Shown here: in pieces, positions 1 through 60,171 of the stretch
How the letters are laid out: each line of letters opens with the position of its first letter
Numbering within the stretch: the first letter of the stretch is position 1
Virus record (IMG/VR): IMGVR_UViG_3300042887_002054
Coordinates: 1 to 60,171 of that record
Length of the DNA: 60,171 bases
Reading direction: 5' to 3' (one strand)
From: a virus
Lineage: Duplodnaviria; Caudoviricetes
Translations under genes and position numbers: made by a program
The notes under the pieces: generated by a model
Seen by the model: only the letters and a program-made list of their open reading frames with translations
The model's database searches: none
Told to the model about the DNA's origin: nothing

Positions 1-1099
1 TTTTACGAGATGTTTGATCTAACATAGCACGTAACTGTTCTAATAATGCTATTTTTTCTGCTCTAGCGTCAGTTAATAAATCTTGTTGATTTAATGTTAC
101 CTCAGATCCAGGGATAGGAACAGTACTATATTTTCCTCTTACATATGCTAACATTTCTTTAACTAAACATAAAGTGTATTGACGAATCCATTGTCTACCA
201 ATTGAATTTATTTGTACATAAACTGGATTAGTATAAGGTACATTTGATACATTAGTAATTAAACTTCCTGTTGCTTGAGCATTATTTGAAGTTACAGGAT
301 TATTTCTTTCTTCTTGTATAATGTAATGAATAAACATTTTGTCATTATACCCTTCCGTAACTCCAGTTGGAATAGGAAATATTCTAACATGATTATTATG
401 AATATCAAATGAGAAAGCTGCTTTTCTAATTTGATCATTTAATTGAATTGCTTGTACTTTTTGTACATCAAAATATATAGGCATTAACAAGAAGTTAATA
501 CCAGGAGAAAATTGACCAAATCCAAATGTTTCAAGTAATGATTGGATACCAGTACCAGTACCAGCGTATGGATCAAAATAACGAACAATTGCTGGTGGTG
601 ATTCGTAAAATATTTTTTTAATTTCAATAGAACCTGTGATGCCTTGAGCTTTTAATTGTGCAGCAACATCATAATCTTGTACATGGTTTTTTAATGTAAA
701 TGAACCAGTATACCAAGTAGTATAACCACCTGCTCCTGCTTCAGAAGCATATGTTTCAGAAACACGAATTATACTACCAAGATTTGGTGTTATAACTTGA
801 TTATTTAAAGTATAACCAGCAGAACCAGTTGTACTACCTTCTAAATTAAGATAATTTTCACGAACTTTCCATTGGTAAACTTCATTACCGTATGTAGTAA
901 CTGCTTCTTCAAAAGCAGTAAAAAATGAACCTGATTGTAATTCAACTTCAACTAAAGGATAGCCTAAGCGCTGTGCACACCATTGTGCTACATTAACAGC
1001 ATCTGTTCTAAAGACACTGTCATTATCATAAAACTTAAATGGAGTTGAACTACCAGAAACATATGTTGAGGTACCGTTATAAATTGCTATATTTGACAT
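1..1099 (-). CDS. Neck/head-completion protein, T4 gp13-like (3' end runs off the window)
   Basis: Not in the ORF track. ATG at 1099 gives MSNIAIYNG...WCAQRLGYPLVEVELQ, which resembles the gp13 RLGxPxxxVEL motif. Lies downstream of the capsid genes and is preceded by the late motif at 1122-1130. Confidence 0.7.
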   Translation of the reverse strand, partial: MSNIAIYNGTSTYVSGSSTPFKFYDNDSVFRTDAVNVAQWCAQRLGYPLVEVELQSGSFFTAFEEAVTTYGNEVYQWKVRENYLNLEGSTTGSAGYTLNNQVITPNLGSIIRVSETYASEAGAGGYTTWYTGSFTLKNHVQDYDVAAQLKAQGITGSIEIKKIFYESPPAIVRYFDPYAGTGTGIQSLLETFGFGQFSPGINFLLMPIYFDVQKVQAIQLNDQIRKAAFSFDIHNNHVRIFPIPTGVTEGYNDKMFIHYIIQEERNNPVTSNNAQATGSLITNVSNVPYTNPVYVQINSIGRQWIRQYTLCLVKEMLAYVRGKYSTVPIPGSEVTLNQQDLLTDARAEKIALLEQLRAMLDQTSRK

Positions 1100-1132
1100 T
1101 ACTTAAGTAGTATTTAACACGTATAAATATAA

Positions 1133-1801
1133 CTATTTTCCGTATTCGTATTCAAGTATTTTGCCTACTAAATCAGAACGATGGTTTTCTTTCAATTTAA
1201 TCCACTTAATTTCCTCAATTTTTTTAGATAATTCAATAACGTAGCTTAAGCCGTTTATTTCGCCTGTAGATGATTTGATATCGGTTTGTTCATTATCACC
1301 GTTGATGACAATTTTACCATTTTTACCTAAGCGTGTCAATATGGCTAGCATTTCACCTTTAGTTAGGTTTTGTGCCTCCTCGACTATTAATATATCGTCA
1401 ATTGTTTTACCACGAATAAACTGAACGGGTAAGGCTTTAACTTTACCATCTTCAATCATTTTAGGTACTTCACTTTTGTCTGAGCAGCATTTAATTAGAT
1501 TTTCAACTAATGCCTCCATGTATGGATCAAATTTTTCACTTAAAGCGCCAGGTAAAAATCCTAAACTTCTACCCACCTCAATGGCGGCTCGTGTATTATA
1601 TATACACCCAATTTGTTTTTTTTTAAGGAAATCTAAGGCGGCTTGAGCACATACTAACGATTTACCACTACCTGCTCTACCCGTAACAATAACGATTTGA
1701 TTTTCTACTATTAACCTTTTTGCTTCTTTTTGCTCTTCATTTAATTGCAGAGCGTTTATAGACTTGATTTCACTTTTTCTCTCGCGATTAGGTTCTCTCA
1801 T
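1133..1801 (-). CDS. phoH: PhoH-like ATPase
   Basis: Walker A GRAGSGKS, GFLPG, RGKT, EEAQN, RLG and GDNEQTD motifs. Start moved to ATG 1801 because the longer ORF start overlaps a terminator. Confidence 0.92.
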   Translation of the reverse strand: MREPNRERKSEIKSINALQLNEEQKEAKRLIVENQIVIVTGRAGSGKSLVCAQAALDFLKKKQIGCIYNTRAAIEVGRSLGFLPGALSEKFDPYMEALVENLIKCCSDKSEVPKMIEDGKVKALPVQFIRGKTIDDILIVEEAQNLTKGEMLAILTRLGKNGKIVINGDNEQTDIKSSTGEINGLSYVIELSKKIEEIKWIKLKENHRSDLVGKILEYEYGK

Positions 1802-1829
1802 GTATAACGATTTGGTTACGTATACATAT

Positions 1830-1862
1830 AAAAAAAGAGACCCAAGCTTGCGCTTGAGTCTC
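1830..1862 (-). terminator. Rho-independent terminator after the major capsid gene
   Basis: Minus strand reads GAGACTCAAGC-GCAA-GCTTGGGTCTC-TTTTTTT (11-bp stem, GNRA loop, U-tract). Confidence 0.9.
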
Positions 1863-1897
1863 AATTTATAGCCTTACGGGGCTAATGTATATTAGGG

Positions 1898-3481
1898 TTA
1901 GATAGTATCTAAACCAGCTACATAGATCTTACCATAGTAATCAGGACGGATCATTTTCTTCGCGTAACGAGTCATAAGACCTTTACGTGGAGTAAATGTA
2001 TTCGGATCGTATAACAATGGAGTCATGATCAATGGAACATATGGAGCAAATACAGCACCACACTCTAAGAATTGAGCACCTTTGTAACCCATTAAGATTA
2101 CGTTCTCAGTCATGTAAGGATTTTTGTAAACCTTATAACGACTGTTTAAAGAACCAACCTTTTGGATACCAAAATTAAATTCCATTTTCTCGCCATCACC
2201 ATCAGAAGCAAATCCTGGGATTGATTCGATGATTGTAGCAACTGTAGGAGAAGTAACTAAGAAATTAGCACCACCTCTTAAAGTTAACTGATGGATAATG
2301 TTAGAAACTTTTTGTAATTTAGTACCTAAAGTTTGGAACCAACCACCTTGTGTGTTGTAGTATCCTAAGTTATTGTTAGCTACACCAGCAGCATTCAAAG
2401 ACTGATTGTTAACTGCAGACCATCTTTCAGTTGTGAAAGCATTTTCAATTAACATATCTAAGATCTCTAAATCAATCTCCATAGAGATGTATTGAGATAA
2501 GATACCAGTTAATTCAGCTTCAGCATCTACTGAATGGTAAGCATTTAAGTCTTGAGCAAATTCTGGAGTCCATTGTGCTTTCAACTTACGAGTTTTAGCA
2601 ACAATTGCTTCAGATTTCAATTGAACATTGATTTCTGGAATAGAAATTGATGTAGCACCGTTTGTTTTAGAAGAACCATCTTCAAAATCACCACGAGTTT
2701 CTGTAGTTGGAGCTACTGAGTAGAACAATAATACGTTAGCTGGTTGGAAGTTAGCTGGAACAACTGAACCAGTAACGATGAACGAAGCAGTGTTATTATT
2801 TACTGTAGTGAATTGTTGGATCATATCTGTAGCAGCAACAGAACCTGTAGAGAATACAAATGATCTAACAGAGTTTTGATCAGCATTAGTTGGCAATGGA
2901 ACTAATACTTTCTTGTAAGAACCAGTTACTACGAAATCTGAGTTAAAGTTAACGTCAGCAAAAGTTACTGATGCAGTTACTGCAGAAATAGAAGCTGAGT
3001 ATTGGTTAAATGAATAACCAAAACGACCAGCACCATATAATGATTGAGAAGCAATGTTAGTTGTGTTATCAACTGTGCTTGCACCATATAATGAATCACC
3101 AGCAGCAAATGGAGACTTAGAAGTACCATATTTGAAATCAAGATAGAATACAAGACCTGAAGGTAAGTTCATTGGTTGTACGCTAACGAATTCTTTAGCA
3201 GCGATTTCACCGAATACACGGCGAACTAATGGTAATGCAACACCATTCCAGCTTTCGCCAGAATATGCACCTGCACCAGAAGCTTGACCACCTGTTTGAG
3301 ATGCTTCTGTAACTAATTGCTTAGCTTGGTTTTCCAATAGCATAGCCATTGTGTTTTTGTCTGTAGTGTTCTTGATACCTTCTAAAAGGCCAGATTTTTC
3401 CCACTTAGCAGACAATTTCTTTGAATCTTCCATTACACTCTTGTATTGGTTTGATGATTCTAATAATTGTTGTACGTTCAT
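1898..3481 (-). CDS. Major capsid protein, T4 gp23 family
   Basis: LLENQ, PLVRR, VQPMxxPSGLVFYL, AKTRKLKAQWTPEFAQDL, YAPYVPL-like and GLMTRY motifs. Probable maturation site LVTE. Confidence 0.97.
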   Translation of the reverse strand: MNVQQLLESSNQYKSVMEDSKKLSAKWEKSGLLEGIKNTTDKNTMAMLLENQAKQLVTEASQTGGQASGAGAYSGESWNGVALPLVRRVFGEIAAKEFVSVQPMNLPSGLVFYLDFKYGTSKSPFAAGDSLYGASTVDNTTNIASQSLYGAGRFGYSFNQYSASISAVTASVTFADVNFNSDFVVTGSYKKVLVPLPTNADQNSVRSFVFSTGSVAATDMIQQFTTVNNNTASFIVTGSVVPANFQPANVLLFYSVAPTTETRGDFEDGSSKTNGATSISIPEINVQLKSEAIVAKTRKLKAQWTPEFAQDLNAYHSVDAEAELTGILSQYISMEIDLEILDMLIENAFTTERWSAVNNQSLNAAGVANNNLGYYNTQGGWFQTLGTKLQKVSNIIHQLTLRGGANFLVTSPTVATIIESIPGFASDGDGEKMEFNFGIQKVGSLNSRYKVYKNPYMTENVILMGYKGAQFLECGAVFAPYVPLIMTPLLYDPNTFTPRKGLMTRYAKKMIRPDYYGKIYVAGLDTI

Positions 3482-3513
3482 TTTAAACGAGTTTTGTTTT
3501 TAAATTAATAATC

Positions 3514-4746
3514 TTATTTGATAATGTTTGCAAGTTTTTGCATACGAGCAATTACATCATTTGATTCAACGATAGTTGATTTTGGAGCAACACCAGCAGC
3601 TTTAGAAGCAAATCCTAAAGATTCTTTAATAGATGACTTCTTAGAAGCACCTAAAGTAGAACTTTGAATAGATTCAAATAATTCTTTAGCTTGTTTTGGT
3701 GTAGTCGCTTTGTCGAATGAAGCAATTACTTTTAATTTTTGAGATTCAGATAAATTCTTAGCTTTGAAGATTTTATTAACATAAAGCAACTTAGCATTTA
3801 ATAAGTTTTGCTCATGTAATTCAGCACGTAATGTTTCGATTGTTTCAATCGCTTCTTTCATTTCGTCTTTTTCTTTTTTAGCTTCTTCCATATCCATTCC
3901 TACTCCTTGTTTTGACATTGAAGTACGAACGTTTTGTAATTTTGAATACAATTCTGGATTCTTTTGTTTTAAAAGATCTTGAGCTTTCATAATAGCAGCG
4001 CCTGTTAATCCCATTCCTGCTACGCCAGCTAATGCTGTTAATACGTCAGCGATTGCAGATTCATTTAAAGATTCAGTTTCTTCAACTTCATCTAAAGCAT
4101 CTAGTTCAGCTAATAATTCTTCTAAGTTTAAATCTTCATCTTCAGCTGGTTCTTCAGTACCCATTTCTAAGCCCATTTCTTCTTCACTATCTACCATTTC
4201 TGCTTCTTCGTCAGCTGGTGTTTCCATTTCTTCAGCTTCTAATTCAGATGAGATAATGTCTCTGATGATGTCTTTTAATGCGTCTACTGTTAAATCAGTG
4301 ATTTTGTCACCTTCTTCAGATTCTTCTTCAGACTCTTCGTCTTCAGTTTCTTCTTCTTCGGTTTCCTCTTCTTCGGTTTCAGCTTCTTCCATTTTTTCTT
4401 CGTCGTAAGCTTCTTCCATTTTTTCTTCTCTTTTTTCGTCTTTTTCAGCATCTAATTCAGCTAAAATTTCAGATAAATCGAAGTCTTCTTCTAATTCTTC
4501 TGTTTCTTCAAGTGCAGCGCCTGTAGCTCTGTACTTGTCTTGAATTTTGTCACTTGTTTCATCAGGATAAAATCCTTCTTTTACTTCCTCGTCATTCTCC
4601 ATTTCCTGCAATTTTGCAGAAATCATAGATTGTAATTGAGGACCAAGAGCTTCTTCAAGAGCAGCCTTTGCATTTACTAATGCAGCTTCGCGTACTTGTT
4701 TAGCGTCAGCAATAGCTTCCTTAAACAAATCTTTGTTTGTACTCAT
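3514..4746 (-). CDS. Prohead core/scaffold protein (gp22-like position)
   Basis: Very acidic coiled-coil protein between protease and capsid gene, with many LxE/IxE sites and a C-terminal RMQKLANIIK. Confidence 0.75.
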   Translation of the reverse strand: MSTNKDLFKEAIADAKQVREAALVNAKAALEEALGPQLQSMISAKLQEMENDEEVKEGFYPDETSDKIQDKYRATGAALEETEELEEDFDLSEILAELDAEKDEKREEKMEEAYDEEKMEEAETEEEETEEEETEDEESEEESEEGDKITDLTVDALKDIIRDIISSELEAEEMETPADEEAEMVDSEEEMGLEMGTEEPAEDEDLNLEELLAELDALDEVEETESLNESAIADVLTALAGVAGMGLTGAAIMKAQDLLKQKNPELYSKLQNVRTSMSKQGVGMDMEEAKKEKDEMKEAIETIETLRAELHEQNLLNAKLLYVNKIFKAKNLSESQKLKVIASFDKATTPKQAKELFESIQSSTLGASKKSSIKESLGFASKAAGVAPKSTIVESNDVIARMQKLANIIK

Positions 4747-4828
4747 TTTGTGTTTCTCCTTAAATTTAATTTTGGAAATAAGCTTATTGTAAAAAGCTTA
4801 ATAGAATTGTTTGTAATACCTGAGTTGC

Positions 4829-4861
4829 AAAAAAATGGGCAACCCATTCTAGGTTACCCAT
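4829..4861 (-). terminator. Terminator-like hairpin overlapping a late-promoter motif
   Basis: Minus strand ATGGGTAACC-TAGAATG-GGTTGCCCAT followed by a T-tract. The 5' arm overlaps ATATTTATG at 4859-4867. Confidence 0.75.
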
Positions 4862-4895
4862 AAATATATGTAGATACGTTAAAGCGCGATCCTTT

Positions 4896-5504
4896 CTAAC
4901 AAAGAGGACAAGCTCCTGTTGTAGTGCAGATGATTTCTGTAATTAAGCTATTAACTTTACTATAATCTGCGTTAAGTTGTGTTTGTTTACCTTCAGCCAA
5001 TGTCATATATGCATTAGGTGTAGATGGTACTGATACCAAATCCCAACATAATAATTCAAAATCGTCTTGTACTTCAACTGTTTCACCAATTTGTTTAACA
5101 GAACCCATACCACGAGATGATATACCTAATGGAATGCCTGCTAAAATAATTTCTTGAGCAATTTTACCTGATGGTGTATTCAATAATGTTAACATACCCA
5201 TTACATCATTACCTTCCCACCAAACCTTATTAATAACGTGTGATACGTTATTTAAGTTAACAATTGTAGATTCAGGATGATCTAATTCACCCATTGCTGT
5301 ATTTGATTTTACAGGACCATTTGCATAAATTTCTACTTGTTTTTTTAAAACTTCTGGTGGGTAAACACGGCCATTACCGTTTTTTACTCCTGATTCTTGC
5401 AATTTACCTGTAATACGCATTCTACCATCACCTGTGCTTTTAGCTTCAGATAATGTCATTTTAGCAATGTGGAACGGTGTATGATCTATTAATAATTGTT
5501 TCAT
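4896..5504 (-). CDS. Prohead maturation protease, T4 gp21 family
   Basis: NGNGRVYP, GELDHP, GISSRGMGS and WDLVSVPSTPNA motifs. Confidence 0.95.
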   Translation of the reverse strand: MKQLLIDHTPFHIAKMTLSEAKSTGDGRMRITGKLQESGVKNGNGRVYPPEVLKKQVEIYANGPVKSNTAMGELDHPESTIVNLNNVSHVINKVWWEGNDVMGMLTLLNTPSGKIAQEIILAGIPLGISSRGMGSVKQIGETVEVQDDFELLCWDLVSVPSTPNAYMTLAEGKQTQLNADYSKVNSLITEIICTTTGACPLC

Positions 5505-5512
5505 TTTATTAT

Positions 5513-7033
5513 TTAGTTAATTTTGATTAACTTTTCAATTTCAGATTTATAACCTTTTCCAAAAGATTTTAATAATGTAGTATTATTAGTTTCGTTATCT
5601 TTAACCATTCTATTAATTTCCTTAGTTACTTGTTGCAATTCAAAATCATTTTCAGCAGCTTTATCTACTTTAGCTTTGTACATTCTATAGTAATCAATTG
5701 CAAGTCTAGCATCTGCTATATCTTTAATATCTTGATCTACTGTTTTTTCAATTTTTACAGTATCAACTATATCTTTCTTTTGATTAAAATCTAATTGAGT
5801 TGAACCAAGTAAAGATCCAATAATAGCAGCTGTTATAAGTCCTTTTTTAAGATATGATACAAGTTTACCTTTATCAAATATACCTTCTTGTAATGTTTCT
5901 AAAATATCATCTACAATTTTTTGTTCATCAGGTGATAATCCTTCGTTTTTAGCATCTAAATTATCGCGTCCATCATACATTTCTTTCATCATTTCGCGAA
6001 CCATATTTTTTAATTTTTCCATTGAACCACCTAAGTCAACACCTGGTCTAAATTCTGGTTTTCCTGCTTCTAGGCCATCAATATCGATACCAGCGAAGAA
6101 CATTCCCTTATTATATATAGCTTTAACTTTACCTTGGTTTTCTTCGAATTTAACTATTTTAATTTTTTCACCATCGTATGTTGTTGCTTCATCACCTTTT
6201 TGAAATTCAACTCCATCAGCGTTTGTTGCTTTAATGATGTAATTTTTGCTATCTCTTACTATTTTATATTTTTCAGGATCAGCAGGTAAATCTTGAAAGC
6301 GCATTCTTTCTTCTACGTTTTCTTTAATCTTTTTTTTTTCTTCAACCTTAGGCATCTTAACTTTTTTCATACCTCTAGCTGTATCAACTGCAGTTTTTTC
6401 TGTGTAAAACTTCATTTGATGATCTTCTGGTTTTGAAGAATCCATTGTTTGCATTTCAAAATCTCTAATACCAGTTAACTTCATGTTAGTATAGTATTGA
6501 GGATTTTTCTTAATATTTTTATAAACCATATTACGAATAGTTTCATAAGATTCTTGAGGATAGAATAAATGTTCCATTTCAATTCCTGTTAATACTTCTT
6601 GAACGTTTTCGTCAGGTTGAGTTTTTGCTTTTTCTTGTTTTTGAGCTTCAGTAATTTCTTCTAATGGCTCATCTAACACGTCTGATTTAACAGCTGTTTC
6701 ACCAGCCATTTCATCTTCAAGTTGCTTTAACATAGCATCAAACTCAGTATCGCTATCATTTATAGGATCTGCTATATTAGGATCTGTGTCAGCATACATC
6801 ATTTTTTCTTTTTCGTCTCGTGATAATTTTGTAAAATCTTTATCAGCAGCTATTTCTTCATCTATTAATGATTCAGAAATAATGCCCTTATTTTTAAGAA
6901 TTTTAACAGCATCATCAAATGATGTTACATTAGTTATATAATGTGGCATAGTCATACGTAAATTTCTCATAAAATTACCTTGTGACATTTTACCTTCTGT
7001 TAAATTGATGTACTGTTGTTTTATACTTTTCAT
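5513..7033 (-). CDS. Putative internal head protein, multi-segment
   Basis: In the head module, with many L/I-x-E sites, an LKNMVRE motif and a hydrophobic segment near the C-terminus. Confidence 0.55.
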   Translation of the reverse strand: MKSIKQQYINLTEGKMSQGNFMRNLRMTMPHYITNVTSFDDAVKILKNKGIISESLIDEEIAADKDFTKLSRDEKEKMMYADTDPNIADPINDSDTEFDAMLKQLEDEMAGETAVKSDVLDEPLEEITEAQKQEKAKTQPDENVQEVLTGIEMEHLFYPQESYETIRNMVYKNIKKNPQYYTNMKLTGIRDFEMQTMDSSKPEDHQMKFYTEKTAVDTARGMKKVKMPKVEEKKKIKENVEERMRFQDLPADPEKYKIVRDSKNYIIKATNADGVEFQKGDEATTYDGEKIKIVKFEENQGKVKAIYNKGMFFAGIDIDGLEAGKPEFRPGVDLGGSMEKLKNMVREMMKEMYDGRDNLDAKNEGLSPDEQKIVDDILETLQEGIFDKGKLVSYLKKGLITAAIIGSLLGSTQLDFNQKKDIVDTVKIEKTVDQDIKDIADARLAIDYYRMYKAKVDKAAENDFELQQVTKEINRMVKDNETNNTTLLKSFGKGYKSEIEKLIKIN

Positions 7034-7043
7034 TGTCTATATT

Positions 7044-7172
7044 TTATCTTCCTTGCCCTTTGTAAGCTTTTGGCTTTGGAGTATGTTTGTTATAAGATTT
7101 TTTAGCTGATCCGTTTTTGCTTTTACCAAAAGAAACTTTATTAGGGTTTCCTGCTACTTTAGTCTTTGCCAT
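7044..7172 (-). CDS. Small basic protein (42 aa) ending YKGQGR
   Basis: Missed by the ORF track: MAKTKVAGNPNKVSFGKSKNGSAKKSYNKHTPKPKAYKGQGR. The ATG overlaps the upstream stop (TAATG). A Y(K/R)GQG C-terminus is typical of small basic proteins of T4-like phages. Confidence 0.75.
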   Translation of the reverse strand: MAKTKVAGNPNKVSFGKSKNGSAKKSYNKHTPKPKAYKGQGR

Positions 7173-8122
7173 TACTGCTTAAGATTATTTATTTTAGTGT
7201 TTAAATGATTTACCATTTCAGAGATTTGAGCAACAGCTTTTTCTGTTCTACCCCAATATTGCACACCATCACCTTCGCTTAATTCTTGTTTCATACGTTG
7301 AGTGTAATCAACAATACGATCAATTTCGTTTATTTTTCTTTTTACTTCACGCATTGCTTTATGCAATTGTTCAGCTTTAGTTCTATGTTTAACTTCTTTT
7401 TTAAATTGTTTATAAGTTGCCTCATTTAACAATTCTTCTTGAATTAATTTTTCTAAATTTTCTTTATACATTTTGTATGATGGTTTTTCAGCTGATTTCC
7501 AAATAGCTTTATAGTCTCTTACTTTGGAATCACTTGGCATTCCTTTAGGTGCTAGTTTCATTCCTTGAGACTTAGCAGTTTTAGTAGCAGCATTTGTTTT
7601 TTGACCTTTAGGAGAAAAAGCATTTGCTGATAAATAACCAGGTACACCAGCTGTAGTAGATTCTTCATCTAACAACTCACGTACTAATGTTTTAATATAT
7701 TCTTTTATATCCATATTTTTATTTTCTTTTACTCCTGCTATTGTTCTACCTTTATATTTGCTTTGCAAAAACCCAACCATTCTAGAATTCATATTAAAAT
7801 CAGATTCTAATGGTTTATCATCTGATTCTGATTCTATTGATTTAGACATAGCTTGCATAAATCCATTTTCAACTGTGTCATCTACAATAGCAGACATTTG
7901 ATCATCTATATCTAATTTATCTAACCAAGTGTTAGTTTTTTTAGCATCTGGTTTTGATATAGCCGCTTTTATAAAATCAAATGTTGTTTTAGCTGCATTA
8001 GCTCCAGGTATTAAACCTATTACTGTATCTAAAGCCACATTTCCTATTTGTTGTCCTTTTTGTTTAAGGGCAATAGATTTGATAATTTTTTTTAAATCAC
8101 CATATGTTTTTAATTCAGCCAC
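7172..8122 (-). CDS. Hypothetical protein, probable internal head protein
   Basis: GTG start, translationally coupled. Internal IKTLVRELLDE and LEKLIQEELLNE motifs, C-terminal coiled coil. Confidence 0.6.
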   Translation of the reverse strand: MAELKTYGDLKKIIKSIALKQKGQQIGNVALDTVIGLIPGANAAKTTFDFIKAAISKPDAKKTNTWLDKLDIDDQMSAIVDDTVENGFMQAMSKSIESESDDKPLESDFNMNSRMVGFLQSKYKGRTIAGVKENKNMDIKEYIKTLVRELLDEESTTAGVPGYLSANAFSPKGQKTNAATKTAKSQGMKLAPKGMPSDSKVRDYKAIWKSAEKPSYKMYKENLEKLIQEELLNEATYKQFKKEVKHRTKAEQLHKAMREVKRKINEIDRIVDYTQRMKQELSEGDGVQYWGRTEKAVAQISEMVNHLNTKINNLKQ

Positions 8123-8796
8123 TATTTATATCCTAAATTAGTTAATGATTTTTCAACAGCACTACGTATAGCAGATTTACTAATTTTACCAGGTTCAAGC
8201 CCTAATGTACCAAACCAATTTTCAAAAGCACCTGGAAATTCTTGGATATTATTAATCATTTTAGCTTTATTAGCCACAGTTGTTGCTTTTGTTTGAGCTG
8301 TTCCTAAATTTTTAACATCAGAAGGAATACTAGCTATTTCTTGTACTCTTTTTCTATCATTTGAATTTTGAGCTCTATCATACTTGTATGTACTTGTATT
8401 ATATTTTGATCTTTGTTTTTCTTGTTTTAAGTTAAACATTGCTATAAATCCTTTTGAGCCAGGTACACTTCCTACTTTACCTTCTATTTCATTAGATGAA
8501 TATTTTTTAACTAATTCTTCTGCTTCTGCTTCAGAATCAAAACCAACTACATTAATCCATTCTACACTATACCATACCATTAAAGCACCAGCTTCTTTAG
8601 TATCACCAACACTAATAGCTTTTCCTTTATCCGCTAAAGATTGATTTTGAAATTCAAGTCCTACTTTTTTACCTTGTTTTTTAAGGTCTGAATAGATATT
8701 TTTAGCTAGGCTACTTACTATAGAAACATCTAATTCATTTAATTCTGTTGTTTGGCTTTCAATAAGAATACCAGCTAATTGTTGTAATCTGTTCAT
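8122..8796 (-). CDS. Hypothetical protein with N-terminal RLQQLAGI tag
   Basis: MNRLQQLAGILIE start, coupled to neighbours. Confidence 0.6.
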   Translation of the reverse strand: MNRLQQLAGILIESQTTELNELDVSIVSSLAKNIYSDLKKQGKKVGLEFQNQSLADKGKAISVGDTKEAGALMVWYSVEWINVVGFDSEAEAEELVKKYSSNEIEGKVGSVPGSKGFIAMFNLKQEKQRSKYNTSTYKYDRAQNSNDRKRVQEIASIPSDVKNLGTAQTKATTVANKAKMINNIQEFPGAFENWFGTLGLEPGKISKSAIRSAVEKSLTNLGYK

Positions 8797-9650
8797 TATT
8801 TTATTGCTTTTAATTCTGCTATTAATTGATGATATTGCAAAAGAGAAATAATATTTTCATCTTTTACATTTTGATTTTTATCTAGTGGATTTAATAACGT
8901 GATAACTTCAGTCAATTTAATTTGAACTGTTCTATCAGCTACTAATGGTGTTAATTCAGTTAATGCTTTTTTAATTGTAGCATATTGTTCATTAACAAAC
9001 TCTCTTAATTTAACAGTATTAGTAACGTTATTAATATATTCTTTTAATACTGATTTTTGTGATTGAGATAATGTAGAATATTTTTCATTAAATTTCTCTA
9101 ATAACATTTTGTATGCTAAGATACGTGTGCCAGTGTCCATTTTACCGTACTCTTCTAACACGCGATCTTTTACTTCTTCAACATTAACTTCTTTACGAGT
9201 AATGTGTTCAAGTAATGTTACTTTATTATCTATAACTTGAGAAGGCTCAATGAATTCTAATGATCCATGAGCTTCGATTAAATTAGATACAGCAGCGTAT
9301 TGTGAATAGTTGCTGATTTTTGCTTTAAAGAATACTTCGATATCATAATGATTACGAATTTCTTTAATAATATTATATTTTTCCTTACGTAAAGCAGTTT
9401 TGTTTAAACGTGAAGAAATTTCAAGCACTGAATTAATTAATGATTCAGCTTTACCTTCGGTCAAAGCTTTACTTGTAATTAACGCTTGATATAACTTATG
9501 TTCTTTTGTCAACTCTGTTTTACCAAAAAACTTTTTAACAATACCGATAGCGGCAGAATCTTTACCAGACACAGTGTCTGATGCAATTTGACGCACTAAT
9601 AATTCGAATAAGATACCAGTATTTTTATATTTGCTGTGTTTAATTTTCAT
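8796..9650 (-). CDS. Head-module protein of unknown function (helical)
   Basis: 284-aa ORF directly after the portal, preceded by the late motif at 9671-9679. Confidence 0.65.
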   Translation of the reverse strand: MKIKHSKYKNTGILFELLVRQIASDTVSGKDSAAIGIVKKFFGKTELTKEHKLYQALITSKALTEGKAESLINSVLEISSRLNKTALRKEKYNIIKEIRNHYDIEVFFKAKISNYSQYAAVSNLIEAHGSLEFIEPSQVIDNKVTLLEHITRKEVNVEEVKDRVLEEYGKMDTGTRILAYKMLLEKFNEKYSTLSQSQKSVLKEYINNVTNTVKLREFVNEQYATIKKALTELTPLVADRTVQIKLTEVITLLNPLDKNQNVKDENIISLLQYHQLIAELKAIK

Positions 9651-9670
9651 AGTGTATAGTATGCACTAAC

Positions 9671-9679
9671 TATAAATAT
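9671..9679 (-). promoter_or_regulatory. Late-promoter motif ATATTTATA (representative copy)
   Basis: The same 9-mer recurs at gene boundaries: 1122, 13207, 14970, 17739, 20512, 25149, 29702, 33097, 41896, 48901, 52143, 55294, 56651, 57048, 57622, with variants at 4859, 11602 and about 1821. Confidence 0.8.
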
Positions 9680-9683
9680 GTAG

Positions 9684-11582
9684 TTATTGTATGCCCTTGA
9701 TATTATTTTCGTTAAGTAATGATGGTTCCTGATCAGGTCCAAATACGATTTCCTTGCGTAATGATTGTGGAATGGATCCTAATGCACCTTTATTTTTATG
9801 CACCTCAGCAATTGCTAATGGTGAACCACCTTTTGGTGTACCATTTTCATCACCTTGATTGGCAGTATACAAAGTACCATTTTCACCAGTACCTAATCTA
9901 TCTTTACCTAATGCATTATCTTGTGTGTTAATGTTAGATACTTTTTCTTCAGGACGACCAACTGGACGTTTTTCATCATATCCTGATGGTATTGGGGCAT
10001 TAGTACCTTGTCCCATTCTACCTTTACCATATAATGAAGCTAAGTCATGTGGTGTACCATATGATTTACCAGTTTTAGCTGGATCATTACCTTCATTTTC
10101 AATTTGGCCTAAGCGGAATGTACGTTTTTTATCTTCAATAACTAAATCACGGAACTCATCATATTGGTCTTCGCTGAATTGGAAGATTTTATCATATATG
10201 AAATCTGAAGGCATTAAGTTAGTATCTTGCATTTGTTTAGCTAGGTCAACTTTTTCTTTCCACAATGCAATCTTTTCTTGTTCAAATATAATTGATGGAG
10301 TAGTTAAGTTTAACTCAAAGTTAGTTAATGCAGCACCATCATATCCTTGAACGTATAAATGAACCAATGCCATTTTATACAATTCAGATAATGTGATACG
10401 TTGAATACGCTCAACTGTACGAGCGAAACGAATATCTTCAGCAGCTAATGTAGCTTTACCAGTTAAATCTTTTTCAAATCCGAAGAATGCTTTAGGCACC
10501 TTAAGTGCAGCTAACATTTCATCACGTAGGAATACTACGTCATCAATTGCATTATATTCTAATCCTTTAATTGTGTCGATTTTTGTTGATGCTCTATCAC
10601 CACGAGTTGGTAGATAAAAATCTTCCATCATGTTCATCAAGTTATAGCGAAGATTATATTCACCTGTTTGTTGATCAATGTAAGGTGTTTTCTTCATCTT
10701 CTGCATCAAACGTTGCATGTATGCATCTACCTCATTTGGAGGAATATTACCCACGTCAATTGTGAATACGCGTTTTTCCGGGGCACGAGTAACACGATGC
10801 AATAACATCGCATCTTTCATCAACACATACTGCTTATAAGTTTTACGAGCAGGCTCAATAAACGAGCGCCCGTAAGGCAAGTAGTTAGCGTCAGTTAATA
10901 GTCTAAAATGCGCTATTTCATAGTTTTCAAATTTGATTTTACCATCTCTATCTTTAACACGATTAGATACACCACCAGCAGCGATTACCATTGGATCGAT
11001 CTTAAATGTTACTGCAGATGGGTTGTTTGGATCTTGACCTTCTTCACGAACCATGTCGTATACTGACAATGGTATTACAGAATAGATACCAAATTTTTCA
11101 GCAACTTCCATGTGTAAATAGAAATCACCATATTTACACATATTGCGAGTCCATAACCATAAATTAAACTCAATGTTTAATATATCGTAGAATAAGTTGT
11201 ATAATATTTTTTGAATGTTTTCGTCTGCACTTCTAATTTGAAGTATCTCACCCATTTCATTTTTTAGTGTAGATTCATCAGCAATAATATCTAATGCTGA
11301 TGCGATAATTGACTCTGTATCCATTGCTTCATAGTCAGTATATAACTGAATACGAAGTGTTTGATAGTTCATTGTTGGGTTGTACGGCATATTAGCTCCG
11401 TAGCGGTGCAACTTAGTAAATCTATCAATTAATGCATTTGTTTTTACATTTCCGTAAGCTTGTATTCTATCAACGTCTGTAACCTTTAATTGATTTCCTC
11501 CGACATTTCTAATGATTACATCTGTATTGAACAGACGAGTTAATCTAGTAAACAATCCAGGATTATTATTTAATTCAGCCAT
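9684..11582 (-). CDS. Portal protein, T4 gp20 family
   Basis: RVTRAPEKRVFTIDVGNIP, EDFYLP, ALKVPK and EDIRF motifs. Confidence 0.95.
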   Translation of the reverse strand: MAELNNNPGLFTRLTRLFNTDVIIRNVGGNQLKVTDVDRIQAYGNVKTNALIDRFTKLHRYGANMPYNPTMNYQTLRIQLYTDYEAMDTESIIASALDIIADESTLKNEMGEILQIRSADENIQKILYNLFYDILNIEFNLWLWTRNMCKYGDFYLHMEVAEKFGIYSVIPLSVYDMVREEGQDPNNPSAVTFKIDPMVIAAGGVSNRVKDRDGKIKFENYEIAHFRLLTDANYLPYGRSFIEPARKTYKQYVLMKDAMLLHRVTRAPEKRVFTIDVGNIPPNEVDAYMQRLMQKMKKTPYIDQQTGEYNLRYNLMNMMEDFYLPTRGDRASTKIDTIKGLEYNAIDDVVFLRDEMLAALKVPKAFFGFEKDLTGKATLAAEDIRFARTVERIQRITLSELYKMALVHLYVQGYDGAALTNFELNLTTPSIIFEQEKIALWKEKVDLAKQMQDTNLMPSDFIYDKIFQFSEDQYDEFRDLVIEDKKRTFRLGQIENEGNDPAKTGKSYGTPHDLASLYGKGRMGQGTNAPIPSGYDEKRPVGRPEEKVSNINTQDNALGKDRLGTGENGTLYTANQGDENGTPKGGSPLAIAEVHKNKGALGSIPQSLRKEIVFGPDQEPSLLNENNIKGIQ

Positions 11583-11613
11583 TTTATGTTTTTATTATAT
11601 CAATAAATATTTA

Positions 11614-13203
11614 TTAACCTAGCACCCATGTCATATCTTCGAATTGTCCATGTCCATTGTTTATCATGTATGGGTTTTGAGTTCCATCAGGTAATGCAGG
11701 ACCATAATAGGCATCTTCACCACCTGTTCTTGCAATACCATCAACTGCCGCTCTAGCTAAATTCATACCTTGCTCGTAGAATTTCATTGCAGTATCTCTT
11801 ACAAATAATCCCATACCTAATGCCATTACCAAGTCATCATTATATCCACTTTGTGCTTGTGCTTTACCATGCATCCAAATGAATACACGTAATTCTTCTA
11901 ACAAACGTTTTGAATGGAAGGTGAATTGTCTATCTCGAATATACGCCTCCATTTTGGAGATAACAAGTGGTCTTGTCTTAGCTGATGTAGTAAATCCAGG
12001 AACTGTTTGATCAGATTCCATTTTAGCCATCCACTTATCCATTTGCATCTCACCATAAGCACGAGGTGAATAATAAGTGTTAGGGTATCCTTTTTCTATT
12101 ATTGTATTAATAACATCCCATCCAATATTAGCATTCTCTACTACAAGTAAAGCGTTGTTGTACTCAGTAGCAACAGATACCAACATATTTCCATAAGTAC
12201 GGGTATCCACTTGTGATTTGTACTCAGCCACTTGTTCAAGCGATATAGCATCGATAACATGGAATGCTGAATAGTCTGCACCGTCGCCACGAGCAACGTC
12301 AGCGCAAACAACATACTGTTTGCTATAATCAGGATAAGCCCATATCCAAAAATCACCACCCATAAAGCGACGCTCAATAGGATCACTAATAAAAGTTTCT
12401 TCATAAAATGATAATATATCAGGTTCAACAACTGAATTTCCAGATCCTAAAAAGTCACAATCATACTCTTGAGCAAATTCACGAGGTGACATGTTTGCAT
12501 GCTCTGTTTCTTCCCACTTTGCATCTCTATCAGGATGTAAATCCCATTTTAATTTAATTGCTTTAAATTCATTCTTTCCAATTTCAGCATCGGTATACAT
12601 TCTATGGAACCAGTTACCTACACCATTTGGAGATGATAATGCTATAATTCCACCACCCGTTGCAATAGTTGGTTTAATACTCGTATAAATTCTATCAATA
12701 CCTTCAATAAAGGCAGCCTCATCCACAATAAGTAACGAAACGGCGTACGATCTACCTGCATCTGATGCGGCTGATGTAGCGACTATCTGAGAGTTATTGG
12801 CTAGTTTTAGTGATAATTTATTATCTGATATTGGTTTTATATTACCTTTTAACCAAGATGGTAATGAATTGTACATAAACTGTACTTTTTCTACCATTCC
12901 TTTAGCTGTTTCTTGCTTTGTTGCAATACATAACACAGTTTTATCCTTTTGGAATAACATTGTCCATAACGCAAAACCAGCTGATAGTGTTGAGATACCT
13001 AACTGTCTTGATTTGTTTATAATACTAAATCTATTATTTCTAAAATCATTTAATACCTCTTCTTGGAATGGATAAAGATGAAATAGTACTCTACCTTTTA
13101 CAGGGTGAGTAATGTAGCAGTATTTTCTAAAGAAATGTACAGGATCGGTAGCACATTTAATGTATTCCGCCTTGATTATTTCCTTAATATTCGCTTGACT
13201 CAT
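11614..13203 (-). CDS. Terminase large subunit, T4 gp17-like
   Basis: KSRQLGIST Walker A, LIVDEAAF Walker B, SSPNG, and nuclease motifs DVARG and DDLVMA. Confidence 0.96.
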   Translation of the reverse strand: MSQANIKEIIKAEYIKCATDPVHFFRKYCYITHPVKGRVLFHLYPFQEEVLNDFRNNRFSIINKSRQLGISTLSAGFALWTMLFQKDKTVLCIATKQETAKGMVEKVQFMYNSLPSWLKGNIKPISDNKLSLKLANNSQIVATSAASDAGRSYAVSLLIVDEAAFIEGIDRIYTSIKPTIATGGGIIALSSPNGVGNWFHRMYTDAEIGKNEFKAIKLKWDLHPDRDAKWEETEHANMSPREFAQEYDCDFLGSGNSVVEPDILSFYEETFISDPIERRFMGGDFWIWAYPDYSKQYVVCADVARGDGADYSAFHVIDAISLEQVAEYKSQVDTRTYGNMLVSVATEYNNALLVVENANIGWDVINTIIEKGYPNTYYSPRAYGEMQMDKWMAKMESDQTVPGFTTSAKTRPLVISKMEAYIRDRQFTFHSKRLLEELRVFIWMHGKAQAQSGYNDDLVMALGMGLFVRDTAMKFYEQGMNLARAAVDGIARTGGEDAYYGPALPDGTQNPYMINNGHGQFEDMTWVLG

Positions 13204-13217
13204 GTATATAAATATAT

Positions 13218-13248
13218 AAAAAAAAGCTTAACCTTATGGGGTTAAGCT
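13218..13248 (-). terminator. Rho-independent terminator
   Basis: Minus strand AGCTTAACC-CCATAA-GGTTAAGCT followed by a T-tract, just before the late motif of the terminase gene. Confidence 0.88.
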
Positions 13249-13303
13249 GTGTTAAACATTGGTCTAAGAATGCTTAACGGAGTGAATCCCTAAGGTAGCA
13301 CTA

Positions 13304-13978
13304 CTATTTTGCAACCATTAGATATACTAATCCACCAACTACAATACCAGCTCCAATCTTAGTGATTTTGTTTTTAAATTTAAGCTTTTGGTTAGTTATA
13401 AATAATTGTTGATATTGATTTTTCCAATCTTTAATTTGTACATCTTGATTAAACATAATGTTCTTATATGTACCTTCTTTCTTAATATAAACTGAAATAA
13501 CACTATCTTTACCACTTACTCTTGATTCAGTTAATGCAATAACACTATCTTTAATAGTGATAATTTGTTTAGCACCATCTAATTCAACTAAATCCTTAGC
13601 CGCAGCTACCAATACTGGTTGTGCTACTGGTAATGGGTTAGTTACTGTATCTTTAGGATAACGAGTGTTGAATGAGGTAACTAATTCTTTTTCGCTATAA
13701 GTATCAATTGCTGCTTTAGATGAATCAATAAATTTAGTAACTACTTTTACATGAGATTTAGCATAAGCTAATTTGTCTTGTAATTGTACATCTACTAATA
13801 CCAATGAATCAATTTTAATACTATCTTGTACTAAATCCAATTTCATTGAATCAACAGCTTGTACTAAGCTATCTTGTTTTTGTAAAAATTCTTTTGATAA
13901 ACCAGCATCACTGATTTTATCAAATATAATATAAGCACCTATGATAACGGCTAATATTAATAAAACTGCTTTTTTCAT
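13304..13978 (-). CDS. Membrane-anchored coiled-coil protein (possible spanin-like)
   Basis: Hydrophobic segments at both termini with a coiled coil between. Function is inferred only. Confidence 0.5.
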   Translation of the reverse strand: MKKAVLLILAVIIGAYIIFDKISDAGLSKEFLQKQDSLVQAVDSMKLDLVQDSIKIDSLVLVDVQLQDKLAYAKSHVKVVTKFIDSSKAAIDTYSEKELVTSFNTRYPKDTVTNPLPVAQPVLVAAAKDLVELDGAKQIITIKDSVIALTESRVSGKDSVISVYIKKEGTYKNIMFNQDVQIKDWKNQYQQLFITNQKLKFKNKITKIGAGIVVGGLVYLMVAK

Positions 13979-13983
13979 ATATT

Positions 13984-14943
13984 TTATTTTATAATTCCTG
14001 CGTAAAATTTCATTTTGTTAAGATCGTATTGATCAACTTCTTGTATTGGTTCTTCTGTATCTTCTAATTCAATATCATCTACTTCAACACCACTACGTTT
14101 TTGTAAGTATTTTGATCCAGCAACTAAATCAGCTAAACGCTTCTCTAATGTTGTTCTTAAAGCACGTAAACGATCTAATTCTGTAGATGGTTCAGATGAA
14201 AACTCACCACCTGGTTTTGAACGTTTAGTTTTTGCAATATCACTTTTAACTTTAGTAATACGATCTTCTAATGTACTTGCTTGCATAAATGCTTCGTAAT
14301 CTTCATCTGATAATTGACCTGCTACTGGTGCTTTTTCAATTTCACCTGCTTCTGGTTCAATAAAATCTTCAGAACCATCAGCATTTGGTTCACCATCAAA
14401 ATACATTGCTAATGGGTTTTCAGCACCACCTACAAACATATCTTCAGCATCAGTTGCTGCTGGAGCTTGTGCTTGAGTACCTGGTGCTTCTTCCTCACCA
14501 CCTGCACCTAATTTTGTTAATACACCAGCATCCATTAAACCATTAACGATAGCGTTAGCGATTTGAGGGCGAGCAAAATTAAACTGTGTTTGTAATGCTT
14601 TTTTATCTGCACCTGGATTTTCTTTAAAGTAATTGATAACATCAGCTAGTGATGTACCTGAAATTGTTTTAGTAAATCCTGATGTATCAATATCATCATT
14701 TGTTAACTTATATCCTTTAGGGATACGGGCCATTTCATCAATATCATTTTCAGCTATATCTACAGGTTGACCTGATCGTTTTGCTTGTTGAATTGCTTGG
14801 CTCACTATTTGAGGAGTTGTTTTTTCACTTTTAGCAATTTGTCCAATTTCATCTGATTGAGTACCAGGAGTAACTTTAGTTACTTCACTTAATACATCTG
14901 TTATAGCTTCGCGTATAATTTTGCGTAGTTCTTTACTTTTCAT
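13984..14943 (-). CDS. Acidic hypothetical protein, probable internal head protein
   Basis: Start placed at MKSKELRKIIREAI, downstream of the late motif at 14970-14978. C-terminal KMKFYAGIIK resembles the scaffold tail. Confidence 0.6.
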   Translation of the reverse strand: MKSKELRKIIREAITDVLSEVTKVTPGTQSDEIGQIAKSEKTTPQIVSQAIQQAKRSGQPVDIAENDIDEMARIPKGYKLTNDDIDTSGFTKTISGTSLADVINYFKENPGADKKALQTQFNFARPQIANAIVNGLMDAGVLTKLGAGGEEEAPGTQAQAPAATDAEDMFVGGAENPLAMYFDGEPNADGSEDFIEPEAGEIEKAPVAGQLSDEDYEAFMQASTLEDRITKVKSDIAKTKRSKPGGEFSSEPSTELDRLRALRTTLEKRLADLVAGSKYLQKRSGVEVDDIELEDTEEPIQEVDQYDLNKMKFYAGIIK

Positions 14944-14977
14944 TTTGTCTGCGTTCGTGTTGTTCATCATATAAATA

Positions 14978-15496
14978 TTAAATATTTTGTAAGATTGTAG
15001 AAATGCGTTGCTCTGTTGTACCTTCAACCATAATTAATTTTTTAGGTATAAATTCAACTAATGACATTTTAATAACCTCATCTATTTTACGTCTGTAATC
15101 TAAATCAGTAGTTCTAACACCATTATCTTCAACTTCAACACCATTAGGAGAAACATATACTACTAAATCATATTGATTACGCAATGTCATAGCAGCCTCA
15201 ACAAATGAACGCTTATCAAATTGATCAATTGATTGAGCACCTAATGTAAATGCACATACATCCCAAATTGTTCTATCAGTAATAATATTTGGATATAATA
15301 ATTCAGTAGCACGTTCAGCTAAAAATACAAATTGACCTGGTAATGTAGAATCAGTATTTAAAGGAATACCCAAATCACGTAAATATTTACTACGTTCAGT
15401 ATGCACACTATGATCTTTAAATTGATCAATTTCACCTAATGCTTTTGCTAATGTAGTTTTACCTACAGACATTGTACCTGTTAATCCTATTCTCAT
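14978..15496 (-). CDS. P-loop nucleotide kinase/ATPase (NadR-kinase/AAA_28-like)
   Basis: IGLTGTMSVGKTT, ITDRT and EDNGVR motifs. Confidence 0.75.
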   Translation of the reverse strand: MRIGLTGTMSVGKTTLAKALGEIDQFKDHSVHTERSKYLRDLGIPLNTDSTLPGQFVFLAERATELLYPNIITDRTIWDVCAFTLGAQSIDQFDKRSFVEAAMTLRNQYDLVVYVSPNGVEVEDNGVRTTDLDYRRKIDEVIKMSLVEFIPKKLIMVEGTTEQRISTILQNI

Positions 15497-15747
15497 TTAT
15501 TTCTTTCGTTTATTTTTTTCATTTGGCGTTCAGCTTTCTTCTCCTGCTTATTATTTTTAGCATTCAATTTAATAGCCTTTTCAGCGCCAACCTTATATTT
15601 AATATCAACATTAATAGGTCCATTTCTAAACTTATCAATATCGAATGTCCACGTTTCAACAGCATATTCATCTTCATAAACACGAGTAAATTTACGTGGA
15701 GCTTCTTCTTGTATTATTGCGGCTGGTCTACCTCTTCTTTCTTCCAT
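15493..15747 (-). CDS. Hypothetical protein with an RRGRP (AT-hook-like) motif
   Basis: Overlaps the next gene by 4 bp (ATGA). TATATTCA element 4 nt before the ATG. Confidence 0.6.
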   Translation of the reverse strand: MEERRGRPAAIIQEEAPRKFTRVYEDEYAVETWTFDIDKFRNGPINVDIKYKVGAEKAIKLNAKNNKQEKKAERQMKKINERNK

Positions 15748-15774
15748 ACCGTGAATATATAATTTTTATTCTGC

Positions 15775-16011
15775 CTAAGCTCTAGTTCCTGTAGCTTTTG
15801 CTGCTGCTGTTTTATGGAACGGAACACCGTTAACATCTTTCTTTCTTTCTTCCCATTGATCTTTAGTATATTTAAAACCAAATAACCAATACTCAGAGGC
15901 ACGTTTATTGCCTTGTGGCATGTAAGCGGGTCCTTCCCAGCAATGCATCTTACCCATCCATGAGTAGACGACTGAGCCATCTTTTGTTTCTGTTCGTTTT
16001 GTTTCTGCCAT
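15775..16011 (-). CDS. Small protein with one HxxxGPA...EYWLxG repeat unit
   Basis: MHCWEGPA...EYWLFG matches the LHRxDGPA repeat common in phages and giant viruses. Confidence 0.65.
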   Translation of the reverse strand: MAETKRTETKDGSVVYSWMGKMHCWEGPAYMPQGNKRASEYWLFGFKYTKDQWEERKKDVNGVPFHKTAAAKATGTRA

Positions 16012-16013
16012 TT

Positions 16014-17354
16014 TTATTTTATTAAGTTTTCTGCAATATAAATTCCGTGTGCACCCGATACTGTAATACCACGAGCGCTTAATGCGTCACCTGCAAAGTG
16101 TACATTTGGATACTCATTTAATGATAAATCTGTGTAATTAACTAAAGGTTCAGGTGATAAGTACTTTACTTCAGGAATATACATTCCATAATCATCTCCA
16201 AATTCAAATATTTTATTCATATCATTAATAAAGTTTAAAACATAATCAGCATATTCACCAAAGGCTGTTTTAAATATTCTTAAATCTCTAAAAATATATG
16301 TTTTAACAGGAGTACCTTCAGATGTAAATGAAGGTAGTCTTTTAGGTGAATAAAATGTTCCAAATTTTTCACTTACAGGTTCTGTTTTACCTTCAGAAAA
16401 ATGCATATTAATTACTTGGCATGCTTCTACTACTTTTCTACTCCAAGCAAATGGATCTTCAATACCTTTAATTTCCATTAATATACCAAAGTTAGTCATG
16501 TCATTTTTAAATTCATCACCTTTTTTAGCGTGACCATTATAGCTATAAGCACCATATGTTTCTTCTACTGCTACATAAGCAGCATTATTATTAGTACAGA
16601 ATGAACGAATAGATACATTATCAAATTTTTGATATAACTTAAAGTCATAAGACACATCAATTAGTTTCTGAAAGTATTTTTGTGGTGCTTCAAATCTAAC
16701 ACCAATTTGTACTGCTTTAGCTTCAGTTGGTAATTGGTATTTGTCTGATAATGCTTGAGCGAAATCAATACCTGATTTACCCACTGCAAATATTAATTCA
16801 TCATATTCAGTGTGTCTAGATTCTTTTGATTCTGGGTGATTCCAATAATGGTTAACAATATTATTTTCAAAATCAATTTGTTCAACACATTCATTCCACT
16901 TAAAATTAATACCTTTATCTAACAAATAAGAATACCAATTCTTAGCAATTTCATGTAAATAGTTTGAACCAATATGCCACACAAGTGACATACGTAAGTC
17001 GAAATATGGTTTAATAAAGTCAGGTTCTGTCTTAGGATCAGAACAAGAAATTTCGTCTGGTTTAGGATGGAAACGAGTAAAATTAGCTACTACTTCTTCC
17101 ATTAACGACATAGCTTTTTCCTCACCACAATACTTAGCTAATTGACCACCTTGTACTGTTGATACTACTAATTTGCCATCTGACCAACCACCAGCACCTA
17201 GCATACCAGTCATTACCTCTTCAGGTAAGCGATTAATCGGATCATTTCCTTTATCAATAATTGTGATTAGGCTACCATCATAGCCATTATCTACTAATTT
17301 GGTTGCAGCATTAATACCTGCAACACCTGCTCCAATAATTACAATTTTTTTCAT
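16014..17354 (-). CDS. FAD-dependent oxidoreductase (uncharacterised dehydrogenase family)
   Basis: GAGVAG Rossmann motif, GAGGWSDGKL, IGVRFE, SFCTN, NGHA and FAGDA...RGI motifs. Confidence 0.88.
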   Translation of the reverse strand: MKKIVIIGAGVAGINAATKLVDNGYDGSLITIIDKGNDPINRLPEEVMTGMLGAGGWSDGKLVVSTVQGGQLAKYCGEEKAMSLMEEVVANFTRFHPKPDEISCSDPKTEPDFIKPYFDLRMSLVWHIGSNYLHEIAKNWYSYLLDKGINFKWNECVEQIDFENNIVNHYWNHPESKESRHTEYDELIFAVGKSGIDFAQALSDKYQLPTEAKAVQIGVRFEAPQKYFQKLIDVSYDFKLYQKFDNVSIRSFCTNNNAAYVAVEETYGAYSYNGHAKKGDEFKNDMTNFGILMEIKGIEDPFAWSRKVVEACQVINMHFSEGKTEPVSEKFGTFYSPKRLPSFTSEGTPVKTYIFRDLRIFKTAFGEYADYVLNFINDMNKIFEFGDDYGMYIPEVKYLSPEPLVNYTDLSLNEYPNVHFAGDALSARGITVSGAHGIYIAENLIK

Positions 17355-17359
17355 ATCTA

Positions 17360-17391
17360 TAAATTTAAGTTATTATTTTGACATTTCCAAA
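17360..17391 (-). promoter_or_regulatory. Bacteroidota-type promoter of the FAD oxidoreductase operon
   Basis: TTTG-N20-TAAATTTA, 5 nt before the ATG. Confidence 0.75.
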
Positions 17392-17471
17392 TGTAAGGTG
17401 GCCCACCTTTGAGGGTGCGCCACAGCTGCATTAATATTTTCGATGCGACAGGCTATGAATCTGTCTATATG

Positions 17472-17735
17472 TTATTTATTTTCCCAAGGATACCATTGGT
17501 TTAACCCCTTTAATACATCTTTACAAACTGCTAATATAGTAGTTGGATTAGATCCTCTTTCAGGTGCTATATCTAAAGATTCAAGAAACTTCTTAAAAGC
17601 TACTTCAAATTCATTATCAGTCATTGTACTACCATCACTATGTCTGATAACTAGTATTTCTTCATTTAATTGAGATTCGTTTATAACGCCAGCTAATTGC
17701 TGCATTCTTTTTGTTTCGTTAATTTGTGTTTTCAT
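17472..17735 (-). CDS. Small protein with RMQQLAGV tag
   Basis: MKTQINETKRMQQLAGVINE, with the late motif at 17739-17747. Confidence 0.65.
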   Translation of the reverse strand: MKTQINETKRMQQLAGVINESQLNEEILVIRHSDGSTMTDNEFEVAFKKFLESLDIAPERGSNPTTILAVCKDVLKGLNQWYPWENK

Positions 17736-17746
17736 ATCTATAAATA

Positions 17747-18007
17747 TTATTGGAAGAATGTTTTAATATTTGCTAACTCAATCATTCTTTTTACTTCGTC
17801 CATTTGTTGATCTTCACTATTACCTGCTACTAAAGTATCATATTCAGCCATTGTTAGTGTCTTTCCAGTTTCGCTTAATGAAATTGCTTTTTCAGCTACG
17901 TTATGTAAATCCATATCGGTTTTAGCGTCTTCGCGAGCGTATTCTAATAAACGAATAAATAATGGTATGTCTAATGTTACTTTATCTGATGGATTAAATG
18001 TTGCCAT
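17747..18007 (-). CDS. Hypothetical protein
   Basis: DIPLFIRLLEYARED core and C-terminal KRMIELANIK tag. Confidence 0.65.
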   Translation of the reverse strand: MATFNPSDKVTLDIPLFIRLLEYAREDAKTDMDLHNVAEKAISLSETGKTLTMAEYDTLVAGNSEDQQMDEVKRMIELANIKTFFQ

Positions 18008-18008
18008 A

Positions 18009-19043
18009 TTATTTGATTTGGGGATTCATATCACTTGATGTGAATGTATTTATTTTTATTAAACGGTTATTTACTACGTCTGCTATTTCATCTGAATTGA
18101 ATAGTACATAATTTCCTTGTTTTGCTTTTGTATCAATATATATCATCTTATCTATTTCTTCTTTAGTAAAATAATTTAATATATAAATTTTATTTAAAGC
18201 TTCTCTAACTTTTGGTTGGCTAATTATTATGTCAGGAGTAAAAAATTGACGAATATCAATATTAGGAAATATATTTTTTAAAAAGTCAATTGAAGCTTCA
18301 TATACTAGTTTATTATCAGCTTCTTCAGCTAAACTTGGTATTAAAATATCCATTCTAACACTATCAATCTCATAATCAATAGCTAATTTAGCTAATTTAC
18401 TACCAGTAAATATTGATGTATTTGTTCCTCTAGTTCCTAAACGAGCATCATATGCCTTTACTTCTATTGACCCTTCAGATGATGTTAAATCACCTTTACC
18501 TTCAGATATTTTTGTATCACCAAAAAATAAAGCTAATAAAATTTCACCTTTACCAATACCTCTACCACCTTCAGTACCTATTAAGTTAAGAATTTGAACA
18601 ATTGAATTTTGAGACACACCTGTATCTGATAGTGTACTTATTATATTTCCTGTTTGTGATAAATTTGAAAATAATTTTGGTGATTTTCTATATTCATTAA
18701 ATTTATCTAAATCATCATTATCAGATAATATTTCAAATATTTGATCACTTAAATCACCTATATATTCAGGTGTTAAATTATGCTTGCTTAAATAATTGTA
18801 AAAACCATCTTCACCTGTTTTTTCAGCAGTTTTAGATGTTGATTTTTTAATAAATTTTAATACTTGGGATTTTGTATCTGCGTTAGCATTTACTAAAGCA
18901 TTTAAAATATCATCATCTAAATCTTCTAAAACTGGTTTTAATATTTCAAATAATATTTTAACTTTTTTAGGATTGTTCAAATCAACAACCCCATCATGGC
19001 ATCGAAATGACCATTCATTTAATATTTTGTCTATAACATTCAT
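18009..19043 (-). CDS. Putative PD-(D/E)xK nuclease-fold protein
   Basis: GKGEILLA...KGDL...IEVK has the E..D..ExK spacing. N-terminal ILNE site. Confidence 0.55.
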   Translation of the reverse strand: MNVIDKILNEWSFRCHDGVVDLNNPKKVKILFEILKPVLEDLDDDILNALVNANADTKSQVLKFIKKSTSKTAEKTGEDGFYNYLSKHNLTPEYIGDLSDQIFEILSDNDDLDKFNEYRKSPKLFSNLSQTGNIISTLSDTGVSQNSIVQILNLIGTEGGRGIGKGEILLALFFGDTKISEGKGDLTSSEGSIEVKAYDARLGTRGTNTSIFTGSKLAKLAIDYEIDSVRMDILIPSLAEEADNKLVYEASIDFLKNIFPNIDIRQFFTPDIIISQPKVREALNKIYILNYFTKEEIDKMIYIDTKAKQGNYVLFNSDEIADVVNNRLIKINTFTSSDMNPQIK

Positions 19044-19597
19044 TATGCTGCTGGTGTTTCAGGTGCAGGAGTTTCTTCAGGAGCTGGAGTTTCTTCAGCG
19101 GCTGATAAATCAGCTGCTAATTCAGCACCTTTAGCTGTTTCTTCAGGAGATGGTTGAGGTGTTGAAATACCACCTCCAGTTTCTGTTGGAGCGGATGCTG
19201 GAGCTGCTTCTTCACCTTCTTTAATTGATGGTGATAAGTCTAATAAGTCAGTAATTGCTTGAGATGCTCTTTCAGACTCACCTAAATTTAATAAGTAATA
19301 TTTTTTACCTGCTATTTTAGCCGAATAAGTATCTTTTTTAAGATATGTGATATTAAAATCGTATCCATTTATTAATATAACCCTAAATGTTGTTGGTTTT
19401 GGTGCTACTAAATCAACACCAATAACAAAACGTCCAAAAGATGGAGACATTAAAGATTCTATTGTTTGTTTCAAACCAGGAAAGCGATATATTAGATACA
19501 TCGCCTTCTCAGCTTTCTTTTGTTGTTCTTCAGCCTCTTGAATAGCTTTTCTAATAGCTACCTTAATATATTTTTCTAATAGAAGTTTTCTATCCAT
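19043..19597 (-). CDS. Hypothetical protein with Pro/Ala/Glu-rich tail
   Basis: Coupled ORF ending in PAPEETPAPETPAA repeats. Confidence 0.6.
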   Translation of the reverse strand: MDRKLLLEKYIKVAIRKAIQEAEEQQKKAEKAMYLIYRFPGLKQTIESLMSPSFGRFVIGVDLVAPKPTTFRVILINGYDFNITYLKKDTYSAKIAGKKYYLLNLGESERASQAITDLLDLSPSIKEGEEAAPASAPTETGGGISTPQPSPEETAKGAELAADLSAAEETPAPEETPAPETPAA

Positions 19598-20033
19598 TAT
19601 TTTTTAATTCATGAAAACCTTGAGCTGCTTGCTCAATGTAGTTTTCTGCTTTAGCAATGTGGTCTTGAATCCAGCCTGGGATATTACGTTCTGTATTTCC
19701 TAATTTTTGTCTTAATTCAACAATTGCTTCTGCAATAGCTTCTAAGCTAGAAACAGCCATAGCAACTTCATGATCTTCACCTTCTTCAAGGTTAGCAGCA
19801 ATTGCTTTACGACGCTTAGATAAGTATTTATCTGTCTTATCTACTTTACCATCATTGTTGATGTCGTCATCTTCTTTACCTACTGGATCTAGTCCTTCAG
19901 CTTTTGAAGCAGCTATAGCATACATAGCAGGGTCATTCTTTTTAAAATTTCCTGTTTTCTTTAATGCTTTAACTATTTTTTCTTCTTTAGCAGACAGATC
20001 GCGTTCAGATAATAAATCGGATAATTTAATCAT
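19590..20033 (-). CDS. MIKL-tag protein with an EF-hand-like loop
   Basis: MIKLSDLLSE start and DINNDGKVDKTD (DxNxDG) loop. Confidence 0.65.
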   Translation of the reverse strand: MIKLSDLLSERDLSAKEEKIVKALKKTGNFKKNDPAMYAIAASKAEGLDPVGKEDDDINNDGKVDKTDKYLSKRRKAIAANLEEGEDHEVAMAVSSLEAIAEAIVELRQKLGNTERNIPGWIQDHIAKAENYIEQAAQGFHELKNNG

Positions 20034-20038
20034 TATAA

Positions 20039-20494
20039 TTATTTTTTATCTTCAGCTTTCTTAGGAGCTTCTTTTTCTTCTTTTGGTTCTTCTTTTTCAG
20101 CTTTAGGAGCATCTTTTTTGTCAGCTTTTTTAGCTTTAGGCTCTTTTTTAGCTTTTTCGATTAGACCCATCATTTCTTTAATCTTTTCAGTTTCAGATTT
20201 GATTTTGCTATCAACATCACCGATTTGACTGTCTAACATTTCAGACAATTTAAAGTGTGCTTCTTTGATTTTTTCTAATTCATTCACATATTTTTGCATG
20301 TGAGCGTATTCAGCTACGAATGATTGGTCACCGCCTTCAGCGATTTGCAATTGGCCTAAAGATTCTTTCATTTTCTTTAAACCTTCCATTTCTTTCTTAA
20401 GGTGTACTAATTTTCCACCGCTTTTTGGTAATCCACCTTCTTTAGCTTCAGCTATTACTTGACGAATAACTTCGCGTACTTCTGATAATTTCAT
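20039..20494 (-). CDS. Charged coiled-coil protein
   Basis: MKLSEVREVIRQVIAE start, K/E/A-rich tail, late motif at 20512-20520. Confidence 0.6.
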   Translation of the reverse strand: MKLSEVREVIRQVIAEAKEGGLPKSGGKLVHLKKEMEGLKKMKESLGQLQIAEGGDQSFVAEYAHMQKYVNELEKIKEAHFKLSEMLDSQIGDVDSKIKSETEKIKEMMGLIEKAKKEPKAKKADKKDAPKAEKEEPKEEKEAPKKAEDKK

Positions 20495-20526
20495 TTTGTG
20501 TTGTTTATGTGTATAAATATGTTAAA

Positions 20527-23500
20527 TTACATGTTTCCAATTACTACTACCGCCTCGCATTGGTAGGTCCCATCAGGTAGTTGGTACATCTTAGTGTCTT
20601 TTTCTTCAAATCCAGCTGTTATACGTTGAACTCCCATCTTTTGCATTAAGTCTGCTTTAGCTTTAAGTAAAGCCTGTGTACGAGCAGTTGATTGGTTTGG
20701 TGATGCCGCAAATCCATACCCAGCTCCTTTAAAGTCCTTAAATTTAGCTAACTCTAGAGGTGCATCTTTTTGTATTTTTATCGTATCAACTTTTTGTTGA
20801 GGTTTAAATTTATTTTGTACAGCAGTGATGCCTGCTTTAACTTTATCTTTAAAAGTATTTTGGGCTTGTGCTAGTGATGGGGTACCCATCAAACCTAATG
20901 CTAACGCACCAGTTGCTATTGCTTTTTTAGCACTAATTTCATCTAATTGTTTTGTTAGCATAGTTTTTACTTCGTCTAAATGTTCAGGGTTATTATATAG
21001 ATAATCCTGTACAATATAACGACGAGCTTCTGCCAACCCACGTTGTGTTAACGCTTGTACTAAATCTGATGGAGAATTTAATGACATAGCAACATTACCT
21101 CCTTCATTACCTACTAATAAATAGTTACTATTTCCTGGTTGCACATTAATAGATGCTACAATTCTTGCACCTGGTAGACTAATAAAATAAATTTTGCTAT
21201 TACCTATAGCTATTGTTCTACCTACACGACCTCTAGTTCCTAACAGGTTATTACGACGAGCAACACCTCTATCGCCATTCGGTTCAACACGTCTAGCATC
21301 AGTAACATTTAATCTTCTTATAACGCTTCTTGGTAAACGTAAAAATGCTGTTTCTAATCCTGTATCACTCATTACTTCACGAACGTTAATATCACCGGGA
21401 GCTGCGGGTGCTGCTGCAGGGCGAGGTGTATTTGGTTGACCTGCTGGTCTACCTCTTCTACCTGTTGTTGCTGCTGTTGCTGCTGGAGCAGGTAAACCTA
21501 ACATAGCAGCAGCTTGAGCTGGTGAAATGTTAGCTTTAACTAATTTACCTGAAGCACCAGATACACCAAAACTTTCTCTTGGGTTTTGAGTATTAACTAT
21601 ATATCCAGTACCTTGGTACATTACAGGTTTCATTAAATTACCTTCAACCATTGGAGGGTTAGCTTCAATAATTGCATTAGTTACTCTAGCATTTGAATAA
21701 GATTGACCTGCTGATCTAACAGCATTAATTAATTCGTTATCGTTAAATCTTTTATTTTGAGTGGTTAAATAAGCATAATACGCTCTATATACTTCTGGAT
21801 CTGCTGAATAGCCTCCATTGCTTGGAACTACCCAATCACTATTATCTCCAAATACTGCTGTTTGTTGTAGACTAGCTATGCCTCTATTTGTAGACATTAC
21901 TAAAATCTTATTGTTTTCAGTAGTAATTACAACTGCAGGATTACCTCTCCATTCAACTATTCTTTTATCTAAAGGTATAGCTCTTAATACTGATATGAAT
22001 GAGTTTCTGTCTATATTTTTTGGGATTCTATCACCATATCTTATTAAAGCAAGGGCATTTTGTTGTAATCCTTCATTATTTTTAGCGTCGTCAAAAGCAG
22101 CTTGTACTTCTTCATTATCAAATGGTACAGGTAATATACCACCATCTTTATCAATTTTATAAGAAGCAAATGAATTTGAGTCTAATATAATTTCACCATC
22201 TTCTATTTGTTTAACTATAATAGCAGAGTTAGGATTAGTTTTAGCATCATCAAGTAATTTTGTAACTACATTTTTATCAATAACATCGTCCACAACTAAT
22301 TTCATTAAATTCTTAAATGGAATTTTATCTAATTCAGGATAATCAAGTAAAAATTTAGATGTACGTTTATTTAATTTAACGTTAGGATAATCATCTTCTT
22401 CAGTATACACACTCACACCAATATTATCTCCTAATTTTAATTTAACTATAGCAGATCCATCTTTAGTAACATATATTCTATCATCTGGTGTTATGTCCCA
22501 TTTATTTAAAGAGGTTATTAATTTTTTAACATCCCATGGAAAAATATCTGTTTGTAGATCTTTTAAATTAATTTTGTCTCTTAAATTAGCTGTAATTGAT
22601 CTTCTATCTTGATTAGAAAATTTATCTAGATTTTTTAGTAATTCTTTTGAATCTACAAGACCAGGTGTTACTGCTATAAAATTAGCAATTTGTGGATATT
22701 TAGGAAGATATTTTTCTACAAAAACACTATTACTAATATCACTAAAAAATTGACCTCTTGAACCTCTAACTACTAAATATTGTTTTTTAGTTTCAAATGG
22801 AAAATTAAGCCATTCTCTAATACCAATAGCATCATATGCATATTTTTGAGTAAGTTTTTCTTGACTAGAGATAGGAATATACTTCATAATGTTTTTAACA
22901 TTAGGAATATTACGTAACCAAGGAATTTCACTATTAAGTTGTTCCCAACTCATTGGATTTGATTCGTATGGACTATTTTTTCTATTAGTATAAACGTATC
23001 TTTCACTTTCTCTTTCAACATCTCTAACCTGAATAGCAACAAAGCTTAGTTTATTATCATCAGACAAACTATTATTTTTGGCTAAATAAAATACAGGATA
23101 TCCTCTACCACTTGAGTAGCGGTAGTTACTAAATGAGCCTCTAGTAATACACCATTTTTCTCCAGCACCATATTTAATACAGTTACCTTCTTTAGAACCA
23201 TTCCAAATAATATAAGGTTCTTCATGATATACTACATCAGGTGTATCGTCTTCTTTGTCAGGAGGAGCTTCAGCACCCGCTGATGATGTAACTAATTTAA
23301 TTAATTTTGATAAAGTATATTTACGTAAATCTTTATCTGTAACTTTAGGAGAATTTTTTAAAGCATCAAAACGTATAATGTAAGCTTTTAATTGTTCATC
23401 AGTAATTTCAATACCTAGATCATTAGCTTCTTCTCTAAATTGAGTCATTAATTTATTAATTTCCCCTTCAGAATATTCATTTAAAGGGAATAAATTATGA

Positions 23501-23535
23501 ACTACGTGTAATATAAATTTATCTATTGGTCTCAT
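20527..23535 (-). CDS. Large multidomain protein (1002 aa), probable internal virion protein
   Basis: GxGxKWCIT domain, RRGRP within an Ala/Pro linker, and a C-terminal module that starts with a signal-peptide-like stretch. Confidence 0.6.
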   Translation of the reverse strand: MRPIDKFILHVVHNLFPLNEYSEGEINKLMTQFREEANDLGIEITDEQLKAYIIRFDALKNSPKVTDKDLRKYTLSKLIKLVTSSAGAEAPPDKEDDTPDVVYHEEPYIIWNGSKEGNCIKYGAGEKWCITRGSFSNYRYSSGRGYPVFYLAKNNSLSDDNKLSFVAIQVRDVERESERYVYTNRKNSPYESNPMSWEQLNSEIPWLRNIPNVKNIMKYIPISSQEKLTQKYAYDAIGIREWLNFPFETKKQYLVVRGSRGQFFSDISNSVFVEKYLPKYPQIANFIAVTPGLVDSKELLKNLDKFSNQDRRSITANLRDKINLKDLQTDIFPWDVKKLITSLNKWDITPDDRIYVTKDGSAIVKLKLGDNIGVSVYTEEDDYPNVKLNKRTSKFLLDYPELDKIPFKNLMKLVVDDVIDKNVVTKLLDDAKTNPNSAIIVKQIEDGEIILDSNSFASYKIDKDGGILPVPFDNEEVQAAFDDAKNNEGLQQNALALIRYGDRIPKNIDRNSFISVLRAIPLDKRIVEWRGNPAVVITTENNKILVMSTNRGIASLQQTAVFGDNSDWVVPSNGGYSADPEVYRAYYAYLTTQNKRFNDNELINAVRSAGQSYSNARVTNAIIEANPPMVEGNLMKPVMYQGTGYIVNTQNPRESFGVSGASGKLVKANISPAQAAAMLGLPAPAATAATTGRRGRPAGQPNTPRPAAAPAAPGDINVREVMSDTGLETAFLRLPRSVIRRLNVTDARRVEPNGDRGVARRNNLLGTRGRVGRTIAIGNSKIYFISLPGARIVASINVQPGNSNYLLVGNEGGNVAMSLNSPSDLVQALTQRGLAEARRYIVQDYLYNNPEHLDEVKTMLTKQLDEISAKKAIATGALALGLMGTPSLAQAQNTFKDKVKAGITAVQNKFKPQQKVDTIKIQKDAPLELAKFKDFKGAGYGFAASPNQSTARTQALLKAKADLMQKMGVQRITAGFEEKDTKMYQLPDGTYQCEAVVVIGNM

Positions 23536-23957
23536 TATTTATTAAACTTTACTTTTGCTTTATCTGTATTAGGTACAAATTGTTTACCTTTTTTAGATCC
23601 AGCTACTTTTTTACGAGATGTAGCAGCGCGTTCAGCTTTAGTTAAACTATTTGCTTTAGCGCGAGGCAAACAACGAGTTGTTGCTTTACCTTTTTTCATT
23701 GTACCACAAGGACCAGTTATATTACCTGCTGTATCAATACGAACCCAATCTTCTTTTTTAAACCAATCACGAAGTGATTCGTGTAAATCTAAATCGTCTT
23801 CTTCCATTAATCCTTTACACACTTTAACAGCACGACCAGAAAGATAAGCTGATGGTTTTTCACCAGCAGCTCTACGACGATTGTAATAAGCTTTGCCTTT
23901 TTTACAAAGTTTCTTTTCAGTTATTACATCTTGTAATATTTCAGTTAATTTTATCAT
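23535..23957 (-). CDS. Basic Cys-containing MIKL-tag protein
   Basis: Start at MIKLTEIL (ATG 23957). Contains LRDWFKKEDWV...PCG...RCLP. Confidence 0.65.
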   Translation of the reverse strand: MIKLTEILQDVITEKKLCKKGKAYYNRRRAAGEKPSAYLSGRAVKVCKGLMEEDDLDLHESLRDWFKKEDWVRIDTAGNITGPCGTMKKGKATTRCLPRAKANSLTKAERAATSRKKVAGSKKGKQFVPNTDKAKVKFNK

Positions 23958-23958
23958 A

Positions 23959-24336
23959 TTACCATTTTCTACAAGACCAGTATCTAGCTTTAGTACGTGG
24001 TCCTGGGTTAGCACAATTATGTCTTGCTCTAAAAGCTCTACGTCTTACAGGATTATTTTTCTTAATATTCATCCCTTTAGCACCAAAGTTAACTTTTACA
24101 ACTTTACCTGTTTTAGGATTTTTAACATATACCTTAAATTTCTTACTATCGCCACGCATTGGTTTACCTAATGGTACAGTACGACCTTGATATTCCGCTT
24201 CAAGTAAACATGGACAATCAGCTTCGTTAAGCTCTTGTTGATATGATTCCATAAACTCGACAAATTCTCTTATGTCTTGTTCATTTTCTACATCATATTC
24301 TTCTATTTCTTCTAGAATTTCTAATAATTTAATCAT
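23959..24336 (-). CDS. MIKL-tag protein with acidic N-terminus and basic VNFG...RARHNC...YWSC domain
   Basis: The basic domain is a motif set often seen in large DNA viruses. It is separated from the acidic leader by LLE. Confidence 0.7.
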   Translation of the reverse strand: MIKLLEILEEIEEYDVENEQDIREFVEFMESYQQELNEADCPCLLEAEYQGRTVPLGKPMRGDSKKFKVYVKNPKTGKVVKVNFGAKGMNIKKNNPVRRRAFRARHNCANPGPRTKARYWSCRKW

Positions 24337-24342
24337 AATTTA

Positions 24343-24573
24343 TTATTTTGGAAGCCACCAATTACAACAGTATTCATCAGCAGGGTAAGGTATTTCAGCT
24401 TTACCATCATGCCAAGTCAACCAATATTTACTATTACATTTATTACCTTCAGCAACCCAGAATTTACAGTTAGCACACATTGAACCACCTTTAGTTACAC
24501 GCATTCCTGGTTGGTGATCTGCTGGGTATTCAGCTGGTCCTTCATTTAGTATTAATTCTGATAGTTTAATCAT
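24343..24573 (-). CDS. MIKL-tag protein with HiPIP-like Cys pattern
   Basis: CANCKFW-x6-C...YCCNWW. Confidence 0.6.
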   Translation of the reverse strand: MIKLSELILNEGPAEYPADHQPGMRVTKGGSMCANCKFWVAEGNKCNSKYWLTWHDGKAEIPYPADEYCCNWWLPK

Positions 24574-24845
24574 TACATATTATTTTTTAAATCAGATCCA
24601 TTAGCTGACATTATTGGACTATCTTCACCGCCAAACACACCTGGTGTGTGGTGATCAAATTGATTTTTATCATTTGCAAAAGTAGTGTGTTTCATTATTT
24701 CACCTATACTATCACTAATATCTTTACGGTCATTAGACTTTAAAGCAAAGGTAGCATGTTTAATAATCAATTTTAAATGATCATTAAGATGCATATCAAC
24801 ATCTGTTATTTCACCTTCATTAAGTATATCTAACAATTTTATCAT
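24573..24845 (-). CDS. MIKL-tag hypothetical protein
   Basis: MIKLLDILNE start, coupled on both sides. Confidence 0.6.
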   Translation of the reverse strand: MIKLLDILNEGEITDVDMHLNDHLKLIIKHATFALKSNDRKDISDSIGEIMKHTTFANDKNQFDHHTPGVFGGEDSPIMSANGSDLKNNM

Positions 24846-25120
24846 ATACTCCCAATACGCTTATCAGTTAAATACTTAATTTCGGTACGTAATGCTGCTA
24901 CTTCAGCTACTAAATCTAGTATTTGAGCACGCATTTCATCTTTTTCTTGGGATGATCTTTCTAATAGTGCTTCTAACTTAGAAATACGATCTTTGCAGTC
25001 ATGGCGAATAAATTCATCATCGCGTTCTTTGCGTTGTGCACGCTTTTCGTAATATCTAAAGGCTGATGTACCACTCAAAACCGTAATTGCTGTGATAAGT
25101 ACCGACCAAACGTTGTCCAT
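24842..25120 (-). CDS. Single-TM coiled-coil protein (possible holin-like)
   Basis: N-terminal hydrophobic helix plus coiled coil. Late motif at 25149-25157. Confidence 0.5.
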   Translation of the reverse strand: MDNVWSVLITAITVLSGTSAFRYYEKRAQRKERDDEFIRHDCKDRISKLEALLERSSQEKDEMRAQILDLVAEVAALRTEIKYLTDKRIGSI

Positions 25121-25156
25121 TAAAGAAAAATTTATAGTGAGTTATGACTATAAATA

Positions 25157-25747
25157 TTAGTAGCCTACTATATCTTTTAGACTTTGTATGTATTCTTGTA
25201 GATCTTCGATCATTTGTGTAGTATCTATATTTCCACCACGCCATTCTTCAATATCACCCGCTTCAGTAACAAATGATTCTTTACTTGCGCCTAATGATAA
25301 TTCTAACAATAGATCTTCCATCTCTTTAATATGAGTTTTAATACCAGAATGAACCATGTTACGTTGGTATTCTTCAAATTTACCTATACGCTTTAATTCA
25401 GATTCCATATTAATAACACAATCAAAACATTTACCATGTAATGGCCACATCTTTTTATTTAATAGGTTATTAGCCATTGCCTTACTACAATTAGGACAAA
25501 TAATAGGTAATAATAATGATTTTTTAATACTGTCTAAACGTGTGATTGTTTGTTTAAGGCCATTTTTAATAGTCCAATTTTTACCATTTTCTTCCCAAAC
25601 ATCACCTTCTTTATGTTCAATATGTTGTTTAGTATAACCAGTTTGTGTTGAGGTCTTATCACCATAGTTTTTAGTAATAAGATTACGCATGCGTTGTACA
25701 TCGCGTTGTTTAAAATCTTTTTGTAACCTTGATTCTTTTTCTTCCAT
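25157..25747 (-). CDS. Zn-finger hypothetical protein
   Basis: CPNC...CFDC. Confidence 0.65.
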   Translation of the reverse strand: MEEKESRLQKDFKQRDVQRMRNLITKNYGDKTSTQTGYTKQHIEHKEGDVWEENGKNWTIKNGLKQTITRLDSIKKSLLLPIICPNCSKAMANNLLNKKMWPLHGKCFDCVINMESELKRIGKFEEYQRNMVHSGIKTHIKEMEDLLLELSLGASKESFVTEAGDIEEWRGGNIDTTQMIEDLQEYIQSLKDIVGY

Positions 25748-26214
25748 TATAACCCTAATTTTTTAAGTTCTTTTATTGTATTAGCCGCTGATGTATGTAA
25801 TATTCCTATACCACCTGCGTTATTCCATTCTTTAATAGTTTGTTCCATATCATCAATTAGTATTTTACCTTCAGCAGCAAATAACATTTTTTGTGCTCTT
25901 GGATATAATAATAATTTTCTATATTCACCCGGTATATGCATTTTAACCCAATCGTCTTTACCTACTCGAGATGAAGGATCCATAGAAGGAGCTGATAAAA
26001 GATATGGTTTATATTTTTTAATATAATTCCACAATGTTTGTCCATCAGACATCCAATCTAAATTAGCCCAAAACGATGCACCAGCATCCGATATTGGTTT
26101 CCAAAACTCTTTTTTGCCATTAAATGATTTAGATGGTTTTGTGTTTGTTAAATCAGCATAACCTTTTTCAAAATCGGCAAGGACTCCGTCCATGTCGCAG
26201 TAAATTGTGTACAT
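25747..26214 (-). CDS. HAD-family 5'(3')-deoxyribonucleotidase-like protein
   Basis: DMDGVL motif I, LSAP, K and LIDD motif IV. Confidence 0.88.
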   Translation of the reverse strand: MYTIYCDMDGVLADFEKGYADLTNTKPSKSFNGKKEFWKPISDAGASFWANLDWMSDGQTLWNYIKKYKPYLLSAPSMDPSSRVGKDDWVKMHIPGEYRKLLLYPRAQKMLFAAEGKILIDDMEQTIKEWNNAGGIGILHTSAANTIKELKKLGL

Positions 26215-26216
26215 AA

Positions 26217-28238
26217 CTATTTTTTATTTTTAAGCATTGCTTTAATTAAGTCAATATGTCCTTCTCCTGCAGTAGCTATTACTTTGTAACCTCTACTTTC
26301 ATATTTCTTTAGTTTTGATAATAAGTTTTCATCTCTAGCTTCGTTAAAAGCATCAGCTACCTTAGCTACTTTTGTATACTTGTCTCCATAATCTGCTGGA
26401 AAAGAAAGTCTATATAAGGTATCGTAGTCTTTAGCTGTTGGTTCGGATAAATTATCTGAAAGTGGTAATTCGGCTTCTTGTGCTGCTGCTTTCAAAAACT
26501 TAATACCTTCTGTACTTAAGTAATCTTCTGGAGCGAAATCTGCTACTGATTGGCCTTGTAAAATATTTTGTCCAACCATACTAGCCCAATTAGCTGCTAA
26601 TATTTTACTACGAGAAAGACCTGTTTTTTCTTTTTGAATTTTGTACAAAAGGGATTGGTCATTCATTACATTTAAATCAGAACCATCCCATGAATCATTA
26701 ACTAGGTTTTTAAAGTAAGAACTTAATTCATCATAAATCATTTCTTGCTCACTACCTGCTACATACTTGTCATTATCATCCCCACCTTCTCCCATAAATG
26801 CTACCTTATCGTCAGGTGAAAAATTTTTCTTAACATAATCTACAACTTGTTTTGCATCTGACTCACTGTAATGCTCAACTCCAAAAATAATAGAATTACC
26901 AATAGGAAGTTGTTGAACTTCCTTTAAAATATTTTTTTTTGTAGCTGTTAGCTTTACCATTTTTTTATGTTCGTAAATACTATTATTTATCTTTCCAAAG
27001 TTTCTTAATAATACACCAGCCATTGCATTTGCTTCATCTTCAATAGGTGAACCAGTTTTACCGCTATTAATATCAAGACGACCATCTTCTTCTTGTTTAC
27101 GATGAATCAGTTCATGTGCCAATGTTCTCAATATGTCAGCCATGTTTCTATTCTTAACATAAACCCAAATCTTATTACTACTTGGATCAAAATAACCAAA
27201 ACTACGTTTTTCTTTTGCTTTGTCGTTATCGTAAGATAAAGTTAAGTTACTTGGAAGATTTTGCAACCCCAAGTTTTTAACTGAATATTTAATAAATTCA
27301 CCAATAGTCGCTGTTTGACTTTCGTTTAATCTACCTTCAGTTAAGTAAAATGCTTTTTCATTAGGCATATCAATTGTAGCCAATAATACTTTAGGTTCTT
27401 GACCTGCTTGTTTATATTTTCTTAATGTATCATTACCTGAAGCTAAGTAATAATTATCTTTATCATAATTCAATACTAATGCAGGATCTGTTGGTAATTC
27501 ACCACTATATTTACCTTTAATATTATATGAATCACTATTTTCTAATTTAGACCAAATATCATCTGATAAAAGGACCATACCACCAGCTGTAAAAGCATAT
27601 TTTAAATCTTCAAGAGGAATATTAAATTTTTCTGCTGTACGTTCAATATTACTTGCTTCTTTAGCTACATAAGCTGTGAAAGTATCATCTGTAGTTTGGT
27701 GATTAATTTCTATTAATGGCTTTTCAAGTACACCTAAAAAATCTTGCACATTAATACCTGTAGGGATAAATTTTTCAACTTCAGTTGGGTTTTTACCTAC
27801 TAATGCTGTTCTTAAACCAGTAGCGTTTACGCCTTCTCCTGCTATACCTGCATCAAATACTTTTACATTAGGAAATTGCAATGCACTTTTAAAACGATCT
27901 ACTTCACCTTTACCTGCAGCTAAAATAAAATTAGTATCAGGATTATCTTTAACAACGTTATAAACTTCTCTAATAGGACTTTCTTCAGTTAATTTTACTT
28001 CAACAGAACCATTCATTATTGTTTTATATAAATTCCATACAGCAACACTTTCATCAGCGTCAACACCATCACGAGTTTTAGGTGATACTAATATCACTAC
28101 TTGGTCTGCTTTATTTAGTAATTGTTGGACTACTTCAAAGTGACCTTTGTGTGGTGGTTTAAATGCACCTGGAAACAAAGCAATTGTTTGTTTGTCTGTT
28201 TCTAATAATACTTCTGCTATATATTGTCCTAAATTCAT
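26217..28238 (-). CDS. Multidomain protein: HxGH nucleotidyltransferase, unknown domain, HExxH metallopeptidase-like and TraB/Tiki-like domains
   Basis: FPGAFKPPHKGH...NATGLR, then RTLAHELIHRKQ...EDEAN, then FGVEH...GEG...ARD...GEGH. Start 28238 couples with the upstream stop (TAATG). Confidence 0.7.
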   Translation of the reverse strand: MNLGQYIAEVLLETDKQTIALFPGAFKPPHKGHFEVVQQLLNKADQVVILVSPKTRDGVDADESVAVWNLYKTIMNGSVEVKLTEESPIREVYNVVKDNPDTNFILAAGKGEVDRFKSALQFPNVKVFDAGIAGEGVNATGLRTALVGKNPTEVEKFIPTGINVQDFLGVLEKPLIEINHQTTDDTFTAYVAKEASNIERTAEKFNIPLEDLKYAFTAGGMVLLSDDIWSKLENSDSYNIKGKYSGELPTDPALVLNYDKDNYYLASGNDTLRKYKQAGQEPKVLLATIDMPNEKAFYLTEGRLNESQTATIGEFIKYSVKNLGLQNLPSNLTLSYDNDKAKEKRSFGYFDPSSNKIWVYVKNRNMADILRTLAHELIHRKQEEDGRLDINSGKTGSPIEDEANAMAGVLLRNFGKINNSIYEHKKMVKLTATKKNILKEVQQLPIGNSIIFGVEHYSESDAKQVVDYVKKNFSPDDKVAFMGEGGDDNDKYVAGSEQEMIYDELSSYFKNLVNDSWDGSDLNVMNDQSLLYKIQKEKTGLSRSKILAANWASMVGQNILQGQSVADFAPEDYLSTEGIKFLKAAAQEAELPLSDNLSEPTAKDYDTLYRLSFPADYGDKYTKVAKVADAFNEARDENLLSKLKKYESRGYKVIATAGEGHIDLIKAMLKNKK

Positions 28239-28909
28239 TATTTCATCCATTTTTTATCTGTGGTGAATTGAAAATTTTTATCTATATTTTCGTCTGTAGG
28301 TTGATAATATTGTTTATCTCCTGCTTTAATTAATTTATATTCTCCTAATTCTTTTTTCAAATAATCAAATAATTCTTGATCATTATTAAAAGTAATTTTT
28401 TGATCTGTTTGAGCTTTACCTCTAATAACAGGATATAATGCCGGTACTTTTTTCCACTGCATTATTTTTCTAAAAGATTGGATCGCGTCTGGATTTAGTA
28501 TATTTAATTCAGATCCACTAATAAGAGCATCTGTACCTTCTTGTCTAAGTTTATCAAATGCTTCTTTACCAATATTATGTAAATCAGATTTATTTATAAC
28601 TTTAGCGTTAGATTTTAATCTCATTTCATACATAAATCCTTCTTTAGCATATTCACTATAAAAGCCTGTATAATTCATGGGACAAAAAGAATCTCTACAT
28701 TCTTTATCTTTACCAAAGTAAATACCAATACCACTTTGAGATCCAGTATTACCTTCACCAGCTGCTTTAGCAGACATAAATTCTTTACCCTTATTTTGCC
28801 TAAATAAAGGATCTAAATCACCTTGATCAATATCAGCAGTTGAACCATGATACCAAATACCACCAACATCTCCATCAATTTCTTTTAATATGTCTAGTAA
28901 TTTAATCAC
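28238..28909 (-). CDS. Putative ADP-ribosyltransferase-fold protein with MIKL tag
   Basis: WYHGS...GIGIYF...Y...ELNILNPDAI resembles the H-Y-E ART pattern. GTG start. Confidence 0.55.
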   Translation of the reverse strand: MIKLLDILKEIDGDVGGIWYHGSTADIDQGDLDPLFRQNKGKEFMSAKAAGEGNTGSQSGIGIYFGKDKECRDSFCPMNYTGFYSEYAKEGFMYEMRLKSNAKVINKSDLHNIGKEAFDKLRQEGTDALISGSELNILNPDAIQSFRKIMQWKKVPALYPVIRGKAQTDQKITFNNDQELFDYLKKELGEYKLIKAGDKQYYQPTDENIDKNFQFTTDKKWMK

Positions 28910-29661
28910 TTAAGAAAGCTATTAATTTTAGATTTAGCATCGTCCATAGATGTAAATTCTGGTGTTGATCGTACTAGTTGTTCTATATTAGCATTTAAGT
29001 CTGCTATTTCTTTATCGCGTTTAGCTTTCTCGTCTGGTGTATAAATCTTACCACTACCCTTAACTGTTTTAAAGAATCTTTCTCTAGCAACAGCAGGATC
29101 ATATTCTAATTTACCATTTGGATCATTGTTAATTAAAACAAATTTATCACCAAATGCTTGTTTGTAATTATCTATATTACCATTTACACCAGCCCATGTT
29201 TTAACAACAATAGAAGGTGCTAATGCACGATCACGATTAGCATTGCGCTCTAATGATGTATAAGGTGAAACCCAAATCATGACCATCATTGTATCGTATC
29301 CTAATTCTTCTAATTCTGCTTTTTTCTTTAATAATGGTTTACTAGCAGCACCAGTACCATCTATGATAATATCTTTTTTAGCTCCCGATAATTCCGCGTA
29401 TTTTTCTTTAGTTGCTTTTTGAGCTTGACCCATTAATTTGGCTGCTTGAGACAATTGATCTTGGTTGAAATCTGCGATTTTCATGCCTAAACCTGCTGCT
29501 TTTAACAGTTCCTCATAGGTGTCATCGACATTAATTACAGTCAAATTTTTCGGTATTAACTGCGCAGATACAAACGTTTTACCAGAACCAGCAGGGCCTG
29601 CCATGAATATAGCTTTAGGTTTGCCTTGTGCTTCTTTTAGTAAATCTAGTAACTTAATCAT
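28906..29661 (-). CDS. Zeta-toxin/AAA_33-like P-loop kinase with MIKL tag
   Basis: AIFMAGPAGSGKT, INVDD, IIDGTG and ERNANRDR motifs. Start at MIKLLDLLKE (ATG 29661). Confidence 0.8.
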   Translation of the reverse strand: MIKLLDLLKEAQGKPKAIFMAGPAGSGKTFVSAQLIPKNLTVINVDDTYEELLKAAGLGMKIADFNQDQLSQAAKLMGQAQKATKEKYAELSGAKKDIIIDGTGAASKPLLKKKAELEELGYDTMMVMIWVSPYTSLERNANRDRALAPSIVVKTWAGVNGNIDNYKQAFGDKFVLINNDPNGKLEYDPAVARERFFKTVKGSGKIYTPDEKAKRDKEIADLNANIEQLVRSTPEFTSMDDAKSKINSFLK

Positions 29662-29664
29662 ACG

Positions 29665-29696
29665 TGAATATAAATAGGTGACCTGGACAAGCCAAG
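29665..29696 (-). promoter_or_regulatory. Bacteroidota-type promoter embedded in an inverted repeat
   Basis: CTTG-N20-TATATTCA, 3 nt before the ATG. Confidence 0.6.
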
Positions 29697-29725
29697 CCAC
29701 CTATAAATATTGTTATTTATACTGA

Positions 29726-30508
29726 TTATGCTATCTTAACGCTAGTAGGTAACGTTTCGGTTACTGGTTTAAAGTCAGGGTTTTCTAGTGTATATATTTC
29801 ATATATATTTTTAAACATTGAAAAATTCTTTTCAATATCATTTACCACTTTTAATTCCCAACCTTTACCTTGAATTTTACCACCTTTGCCTTCACCGCGT
29901 GTATTTGCTTTAACCCACAAAATACCTGTATGAGTTACTTTCTCATCATGTGTTTCGTTCCAGGCTTGAGCATAAGCAGCTAACTGCAAATCATAACTAG
30001 TATGAAGTGAATTTGATGTTTTAAGATCTAATAACCAAATGTTATCAAACATTCTAACAACTAAATCGGCTGTACCAGCATATTTGTGTTCATCTGAGAA
30101 TAAATGATATTCAGTTGCTATTAATTCTGGTTTATGTGTATTCCAAAAATCAGCAAAGCGTAAAATCATTCTCCAAACATCTAAGTTATACTTAGCGTTT
30201 CCGAATTCATCAATCCAAGTAATTTCTGCTCCATTTAAAAAAGCATCTACAGCGTTGTGTACTTGAGTACCTTCACCTGCTGCTTTAGATGCAATAATAT
30301 CGCTATTATGTCCTACATCTTTTAACCAAGAGTGGAAAAATTGATTTTTAGGGAAATAATTTAAAACTGACGTTACTGAAGGATAATAATTACCTTCTCG
30401 TCTGTAAAATCTACTGTCCAAAACATTAACTTGTTTGTCCCCTTCAGCGTATTCAACGATACGTTTGATTTTAGGGTCTTTAATAATGTTTACGTTTTTT
30501 TCGATCAT
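29726..30508 (-). CDS. PD-(D/E)xK exonuclease (Cas4/RecB-like fold)
   Basis: YPSVTSVL, GTQVH, YAGTADL, LDLKTS and LQLAAY motifs. Confidence 0.85.
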   Translation of the reverse strand: MIEKNVNIIKDPKIKRIVEYAEGDKQVNVLDSRFYRREGNYYPSVTSVLNYFPKNQFFHSWLKDVGHNSDIIASKAAGEGTQVHNAVDAFLNGAEITWIDEFGNAKYNLDVWRMILRFADFWNTHKPELIATEYHLFSDEHKYAGTADLVVRMFDNIWLLDLKTSNSLHTSYDLQLAAYAQAWNETHDEKVTHTGILWVKANTRGEGKGGKIQGKGWELKVVNDIEKNFSMFKNIYEIYTLENPDFKPVTETLPTSVKIA

Positions 30509-31443
30509 ATGTTTTGTAATTTTTTCTCAAGCAAGCTTTGAAAAGTCAAAGGTTCTGTATGCTCAAGAGTATTTAAAAATGCCTCAAACCCGATTTCGTT
30601 TGCATCTTTACCTTCTAATTCTACCATATAAACTTCCTTACCATACGACATTAATTTTTCAGCATGTTTAAGGGCATCTTTTTTAGCATCATTATCTAGT
30701 GCAATGTAAATTCTATCGACGCTTGATTTAACTAGTTTTTCCATTAGTTTGTTATGTAATACTTTACCTAATAATGGAATAACGTTTCGTTTAATAGTGA
30801 TTGCATCAAACATACCTTCACAAAGTATGATTGGTGCATCCCAGTTTATGTATAATTCTAAACCTATAACTTCCTTAGATGCTACAGGTGGATTTTTGTA
30901 TTTGCGATCTGATTCTTTATAAGCGCGAGCTACAAAATAATTCAATATTCCGTTTGCATCGTATGAGGGTATAATTATTCGTCCAACATACGGACCTTCT
31001 TTGCAGAAACCAATATTATATTTTAAAATATCATCTTTAGTTACGTTACGTTTTGATAAAAATCGTAATGCATGTTTAGCCTCTATTTGAGCGATCTTAT
31101 CCGAGTAAATACCGTTTAATGCGATATATTCGGCGGGTAAAACGAGTGCCTCAGTAGATACAATGTCTTCCACATTTGTAGGCTGAATAAGCAGATTTAG
31201 GTCAGCAAATTTGTCTGGTGTTGCTTTTGCTTGTTTGAATAGGGTACGTATGGTTTTGCCCTTAGTATCACACACCCAACAATGCCAAAAATTTTCCTTC
31301 TTAGCTGTGGTACGTAATGATACTTCTAGTTTATTTTTGTGGTGAGCACAAAACGGACATTTAAAAGCATAGTTACCTTTGCTTGTTGGTGTGCCTTTAC
31401 CTAAAACAGATTCTACTAATACTAGTAGAGCAGCATTTTCCAT
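30505..31443 (-). CDS. DNA primase (Zn finger plus TOPRIM)
   Basis: CPFC...CWVC, RIIIP, KYKNP, CEGMFD, DND and KDANE motifs. Confidence 0.9.
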   Translation of the reverse strand: MENAALLVLVESVLGKGTPTSKGNYAFKCPFCAHHKNKLEVSLRTTAKKENFWHCWVCDTKGKTIRTLFKQAKATPDKFADLNLLIQPTNVEDIVSTEALVLPAEYIALNGIYSDKIAQIEAKHALRFLSKRNVTKDDILKYNIGFCKEGPYVGRIIIPSYDANGILNYFVARAYKESDRKYKNPPVASKEVIGLELYINWDAPIILCEGMFDAITIKRNVIPLLGKVLHNKLMEKLVKSSVDRIYIALDNDAKKDALKHAEKLMSYGKEVYMVELEGKDANEIGFEAFLNTLEHTEPLTFQSLLEKKLQNI

Positions 31444-31448
31444 AACCT

Positions 31449-31480
31449 TAAATATAAGATTTTACTCTGCCGAAATCAAA
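31449..31480 (-). promoter_or_regulatory. Bacteroidota-type promoter of primase/exonuclease
   Basis: TTTG-N20-TATATTTA, 5 nt before the ATG. Confidence 0.75.
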
Positions 31481-31917
31481 TCTTTTCTATAAAATTTACC
31501 TAGTATATTATCGTTCATGTATCTATCGTCTTCTAGAACGTTGTACTGAAATAAACATTTAGTTTCCCAATATGTTAATTCCTTTTTATTTCTACACAAC
31601 ATTAACACGTAACGTTTCAGTTCGTCCTTTGGTAATGACTTTACTTCAGTGTTTGAGCCGTAGTAAGTTTTCCAATCGCTTTCTTTAACTACTGTTTTTT
31701 TAGATGGTCTTTTACCTCTAGTAACAGGAATTTCAGCTAATTCTTTCTTACCTAACTTCTTTGTTTGTGTGTGTTGGAATGCTTTTTTACCAATGTAGGT
31801 ACGGCCTGTTTTAGCATGAACAGTCATATAAACATACCCGTAGTATTCAGTAAAATCAAATGTAGAATCGTTGATCATATCCTCTACCTCAGTAGCAGGA
31901 CCTAAAATTTGAAACAT
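31462..31917 (-). CDS. GIY-YIG-like protein
   Basis: GYVY-x9-YIGKK, ESDWKTYYGS and YMNDNI motifs. Confidence 0.7.
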   Translation of the reverse strand: MFQILGPATEVEDMINDSTFDFTEYYGYVYMTVHAKTGRTYIGKKAFQHTQTKKLGKKELAEIPVTRGKRPSKKTVVKESDWKTYYGSNTEVKSLPKDELKRYVLMLCRNKKELTYWETKCLFQYNVLEDDRYMNDNILGKFYRKDLISAE

Positions 31918-31933
31918 AACTATTATTTATTTT

Positions 31934-32260
31934 TTAAGTATCGTATTTAACTACAAATGTCATGTCAGTATAAGGTGACATTAAAATTGGTTTACCAAAT
32001 TTAGCTACAGCTAATAATTCATTATTATTATTATATAAACCGATTGCTGTAGCATAAGGAGTAAAGTATGAGCCTGAAGGTAAAGCAGAGCCAGTGGCAA
32101 AATCTTTTAATGATCCACTTTGATAGTTGTTTACTAAAGTAGGATTGTATGATGCATTAAATTCAGTATTTTGAATAACACAACGCACTTCGTTTTCATA
32201 AACAGTATGATTGTTTTTGAAAGAAAGAGAAAATGATCCTGTATGTGTTATTGTTGGCAT
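31934..32260 (-). CDS. Baseplate/tail protein C-terminal module, paralogous to the C-terminus of 40194..41195
   Basis: IGLYNNNNELLAVAKFGKP versus VGMYNNNNELLAVAKLSKP. Confidence 0.75.
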   Translation of the reverse strand: MPTITHTGSFSLSFKNNHTVYENEVRCVIQNTEFNASYNPTLVNNYQSGSLKDFATGSALPSGSYFTPYATAIGLYNNNNELLAVAKFGKPILMSPYTDMTFVVKYDT

Positions 32261-32265
32261 TATTA

Positions 32266-33072
32266 TTATCGTTGGTTACCTATATAAGTATCTATAACGT
32301 AAGTGTTTCCAAAAGATCCTGATGGATATCCACTACCTCCATATAAAGGAACATTAATAAGTTGAAGTGCTGTACCCAAACCATTTAGAATGTAAGGACT
32401 ACCTGCATCTGGAGTACCATTTACTCTATAGATAATTTCTGATACTTGGTAATCAAAAACTCTTGTTTGTTGAGTAACTGCTACATAGAAGAAGTTTCCT
32501 GTTGGAATAGTAAAGGTTGTTGTACCAGTTGTGAACAATGTTTGTCTTAATCCCAAGGCACCACCATTAGTTAATGGATAGTAAATTTGAGTATATCCTG
32601 AATTACCAGAATCTACAGTTAAGTTAACAGTAACTGTTACGTTAGGTCTAGCAGATATAGTAGGTGTTAAAGTAGGTGTTGCCGTTAATGTAGGAGTAGG
32701 TGTTGATGTTGGTGTTTGTGTACTTGTTAAAGTAGGAGTAGGTGTTGTTGTTAACCCTGGAGTTACAGTTGGTGATGCTGTTAATGTTGGTGTTAAGAAT
32801 GGAGTTAACGTTGCTGTTGGAGTAACTGTTGAAGTTGGAGTTGGTGAAGGAGAAATTGGTAAAAACTCAACATAATTGTTATTACAAGCAGGATTTGAGT
32901 TTACTACTATAATTTTTGTTGGTGTTGGGTCTGGGAGTATATAAGTAATGCCTGTTCTTAAAGCAGCCGCAGGTATATTTTGCTCAATAGGAGGTGTACT
33001 TAAGCTATTAGCATAAATAGTATAAGGTCCTGGTGCGGTACCGCTAGTTAATTGTACAGATATTGTTGCCAT
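32266..33072 (-). CDS. Structural protein with a mucin-like Pro/Thr linker
   Basis: About 65-aa (T/S-P/L)n tract between two beta-rich domains. Late motif at 33097-33105. Confidence 0.75.
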   Translation of the reverse strand: MATISVQLTSGTAPGPYTIYANSLSTPPIEQNIPAAALRTGITYILPDPTPTKIIVVNSNPACNNNYVEFLPISPSPTPTSTVTPTATLTPFLTPTLTASPTVTPGLTTTPTPTLTSTQTPTSTPTPTLTATPTLTPTISARPNVTVTVNLTVDSGNSGYTQIYYPLTNGGALGLRQTLFTTGTTTFTIPTGNFFYVAVTQQTRVFDYQVSEIIYRVNGTPDAGSPYILNGLGTALQLINVPLYGGSGYPSGSFGNTYVIDTYIGNQR

Positions 33073-33105
33073 TTGTTAATTTACGTCAATGTTATATATA
33101 AATAT

Positions 33106-35439
33106 TTAATTTTCACGTCTTTCTTGACCGGGATAATAGTATATTCGGTTATGGTTAATAGGGGACAATAGCAATATAGCAGCATTTATTAAATTATTTT
33201 GTTGCATTTGAAATACATTGCTCATCCACGTTTGTTCCATTGGATGAGCCCACTTAATATCTAAAAATACTTTTTGATTTCCTATTTTACTAAACCATAA
33301 AGGCCAATTACAGTAATGTACTTCACCTTCTATATATGATATATCATCAGATCTTTTAATGTGACTAAACTTAGTTCTAGGAGCATTTGGGTCTAAACCT
33401 TGTACAGGTAACCTTGATTTTTTAGGAAAATATTGTTCTCTAACATTTTGAGGAATGTTATACCAAGACCACTGTGTTGCATTATCACCATATACTTCTG
33501 TAAAATTTAATTTTAAATAATCATAATTTTCATCATGAATTATTTTTAAAGTTTTATCATATAAGTTAGGTACATAGTTTTTAAAACCATTATAACAGTG
33601 ATTATCATTAGATGTATGTAATAACATATCATCCTCAAAGAAAATATAATAATCAGCATCACTTTCATCAAAATGTTCAGCACACCATTGTCTACCACCA
33701 CAAATTCCTATATTATCTTTTTTAGTTTCTTCAAATTCATATTCATTACAAATTTGAGTATACTCATCATCTGTAGTTCTGTCTGTTGAATTATTTAAAA
33801 AATACTTATTAGTTTTAGTTAAGAAATTAGAATCACTATTTTTAAAAGATTCTAATAAATGTCTAAATTGTTTTGGGGAATTAAATCCAACCACATATAA
33901 ATTAGTTTTTAATTTATTAAATGGTTTTTTAGCATCTTTAGGTCTTTCAAAATTTTTCAACATTTCAAAGAAAGGCCATACTAAACCATTTCCTTCAATT
34001 TCAAATGGTTGTATTAATTCTGGAAATTTGTATGTTAAAATTGTGAATAGACATTCATCAGCTCCCATGTATCTATTATTCAACGTGCTATCTAAAATAG
34101 AGTAATACAATGAATTTAATTGATGTATTTGGTCTTTACTACCTCCCCAAAACCCACCTCTAGATATTTTATTTACATACTCTACGCCACAGTATTGGGC
34201 CATTTTAATTCTTTCAAAACCATGTATTTCATCATTACTCTCATATGGGTATGTTATAAAAGTTAATTTTTGAATACTATCACTATATTCTTCTAACTTA
34301 TCTAAAACCTTATCATGTGTGAAATATCCTCTACTTACAGTAGAAGTTAAACCACCATCAATCCAATAAAAATATTCTGAGTTAAATGGATTTGTTATAG
34401 CAGTATCATTCACCATAAACATTTTACACATCATCATTGGGTTATAATATTCCAAGGCTGCTTGAGGTGATTCTGATAGCCAACCTGCAAAGTTATACCA
34501 ATCAGGATTAGTTCTTATTTCTTGTAATTGATTCCAAAACGGGAACCATACTTTAAAATCTTCTAATTCTCTAATGTATATTCGAGTTGGTTTATCACCT
34601 CTAATAGCAAGTACTTCTGCTTCTAAATCACGAGGTATCCAAATAGCCATTTGAGCATCTGTTTCTAATAACTCAAAAAATCTATCTTTGTATTGTTGAA
34701 AATCACGTTTAGCCCACCCATCAATACTACCTCTTCCTAAATCCCACAATCCTGTAACTATTGTAGTATTACTATTAGATGTTTCAATTTGAATTGATTT
34801 TACTTTTCTTTTAATTTTTAAAGCCATAGAAGCCCAACCATCTACCCAACCACAAGTAGCTATAGGTTCCATATCATATTTTGATTCATCAAAACATTCT
34901 GATAAAGATTTTATACTGTGTTCTTCCCAAGATGGTAAACCATATACATCATCTATAACAATAATAGCTTCATCTTCTAAATAGTTAAATATAGTATTTA
35001 AAGCATATCTTGAAGCTGAATATAGATCTAGATCAAGATGTATAAATTTAATTCTTTGATTTTTTTCTTTTAAAAAGTCTAATAAAGTATCTTCTACTTT
35101 ACCTACAATAAAAGTATTTTTATCTGTATCTACGGGAATAGAAGTAGCAAATGCATTTTTATTATATAATACATTTCCACTAGATTCAGCCCAATCTTCA
35201 GGTAATCCTGAAAATGTATCAAACCCATATACTATAGTATTTTCTGTATTCTGGTTTATTAAACTTAAAGTATGTCCAGTAAATACTCCCAATTCCATAA
35301 AAAGGGAATTAGATGAAGCTGATATATCAATATGTTTAAATATATCTTCAAAGTATGTAGGTTGACTTAACCAATTTTTAGGACCATAATCAGGTACCTT
35401 AGATTGATTAATAAGATCTACTATGTCATTAACAGTCAT
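33106..35439 (-). CDS. Tri-domain protein: TylF-like SAM O-methyltransferase, HtrL/WlaTC-like domain and GT-A glycosyltransferase
   Basis: ELGVFTG...GFDTFSGLPE...HLDLDLY...IDD, then TTIVTGLWDLGR...YWIDGG...GGFWGG, then YIFFEDD. Confidence 0.75.
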   Translation of the reverse strand: MTVNDIVDLINQSKVPDYGPKNWLSQPTYFEDIFKHIDISASSNSLFMELGVFTGHTLSLINQNTENTIVYGFDTFSGLPEDWAESSGNVLYNKNAFATSIPVDTDKNTFIVGKVEDTLLDFLKEKNQRIKFIHLDLDLYSASRYALNTIFNYLEDEAIIVIDDVYGLPSWEEHSIKSLSECFDESKYDMEPIATCGWVDGWASMALKIKRKVKSIQIETSNSNTTIVTGLWDLGRGSIDGWAKRDFQQYKDRFFELLETDAQMAIWIPRDLEAEVLAIRGDKPTRIYIRELEDFKVWFPFWNQLQEIRTNPDWYNFAGWLSESPQAALEYYNPMMMCKMFMVNDTAITNPFNSEYFYWIDGGLTSTVSRGYFTHDKVLDKLEEYSDSIQKLTFITYPYESNDEIHGFERIKMAQYCGVEYVNKISRGGFWGGSKDQIHQLNSLYYSILDSTLNNRYMGADECLFTILTYKFPELIQPFEIEGNGLVWPFFEMLKNFERPKDAKKPFNKLKTNLYVVGFNSPKQFRHLLESFKNSDSNFLTKTNKYFLNNSTDRTTDDEYTQICNEYEFEETKKDNIGICGGRQWCAEHFDESDADYYIFFEDDMLLHTSNDNHCYNGFKNYVPNLYDKTLKIIHDENYDYLKLNFTEVYGDNATQWSWYNIPQNVREQYFPKKSRLPVQGLDPNAPRTKFSHIKRSDDISYIEGEVHYCNWPLWFSKIGNQKVFLDIKWAHPMEQTWMSNVFQMQQNNLINAAILLLSPINHNRIYYYPGQERREN

Positions 35440-37079
35440 TATAACTCAAATTTTAAATTTCTATTTTCATCAGCCACAATAATATATTGAATACCATCAA
35501 GTAAAAAATAAATTTCTAACTTTTTTTCAATACCATAATAAGGATCACCACCTATATTATTATCTACTCTTATATCAAATCTTTTATAGTTGTTTGCTTC
35601 TAAATTGTGTTTGATTTGTTCAGTAACATCAACTACTACTCTTTCAGCAAATGCTTTTCCTTCATCTTGTTGTTCTCCTAAAGTACCATAAAATGCTCTA
35701 ACAACTTCTATTTTAGAATCTTTATATTTTTCTTTATTGTATATATCTTGAGGTAAATAGGTAAAATAACCATTAAAATCAAAATGATAAAATTCATATA
35801 CTGATGGGTTTCTGTAATGATTTAACCATGCTTCAAAATACCATCTATCACCATGAGTAGGTTTCGCATTAATTCTTACAAAAGATAAATTAGCCCACCA
35901 AAAATTACCCCACCACCACTTATCATTATTAGTAACACCACATTGCTCGTATTCATCTAGTTTTTGAAGACAATCCTGGAAGTTATCTATTAAAAAATAT
36001 TCCATTATTTCTTTCCACCACCCAATACCTATTTGTTTTCGTTGAGATACTACTTTTGTTTCTAAATTAGCATAAAGATTAGAAACACCTTTAGTATGAA
36101 AATAAAATACTTTTCCTTTATATTGTTGTGAATATTCCCATACTTTATTAATTCCTTCGTATTCGTAATGATTATTAACAAACTTATTTAAAACAGCTTT
36201 GTCTAAATCTTTAACTAATTCATCTATACCCTCAAATTGATCTAAAGTATCAACACAAGTAATTTCTAGCTTATCACACCAATCATATAAACCTGATGTT
36301 TTTAGGCGATTTAGTTGGTGTTTAACTACTTCTAAGTAATTACCTACACAATATATATGGTATACTATTAAATTTATATTTTTCATATCATTATATATTT
36401 CAAACTTTGATCTATATATTATATCTAAAGTTCGATTAGGTGCATAACCATAAGCAAATGCATGAAATATAAAATTACCTTCATTGTAATAGCTATGATT
36501 AAAAGATCTACTGCTTATTATTTTAATATGGTTTTTAACTTCATCATCATTTCTATATAGTAAAGTAATACATGTTTGTTCGTGCCATAAAGCCCATTTA
36601 AAATATCCTGCTTTTTCTAAATTTTCTTCCATGATTTCAAGACCAGAAGGAGCATCTTTTCCTTTATAAGTTTCTCCTGATTCCCACCATGTTTTTAAAA
36701 AGTTTTTAGACCATTCACTATTTTTAACTAAAAATACTCCTGTATTCATAGAACTATGGTAACCGATATCTTCAGCAAAAACCATATCATGGTCATTATC
36801 TATAAAATCTTCAATATTTTGATTAAAATCAGAAATAATAGCATCAGCATCTAAAAATAAGACATAATCAAATTTATCAGTATCTAATAATTCTTGAACT
36901 AATTTTACTTTACCCCAATGGAATGATCTTTCATCACATATACTAGTAATTCTTTCAGTATTCTTTTCACACACATAAGTGTATCCTTTATCTTCACAAT
37001 ATTTTTGGTTTATCATTTCAGAATAAACCCCATAATTTATATTACTAGTGTAAAATTGTAATACTGCTATATTCATCAT
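35439..37079 (-). CDS. GT34 (GMA12/MNN10)-like glycosyltransferase with a YFHTKG domain and a C-terminal SUEL-lectin-like domain
   Basis: WGKV...FLDADAII...NTGVFLVKNSEWS...EQ, then FYFHTKGVS...WGNFWW, then RAFYG...DVT...GDPYYGIEKKLEI. Confidence 0.75.
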   Translation of the reverse strand: MMNIAVLQFYTSNINYGVYSEMINQKYCEDKGYTYVCEKNTERITSICDERSFHWGKVKLVQELLDTDKFDYVLFLDADAIISDFNQNIEDFIDNDHDMVFAEDIGYHSSMNTGVFLVKNSEWSKNFLKTWWESGETYKGKDAPSGLEIMEENLEKAGYFKWALWHEQTCITLLYRNDDEVKNHIKIISSRSFNHSYYNEGNFIFHAFAYGYAPNRTLDIIYRSKFEIYNDMKNINLIVYHIYCVGNYLEVVKHQLNRLKTSGLYDWCDKLEITCVDTLDQFEGIDELVKDLDKAVLNKFVNNHYEYEGINKVWEYSQQYKGKVFYFHTKGVSNLYANLETKVVSQRKQIGIGWWKEIMEYFLIDNFQDCLQKLDEYEQCGVTNNDKWWWGNFWWANLSFVRINAKPTHGDRWYFEAWLNHYRNPSVYEFYHFDFNGYFTYLPQDIYNKEKYKDSKIEVVRAFYGTLGEQQDEGKAFAERVVVDVTEQIKHNLEANNYKRFDIRVDNNIGGDPYYGIEKKLEIYFLLDGIQYIIVADENRNLKFEL

Positions 37080-37086
37080 TTAATTT

Positions 37087-38343
37087 TTATGGTAATATAC
37101 CTTCAAGTCGTTCACACCACCCTTCAGTTATAGAATGTGGCCAAACTATCCATTTTGCTGGTTTAACAGATGTGCTAAATTCTCTCCAAACTTTGTAATA
37201 TCCGTCTCCAAAATCTGCTTTCATTACGTTTATTTCATCTAAAGTAGCATCTCGTCTATGCAATTCATTTCCATCTTTATCTTCAAAAGCAACAACCCAA
37301 AAATCATAATCAACTAAGGGTACTTGGTGTGGGTAAATATCTATACAATGTTTAAATATAGACATAAAAGACATATCGTAATCTACAGGACCTGTAATAA
37401 ATGGGTTAGGTGCAAATAGATTATCTTTAGTATATTGTTGAATAGCTCTATCTCTAAAACGAATACCAGCATAAGCTTCATATTGAAATAAACTTCTTTC
37501 AGTTCCAAAATCATGTGGACCAAATTCTAACCCACATCTACATTCACCATCAACCCCGAATAAAGCTCTATTTTTCTTATGAGCATTAGTATTTTTATTA
37601 ACCCAATCAGGATCATCATCCCATTGTTTAGTTCTACCTTTACGAGTATACTCATGCCAAGCAATTACTTTATGCGGGTGAAATAAATCATATCCCCAAG
37701 TATATGAACGAACAGCTAATGAAATTTCCTCACCATGAAAATAATAATCTGGATCATAAGGTACTTCAACACACCATTGTCCTAAAGTAAAAATAAAGTG
37801 AGCTGATAAGAATCGTGATGGTATTGGAGATTTTAATTTTTTCCAATCTGGAATAGTTGCAGGTAAAAAGAATATAGCACCTTCAGGAATAAATCTATCA
37901 AATGTCATCCACCAAGGTTCTTGAACACGTCCTCCTGGATCATTATCTGGGTCAAATGATGATATATAAGCAGTTAATAGGGGTTTTTTATGACCTTTCT
38001 TTTGTAATTGCTTAATCATTTTAATACACTCAGTATCCCAACCTTTAATAAAACGGTGGTGTGAATCTAATTGTAAATAATAATCTTCCCCACCATATAA
38101 TTTATGGATTTCACTTCTAGCCCAACATGCTCCTTTAGAATCTTTGTAATCAATATTAACAATTCTAAAACGAGTATCGTTTCTAAATTCACTTAAATCA
38201 TCCCAAGTATCTTCTTCAGCATGTTGCCAGGCAATACCAAATACTAAATCTTCAGGATTATCTGCATTGTTGATACAGTCGTGTAATGTAGGCAATAATT
38301 GTGGGTCTCTATAGGATGCTATAGAAATGTAAATTTTACTCAT
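37087..38343 (-). CDS. GT60-like polypeptide N-acetylhexosaminyltransferase (Skp1 GlcNAc-T/Gnt family)
   Basis: ISIASYRDP, GACWAR, YYLQLDSHHRF (DSH motif), SAHFIF, VPYDP and FHGEEISLAVR.YT.GYD motifs. Confidence 0.85.
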   Translation of the reverse strand: MSKIYISIASYRDPQLLPTLHDCINNADNPEDLVFGIAWQHAEEDTWDDLSEFRNDTRFRIVNIDYKDSKGACWARSEIHKLYGGEDYYLQLDSHHRFIKGWDTECIKMIKQLQKKGHKKPLLTAYISSFDPDNDPGGRVQEPWWMTFDRFIPEGAIFFLPATIPDWKKLKSPIPSRFLSAHFIFTLGQWCVEVPYDPDYYFHGEEISLAVRSYTWGYDLFHPHKVIAWHEYTRKGRTKQWDDDPDWVNKNTNAHKKNRALFGVDGECRCGLEFGPHDFGTERSLFQYEAYAGIRFRDRAIQQYTKDNLFAPNPFITGPVDYDMSFMSIFKHCIDIYPHQVPLVDYDFWVVAFEDKDGNELHRRDATLDEINVMKADFGDGYYKVWREFSTSVKPAKWIVWPHSITEGWCERLEGILP

Positions 38344-38347
38344 AACT

Positions 38348-38379
38348 AAAATATAACTAATTTATTTTATAACTCCAAA
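38348..38379 (-). promoter_or_regulatory. Bacteroidota-type promoter of the glycosyltransferase operon
   Basis: TTTG-N20-TATATTTT, 4 nt before the ATG. Confidence 0.75.
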
Positions 38380-38396
38380 CTTTATATAATATTATA

Positions 38397-40187
38397 CTAA
38401 TGTGTTAAACCACAGTTAACTGTGTAAGATGTATTAGGAGATACTGTAAATTCATAGGAAGCTACTACGTTATTTCCTTGAGAATAAGCAACAGTTGCTA
38501 CTCTACTACCATTAAAATTAACATAAGCATATGTTGTTGTACAAGGAGGATAATCATGTGTATACGCAATACTTCTTATATAAACTACTGAATTACCACG
38601 AACATTTGATTGAGAATATCCTCCAAATGTTTGGAAAGTACCTGTACCACCGGTTCCAGTAAAGCTATTATAAACATAGTTTCCTGAAGAACCCCACGGA
38701 CCTATATAGTTTCCATCTGGGTCAGTTGCTTCAAAGAAACATCCATGATCGACTGAGAAAGAACAGCCATCATATAATTGACCATTATCTTCATACATGA
38801 TGACATTAGCTGGTAATTGTGTAGGAGTAGGAGTAGGTGTTGGTGTAGCTGTAAGTGTTCTTGTTGCTGTTTGAGTAGGGGTGTTTGTTGGGGTTGGTGT
38901 ATTTGTTGATGTTGAAGTATTTGTTGGTGTAGGTGTTGGCGTTAATGTTCTTGTTGCAGTCAACGTTTGAGTAGCAGTTGGAGTAACTGTTCTTGTTGCA
39001 GTCAACGTTTGAGTAGCAGTAGCAGTAACTGTTCTTGTTGCAGTTAATGTTGGAGTTTGTGTAGAAGTTTGAGTTGGAGTATTAGTTGGTGTCGGTGTAT
39101 TTGTTGCAGTTAATGTTTGAGTTGCAGTTGGAGTAACTGTTCTTGTTGCTGTTAATGTTGGAGTACGTGTTGGTGTTGGTGTTGGTGTAGGAGTAGGAGC
39201 AAAGAAAGTAACGTTAATTCCAAATTCACAATCTGGTTCAATAACATTAAATCTTACTAGTGCTTTATTACTAGTTAAAACTGTTCCACAAGTATCATTT
39301 AATAAAGCATCTACAGTATAATAAGCATCATAAGTTCCTGGAGTAAAAAACTTCCAGTTACTAGATGTTATAGGTTGATATGTTACTGGACTGCCTCCAG
39401 GAATAATAACATCAGCATACATTACTACTGATTCACTAAAACTACCTGTTAATTTGATAATATCTAGTTGATCAATACTTCCGGATAACACTACAGAACC
39501 TGTAAGTATTGTTCCTGATCTAGCGATGTCATTAGTTAAAATTACACTTCCTGATTTAGTTAAATCACTTGATCTAACTGTTATAATATTTGCAACTGCT
39601 AAAGGAGGAAGAGGGAACATATTTTGATAATCCTGATTAGTAATTACTGCTAGTCCTTGAGGATAAAATATATTACCAACATGATTACTTCCGGTGTCAA
39701 ATAAATTTCCATTACCATCATCTGTTATATAATAAGCAGAAGATGATAGTTTAAAATTATATGGTAATACTTTTTCACCATATACATCTTGATTAATAGC
39801 TAATACACGAATACCTGCATTAGTACCTGTAGGAAAATTCTTAATTAAATTAGGATTTTCATCATAAATAAAATATGATGAAGTAGCGTATTGTTGAGAG
39901 GCTGATTCATATAAGAATGAATTAGCTAAAGAAGAGGTATCTAAAAAAGAACCACTAAATGAGTGGTAGAATAAATGATTAATTTGATCATAAACTAAAC
40001 GTTCATACTGCCCTTCAGTTACAGGGTCCATGGTAGTGTCAAAGCTACCAGACATGTTAGTACCTTTATAAATCGTTATATGTTCAGAAGAAGTAGGGTA
40101 TGAACAGTAGGATAAATCCCATTGTTTATTTGCTGCATAAGCAACATTCGTAACGTCTGACTTGTTTAGTTGTTTGAATGATGACAT
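38397..40187 (-). CDS. Baseplate/tail-associated protein with a long mucin-like Thr/Pro stalk and a distal domain
   Basis: The N-terminal part (DDGNGNL...VGNIFY) parallels 40194..41195. It is followed by about 125 aa of Thr-rich repeats. Confidence 0.75.
38820..39198 (-). repeat. Thr/Pro coding repeats, including tandem 42-bp units ([14 protein letters not shown])
   Basis: Near-identical GCAGTCAACGTTTGAGTAGCAGT.G.AGTAACTGTTCTTGTT units around 38956-39040, with further degenerate copies. Confidence 0.9.
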
Positions 40188-40193
40188 ACATGA

Positions 40194-41195
40194 TTAGTAA
40201 TCTAACTTCACTCTAATTAATGCCTCTTTAGTAAAATCTTTTACTAATGGTTTACTTAATTTAGCTACTGCTAATAATTCATTATTGTTATTATACATAC
40301 CTACTGTTGTAATGTATGTTTGAGGATTATTAATTAATGAGGTATATAATAAGTTACCATTAGCATCTATAATAGATGGGTTTGTTGTATAATTGTATTC
40401 ACTATTTTTAATACGAGTAAAGAAATAACGTGCAGAAACAGTTTCAGATGATTTTAAAGTAAAACTACCTGTAGCATTACCTCTAGCAATTGAATCATAT
40501 AAATTTCTATGATTATAAGCTGTTGTGTTACCTAAACTAGAAGTAACAAAATAACCACCACCAATACTAGATGTTAAAGCATTTGCATCTAATACAATGA
40601 TATCTAAATCTGGGAAGAATAAACCATAGTAAGTAGTTGCAGACCCTGTTGTAAAATAAGAACCATTACTTCCACTAATTACATTAAAATATCTATTTTC
40701 ACCAAGAAAACGAGTTAAATTTGTAGTACCACTATCATCTGTTAAGAATAAAGAACTTGTAGCTGTACCTTTCAATACTAAATTTAAAGAACCAGGTAAT
40801 AAAGATTCTTTGTAACGAGCTCTAGAAATATTAATTACATAAATTGAATCTGAAGTAGTACTATTATTATCAAAACTGAAGTTTGTTGTTTCAGTTCCAT
40901 AAACTAAATTTCTGTATTGTCCATAAACAACACGAGATGGACTATAACCAGGAACTGCAACATTAATTGGAGCGGATCCTGAACCATTCAAATTACCATA
41001 TTGAATACTAAATTGAACAGAAGCAGAATTTACTGTTGATGGATTACCATCATACACATCTAAATAATATTCAGTTGGTGTTACTGATGAGGTAAAAAAG
41101 GCTGGTAGAGAATTAGCGTCTCCACTAAATAAACCACGTACCACGGTTTCTGAACTAATTACTGAATCTTCTGGGTTATATATTGTAAATGACAT
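40194..41195 (-). CDS. Baseplate/tail structural protein
   Basis: S/T/N-rich, C-terminal VGMYNxxNELLAVAK motif typical of baseplate/tail-collar proteins. Confidence 0.7.
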   Translation of the reverse strand: MSFTIYNPEDSVISSETVVRGLFSGDANSLPAFFTSSVTPTEYYLDVYDGNPSTVNSASVQFSIQYGNLNGSGSAPINVAVPGYSPSRVVYGQYRNLVYGTETTNFSFDNNSTTSDSIYVINISRARYKESLLPGSLNLVLKGTATSSLFLTDDSGTTNLTRFLGENRYFNVISGSNGSYFTTGSATTYYGLFFPDLDIIVLDANALTSSIGGGYFVTSSLGNTTAYNHRNLYDSIARGNATGSFTLKSSETVSARYFFTRIKNSEYNYTTNPSIIDANGNLLYTSLINNPQTYITTVGMYNNNNELLAVAKLSKPLVKDFTKEALIRVKLDY

Positions 41196-41208
41196 TGTTT
41201 ATATTATT

Positions 41209-41874
41209 TTAAACTGTAGCTACTTTTTGAATGTTTAATGGTATAGTAATTCTAGCACCACTATCTCTACCAATAACGGTAATGGTAGTTGTTAATGTAG
41301 TCAAACTAGATCCAAACAAAGTGTTGATTGTAGTACCTGTTATTGTGAATGAAGTACCAACTTGACTTGTTGATAATACAGCACCTGATGTTGTGTTTAA
41401 ACCTGTGATTCCTGGTGTTGTTACTACAATACCTGTTCCTGCAAATGAAGATAATAATCTTGAATCAGAAACAGTTACAATGTATCCGTTTGCTTCAAAT
41501 GTGCTTGTAGCACCTAAGTAATTAAGTGTTTGTGGAGTTATTGTTAAAGAAGCTCCTTGACGTAATGTTATACTGTTGTATCCAACATTAATAACTGGTA
41601 AACGTGATGTACCACGAGGTAAAGTTACTAATTTGTAACGCATGATTTGTGAATCATCAGGAATAGCCTCAATTACAGGCATATTTTCAATTGCTTCACC
41701 ATAGTAAGCAGATCCTGATGGGTGCAATGGATTATATAAAGTATAATCAATTTCATCATCAGCTAATGAAAATTGTGTAATTTGAAAAGAACCGTCGTTA
41801 CGAGCTAATAATTCACGTCCCTTAGTGGTTAATATTGCGTCTACGGTTACAAATGTAGGATTTAAAATTGCCAT
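41209..41874 (-). CDS. Tail/baseplate structural protein
   Basis: LTTKGRELLA...ITQFSLADDEIDY N-terminus, Ig-like C-terminus, late motif at 41896-41904. Confidence 0.65.
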   Translation of the reverse strand: MAILNPTFVTVDAILTTKGRELLARNDGSFQITQFSLADDEIDYTLYNPLHPSGSAYYGEAIENMPVIEAIPDDSQIMRYKLVTLPRGTSRLPVINVGYNSITLRQGASLTITPQTLNYLGATSTFEANGYIVTVSDSRLLSSFAGTGIVVTTPGITGLNTTSGAVLSTSQVGTSFTITGTTINTLFGSSLTTLTTTITVIGRDSGARITIPLNIQKVATV

Positions 41875-41920
41875 AATTCTTTATGTTGTATATATTATAA
41901 ATATATTAAATTGTTAATTT

Positions 41921-44900
41921 TTAAACGGTATTTATTGTTATTCCTGAATTGGTTGATAATAATTTTTGTTTTACTTGTCTAGTTATAGTATCAATATTTC
42001 TTAATAAATCTGGTGATAAATTATCAGGGATTAAAAATCCATATGAAGTTACATCATCGTCTTTATCAAAAGATAAATTAACATTAGTTTCATCAGGTAC
42101 TTTAGATAAAAGTAATACTTTACTTACTGTATTAGATGCATAAGTACCAGCAGATAAATTAGTTACTAAGTTCGGTGTTACACCTATACTATACTTTGTA
42201 CCTGGATTCACACGGCTAATATTTAATTCTTGATATTGTGTATTGTTATTATAATAAAGAAAAATCACATCTCCAACCTTAGGTGAAAACGTATTGTCTA
42301 CATTTCCGTAAGCATTATGTAAACTAACAGAACTAGTAGCAGGTAAATATTGATAATCAATAAAACTTGATAATGATTGATTAAATGTTAAAGTATCAAC
42401 ACCATTAGAGCCTGATATAAATTGTCCTGATCCTGTAGTTGCATTTGGGTTTATACCTGAAAATCCTAATGCATTTTTAAGTCCTGTGTAAACGGTACCA
42501 TCACCTGTACTTAATAAAGATGATGTTAAATTACCTGAAACTCCATACTGTCTTAATTGGAATGTAATTTGGTCTCCAGGAGCAAAATCTCTAAATGAAC
42601 TAGTAACTGTAAAGTTTAAAATACCAGATAAAGAAGCAACAGATGAAGTAAAGACTTGAGTTTGAGTTCCTATAGATGAGCTTGTTGTTGTTCCTGTTGG
42701 ATTATAAAATAAATCAAATTTATAAGTTACTGAAGAGGCAGCAGTTGGAAATTGAACATTTATACCAAAATTAGCTGAAAAGGCCATGTTAGTATTTTGA
42801 GAAATACTATACGTAGGGAAATTATTTGTATAATTAATAGACCCACTTCGCTTTATATTATAATAATAGCTATTACCAATTGAAAAGTTACTGTCTAGAA
42901 TATCAAAAGCAGCAAATATACTACCTGTATTTGGGGCAACAACAGATGATGTAGGATATAAGTTACTAGATCCCCCTGTTATAAAAAATCCACCATTATT
43001 AGCCGCCATTAAAATACCATTACCTTTACCTACATATTGAAAGTATAATTTTGGATCATTACTTCCACTGTAATATAAAATAGGATAATAAGAATAACCA
43101 CTGTCAAATATAGATTTAATACCATCAGTTGTCTTTTGATCTCCATATTGCTGGTTGTCAAATAGAGCAACAGTAGCTTGTCTTCCTAGTTTAAAAGTAT
43201 TTTGAACTTCAGCCCAGTTGCTACCAATACCATTTAATGGTGTTTGACTTAATTCAGTTAAACTACCACTTTCATCAATAAGATATTTTAATGATGTTTG
43301 ATTTCTAAGTGGGAAAAATGAACTACTTATAATTTGAGTAAATAATCCAATTTTTCTAACATAGTGATCTATAACTGCTGTTTTACCATACGAATTATCA
43401 CCAATGTACTCTAATGAAGATGAAGTATATATGTTATATTTAAGACTTGATATTTTTACACCTTTATGTCTTGGTAAAGTATACGAATCTAAAGATAAAT
43501 AAGAATCTTGTAATGACGCAGATAATAATAATGGATATGAACCACTTCCAATAATTCCTGAGCTACCTGATATTTCTAATTTTTGTCTTGAAGTTGAAAA
43601 TAAACTTCTAGAAACATTATTTAACAATATGTTATAGTCAGAACGAATAAAATCATCATAACTTGGCATTTTAGGTAAAGAACTTCCTGGGTAAACTCCA
43701 TATGGGTTTATAGTGAAGAAAATTCCTGAAGCTGATACACTTGATGAGATTTGTTGAAATGAGCTACTATATGGTGCTAAAGATCTACTAAAGTTTAAAG
43801 CAACTGTAATATTTGATAAAGTTCCATTTACTGTTGAACCTGTTGGAACATATATTCTATCAGAAGTATTAGGGAATATTGATGACGTTGCTATAAATAA
43901 AATTCCATTTACATCAAATGATTGACTTGAAGGATTATCAACGGCTCCTGAAAAATTTAAAGTAGTACTTCCTGAAATTACATAGTAGGTATTAGCTACA
44001 GCTGAGCTTACAGCAAGACTTGATGTAAAGATTAAGTTTGAAAATTCATTATTAGCATTAATATATTGTATTGAACTACTATAAGGTGCTAAAGATTTAC
44101 TAAAGTTAAAAGAAGCAGAAATATTATTTACAGTATTATCAAAAGAAGATCCTGTAGAAACATATATAATAGATGGTGTATTAGCAGGTAATGTACTACC
44201 AGTAATAGCAATTATTACCCCATTTACATTAAATGATCCAGATGGTACAAAAGGTACTAATTGTGGTGCATTAAGTGTTAAAGAGGAAGGAGTAGAAACG
44301 AACGATGCTGTAACATCAGATCTAAAAGTATTTGTTAAATCACTAAAATACTGTGTTTTATACCCATATATTGGGAAAGGATTTGAAGAAGATACTTGTG
44401 GAGAGAAAGCGTTTGATGAAGTATATTGCAATCCTCGTATCCAAGGATTAGGATTACTTTCAAAATAACTATTATATATATCTATTTCTGTTCCTGGTAT
44501 TTCACCATTAATATATGATGTTCTACTGCCTGATAAATAAGAATACCAATTATCATATACTGATTCAAATACTGGGGCAACTATACTACCATCTTTTTCA
44601 GCTTCATTTGTTGTATTATTAGGACGAGCATAAGACCATTTATTTCTCTCTAAAACAGGAGAATTAATAGTTACACCTGTTGAAAGACTAGTTCTTGCAG
44701 GAACATAATCTTCTAACATCTTAAACATTGAATTATCAAAGAACTGAATTAAACGAATGAATCCATTGTAATCTAAAAGTGAGCCTGTAAATCCAACATA
44801 TGAGCCAGTTCCATTAACAAAGTAAATTTGTCTTTGATTATCTAAATCACTATATGAACCACTATATAATTGTTGAGGATTACCTATGTAATTATCTATT

Positions 44901-47428
44901 GACCAATTAGTATTAATAGATGAAATAGATTTAGAAACATATGTATCTAACTGTGTTTGAGGTGAAAATGATATATCAACATAATGTTCATCTGCTGTTC
45001 TAAAATTAGACGATGCTGTTGTATACTGTAACACACTTGTAAAAGGTGATAAAACACTGCCTGAAGTACCAGCTACGCTTGCAGTAATATTATTAACAAT
45101 TCTAACTTTATCGTTATTATATCCTGCTAATAATCCTTCTGTAGTTGAACCACCATATTCTTTTACATTTAATACACTGCTTGTTAAAGCACTTCCTGTA
45201 GGGGTATACCAATATGAAGCAGAATTATTAGTATCATAGATTGTATAATAATCTTGGTTAGAAATACCAAATGTAGATAATAATGTTCTTAAACCAGCAA
45301 CAGTACCCTTACGTTGTAATAATAAAGGTAAATTATGGTAAATACGTTTATATGATTCTGCTAAAATATCTTTTTTAGGAATAGTATTTAAAAAAGAACC
45401 TGTTCCTCCAGAAAAATATAATGTAGTACTTCCAGAAATAGCATAGTAGGAATTAGCTAAATCACCATCTAAATTAAAACTTGTTGTAAAATTTAAATTT
45501 GATGAAGAATTTTGAGTGGTAATATATTGTAAAGAAGAACTATAAAAAGAGAATGAACTACTTACGTTAAATGATGCAACAATGTTATTTAAAGTATCAT
45601 TAAATGTAGAACCAGTTGGAATATATATAGTAGTTGGTGTGTTTAATGGACCCGAATATATACTGCTTGAAATACTACCTGTAATATTTAATATAGTTCC
45701 ATTTACAATAAAAGATCCTGTTGGGTTTAATATTGGTGACAAACTAGCACTGCTTATAGATAAAGTAGCTGGGATATTACCTAATGTAAAATTTTCGTTA
45801 AAATTACTACTTCCACTATTTCCTAATAAATAATTAGCAATGTTTTGATTACCAAGACTATTAAATATACTTACTCCTAAAGATTGTAACATGTTGTATA
45901 CAAGATCTTTAGAAATACCAATCTCTAAATTGTTATTAGCTAAATTTATTTCAGGGATTGTTTTAATATATACCCATATATTATCAAAAAACTGACCCAT
46001 CATATTTAAAAAGGTCACATAATTTGCATTATCAGGATCATCTACTATATATCCTGGTACTGAGTATTTAAAGTAATCAACATTATTTGAGTCATAGTCT
46101 TCAGCCTTTAAGGATGAAGATGCATACCAAATACCTGCTACTGATGATGTTGTAGGTAATAAAACATATGGTTTATAGCTTCCTGATTTAGGATAAGGAG
46201 TAATTCCATATTGGTCTGTTGAAAGTAAACTACCTGATTCAAAATATAAATAATTTTCAAATCCATCAAAATTTGAAATAATACTATTAATACTAGAAGA
46301 TAATGTGTTTATTTCTGATTGTAAACTGCTAGAAAAACTGCCTGAAAAACTACCACTTATTAAGTTGTAAGTTGGGTATTGAGCTATAAGATTGTTATAG
46401 TTTTCAATTTGTTGTACTTTAGTATAAAAATTATGTACACGTGATAAAGCAGATCCAAACGTTACAAAACTACCAAATCCACTTTCACCACTTCCATTAC
46501 CACTATAATTTATATTAATATCAATACTTTGAGAATTATTTAATTTAAATAATCCTTCTTGATCATTTGCAAACTGATTTTCATAGGGTCCGTCAGTTGA
46601 ATTTAGACCAAATCTTGATAGGTTACTAAAATTAGGTCCTCTTAATGTACTGCCTGTTGGTGCAGATAATATAGCATCAAGATTAATATCAAAAATATAA
46701 GGTGTTGAAATTTCTTCTACAACCCATAATGATGATTTTTCAGTAATAGAATCATCTAAAGTATTATATAATTTAAATAATATTTCATATCCAGTATCAA
46801 CTCTATTTAAAACAATATTAGTAACAAGTTCTTGTATATTATTACCAAAATTTAAAAGAAAAGGATCGAAAATAGAAGATGTAGTATAAGATTCTATTAA
46901 AGCAAGAGAACCTGTTTCGATTTGATTATCTGTTAGTACTACAGATCCAACTCTAATTTCTGTTCTATCAGGAGAAATTTCTTTAATAAATAATTCTGCT
47001 GAGGGGTAGCTTGAAATTTTATTTCTAAATATATTATATTGAACCTTAAATTCACCTGATGAATAACCTAGATTTTGTAAATCTTGTACAGGATCAATTT
47101 CAATAACAGGATATGTTGAAGAAGTTGTACTTAAATTAGATACACTACCTACTTGAGCACCTGTGGCTGTTTGGTTTGTTGTATTTAAATCAGGGGTTGT
47201 TCCTGGATTTAGAGGTTCATCTGTAGGTAATTTATAACTACGATAATTGTAATTATCTTCTAATGGATTACTAGTAATGTCATAAACATGATATTCTATA
47301 TAATCACTAAAAGGATCAAAATTTTTCTTAATATTTAAAGAAGTAATTAACCTTAAGTCATCTGTTTCATAACGTGAAACTTGACTTGTACTTAGAATAC
47401 TACCTACTATTTTAATATTATCTGCCAT
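41921..47428 (-). CDS. Very large structural protein (baseplate wedge/fibre-like, 1835 aa)
   Basis: KGTVAGLRTLLSTFG wedge-like motif, S/G/T-rich, three internal repeat modules. Confidence 0.7.
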   Translation of the reverse strand: MADNIKIVGSILSTSQVSRYETDDLRLITSLNIKKNFDPFSDYIEYHVYDITSNPLEDNYNYRSYKLPTDEPLNPGTTPDLNTTNQTATGAQVGSVSNLSTTSSTYPVIEIDPVQDLQNLGYSSGEFKVQYNIFRNKISSYPSAELFIKEISPDRTEIRVGSVVLTDNQIETGSLALIESYTTSSIFDPFLLNFGNNIQELVTNIVLNRVDTGYEILFKLYNTLDDSITEKSSLWVVEEISTPYIFDINLDAILSAPTGSTLRGPNFSNLSRFGLNSTDGPYENQFANDQEGLFKLNNSQSIDININYSGNGSGESGFGSFVTFGSALSRVHNFYTKVQQIENYNNLIAQYPTYNLISGSFSGSFSSSLQSEINTLSSSINSIISNFDGFENYLYFESGSLLSTDQYGITPYPKSGSYKPYVLLPTTSSVAGIWYASSSLKAEDYDSNNVDYFKYSVPGYIVDDPDNANYVTFLNMMGQFFDNIWVYIKTIPEINLANNNLEIGISKDLVYNMLQSLGVSIFNSLGNQNIANYLLGNSGSSNFNENFTLGNIPATLSISSASLSPILNPTGSFIVNGTILNITGSISSSIYSGPLNTPTTIYIPTGSTFNDTLNNIVASFNVSSSFSFYSSSLQYITTQNSSSNLNFTTSFNLDGDLANSYYAISGSTTLYFSGGTGSFLNTIPKKDILAESYKRIYHNLPLLLQRKGTVAGLRTLLSTFGISNQDYYTIYDTNNSASYWYTPTGSALTSSVLNVKEYGGSTTEGLLAGYNNDKVRIVNNITASVAGTSGSVLSPFTSVLQYTTASSNFRTADEHYVDISFSPQTQLDTYVSKSISSINTNWSIDNYIGNPQQLYSGSYSDLDNQRQIYFVNGTGSYVGFTGSLLDYNGFIRLIQFFDNSMFKMLEDYVPARTSLSTGVTINSPVLERNKWSYARPNNTTNEAEKDGSIVAPVFESVYDNWYSYLSGSRTSYINGEIPGTEIDIYNSYFESNPNPWIRGLQYTSSNAFSPQVSSSNPFPIYGYKTQYFSDLTNTFRSDVTASFVSTPSSLTLNAPQLVPFVPSGSFNVNGVIIAITGSTLPANTPSIIYVSTGSSFDNTVNNISASFNFSKSLAPYSSSIQYINANNEFSNLIFTSSLAVSSAVANTYYVISGSTTLNFSGAVDNPSSQSFDVNGILFIATSSIFPNTSDRIYVPTGSTVNGTLSNITVALNFSRSLAPYSSSFQQISSSVSASGIFFTINPYGVYPGSSLPKMPSYDDFIRSDYNILLNNVSRSLFSTSRQKLEISGSSGIIGSGSYPLLLSASLQDSYLSLDSYTLPRHKGVKISSLKYNIYTSSSLEYIGDNSYGKTAVIDHYVRKIGLFTQIISSSFFPLRNQTSLKYLIDESGSLTELSQTPLNGIGSNWAEVQNTFKLGRQATVALFDNQQYGDQKTTDGIKSIFDSGYSYYPILYYSGSNDPKLYFQYVGKGNGILMAANNGGFFITGGSSNLYPTSSVVAPNTGSIFAAFDILDSNFSIGNSYYYNIKRSGSINYTNNFPTYSISQNTNMAFSANFGINVQFPTAASSVTYKFDLFYNPTGTTTSSSIGTQTQVFTSSVASLSGILNFTVTSSFRDFAPGDQITFQLRQYGVSGNLTSSLLSTGDGTVYTGLKNALGFSGINPNATTGSGQFISGSNGVDTLTFNQSLSSFIDYQYLPATSSVSLHNAYGNVDNTFSPKVGDVIFLYYNNNTQYQELNISRVNPGTKYSIGVTPNLVTNLSAGTYASNTVSKVLLLSKVPDETNVNLSFDKDDDVTSYGFLIPDNLSPDLLRNIDTITRQVKQKLLSTNSGITINTV

Positions 47429-47432
47429 TATC

Positions 47433-47780
47433 TTATTGCTGTTGAGAACCCTGTCTTGCAGCGTTCACTGTGGTTTGTATTTCTACTAATTGTTGTCTTA
47501 ATGAAGTAATTTCATCTAACAATGCTTGAATATCTGTATCATCTATTCTTACTCCTAAAGTACCTGCTATTCTTTCTAGCAATTGTCTTAAAATATCTTC
47601 TGGTAGGAAGTCATATAAAGAATTAAATAGTGCTAAAAAATCTTCTATTGTAAAAGATGGGATAGCTGCATCCTGTGCATCTACTTGAACGGCTGGAGGT
47701 AATTGACTAAATTGTCTATTAATTACTTTATCAAAAGCATCTTTATTAAATACTGTTTTCTCTAATGGTATACGAGACAT
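47433..47780 (-). CDS. Hypothetical structural-module protein
   Basis: Coupled ORF with a C-terminal coiled coil. Confidence 0.55.
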   Translation of the reverse strand: MSRIPLEKTVFNKDAFDKVINRQFSQLPPAVQVDAQDAAIPSFTIEDFLALFNSLYDFLPEDILRQLLERIAGTLGVRIDDTDIQALLDEITSLRQQLVEIQTTVNAARQGSQQQ

Positions 47781-48883
47781 TATCTTATAACTTTAAAATA
47801 GTAATTATTATCAGATATAACTGTTTCACCATCTAAAAGCTCTGTTTTAAACAACAACTTGTAGTAACGTTCAGGTTCTAATCCATTCATATAAACATCA
47901 AAATAATTGCCTTGAGAATCACAACTTATTTTAGTATATGTTCTGTCATAATCTACGACAATTTCTTCGGTATCCAAGTCCTTTATTGACCAATATGAAG
48001 AAGTAGGTAAAGCTTTATTATTTAAATAAAGTGAAGTGGTTGAAAAAGATCTAGATGGAAACTGATCTCTAACATTTACTCTAAAACGTTGAACTGAATC
48101 TTGTTGGTATTCACCCTTGTTATTACCTAAACTAGCTACAAATGTGCTAGATGTAACTTGTGTTAAAGAACTAGTATATGAAAAATCATTCCATCTTATT
48201 TCTAAACAAGGAGGATAAATTGTATGAGTATTTCCTGAGAAATATTTTGTTTCAAATTTAGATTGAGATGTAAATTCTATAGATGAACTATGTTTTAAAA
48301 TAAAACCATCATTAGGTATTGAACTACTATACCAAGCTCTTACAGTATTAGATACTTTTAATTCAATATCCTTAGAAGTTGAATTTGTAAAGGATTGTGT
48401 TGCTTGATAATTTACATTTGAATTCCATGTACCACCACCAGACACTGCTGCACTTCCACTTCTATACGAACCAGTTACACCTGATGGGAATGAATTATTA
48501 ATCCAAGCATTACCACCATTTTGATCTTTGTATTGCCAACTAACTCCATCTGTAGTAATAGGAGAATTACCTAATCTACCAGTACCCATATTCCAACTTC
48601 CTGATAGTGGGTGACACAATAATGTATAGTCTAAAGGTATAGATGAAGCGTTAGCTAAATATAACTTTAAATATGCATCAAAATTATTATTACCTACTTT
48701 ATTAGCAAGTATATCGCTTATTTGAGCAGAAGGGAATTTAATAACAGCACGTGACACTTCATCAGTACCATTAATTGAATAGAAAGTGCTAATCTCTAAT
48801 ATTTCATCTAATCCTGTGTTTAATGTAGGATAGAATGAATACAGAGTAGCACTCTTTTCAGGAAATATTTTATAGATTGCCAT
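47780..48883 (-). CDS. Structural protein, beta-sandwich (DNRLRE-like pattern)
   Basis: NTGLDEILEI...SRAVIKF...AYLKLY...W..G.G...NDGFILK...PCLEIRW. Late motif at 48901-48909. Confidence 0.6.
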   Translation of the reverse strand: MAIYKIFPEKSATLYSFYPTLNTGLDEILEISTFYSINGTDEVSRAVIKFPSAQISDILANKVGNNNFDAYLKLYLANASSIPLDYTLLCHPLSGSWNMGTGRLGNSPITTDGVSWQYKDQNGGNAWINNSFPSGVTGSYRSGSAAVSGGGTWNSNVNYQATQSFTNSTSKDIELKVSNTVRAWYSSSIPNDGFILKHSSSIEFTSQSKFETKYFSGNTHTIYPPCLEIRWNDFSYTSSLTQVTSSTFVASLGNNKGEYQQDSVQRFRVNVRDQFPSRSFSTTSLYLNNKALPTSSYWSIKDLDTEEIVVDYDRTYTKISCDSQGNYFDVYMNGLEPERYYKLLFKTELLDGETVISDNNYYFKVIR

Positions 48884-48927
48884 AGTTAGTAATTACTACA
48901 TATAAATATGGTAACTATCAAACTATT

Positions 48928-49527
48928 TTACGCTAATAATGCGTGATATTCTTTAAAATGTTTGATACGATCAGCTAAACCAATTGTACCACCGTTAACA
49001 CGTTTAGTGATAGATGTAACAACTGCATCAGTAGCACCACCATCTGCCATTTTATGTAAACCATTTTTGTTAAAGAACCAAGCGGCAGACAACAATGCAT
49101 ATTTGTCAGCTACTGCTTGAGGATTAGCTGTCATATCTTCATTAATTGATTTACCAAAGGCAGTGTAGTTATCTTTACCTGTTAGTTGAATATAACCACG
49201 ACCACAGAATTTAGCACCATCGCCACTTGCTTCAGGACCATTACCCATTCTACCACCATATACTTTATTAGCGATTTTTTCTGGTTTGCGTTCGTATTGT
49301 TTAGCTAATGCTTCTGTTGGAAAATATTTTTTAAAAATACCCATTAAACCTTTAGCACTATAATTTAAATTTTCTTTTGTTAAACGGAATCCACCACTTT
49401 CATGACCACATTGTGCTAAGAAGTGTGCTAATCGTAATGGAGTATTAATTTGAAACTTTTCCATCACAGCAGGAATCTGTTCAATAACTTTATCAGGAAC
49501 ATGTCCTTTTAATTTTTGTAAATTCAT
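48928..49527 (-). CDS. Glycoside hydrolase family 19 endolysin
   Basis: AHFLAQCGHES, ENLNYS, GRGYIQLTGKDNY and ITKRVNGGTIGLADR motifs. Confidence 0.93.
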   Translation of the reverse strand: MNLQKLKGHVPDKVIEQIPAVMEKFQINTPLRLAHFLAQCGHESGGFRLTKENLNYSAKGLMGIFKKYFPTEALAKQYERKPEKIANKVYGGRMGNGPEASGDGAKFCGRGYIQLTGKDNYTAFGKSINEDMTANPQAVADKYALLSAAWFFNKNGLHKMADGGATDAVVTSITKRVNGGTIGLADRIKHFKEYHALLA

Positions 49528-49538
49528 ATTTTTAATTT

Positions 49539-51362
49539 TTAATAAGTAACAACTCTACCTTGAATATCAGTATCAGGATATCTTACTTCAAATATTGAAG
49601 GATCTGCTGAAGGATATACATTACTATTTCTAGTAGCTCCTGATATGTCGTACCCAAGTGTTGAATATAAAGTTCCAGTAATATCTTGTTTGTTTATTAT
49701 TTCTAATTTAACTACAGATTGTACTCCTTTTACTTGTAAAAGAGTAATCATAATTTCTGAAAGGATAATTGGTTGATTTATTTGCCAATTTTCTATATTA
49801 AAATAATTTTTTAAAGCATTAGAACAATCTTGTAATACAAGTTGATTATTAAATCCTCCTACTATAGTAACATCGAAATTAACTCCTATATTAATATAAA
49901 ATGCATCTCTAATATTAATAGCATCAGTTACCATTCTATATTCATTCAAATATGTAGATAAATTTTCTTTTAATGTTGTTGTTGCTTGAGTTAATTGTTT
50001 TTTATCATTATAAGCTAAAACATACATATCTAAAGACAATGGATTGGAAACTGCTGTTGGAGCTACAGTTTGTTGTGGATTAGAATTTAAATCTTGACTA
50101 ACATATACTTTAGATATACTACCATAATCTGAAGGTAGTGATAATGCTCTTACAATGTAATCATTTTTAGTTACAGCACGTAATTGAGATGAATGAGCAT
50201 ATAAAGCATTATTTCTAATTTCTTCTATCTCATCAGCACTTCTACCACCTGAAGATGGATTTGGATTAGTTGATACTACACTATTTCTAATTGTATCATC
50301 TATAAGACCTGATTTAAAATAAACTCCTGAAATATCAATTGTAGTTAAATCATTAGCAGGTACATTTGAAGTTATACCACCTCCTATTAAATAACGTATA
50401 GTTAACGTTGTGTTTGATGGAGCTAAACCATATTCTTGGGTATAAAATATAGATGTTTGATTATAATTATCTAATAAATTAGATACACCTGGTACTAAAC
50501 CTAATTGAATATTATCTGGGGTTGGGATTATATTATTATCAGACTTATTAGAAACACCTGCTCCAAATTCTAATTGTAAACTATTATCAGATAATAATCT
50601 TGAAACAAATCTACGTGGAGCACGTTTTAGTTTTAATAAATAAGGAACTTGATCAGAATTATATGTTGGGTTAGCTAATTTATCATAAATTGTAGATTGA
50701 GCTAAATATGGAACTTCATACCACAAATTACCATCACTATCAGTTACATCTAAAATTTGTAAAATATTAGTATCAGTAATATTAACAGTAGAAAATTTAG
50801 TTGGATTTTCAAAATTAAAAGTAGTTGATTTAATTTCAGCTGATATAACTGGTACTGATTTTTTTATTAAAAAATTACTAGTATCGTAAAAAGTAATAGT
50901 AGCACTTCCTGTATCACTAAAATCTATTTGTTCAGTAGTTAAAAATTTAGTTCCTGTAGATACTGATGTTAATGGTGTATTTGTAGGAATAATTAATCCA
51001 TAATTAATATCAGGAATAACAGCATCATTTATAATTGTAGAAGGCATTAATTGAAAAATATCAACTGTAGTTGATGATGCATATGATGCTTTAGGACGAT
51101 ATCCTAAGACATAAGACATAGCATATAAATTTTCTTTTTCTTTAGCGTATAATAAATAATTTTCTTGTACTTGATTATCAAGATAAAATGACATTACATC
51201 ACCAACATATGAAGCCATTTCAATAAACATAGCTCCTGGGTTGGCATCTGAAAAATCATTATATGCTGTTGGAAAATATGTTTTAGCATAATTTATTAAA
51301 TTAGCTTTAAAAGCACTAAAATCTTTATTTAAATAAGATATATTTTTATCTTGAGTCATCAT
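49539..51362 (-). CDS. Baseplate wedge protein, T4 gp6-like
   Basis: YLNKDF, YVGDVMSFYLD, LGYRP, LEFGAG and RAVTKNDY motifs. Confidence 0.9.
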   Translation of the reverse strand: MMTQDKNISYLNKDFSAFKANLINYAKTYFPTAYNDFSDANPGAMFIEMASYVGDVMSFYLDNQVQENYLLYAKEKENLYAMSYVLGYRPKASYASSTTVDIFQLMPSTIINDAVIPDINYGLIIPTNTPLTSVSTGTKFLTTEQIDFSDTGSATITFYDTSNFLIKKSVPVISAEIKSTTFNFENPTKFSTVNITDTNILQILDVTDSDGNLWYEVPYLAQSTIYDKLANPTYNSDQVPYLLKLKRAPRRFVSRLLSDNSLQLEFGAGVSNKSDNNIIPTPDNIQLGLVPGVSNLLDNYNQTSIFYTQEYGLAPSNTTLTIRYLIGGGITSNVPANDLTTIDISGVYFKSGLIDDTIRNSVVSTNPNPSSGGRSADEIEEIRNNALYAHSSQLRAVTKNDYIVRALSLPSDYGSISKVYVSQDLNSNPQQTVAPTAVSNPLSLDMYVLAYNDKKQLTQATTTLKENLSTYLNEYRMVTDAINIRDAFYINIGVNFDVTIVGGFNNQLVLQDCSNALKNYFNIENWQINQPIILSEIMITLLQVKGVQSVVKLEIINKQDITGTLYSTLGYDISGATRNSNVYPSADPSIFEVRYPDTDIQGRVVTY

Positions 51363-51772
51363 TATATAAATTGTACAGTTACTTGATCGGGTTCGTTTGA
51401 AATCCTTAAACGATAATTTATAGTTACATTTAAAGTATTATAATCAAAATCATTTTTAATATCTACATTACCTAATTCTACTTCAGGAATAAAAATATTA
51501 ATAGCGTCTATTATCTTAATTCTTAATAATTCTGTACTATCACTAGTCATATTTTCAAATAATGATCTTCTTAAATCAGCGCCAAATTCAGGATTCATTA
51601 TTCTCTCGCCTTTATCCGTTAGTAATAAATTGATCAAATTAGATTTAATTTGTTCTTTAGTACTATATGTTTTATTAAATACACCTCTAGCATTAAAGGG
51701 TAATGATACCCCAATTACAATGTTTTTCTGTAAATCTAACGGATTTACTCGTATTGTTTGAGGTATTGGCAT
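51362..51772 (-). CDS. Baseplate protein, T4 gp25-like
   Basis: QIKSNLINLLLTDKGERIMNPEFG motif. Confidence 0.92.
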   Translation of the reverse strand: MPIPQTIRVNPLDLQKNIVIGVSLPFNARGVFNKTYSTKEQIKSNLINLLLTDKGERIMNPEFGADLRRSLFENMTSDSTELLRIKIIDAINIFIPEVELGNVDIKNDFDYNTLNVTINYRLRISNEPDQVTVQFI

Positions 51773-51773
51773 A

Positions 51774-52139
51774 TTATCCTAAATTTCTTAATCCTGATCT
51801 ATCTTGAGCGGTCATATTGTTAGCGGCATCATTAATAAAAGCTAAATAAGGATTAACAGGTTCACCTGTAACCTCATCAACGGCATTAATTACTTCTAAT
51901 TTAGGCGCAGATGGTTGGAAACCAAATGCTTCACCCATTTGTGCAGCTAGTTGACTACGTACACCCCCAGGCAATGGATTAGTTGGTACATTAGCACTAG
52001 TAAAACTCATTGTTTTACCTTCACGTAATGCTTTTTTTTCTTGTTTAGCCATATGCTCTTCAAGAATATATGGTAATTCTTCATGAATAGCATCAATTAC
52101 TGCTTCCTTAATTAATTTTTTAAATGCTTTAATGTTCAT
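51774..52139 (-). CDS. Hypothetical protein with FKKLIKEAV motif
   Basis: Start at ATG 52139, just after the late motif at 52143-52151. Confidence 0.6.
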   Translation of the reverse strand: MNIKAFKKLIKEAVIDAIHEELPYILEEHMAKQEKKALREGKTMSFTSANVPTNPLPGGVRSQLAAQMGEAFGFQPSAPKLEVINAVDEVTGEPVNPYLAFINDAANNMTAQDRSGLRNLG

Positions 52140-52152
52140 AATTATAAATATT

Positions 52153-53646
52153 TTATCCTTGTAAATTTTGATTATCAATTTGTAATTTTAATTGACTTAT
52201 CAGTTGTTGTGGGTCTAATGTAAATGAATAATCACTTTTTAATTGTTCTACGCCTTTAGTATTAACTGCTACAGCATAATGGCGTTTATTTCCTTTAACT
52301 ACAAATCTAGGATCATCTTCTTTTTTAAGAACAAATGTAAATCCTTTATAATTTCCAATTATACTATTATTATTACTAGGAACAACTCTATTAACAAGAC
52401 CATTTAATGTTGATAAAGAGGAATTATTAAGAGTATCTTGTAACGAAGTTGTGCTTACTTCTGGATTTTGTTTTGCTAATAGGTTTAATAATGTTGTGGA
52501 ATTACGTAATCTATCAGCATATTCACTATCAGATTCATCTGATCTACGATTAATATCAGATATTGGATTTTCACTGGATGATGTAATTTGTGATATGTAA
52601 TCAAATAATTCATTATCATTTAATAAATCTAATGTTTTATCTTCAATTTTTTGATTAATTTCACGTAATTGTCTTTTTAAATCTTCTAATATAGCAATAG
52701 CAGATGTTAGCATTGGTATTAATATAGAAACTGTTATACCTATACCGTCACGAATTTCTTTAGCATTAGACCATTTAATAGTTGCTGGTTTAGCAAGAAT
52801 ACCTAATGGGGATGGTACGGGAATTATATTTAAAATAGCAGTTAATATTCCAAATATTGTTAATATAACGTTTAATGTTTGTAATACTTTTAATATAGCT
52901 CTTATTCTATTTTCTTGTCTATTTATAGTACTAATAGCTCCATTTCTAGCTATTCTAGCTTGGTTTAATTGAGGTAATGTTACTGCGTTATCAATAATTT
53001 CATTTGTTTTATCTACTAATTCTTGAAGTTCAGCACTATTGGCTATAACTTTAATTAATTCTCCTGTTAATAAAGATGCTGTTATTTGTACTAAACCCTT
53101 AAATACATTTTTTAATAACTGTTGGACTTTTTCAGATTTATATAACTTATATAAAGTTTCTCTATTTAATTTTTTTCCAGCAACTTTTCCTTTAAATTGA
53201 ACATAGTCTGTTTTTATTTTTATAAAAGGATCTAGTAAAATTTTTTGTAATCTATCTTGTAATCCTTTTAAATTTTTATCAATTTTTGCTTTTTCTTTTA
53301 AATAATTTTCATTTTCAAAAGCAACAGCAGCTTGATATTCTTCATCTGATAAAGTAGGTGGATTTTCAATTACTCTTCCAAATTCATATGTTGTTGTACC
53401 TATATTTTGTTTTGATAGTTCAAGTAATTTTTTAATATGATTTTTTTCAAATTCAATTTTTCTTAAAATTGTTTTTTGAATTTCATCTTTTAATTTTTGA
53501 ACAATACCTAATGCAGCATTTATAACCTGTTTTTTAGCATTATCAATTAACTGTTGTCCAAAAGATTGTGGATTTTGGATTATTGATAGCGTGTTTGTTA
53601 CACTACTAGGAACTAAAGATGATATGTTGGATTGTAAATCAGCCAT
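52153..53646 (-). CDS. Helical protein with a hydrophobic hairpin (tail-tip/hub associated?)
   Basis: Coiled coils and two hydrophobic segments, next to the gp5-like gene. Confidence 0.55.
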   Translation of the reverse strand: MADLQSNISSLVPSSVTNTLSIIQNPQSFGQQLIDNAKKQVINAALGIVQKLKDEIQKTILRKIEFEKNHIKKLLELSKQNIGTTTYEFGRVIENPPTLSDEEYQAAVAFENENYLKEKAKIDKNLKGLQDRLQKILLDPFIKIKTDYVQFKGKVAGKKLNRETLYKLYKSEKVQQLLKNVFKGLVQITASLLTGELIKVIANSAELQELVDKTNEIIDNAVTLPQLNQARIARNGAISTINRQENRIRAILKVLQTLNVILTIFGILTAILNIIPVPSPLGILAKPATIKWSNAKEIRDGIGITVSILIPMLTSAIAILEDLKRQLREINQKIEDKTLDLLNDNELFDYISQITSSSENPISDINRRSDESDSEYADRLRNSTTLLNLLAKQNPEVSTTSLQDTLNNSSLSTLNGLVNRVVPSNNNSIIGNYKGFTFVLKKEDDPRFVVKGNKRHYAVAVNTKGVEQLKSDYSFTLDPQQLISQLKLQIDNQNLQG

Positions 53647-54881
53647 TATATTGTAAAGGTTGTATTTGATTTTAAAGTTTCAATCTTATCATAAAGAGGT
53701 TTTAATTGAGCTTGTAGAGCTTCAGCTGATCCTTGAACCTTAGCTAGGGGACTACCGCTAGCATTTGTAGATGTTGCTGTAAGGGAAAGTGCAAATGCAT
53801 CTAATGCTGATATTAATGATAATAAAAAATCACCAGTTTTTCCTCCTAATAGTAAAGGTTCAGATGCTGGTGTATCATCGAAACGAGTTCCTAGGATAAT
53901 TTTAGGATTAGGACCTTTAGGAACAGCATCTCCTTTAACATTAATATAAACTCTTCCACCATTTAAATTGATATAATTATTTGTACTAATTTCAACATTA
54001 GTAGAAGCAAATATCATTACTTCATCAAATTTAGAATTTAATACAACTCTTCCAGCAGTTAATATAGCTTGAGAATTTGAATAATCTCCTACACTTTCAG
54101 GAAGAGTAATTGGATTTAAAGGATCTTTAACTTCTACTTTTAAAGGTATAATTTGATTAGATGTTAAATAAAGTGAAGAAGCATCTTCATTAATTTGTTC
54201 GATATAAAATTCTTTATCCTTACTATATTTGTGACCATTAGAAATAATAGTAATAGGATAACCTTCAAGCCCAATATCAGACCATTCATTTCTGTTTGAA
54301 GCTACTCTTACAGTAGTTCCAAAACGAATAGAATTTCCTTTTCTACCTTGTATTATATGATCACCTTCATAATTTAAAATATTTCTTATATTAGCATCTT
54401 CTAAAAAAGTTTTTCCTAATGGAGATTTTGAATTTGCTGTCTGAGAGTTAACTTGACTATCACTCCATAAATTTATAGAATTTATATAGTATTTTTCTGG
54501 TGCTAAAGGTACTAATTGAGATGATGGAGAAGGTAATTCAATTATATATACTAATTCTCCTAATAAAGGGTAATAACAAAATTGAGGAAATAATGGTTTT
54601 GCAGGAGTACATCTATTTAAGAAAGCATCTACATCTAAACTACTTCCAACTATAGGATCAATATTTTTTGATTTATCATAATCTAAATAAAATATAGTTC
54701 CTGGTGCAGAAAATCCTCCTACTCTTTCAAATTGTCTGGGGGTTGGAGTATTATTAGTAGTAACAACACCCATTACCTTGCCTACTTGTAAAGCGGGTGT
54801 TTGTGGAATAGCTGAGGTATTAGATGACTTACTAACACCTGCTGTTTGATTACTTATACCTGTTCTTATTGATAAAGGCAT
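53646..54881 (-). CDS. Baseplate hub/spike protein, gp5-like
   Basis: OB-fold-like YPLLGELVYI, EGDHIIQGRKGNSIRFG and C-terminal EPLLLG motifs. Upstream of gp25 and gp6. Confidence 0.65.
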   Translation of the reverse strand: MPLSIRTGISNQTAGVSKSSNTSAIPQTPALQVGKVMGVVTTNNTPTPRQFERVGGFSAPGTIFYLDYDKSKNIDPIVGSSLDVDAFLNRCTPAKPLFPQFCYYPLLGELVYIIELPSPSSQLVPLAPEKYYINSINLWSDSQVNSQTANSKSPLGKTFLEDANIRNILNYEGDHIIQGRKGNSIRFGTTVRVASNRNEWSDIGLEGYPITIISNGHKYSKDKEFYIEQINEDASSLYLTSNQIIPLKVEVKDPLNPITLPESVGDYSNSQAILTAGRVVLNSKFDEVMIFASTNVEISTNNYINLNGGRVYINVKGDAVPKGPNPKIILGTRFDDTPASEPLLLGGKTGDFLLSLISALDAFALSLTATSTNASGSPLAKVQGSAEALQAQLKPLYDKIETLKSNTTFTI

Positions 54882-55279
54882 TACTTAATAGTTTCGTATT
54901 GTAATTGTTGCTTTTGAGGAGCTTGTTCTAATAATTTCTTACCTTCCTCTTCTATCGCTTTTTGTTCTTCTAATAAAGCAGTTATTTCATCCATATTAAT
55001 TAAATCCTGTCCAGCATTAGCGTTAACAGTTGATGCACGTTGTGCAATAGCTGCCATTTTAATTAATTGTTCATTATTTTTTACATTAACATCAATTAAA
55101 TCTTTAACAGTAGGCATTAACATTACCGCGGAACCCGCGTTAGATGTTGCCATAGGTTTCATAGTATCAATAAATTCACCAATCTGTTTGTCAATATCTT
55201 TATTATTCTTGTGTATTTTCTTAAATAAATCCGATAAGGACATACCGTCAAATACAGTTACATCGTCAAAATTAGCCAT
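54881..55279 (-). CDS. Hypothetical helical protein
   Basis: Late motif at 55294-55302, coupled to the gp5-like gene. Confidence 0.6.
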   Translation of the reverse strand: MANFDDVTVFDGMSLSDLFKKIHKNNKDIDKQIGEFIDTMKPMATSNAGSAVMLMPTVKDLIDVNVKNNEQLIKMAAIAQRASTVNANAGQDLINMDEITALLEEQKAIEEEGKKLLEQAPQKQQLQYETIK

Positions 55280-55308
55280 AAAATGCGTTTACGTATAAAT
55301 ATAAGTAA

Positions 55309-56094
55309 TTAAATCTTTATATATCCGTGATCATAATACTCATTATATAGTCGAGTACGTAATGTATCCAATTTTTTAATAATCTTAGTAATCTGAGGAG
55401 TGGATACATCTGTCATCTCGCGAATATAGATGTATAGAGCCTTTTTATTAAATATTTCTAGTGTTTCACGCTTACGAAATAATTCAATAATAGCATCTGC
55501 TGTCTGAGCATCGTGTTGTTTTGGAAATAATGTGTGTATATGTTTATCAATATACATTATATACTGGTTAATGAATAGATTTGGTGAATGCATTTCATCA
55601 ATAGCATCCATTGATTCATATAGTTGAGTTTTGTCTTCGTCTATATCTTCAACATCAGCTTTTTCTTGTAACTTTTTGTAATTGTTTTCATTGTAAACAA
55701 TAAGGTAACGTTTAGCAATAGTCCCAAAGTAACTAAATGCTTTACCTTTTTCAGCCTTATATAAGTGTAATTTTTCAAGCAAGAAAGTAATAACTTCATG
55801 CTTTAAATCTTCAATAGTATCCGTATCGGTATAGTAAAACTTAAATGTATGGATAATATTTTCAGCTAATTTATAAAAACCGTACTTAATACGTTCATTA
55901 TAAATGCGATTACGCTCAGCCGTATCTTCAGTAATAAGATATTCGACGATAGCGTCCTCAGTATCTTGAGTAAAATAAATTCTTGGTTCTTTTGGTTTAC
56001 GCTTACGAGGTTTACCGCGTTTAGTTAACGCTATCGTTTCATCATCGTCTCCGAATATATCGTAGTCGTAATCTTCTTCATATGGATATGCCAT
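55309..56094 (-). CDS. Late-transcription sigma factor, T4 gp55-like
   Basis: Sigma region-2-like KLAENII...EDLKHE...KGKAFSYFGTIAKRYLI, with a C-terminal HTH-like IREMTDVSTPQITKII. Confidence 0.75.
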   Translation of the reverse strand: MAYPYEEDYDYDIFGDDDETIALTKRGKPRKRKPKEPRIYFTQDTEDAIVEYLITEDTAERNRIYNERIKYGFYKLAENIIHTFKFYYTDTDTIEDLKHEVITFLLEKLHLYKAEKGKAFSYFGTIAKRYLIVYNENNYKKLQEKADVEDIDEDKTQLYESMDAIDEMHSPNLFINQYIMYIDKHIHTLFPKQHDAQTADAIIELFRKRETLEIFNKKALYIYIREMTDVSTPQITKIIKKLDTLRTRLYNEYYDHGYIKI

Positions 56095-56115
56095 GTTATT
56101 ATCTTAGTTTTAATA

Positions 56116-56147
56116 ACAGTATACGAAAGGAAAGTAACGTAACCAAA
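56116..56147 (-). promoter_or_regulatory. Bacteroidota-type promoter of the late sigma gene
   Basis: TTTG-N20-TATACTGT. Confidence 0.62.
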
Positions 56148-56426
56148 CTAGTTTTTACGTGTGTTGAATTGACTTACTAAAGTTTGAATTTCTCTTAAGT
56201 TTTGAAAAAACGTTCCAACTTCATCATCCGCTTGGAATGCACCTTGTAAATCTAATTCTTTTAATCTAGCCTCTCCATCAGCAGCAATAATACCGATAGC
56301 ATCAACATATTCTTGTTGTTGGATAAACGCCTTTTCTAAAGCATTATTACGTCTTATAAGTAAAAAAGCACCAATGATAGCTAATTCAATTAAATGAATT
56401 ATTACTACCCATAAAGCTATTATCAT
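56148..56426 (-). CDS. Small membrane protein
   Basis: N-terminal TM helix and FQADDEVGTFF. Confidence 0.65.
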   Translation of the reverse strand: MIIALWVVIIHLIELAIIGAFLLIRRNNALEKAFIQQQEYVDAIGIIAADGEARLKELDLQGAFQADDEVGTFFQNLREIQTLVSQFNTRKN

Positions 56427-56432
56427 ATTTAA

Positions 56433-56636
56433 TTATCGTTTAGGGGCAAATTGACTTTCAAATTCATCCGGCTCAATAGAAATCATTTCACGGATAGATT
56501 CGATTTGTTCTTTTAATCGTTCAACAGATTCATTCACATCGCTTTGTGAACCTCCTCTATTTACTTGAATTTCAACTCTGTTTACTGTTGTTCCTAGTTG
56601 TACTAATTTATCAAGTACGTTGTTTTTATATCTCAT
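56433..56636 (-). CDS. Hypothetical protein
   Basis: Late motif at 56651-56659 upstream. Confidence 0.6.
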   Translation of the reverse strand: MRYKNNVLDKLVQLGTTVNRVEIQVNRGGSQSDVNESVERLKEQIESIREMISIEPDEFESQFAPKR

Positions 56637-56735
56637 AATATATGTTTATATATAAATATACGGTAATTCCTGTCCCCACAATCCCTGCTACCCTTCACGT
56701 TTCTTCCCATCCACCCGTTCAAACCAACCGTAGGT

Positions 56736-56767
56736 GGAAGTTACGAAAGATTTTTTATACCTCCAAA
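56736..56767 (-). promoter_or_regulatory. Bacteroidota-type promoter upstream of a G-rich non-coding tract
   Basis: TTTG-N20-TAACTTCC. Confidence 0.62.
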
Positions 56768-56786
56768 GAAGAAGAGTAACTTTTGG

Positions 56787-57044
56787 TTACTCTTTATTTC
56801 TAAATGCTTTTAATTCTTCTCGAATCATATTTTTTAAATGCTCTTTGACTGAATTAATTTTTGGAGATTGACTTAAAATAGTATTAATAGTTTTAATTGT
56901 GATTGGATCACTAACAGTAAACTCAAATGTATCATCTAGTTTATTATCTTTAATATCAAAACTATCAACTTGAACTCCGACACGTTCTATTTTATTAAGA
57001 AACGCTGCTTTATCTTCTAATTTTATCTTATAATGTTTTTCCAT
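56787..57044 (-). CDS. Hypothetical protein with C-terminal LKNMIREEL
   Basis: Late motif at 57048-57056. Confidence 0.6.
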   Translation of the reverse strand: MEKHYKIKLEDKAAFLNKIERVGVQVDSFDIKDNKLDDTFEFTVSDPITIKTINTILSQSPKINSVKEHLKNMIREELKAFRNKE

Positions 57045-57120
57045 ATCTATAAATATTAACTTTTAAATTTTCTATTCAAGTTGCTTGTACCTCCACTAAT
57101 CCTACTCTTATACGTATATA

Positions 57121-57378
57121 CTATATATCCAAGTTTTTTAGGTCCTCTAACCAATTGTTTTCGGTCCTATTATCCCATCTTACACCTACACCATCAATAT
57201 ATTTGCGAATATAAGTCGGTCCGGTTTGTGTAATATCACGATAATAAGAAATAACATCCCATTTAGGGTCAAGTGGATCGGGAGTGAGAGTATAAGCATG
57301 AGCTTTCTGACAAACGAATGGATCACTTATATCCAGCAATTCATAATTAGATTGATCGTCACGTGTGATATTTTTCAT
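57121..57378 (-). CDS. Hypothetical protein
   Basis: ATG with an A-rich leader and a promoter-like element at 57398-57429. Confidence 0.55.
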   Translation of the reverse strand: MKNITRDDQSNYELLDISDPFVCQKAHAYTLTPDPLDPKWDVISYYRDITQTGPTYIRKYIDGVGVRWDNRTENNWLEDLKNLDI

Positions 57379-57432
57379 AACTTATTGTTTATACTGGGAA
57401 ATATAGGTAAGAGTCGTGCCGTCACCACGCTA

Positions 57433-57612
57433 TTATATTGAACCCGATACGTGATCTTGTACAATACGTTGCACAACGGCCATATCTGCTACGGCTTTGT
57501 CCCACTCTTCAAGTGTCATGCCGTGTTCACGTGCACGTTCCTCACGTAATTGTCGCGCATGTATTTCAAATGCTTCTTTAGTTAATAGTATTTCGCCTGT
57601 GTACTTTTTCAT
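57433..57612 (-). CDS. Hypothetical protein (59 aa)
   Basis: Start at MKKYTGE, 5 nt after TTTG-N20-TATATTTA. Confidence 0.55.
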   Translation of the reverse strand: MKKYTGEILLTKEAFEIHARQLREERAREHGMTLEEWDKAVADMAVVQRIVQDHVSGSI

Positions 57613-57617
57613 AGTGG

Positions 57618-57649
57618 TAAATATAAATATATATTTTTGCCGACGCAAA
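57618..57649 (-). promoter_or_regulatory. Bacteroidota-type promoter
   Basis: TTTG-N20-TATATTTA. Confidence 0.72.
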
Positions 57650-57930
57650 AAATTGTATTAAAAGAAATTTTGGGATTTTGCAAAGTGGGTGCAAAGGGGT
57701 TATTTTGGAATTTGGGATATGCGTATATACTGTCGGGGTGTAGAGATCGTATTCGTGTTGAGAATATACATAGCTTTGCCTTTTTTTGTGCGCGCCGTCG
57801 ATGGACCGCAATTGGCGTGGGAGCATTCCGCGCACATCCCGCTATCGGGTCGCTATCACCCGCTATCGTCTCGATCTCTACGACCTTTTTGTACAACGCG
57901 CGATGCCGCGCGCCTTTTTGTACGCGCGCA

Positions 57931-58053
57931 CTACTCGTGCATATTTTTGTCGTGCGCGTACTCCTCGGTCACTACCTCACCAATCCTGTATCCCGCGATG
58001 AATACTATTAATACTAATGTTACTTGTAATACTACTTCAATAATTGCTATCAT
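57931..58053 (-). CDS. Small membrane peptide (40 aa)
   Basis: Not in the ORF track: MIAIIEVVLQVTLVLIVFIAGYRIGEVVTEEYAHDKNMHE. Starts 4 nt after the upstream stop. Confidence 0.55.
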   Translation of the reverse strand: MIAIIEVVLQVTLVLIVFIAGYRIGEVVTEEYAHDKNMHE

Positions 58054-58057
58054 GTGT

Positions 58058-58270
58058 TTAATTTTTATTATTATCATCACCCATCCCAAATTCCTTCAGT
58101 ATTGCTATTGCTTCAGTTTTAGTCACCCACCCATTACCGTCTACATCTACTAGGTTACCTACATAGTACATGTCGTTCATGTTCATTAATTCGTTTACTT
58201 GTTTAATCACTTTAGCGTCTGCAATTGCGTCTGCTTGTCTATTTAATTCATTGTACTGTCTTGGAGTCAT
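58058..58270 (-). CDS. Early hypothetical protein
   Basis: Own promoter-like element. Contains an EF-hand-like DVDGNGWVTKTE. Confidence 0.6.
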   Translation of the reverse strand: MTPRQYNELNRQADAIADAKVIKQVNELMNMNDMYYVGNLVDVDGNGWVTKTEAIAILKEFGMGDDNNKN

Positions 58271-58313
58271 ATCTATTAATTGTTTAATTATTTATACCGT
58301 CAATATATGTTTA

Positions 58314-58547
58314 TTATTCAGCCCAACCACTAAATGGATCAACATACTGATGTAATTTATCTGTACTTAATTTCCATTCATCGGTTTTAGTTTTAACCAC
58401 TGCTGTTACCTTATTCATCTTGATTATTATACCGTATTCAGTTCCTGAGTACATACTCATACCTCGATCATTGGTTTCTAAGTAGAATTGAACACGATCA
58501 TTTACTTGAAATATTGGTAATGTTGGTTTTGTAATTTTTTGTTTCAT
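58314..58547 (-). CDS. Early hypothetical protein (SH3/KOW-like)
   Basis: FQVNDRVQF...GIIIKMNKVTAVV pattern. Confidence 0.6.
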   Translation of the reverse strand: MKQKITKPTLPIFQVNDRVQFYLETNDRGMSMYSGTEYGIIIKMNKVTAVVKTKTDEWKLSTDKLHQYVDPFSGWAE

Positions 58548-58583
58548 ATCATTTAATTTTATACCGTGAATATACGATCATGG

Positions 58584-58874
58584 CTATGCCATGACACGTT
58601 TCGGTGTATATTGGTTATTATATTGTTCGATGATCGGTTTCATGTGTGCATCGATCGCATCAGCGTCCGCTTTGGTCTTGTCGCTGGACCAGTTCAACAC
58701 ACACGTGTCATGTGAGCTGCGATGCCAAGTGATCGTATCGTCTGCACTGGTGTAATCGTGTGGAGCGAATAATACGGTACCATCACCTTCATCGTCATGC
58801 ATTTCATACCCTAATGACTCAGCAAACGCGTACGCTGCTTTATTAATTGCGTTTCTAATTTCTTTCTTGTTCAT
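58584..58874 (-). CDS. Early hypothetical protein
   Basis: Own promoter and A-rich leader. Confidence 0.6.
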   Translation of the reverse strand: MNKKEIRNAINKAAYAFAESLGYEMHDDEGDGTVLFAPHDYTSADDTITWHRSSHDTCVLNWSSDKTKADADAIDAHMKPIIEQYNNQYTPKRVMA

Positions 58875-58985
58875 GTTTTAATTTTTATTATACCGTCAAT
58901 GTACGACCTGAACCGTGCCGTCCAAGCAGCAATTGAGCCGGGTTGAAACCCAGCTCGCTCACCATTAAAAATTAAAAGTATGAAC

Positions 58986-59381
58986 CTAATTTAGAGCAAT
59001 ATTGCTCAATATATCTACTGGTACTAGCTCCCCAGTGTATTTTAATCTGGAGCATTCCCATTCAAATTCGTTATTATAAATGTACACGTAATCTACACCG
59101 TAATCCTTCCCCACTGCGTCCAGCTCACTGGTATTCACGTCTCTGGGTTCAACCATACCCCATGGTTCTTTTCGATCGCGATGGAACGCTACGCAGCTGG
59201 TTAGTGTTGCGTCCAGAGAGCTCAGATCCCCTAACTCCATCAATTCAAATACTGCGGACGGTGAAGTGTAATTATCCACTAGCAGCTGACCGTTATGCTC
59301 TGGGTAACCGTCCCAGTGGCAATAAATAATCTTAGTGATCCCATTATCTAAATTCATCCCAATTAATGATCTTGTAGCCAT
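58986..59381 (-). CDS. Conserved-type phage protein (MATRS...YCHWDGYP)
   Basis: MATRSLIG...IYCHWDGYPEHNG...GDLSSL...DYVYIY motif set, common in phage early regions. Confidence 0.75.
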   Translation of the reverse strand: MATRSLIGMNLDNGITKIIYCHWDGYPEHNGQLLVDNYTSPSAVFELMELGDLSSLDATLTSCVAFHRDRKEPWGMVEPRDVNTSELDAVGKDYGVDYVYIYNNEFEWECSRLKYTGELVPVDILSNIALN

Positions 59382-59411
59382 AACTTTTAATTTAATTTTT
59401 ATTTAATAACG

Positions 59412-59443
59412 TGAAGATAAGGCACTTTTTAGTGCCTACCAAC
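59412..59443 (-). promoter_or_regulatory. Bacteroidota-type promoter
   Basis: GTTG-N20-TATCTTCA. Confidence 0.72.
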
Positions 59444-59638
59444 TTAATCTTCAATTTCAATGTCTGAAGCGAAATTTAAATTTTCTCTATCTACATTTTC
59501 AATAAAACAGTTTACCATTTGTTCTTCATCACTTTTGATCGTGTTACAAAACTGGTTAAATTGTTCATCACTTTCGAAATCGTCTTTGGAAAAAATAACT
59601 TTGTAAGTTACAGTTTGTTTCAATACTAGTTCATTCAT
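59444..59638 (-). CDS. Early acidic hypothetical protein
   Basis: Preceded by a perfect TTTG-N20-TATCTTTG promoter. Confidence 0.6.
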   Translation of the reverse strand: MNELVLKQTVTYKVIFSKDDFESDEQFNQFCNTIKSDEEQMVNCFIENVDRENLNFASDIEIED

Positions 59639-59659
59639 ATTTTAATGTTTTAATTAACA

Positions 59660-59691
59660 CAAAGATAAGGTAGGTACTTTGACCTACCAAA
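59660..59691 (-). promoter_or_regulatory. Bacteroidota primary-sigma promoter (-33/-7), perfect consensus
   Basis: TTTG-GTAGGTCAAAGTACCTACCT-TATCTTTG (20-nt spacer). Confidence 0.88.
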
Positions 59692-59693
59692 AC

Positions 59694-59957
59694 TTATACA
59701 TCACCTAAGTTAATAATTACTACTTTAGGTCCAATATAAGTTTCTTCACCTGTTTCTTCATCTTCCTCATAACATTCATCCCACTCCATTTCAGAATCAT
59801 CAACCCCAGAATAACCACTATCATCAAACGGTGTATCTAAACTAATAGATTTAATGGGTGATTTGTAAGTGAAGTCTGATGGGTCAGTTGACTGACATAA
59901 AACTTGGGTTTGAGGATCAAATGTGTTTAATTGATCGATTAATTCTTTAACTGTCAT
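59694..59957 (-). CDS. Early acidic hypothetical protein (MTVKELIxxL type)
   Basis: Typical phage N-terminus and its own promoter. Confidence 0.65.
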   Translation of the reverse strand: MTVKELIDQLNTFDPQTQVLCQSTDPSDFTYKSPIKSISLDTPFDDSGYSGVDDSEMEWDECYEEDEETGEETYIGPKVVIINLGDV

Positions 59958-59979
59958 ATTTTAATGTTTTAATTATACA

Positions 59980-60011
59980 TCAATATACACATATAATTTT
60001 GACACTACAAA
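59980..60011 (-). promoter_or_regulatory. Bacteroidota-type promoter
   Basis: TTTG-N20-TATATTGA. Confidence 0.75.
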
Positions 60012-60171
60012 TAAACATGTTGATTTACTTTATGCAGACTACTTACTCTCAACTCACGGTACCAGGCGAATTCGTCTGGGCGATCAGCTGGGTCACTAGT
60101 AGTGAACGATACTCGCGTACCGTACTCCAAGTTGATCGGCTCACCTTGCACTCGCATCCCGAATATAAACG

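Follow-up and report, generated by a model that had tools for sequence, protein, structure and literature searches.

A candidate mucin-type O-glycosylation cassette between Thr-rich fibre-module genes of a lake phage

A lake-water phage carries three genes for sugar-adding enzymes between two tail-fibre-region genes that encode long Thr-rich stalks. This 7-kb segment is an accessory cassette that occupies the variable position in the tail-fibre module; the phage is an Immutovirus-like lake myovirus. The cassette's probable role is a cytoplasmic pathway of mucin-type O-glycosylation that acts on the phage's own (Thr-x)n tracts. The link between enzymes and substrates, likewise probable, rests on comparative genomics; acceptor, sugar donor, sequence of steps and advantage to the phage are inferred. 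Its closest relative in culture is the Flavobacterium phage vB_FspM_immuto (genus Immutovirus), and the "T4-like" label given in a sequence-only reading of the same DNA finds no support. The host is likely a member of the Bacteroidota, a call made only because that relative is a Flavobacterium phage.

Enzymes and tract proteins of the cassette

Five ORFs make up the locus within the window (the whole 60,171-base stretch analysed, 38% of the genome), all, like every feature located below, on the minus strand: PT596 (38397–40187; 596 aa), a GT60 gene (37087–38343; 418 aa), a gene for a GT34 plus a second GT-A domain (35439–37079; 546 aa), a gene for methyltransferase, HtrL and third GT-A domains (33106–35439; 777 aa) and PT268 (32266–33072; 268 aa). 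The enzyme genes lie close together: 7 bases separate the first two, and the second and third overlap by 1 base. The sequence-only reading had placed these five ORFs, their two tracts and the GT60 motifs where we find them. Lake metagenome contigs bridge each junction (PT596/GT60, X4 record 15; GT60/GT34, X9 record 30; GT34/MT-HtrL, X3 record 3; MT-HtrL/PT268, X3 record 1), and since these contigs come from four other lake metagenomes, the arrangement is not an assembly chimera.

The 418-aa protein, the proposed priming enzyme, is a firm member of PF11397 (E 1.1e-67; 229.4 bits, cut-off 21), as the earlier GT60 call had it, and matches the glycosyltransferase family phrog_24687 (E 8.9e-167). 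It contains the strings IASYRD, QLDSH and FHGEE; across 25/25 aligned phage homologues the DxH motif (Q-x-D-S-H) is invariant, as are residues R12, Q91, D93, S94, H95, F202, G204 and E206. No direct alignment to a solved structure or to a named characterised GT60 enzyme was obtained, so the family assignment rests on the Pfam model. In Trypanosoma cruzi, passages of one GT60 paper give the product as GlcNAc-alpha1-O-Thr on mucin-like proteins (PMC9472816).

The 546-aa protein opens with the GT34 domain of the sequence-only reading (aa ~27–200; 36480–37001; PF05637 at 54.9 bits, cut-off 23), with a phmmer match to the xyloglucan xylosyltransferase XXT1 (6bsu, E 7.6e-5). The lectin-like domain of that reading finds no support. 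Residues 235–440 (35760–36377) form a second GT-A fold in an AF2 model (pLDDT 81.5). Foldseek matches to this domain are weak; VIA-align places it on the GlcNAc-transferase domain of heparosan synthase 2 (Z 13.1, rmsd 3.4 over 162 residues), and the module that holds it is a separate 315-aa ORF in three other loci (L022–L024). The C-terminal ~105 residues (35442–35759), which correspond to the supposed lectin-like part, are beta-rich in the AF2 model and matched nothing in Pfam or the Atlas, with fold searches barely covering the segment.

The 777-aa protein begins with a class I methyltransferase domain (aa 47–167; 34939–35301) that passes the PF13578 cut-off (28.3 against 26.3 bits), falls below that of TylF (20.5 against 23) and matches the phrog_6608 methyltransferases (E 2.8e-25) and the sugar O-methyltransferase CalS11 (E 0.0096). 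The sugar-O-methyltransferase-like domain of the sequence-only reading is present, and it is missing from the closest relatives (L004, L006, L007 and L039). An HtrL/YibB domain follows (aa 223–477; 34009–34773; PF09612 at 66.7 bits, cut-off 24.1), which does not reach the NCBIfam equivalog cut-offs. Residues 495–777 (33109–33957) form a GT-A glycosyltransferase domain (AF2 pLDDT 82.1) with an invariant E-D-D motif and Foldseek matches to the LH3 GT domain, TarP, RmlT and GalNAc-T3 (E 1.8e-8, probability 1.0). The HtrL and GT-A domains had gone unmentioned in the sequence-only reading. The conserved core of the cassette is GT60 plus HtrL/GT-A.

PT596 begins with an N-terminal domain (aa 1–~320), continues through a (Thr-x)n tract and ends in a C-terminal domain of ~145 aa; the whole protein matched nothing in Pfam, and relatives of the C-terminal domain were not detected. 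Its tract, the proposed O-glycosylation acceptor, lies at 38832–39200 (about aa 330–452), over tandem repeats at 38819–39199. Across aa 322–452, Thr makes up 47% of the residues and Pro 15%, and every second residue is Thr (60 T-x-T cases in 131 aa). In lake metagenomes it is covered at 1600–3400x summed contig depth. The tract of PT268 (aa 70–152; ~32623–32856) is 39% Thr and 20% Pro. Previous length estimates were close for PT596 (~125 aa) and somewhat short for PT268 (~65 aa). TRF finds degenerate 18-, 42- and 108-base repeats beneath both tracts. Under a fixed criterion applied to every window ORF of 80 aa or longer, these two are the only ones to bear a tract, and both flank the operon. 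Downstream of PT268 lies p108 (31934–32260), a free-standing copy of a ~100-aa module that ends several fibre-module proteins and that resembles the C-terminus of p333 and five places in Mel-JY01. The PT596 N-terminal domain is common to 16/42 GT60 loci, and in relatives that lack tracts (G036–G038) it is fused to a p108-like domain.

Neither the enzymes nor the tract proteins have transmembrane segments or signal peptides (maximum KD(19) <=1.27), and so both meet in the cytoplasm. There, a soluble GT60 enzyme (DxH metal site, UDP-HexNAc donor) would attach the first sugar to Thr residues in the PT596 and PT268 tracts while both are still cytoplasmic. The GT34, unclassified GT-A, HtrL and GT2-like GT-A domains would extend the glycan, which, in this phage and not in its closest relatives, the methyltransferase domain may cap. 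The outcome would be stiff, protease-resistant, glycan-coated stalks held between a conserved N-terminal anchor domain and a distal domain.

Co-occurrence of GT60 genes and Thr-rich tracts

The association of GT60 with tract genes, put forward earlier as a check on the proposal, holds in one direction: in this phage group GT60 is accompanied by tracts, though tracts also occur without GT60. Specifically, tract ORFs were present in 16/16 GT60-bearing group loci whose downstream flank reached at least 3 kb, and in 14/14 where it reached at least 9 kb. Among the 42 group loci with at least 9 kb downstream, 14 had both GT60 and a tract, none had GT60 without a tract, and 11 of the 28 GT60-negative loci had tracts. 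Of the IMG/VR GT60 loci, 28/42 had a tract ORF in the flank, and in the GT60 tree 36 of the 50 rows that could be scored had one within 7 kb, the other 14 falling in two lineages. An unrelated phage (L040) has the layout tract protein, GT60, two ORFs, tract protein, the middle ORFs looking methyltransferase-like and glycosyltransferase-like from their first residues only.

Whole records were scored for a (Tx)8 pattern against a reversed control. GT60-positive records gave pattern/control counts of 390/49 (G028), 131/1 (G033), 299/2 (Xoo-sp13), 29/1 (RAS14), 5/1 (G040) and 6/1 (G023), and XacN1, under a stricter pattern, gave 77/0; the count for G032 was not above control and G022 had none. Cultured GT60-positive jumbo phages are tract-rich. 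Over their whole, near-complete records, the GT60-negative relatives G036, G037, G038, immuto and Mel-JY01 showed no tracts above control.

A distinctly unlikely alternative, to our mind, is that the enzymes glycosylate other virion proteins, e.g., capsid or tail-tube termini, the tracts being plain flexible linkers that need no sugar. Many relatives do retain tract fibres with no glycosyltransferase nearby: in L079, L090 and L107 the p108 homologue comes straight after the tract fibres and no enzyme gene intervenes, and 21 tract-positive records lack PF11397 on the whole contig, 14 of them also lacking PF00535, on contigs that are 6–67% complete. In the complete genome G028, moreover, the tracts lie ~40–80 kb from the GT60 cluster. 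Tract fibres that lack GT60, and GT60 clusters distant from tracts, weigh against the main proposal too. Yet GT60 and tracts co-occur at genome level and are immediate neighbours in many lineages, and neither the major head protein nor the other window ORFs have a comparable Ser/Thr-rich segment on the coding strand. A precedent for terminal glycans does exist, as mycobacteriophages carry them at the C-terminal ends of their capsid and tail-tube subunits according to passages of one paper (PMC12619734, citing Freeman et al. 2023, Cell Host Microbe).

The slot itself bears on a second alternative, which we hold as unlikely: that the cassette modifies a host target (an envelope glycan or host protein), e.g., in receptor masking against superinfection or in cell remodelling, and that the fibre slot is merely tolerant of insertions. 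The slot is a hot spot in which relatives carry unrelated cassettes (a GT2 plus methyltransferase fusion, a TOD1-like protein, a hexapeptide acyltransferase, a SET domain), and L092 and L104 have other ORFs there with no tract under the set definition, those of L104 matching the L085 glycosyltransferase cassette by size only. HtrL/YibB belongs, in E. coli, to the LPS-core gene region, bacterial counterparts of the enzymes also sit among UDP-sugar genes, and the clusters of G028, Xoo-sp13 and XacN1 lie outside structural modules. Against this, GT60–tract adjacency recurs outside the fibre hot spot (L040, L025 and L022–24) and in bacteria, the enzymes lack membrane segments, and the characterised enzymes in the GT60 literature passages at hand all act on polypeptides. 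PT268 homologues follow the cassette in L004–L013.

In bacteria, GT60 once more has a tract protein as its neighbour. A stringently defined tract ORF lay within 1.5 kb of 16 of 80 bacterial GT60 loci (seven phyla by record titles) and was not adjacent in the remaining 64; such ORFs numbered 17 in 219.6 kb near GT60 versus 10 in 783.6 kb farther out. GT60 often adjoins proteins in which a tract comes after a Tat-like signal, and an HtrL/GT-A partner is present in 36/80 of the loci.

That the cassette hypermodifies phage DNA with sugars strikes us as very improbable. DNA-modifying phage glycosyltransferases are well known, as a passage of PMC12619734 notes, and the GT60 clusters of L037/G028, Xoo-sp13 and XacN1 adjoin DNA polymerase, RNase H, FolE and dCTP-deaminase-like genes, with DNA polymerase and FolE next to that of G028. 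The window genes, however, are embedded between fibre-module genes, the bacterial cluster adjoins tract proteins with Tat-like signals and not DNA-metabolism genes, the GT60 literature passages describe no DNA-acting GT60, and no hydroxymethylase was seen among the scanned ORFs of the window, which holds 38% of the genome.

Comparison with known glycosylation systems

The proposed pathway for the phage's own tracts has enzymatic parallels in eukaryotes. T. cruzi TcOGNT1 and Dictyostelium GT60 enzymes share with the phage enzyme PF11397 and a DxH in place of DxD, and in T. cruzi the acceptors are Thr-rich and mucin-like, as described in the GT60 literature passages. Other transferases then build on the first sugar. 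These enzymes are eukaryotic and reside in the Golgi, whereas the phage enzyme, known from sequence, is soluble and has virion proteins as its proposed acceptors. Dictyostelium Gnt1 acts on hydroxyproline of cytoplasmic Skp1. Animal GT27 ppGalNAc-transferases form the sister family of GT60; according to those passages they have a DxH motif and glycosylate Ser/Thr in the same way. Animal mucin-type acceptors are dense Thr/Pro tracts, as proposed for the phage. In GT27 enzymes a ricin-type lectin domain forms the C-terminus; Pfam found no such domain in any of the three enzyme proteins.

Serine-rich-repeat adhesins of Gram-positive bacteria offer a cytoplasmic parallel: GtfA/GtfB prime long Ser/Thr repeats with GlcNAc before export, and further extending transferases are encoded beside the substrate gene. 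Their priming enzyme belongs to GT4 (GT-B fold) and export uses the accessory Sec system, whereas the bacterial GT60 relatives have Tat-like signals and the phage tract proteins are not exported.

Among phages, XacN1 resembles the window phage in having GT60 (ORF334, 45.5% identical to the window enzyme), an HtrL/GT-A partner (ORF330) and a genome rich in (Tx)n tracts, but its cluster includes a carbamoyltransferase and is placed near replication genes instead of within a fibre module. Passages of the XacN1 paper report at least two virion glycoproteins and suggest phage glycosyltransferases as their makers (Yoshikawa et al. 2018; PMC5852040); those passages do not name GT60, Thr-rich tracts or the identity of the glycosylated proteins. 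Mycobacteriophages, likewise, O-glycosylate their own structural proteins in the cytoplasm with phage-encoded glycosyltransferases, as passages of PMC12619734 describe. Their hosts are actinobacterial and their sites are C-termini, whereas the window phage has a likely Bacteroidota host, a GT60 enzyme and, as proposed acceptors, long (Thr-x)n tracts located internally within proteins of the fibre module.

Transcription signals

The "host-type promoter" previously assigned to the operon corresponds to a sigma-70-like TTAACT-17-TATAAT at 38391–38419 (10/12 matches). Such sites occur in the region at chance frequency (56 found versus 61.3 expected from shuffles), which leaves both that promoter and the early-enzyme, late-substrate timing built on it unsupported; the promoter consensus of Bacteroidota hosts differs from the sigma-70-like one. 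A recurrent promoter-like phage motif, ATATTTATA, has 16 matches versus 6.55 expected, all on the minus strand. It is absent upstream of GT60 and present directly upstream of PT268 (33097–33105), as well as upstream of p221 (41896–41904). No terminator-like site was seen between GT60 and the upstream fibre gene (38343–38397), and the copy at 41896–41904 is a possible promoter for p221–p333–PT596 and, via read-through, for the enzyme genes.

Enzymes and tract proteins of the cassette

On balance, we read this locus as a putative phage-borne, cytoplasmic, mucin-type O-glycosylation cassette that would act on the phage's own (Thr-x)n fiber stalks, a reading that the sequences make somewhat probable. 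A GT60 enzyme would prime its pathway, and GT60 together with a two-domain HtrL/GT-A unit would form the conserved core. The five minus-strand ORFs concerned are as the sequence-only reading described them: two tract-bearing fiber-module proteins, PT596 (38397-40187) and PT268 (32266-33072), flank genes for enzymes of 418 aa (37087-38343), 546 aa (35439-37079), and 777 aa (33106-35439). All four gene junctions are bridged by contigs from four other lake metagenomes. The computed composition bears out Thr-rich tracts in both flanking proteins (Thr 47% and Pro 15% at residues 322-452 of the 596-aa protein; Thr 39% and Pro 20% at residues 70-152 of the 268-aa protein), for which (Thr-x)n is a better term than Thr/Pro, and the window holds no others. 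Degenerate tandem repeats underlie both tracts. Neither a membrane segment nor a signal peptide was found in the two tract proteins or the three enzymes.

The GT60 assignment of the 418-aa protein holds. It passes PF11397 (GlcNAc) with 229.4 bits against a cut-off of 21 (E 1.1e-67; profile positions 2-44 and 92-348 of 352) and matches a phage glycosyltransferase PHROG (E 8.9e-167). The motifs singled out earlier show no variation among 25 phage homologues; one of them is the DxH site (Q91-L-D93-S94-H95), with D93, S94, and H95 conserved in 25/25 sequences. According to PMC7185993, DxH takes the place of DxD in GT27 and GT60 and is their hallmark. PDB searches with the protein, by phmmer and with a 25-sequence profile, returned no match. 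The protein collection holds at least 7,750 relatives, and the 120 matches listed bear generic names only. GT60 enzymes move alpha-GlcNAc from UDP-GlcNAc onto Thr or Hyp of a polypeptide; for the 418-aa protein, it is the gene neighborhood alone that points to Thr-rich proteins as the putative acceptors.

A GT34 domain, likewise proposed before, is present in the 546-aa protein (PF05637, 54.9 bits vs. 23 required, with two matching stretches, the stronger at profile positions 141-212 of 238), and residues 50-150 resemble the solved GT34 enzyme XXT1 (6bsu; E 7.6e-5). GT34 membership is confined to the N-terminal ~200 residues. The module that follows, a separate 315-aa ORF in some phages, models as a GT-A fold over its first ~200 residues (235-440), which align with the GlcNAc-T domain of heparosan synthase 2 (VIA-align Z 13.1, rmsd 3.4, 162 residues aligned) and with many more GT-A enzymes at Z 9-11; the Foldseek result for this stretch was weak. 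The last ~100 residues are beta-rich in the model. Nothing was found to justify calling this stretch lectin-like: the Pfam scan of all three enzyme proteins returned no lectin family, and residues 452-546 of the 546-aa protein drew no usable Atlas match and were barely covered by the fold searches.

The 777-aa protein runs from a class I methyltransferase through an HtrL/YibB domain to a GT-A domain, the last two making up the HtrL/GT-A unit. Its methyltransferase had been called TylF-like; it scores 20.5 bits on TylF (PF05711), below the cut-off of 23, passes Methyltransf_24 (28.3 vs. 26.3), and shows a weak match (E 0.0096) to CalS11, a sugar O-methyltransferase. These scores describe a predicted class I enzyme that resembles sugar O-methyltransferases and is not shown to be a TylF member, and the domain is absent from the cassettes of the closest relatives. 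The HtrL/YibB domain passes PF09612 (66.7 vs. 24.1) and falls below both NCBIfam equivalog cut-offs (61 vs. 264.9 and 33 vs. 342), which marks it as a predicted relative of E. coli YibB at the domain level rather than its orthologue. The C-terminal domain adopts a GT-A fold (Foldseek E 1.8e-8, probability 1.0), with matches to the LH3 GT domain, TarP, RmlT, and GalNAc-T3, and its acidic motif E108-D109-D110 is invariant in 15/15 sequences. Taken together, the cassette has one methyltransferase and as many as five domains of transferase type.

Several observations concern the tract proteins and their coding DNA. A PDB match of PT596 to 8zvk (E 3.7e-9) disappeared once the search was limited to the C-terminal 146 residues; the low complexity of the tract had produced it. 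The N-terminal domain of PT596 retrieved only an unnamed viral cluster in the Atlas search (score 0.75). Read joints within and between the two tracts were rejected as deletion variants, as their sides span 21-28 letters and look like repeat cross-matches. Over the tract-coding DNA at 38925-39205, where contigs break, summed contig depth reaches 1600-3400x in four lake metagenomes, compared with ~4-250x in most other window bins and up to ~1,000x in a few bins of one run (X9); repeats of this (Thr-x)n-coding kind must abound in those lake communities.

Co-occurrence of GT60 and tracts in phages

On the GT60 side, a tract ORF lies in the flank of 28 of 42 IMG/VR loci, often as the very next gene, and 29 of the 42 carry the HtrL/GT-A unit. 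A tree of 58 GT60 sequences has a tract ORF within 7 kb in 36 rows; 14 rows, in two lineages, are tract-free despite enough flank, and 8 are unscorable. On the fiber side, p221, a fiber-module protein of the window, has at least 597 relatives; of the best 80, 42 extend 9 kb or more downstream and were scored: 14 have both GT60 and tracts, none has GT60 without tracts, 11 have tracts without GT60, and 17 have neither. Because no locus broke the pattern (14 vs. 0), the expected co-occurrence stands in the sense that GT60 always comes with tracts in this phage group; it does not stand in the reverse sense, as tracts often occur without GT60. Among 21 tract-positive, GT60-negative records, all of them fragments (6-67% complete), PF11397 was found nowhere on the contig, and GT2 was also missing in 14.

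Residence of both features in the same variable slot could explain part of their adjacency in this phage group. Outside the group, one locus (L040) has the order tract protein, GT60, two ORFs, tract protein, the middle two ORFs looking methyltransferase-like and glycosyltransferase-like by eye from their first residues; elsewhere (L025, L022-24, L030/31) tract or Thr-rich ORFs adjoin or just follow the GT60 cluster. An exception clade (L028, L032-38, L045) combines tandem GT60 paralogues, two ORFs, a carbamoyltransferase-like ORF, and HtrL/GT-A beside DNA polymerase and FolE-like genes (by eye from translations), with no tract within 10 kb of the cluster. In the complete genome G028, GT60 lies at about 90-92 kb and five large ORFs with long TPTITPS-type tracts lie at 12-20 kb and 130-135 kb; there the GT60-tract pairing holds genome-wide, not locally. 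A strict (PT)4 DNA pattern had marked G028 as tract-free, which whole-genome translation refuted. Xanthomonas jumbo phages (L001, L217) and the G028 locus (L037, 9971-18601) have GT60, carbamoyltransferase, and HtrL/GT-A near replication genes; L037 and its relatives carry two tandem GT60 paralogues, and such tandem paralogues occur in many loci.

Whole-record counts of a (Tx)8 pattern with at most one mismatch were set against a reversed-pattern control, with GT60 absence checked over the whole of each negative record. Counts exceeded the control in 7 of 9 GT60-positive records and in 1 of 6 GT60-negative ones. Pattern and control counts for the positive records were 390/49 (G028), 131/1 (G033), 299/2 (Xoo-sp13), 29/1 (RAS14), 5/1 (G040), 6/1 (G023), 11/17 (G032), 0/0 (G022, 25% complete), and, with a stricter pattern, 77/0 (XacN1). 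The negative records gave 0/3 (G036), 0/1 (G037), 0/0 (G038), 0/6 (vB_FspM_immuto), 0/0 (Mel-JY01), and 16/0 (G039). For RAS14, an exact (Tx)12 pattern found no match, whereas (Tx)8 gave 29 vs. 1.

A variable fiber slot in a freshwater phage

The window spans a whole IMG/VR viral contig from an uncultured phage (60,171 bases, G+C ~31%, estimated completeness 38%), with nearly all genes on the minus strand. The genes include those for a major head protein, portal, large terminase, baseplate wedge, endolysin, primase, and exonuclease. The label "T4-like" is loose, because the closest cultured relative is the 160-kb Flavobacterium phage vB_FspM_immuto (genus Immutovirus; identity 47% for the baseplate wedge, 49% for the fiber-module protein p333, and 60% for p221), followed by Microcystis phage Mel-JY01. 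Megablast matched the region to no cultured phage, and many lake-water metagenomes hold near-identical DNA. Judging from its relatives, the host is probably a freshwater member of the Bacteroidota. Proteins of two related loci (L079, 17770-20304; L085, 19071-20243) have, by eye, a hydrophobic N-terminus like that of a signal peptide and, after it, a stretch resembling a carboxypeptidase-regulatory-like domain. We take this to be the kind of domain present in Bacteroidota outer-membrane proteins, a weak hint at the host.

Three GT60-negative genomes of the same group (G036-G038, 94-100% complete) have a single protein of ~310-340 aa directly after p333, in which the PT596 N-domain is fused to a C-domain like p108 (31934-32260 in the window); p151 and primase follow directly, and the arrangement in vB_FspM_immuto looks similar. 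As these two modules are fused in such minimal relatives, the cassette sits inside what is one gene elsewhere: in the window, ~7 kb separates the halves, made up of the tract with a new C-domain, the three enzyme genes, and PT268. Several fiber-module proteins terminate in a ~100-aa module marked by a conserved ...NNNNELLAVAK...KP... stretch; the module stands free at 31934-32260, forms the C-terminus of p333 (40194-41195), recurs in L046/L047, and is present five times in the Mel-JY01 locus.

The slot's contents differ among relatives. Tract fibers alone fill it in L079, L090, and L107. Alternative cassettes occupy it in L085 (13066-16498) and L098 (12869-15035), with a GT2+methyltransferase fusion, a TOD1/MUCI70-like protein, GT2, a hexapeptide acyltransferase, and a recurrent 313-aa protein that has no Pfam match; L089 has a SET-domain ORF there (14737-15066). 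The L104 slot (13206-16733), known by size only, has ORF sizes that match the L085 cassette. The slot is a hypervariable place for distal fiber parts and modifying enzymes, and it looks like a general place for fiber-modifying enzymes.

The cassette had been credited with its own host-type promoter and with enzymes made before their late substrates. A sigma-70-like site is present, but such sites occur at chance frequency (56 vs. 61.3 expected), so the scan allows no promoter claim. The phage's own recurrent 9-mer ATATTTATA has 16 matches, all on the coding (minus) strand, where 6.55 would be expected for the two strands together. The majority of copies (e.g., 1122-1130, 9671-9679, 20512-20520, 33097-33105, 41896-41904, and 55294-55302) lie 20-30 bases upstream of start codons of structural and other genes, and one copy each precedes PT268 and p221. 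ATATTTATA is probably the phage's own, perhaps late, promoter element. No copy stands ahead of the GT60 gene and no terminator-like site lies between PT596 and GT60; the enzyme genes may be transcribed by read-through from the fiber genes. The early-enzyme, late-substrate timing is unsupported.

A 677-aa ORF at 26217-28250 weakly matches a cytidylyltransferase/adenylyltransferase at its N-terminus and a metalloprotease in its middle; a link to nucleotide-sugar supply is conceivable.

Bacterial counterparts and known systems

In a species-representative genome set, the best 80 of 407 stretches encoding GT60 relatives include 36 with an HtrL/GT-A partner. A stringent criterion was applied to tract ORFs (ORF length ≥200 aa, tract length ≥60 aa, low Arg). 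At 16 of the 80 loci such an ORF lies no farther than 1.5 kb from GT60, and these ORFs are about six-fold denser near GT60 (17 in 219.6 kb) than farther out (10 in 783.6 kb). By record titles, the 16 loci span Bacteroidota, Gemmatimonadota, Verrucomicrobiota, Planctomycetota, Acidobacteriota, Alphaproteobacteria, and Actinomycetota. By eye, 9 of the 16 tract proteins (L140, L141, L143, L154, L179, L180, L186, L187, and L201) open with a Tat-like signal that contains RR, and the long Pro/Thr/Ser tract begins right after it. These proteins come from several phyla and have the look of exported mucin-like proteins of a class not described before. The locus of the environmental isolate Jiulongibacter sediminis (L154), read from translations, encodes in order UDP-glucose dehydrogenase, UDP-glucuronate decarboxylase, a short GT60-like protein, a 262-aa tract protein with the Tat-like signal, GT60, carbamoyltransferase, and a protein in which HtrL and GT-A follow a methyltransferase-like N-terminal domain. 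A soluble cytoplasmic transferase beside a substrate predicted to take a folded-protein route fits glycosylation before export in these bacteria.

A far-reaching and doubtful extension would make GT60 with HtrL/GT-A an old, mobile, cytoplasmic mucin-type module of prokaryotes, used by bacteria of many phyla on (Thr-x)n-tract proteins that leave folded by the Tat pathway, captured repeatedly by phages to glycosylate their own fiber stalks, and the counterpart, possibly the ancestor, of eukaryotic GT60/GT27 mucin-type glycosylation.

The nearest experimental hint of a phage GT60 system is the virion glycoproteins of XacN1, at least two of which are reported (PMC5852040); the authors' suggestion that phage glycosyltransferases produce them does not name the GT60 family. 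In XacN1, ORF334 is a GT60 homologue, ORF333 a carbamoyltransferase, and ORF330 an HtrL/GT-A protein. Searches of the literature on phage GT60, glycosylated Thr/Pro fibers, and virion O-glycosylation returned no description of the present system, the CASP16 and HFTV1 papers among the matches having no bearing on it, and phage-directed searches turned up no function assigned to a prokaryotic or viral GT60. Phage virion glycosylation is already known, as in mycobacteriophages (Freeman et al. 2023, as cited in PMC12619734), and was suggested for XacN1; the GT60 family, a mucin-like acceptor, this phage group, and the bacterial Tat-like counterpart did not come up in these searches.

With this locus and its relatives comes a concrete enzyme-substrate pair that can be put to the test, since cultured GT60-bearing phages exist, among them Stenotrophomonas phages RAS14 and CM1. 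If the mucin-type cassette is real, glycan-coated fiber stalks would be widespread among abundant freshwater phages, p221 having at least 597 relatives in IMG/VR and the enzyme at least 7,750 in the protein collection, with relevance to phage adsorption, particle stickiness, protease resistance, and recognition. The bacterial Tat-like tract proteins and GT60 would then amount to a general and so far unrecognized way in which bacteria O-glycosylate proteins, and would shed light on the origin of eukaryotic mucin-type glycosylation.

In Xoo-sp13, a 996-aa tract protein (L216 18650-21640, record positions 108649-111639) was annotated by its depositors as a "mucin-16-like protein," and several other large hypothetical proteins of this phage carry the same kind of tract.
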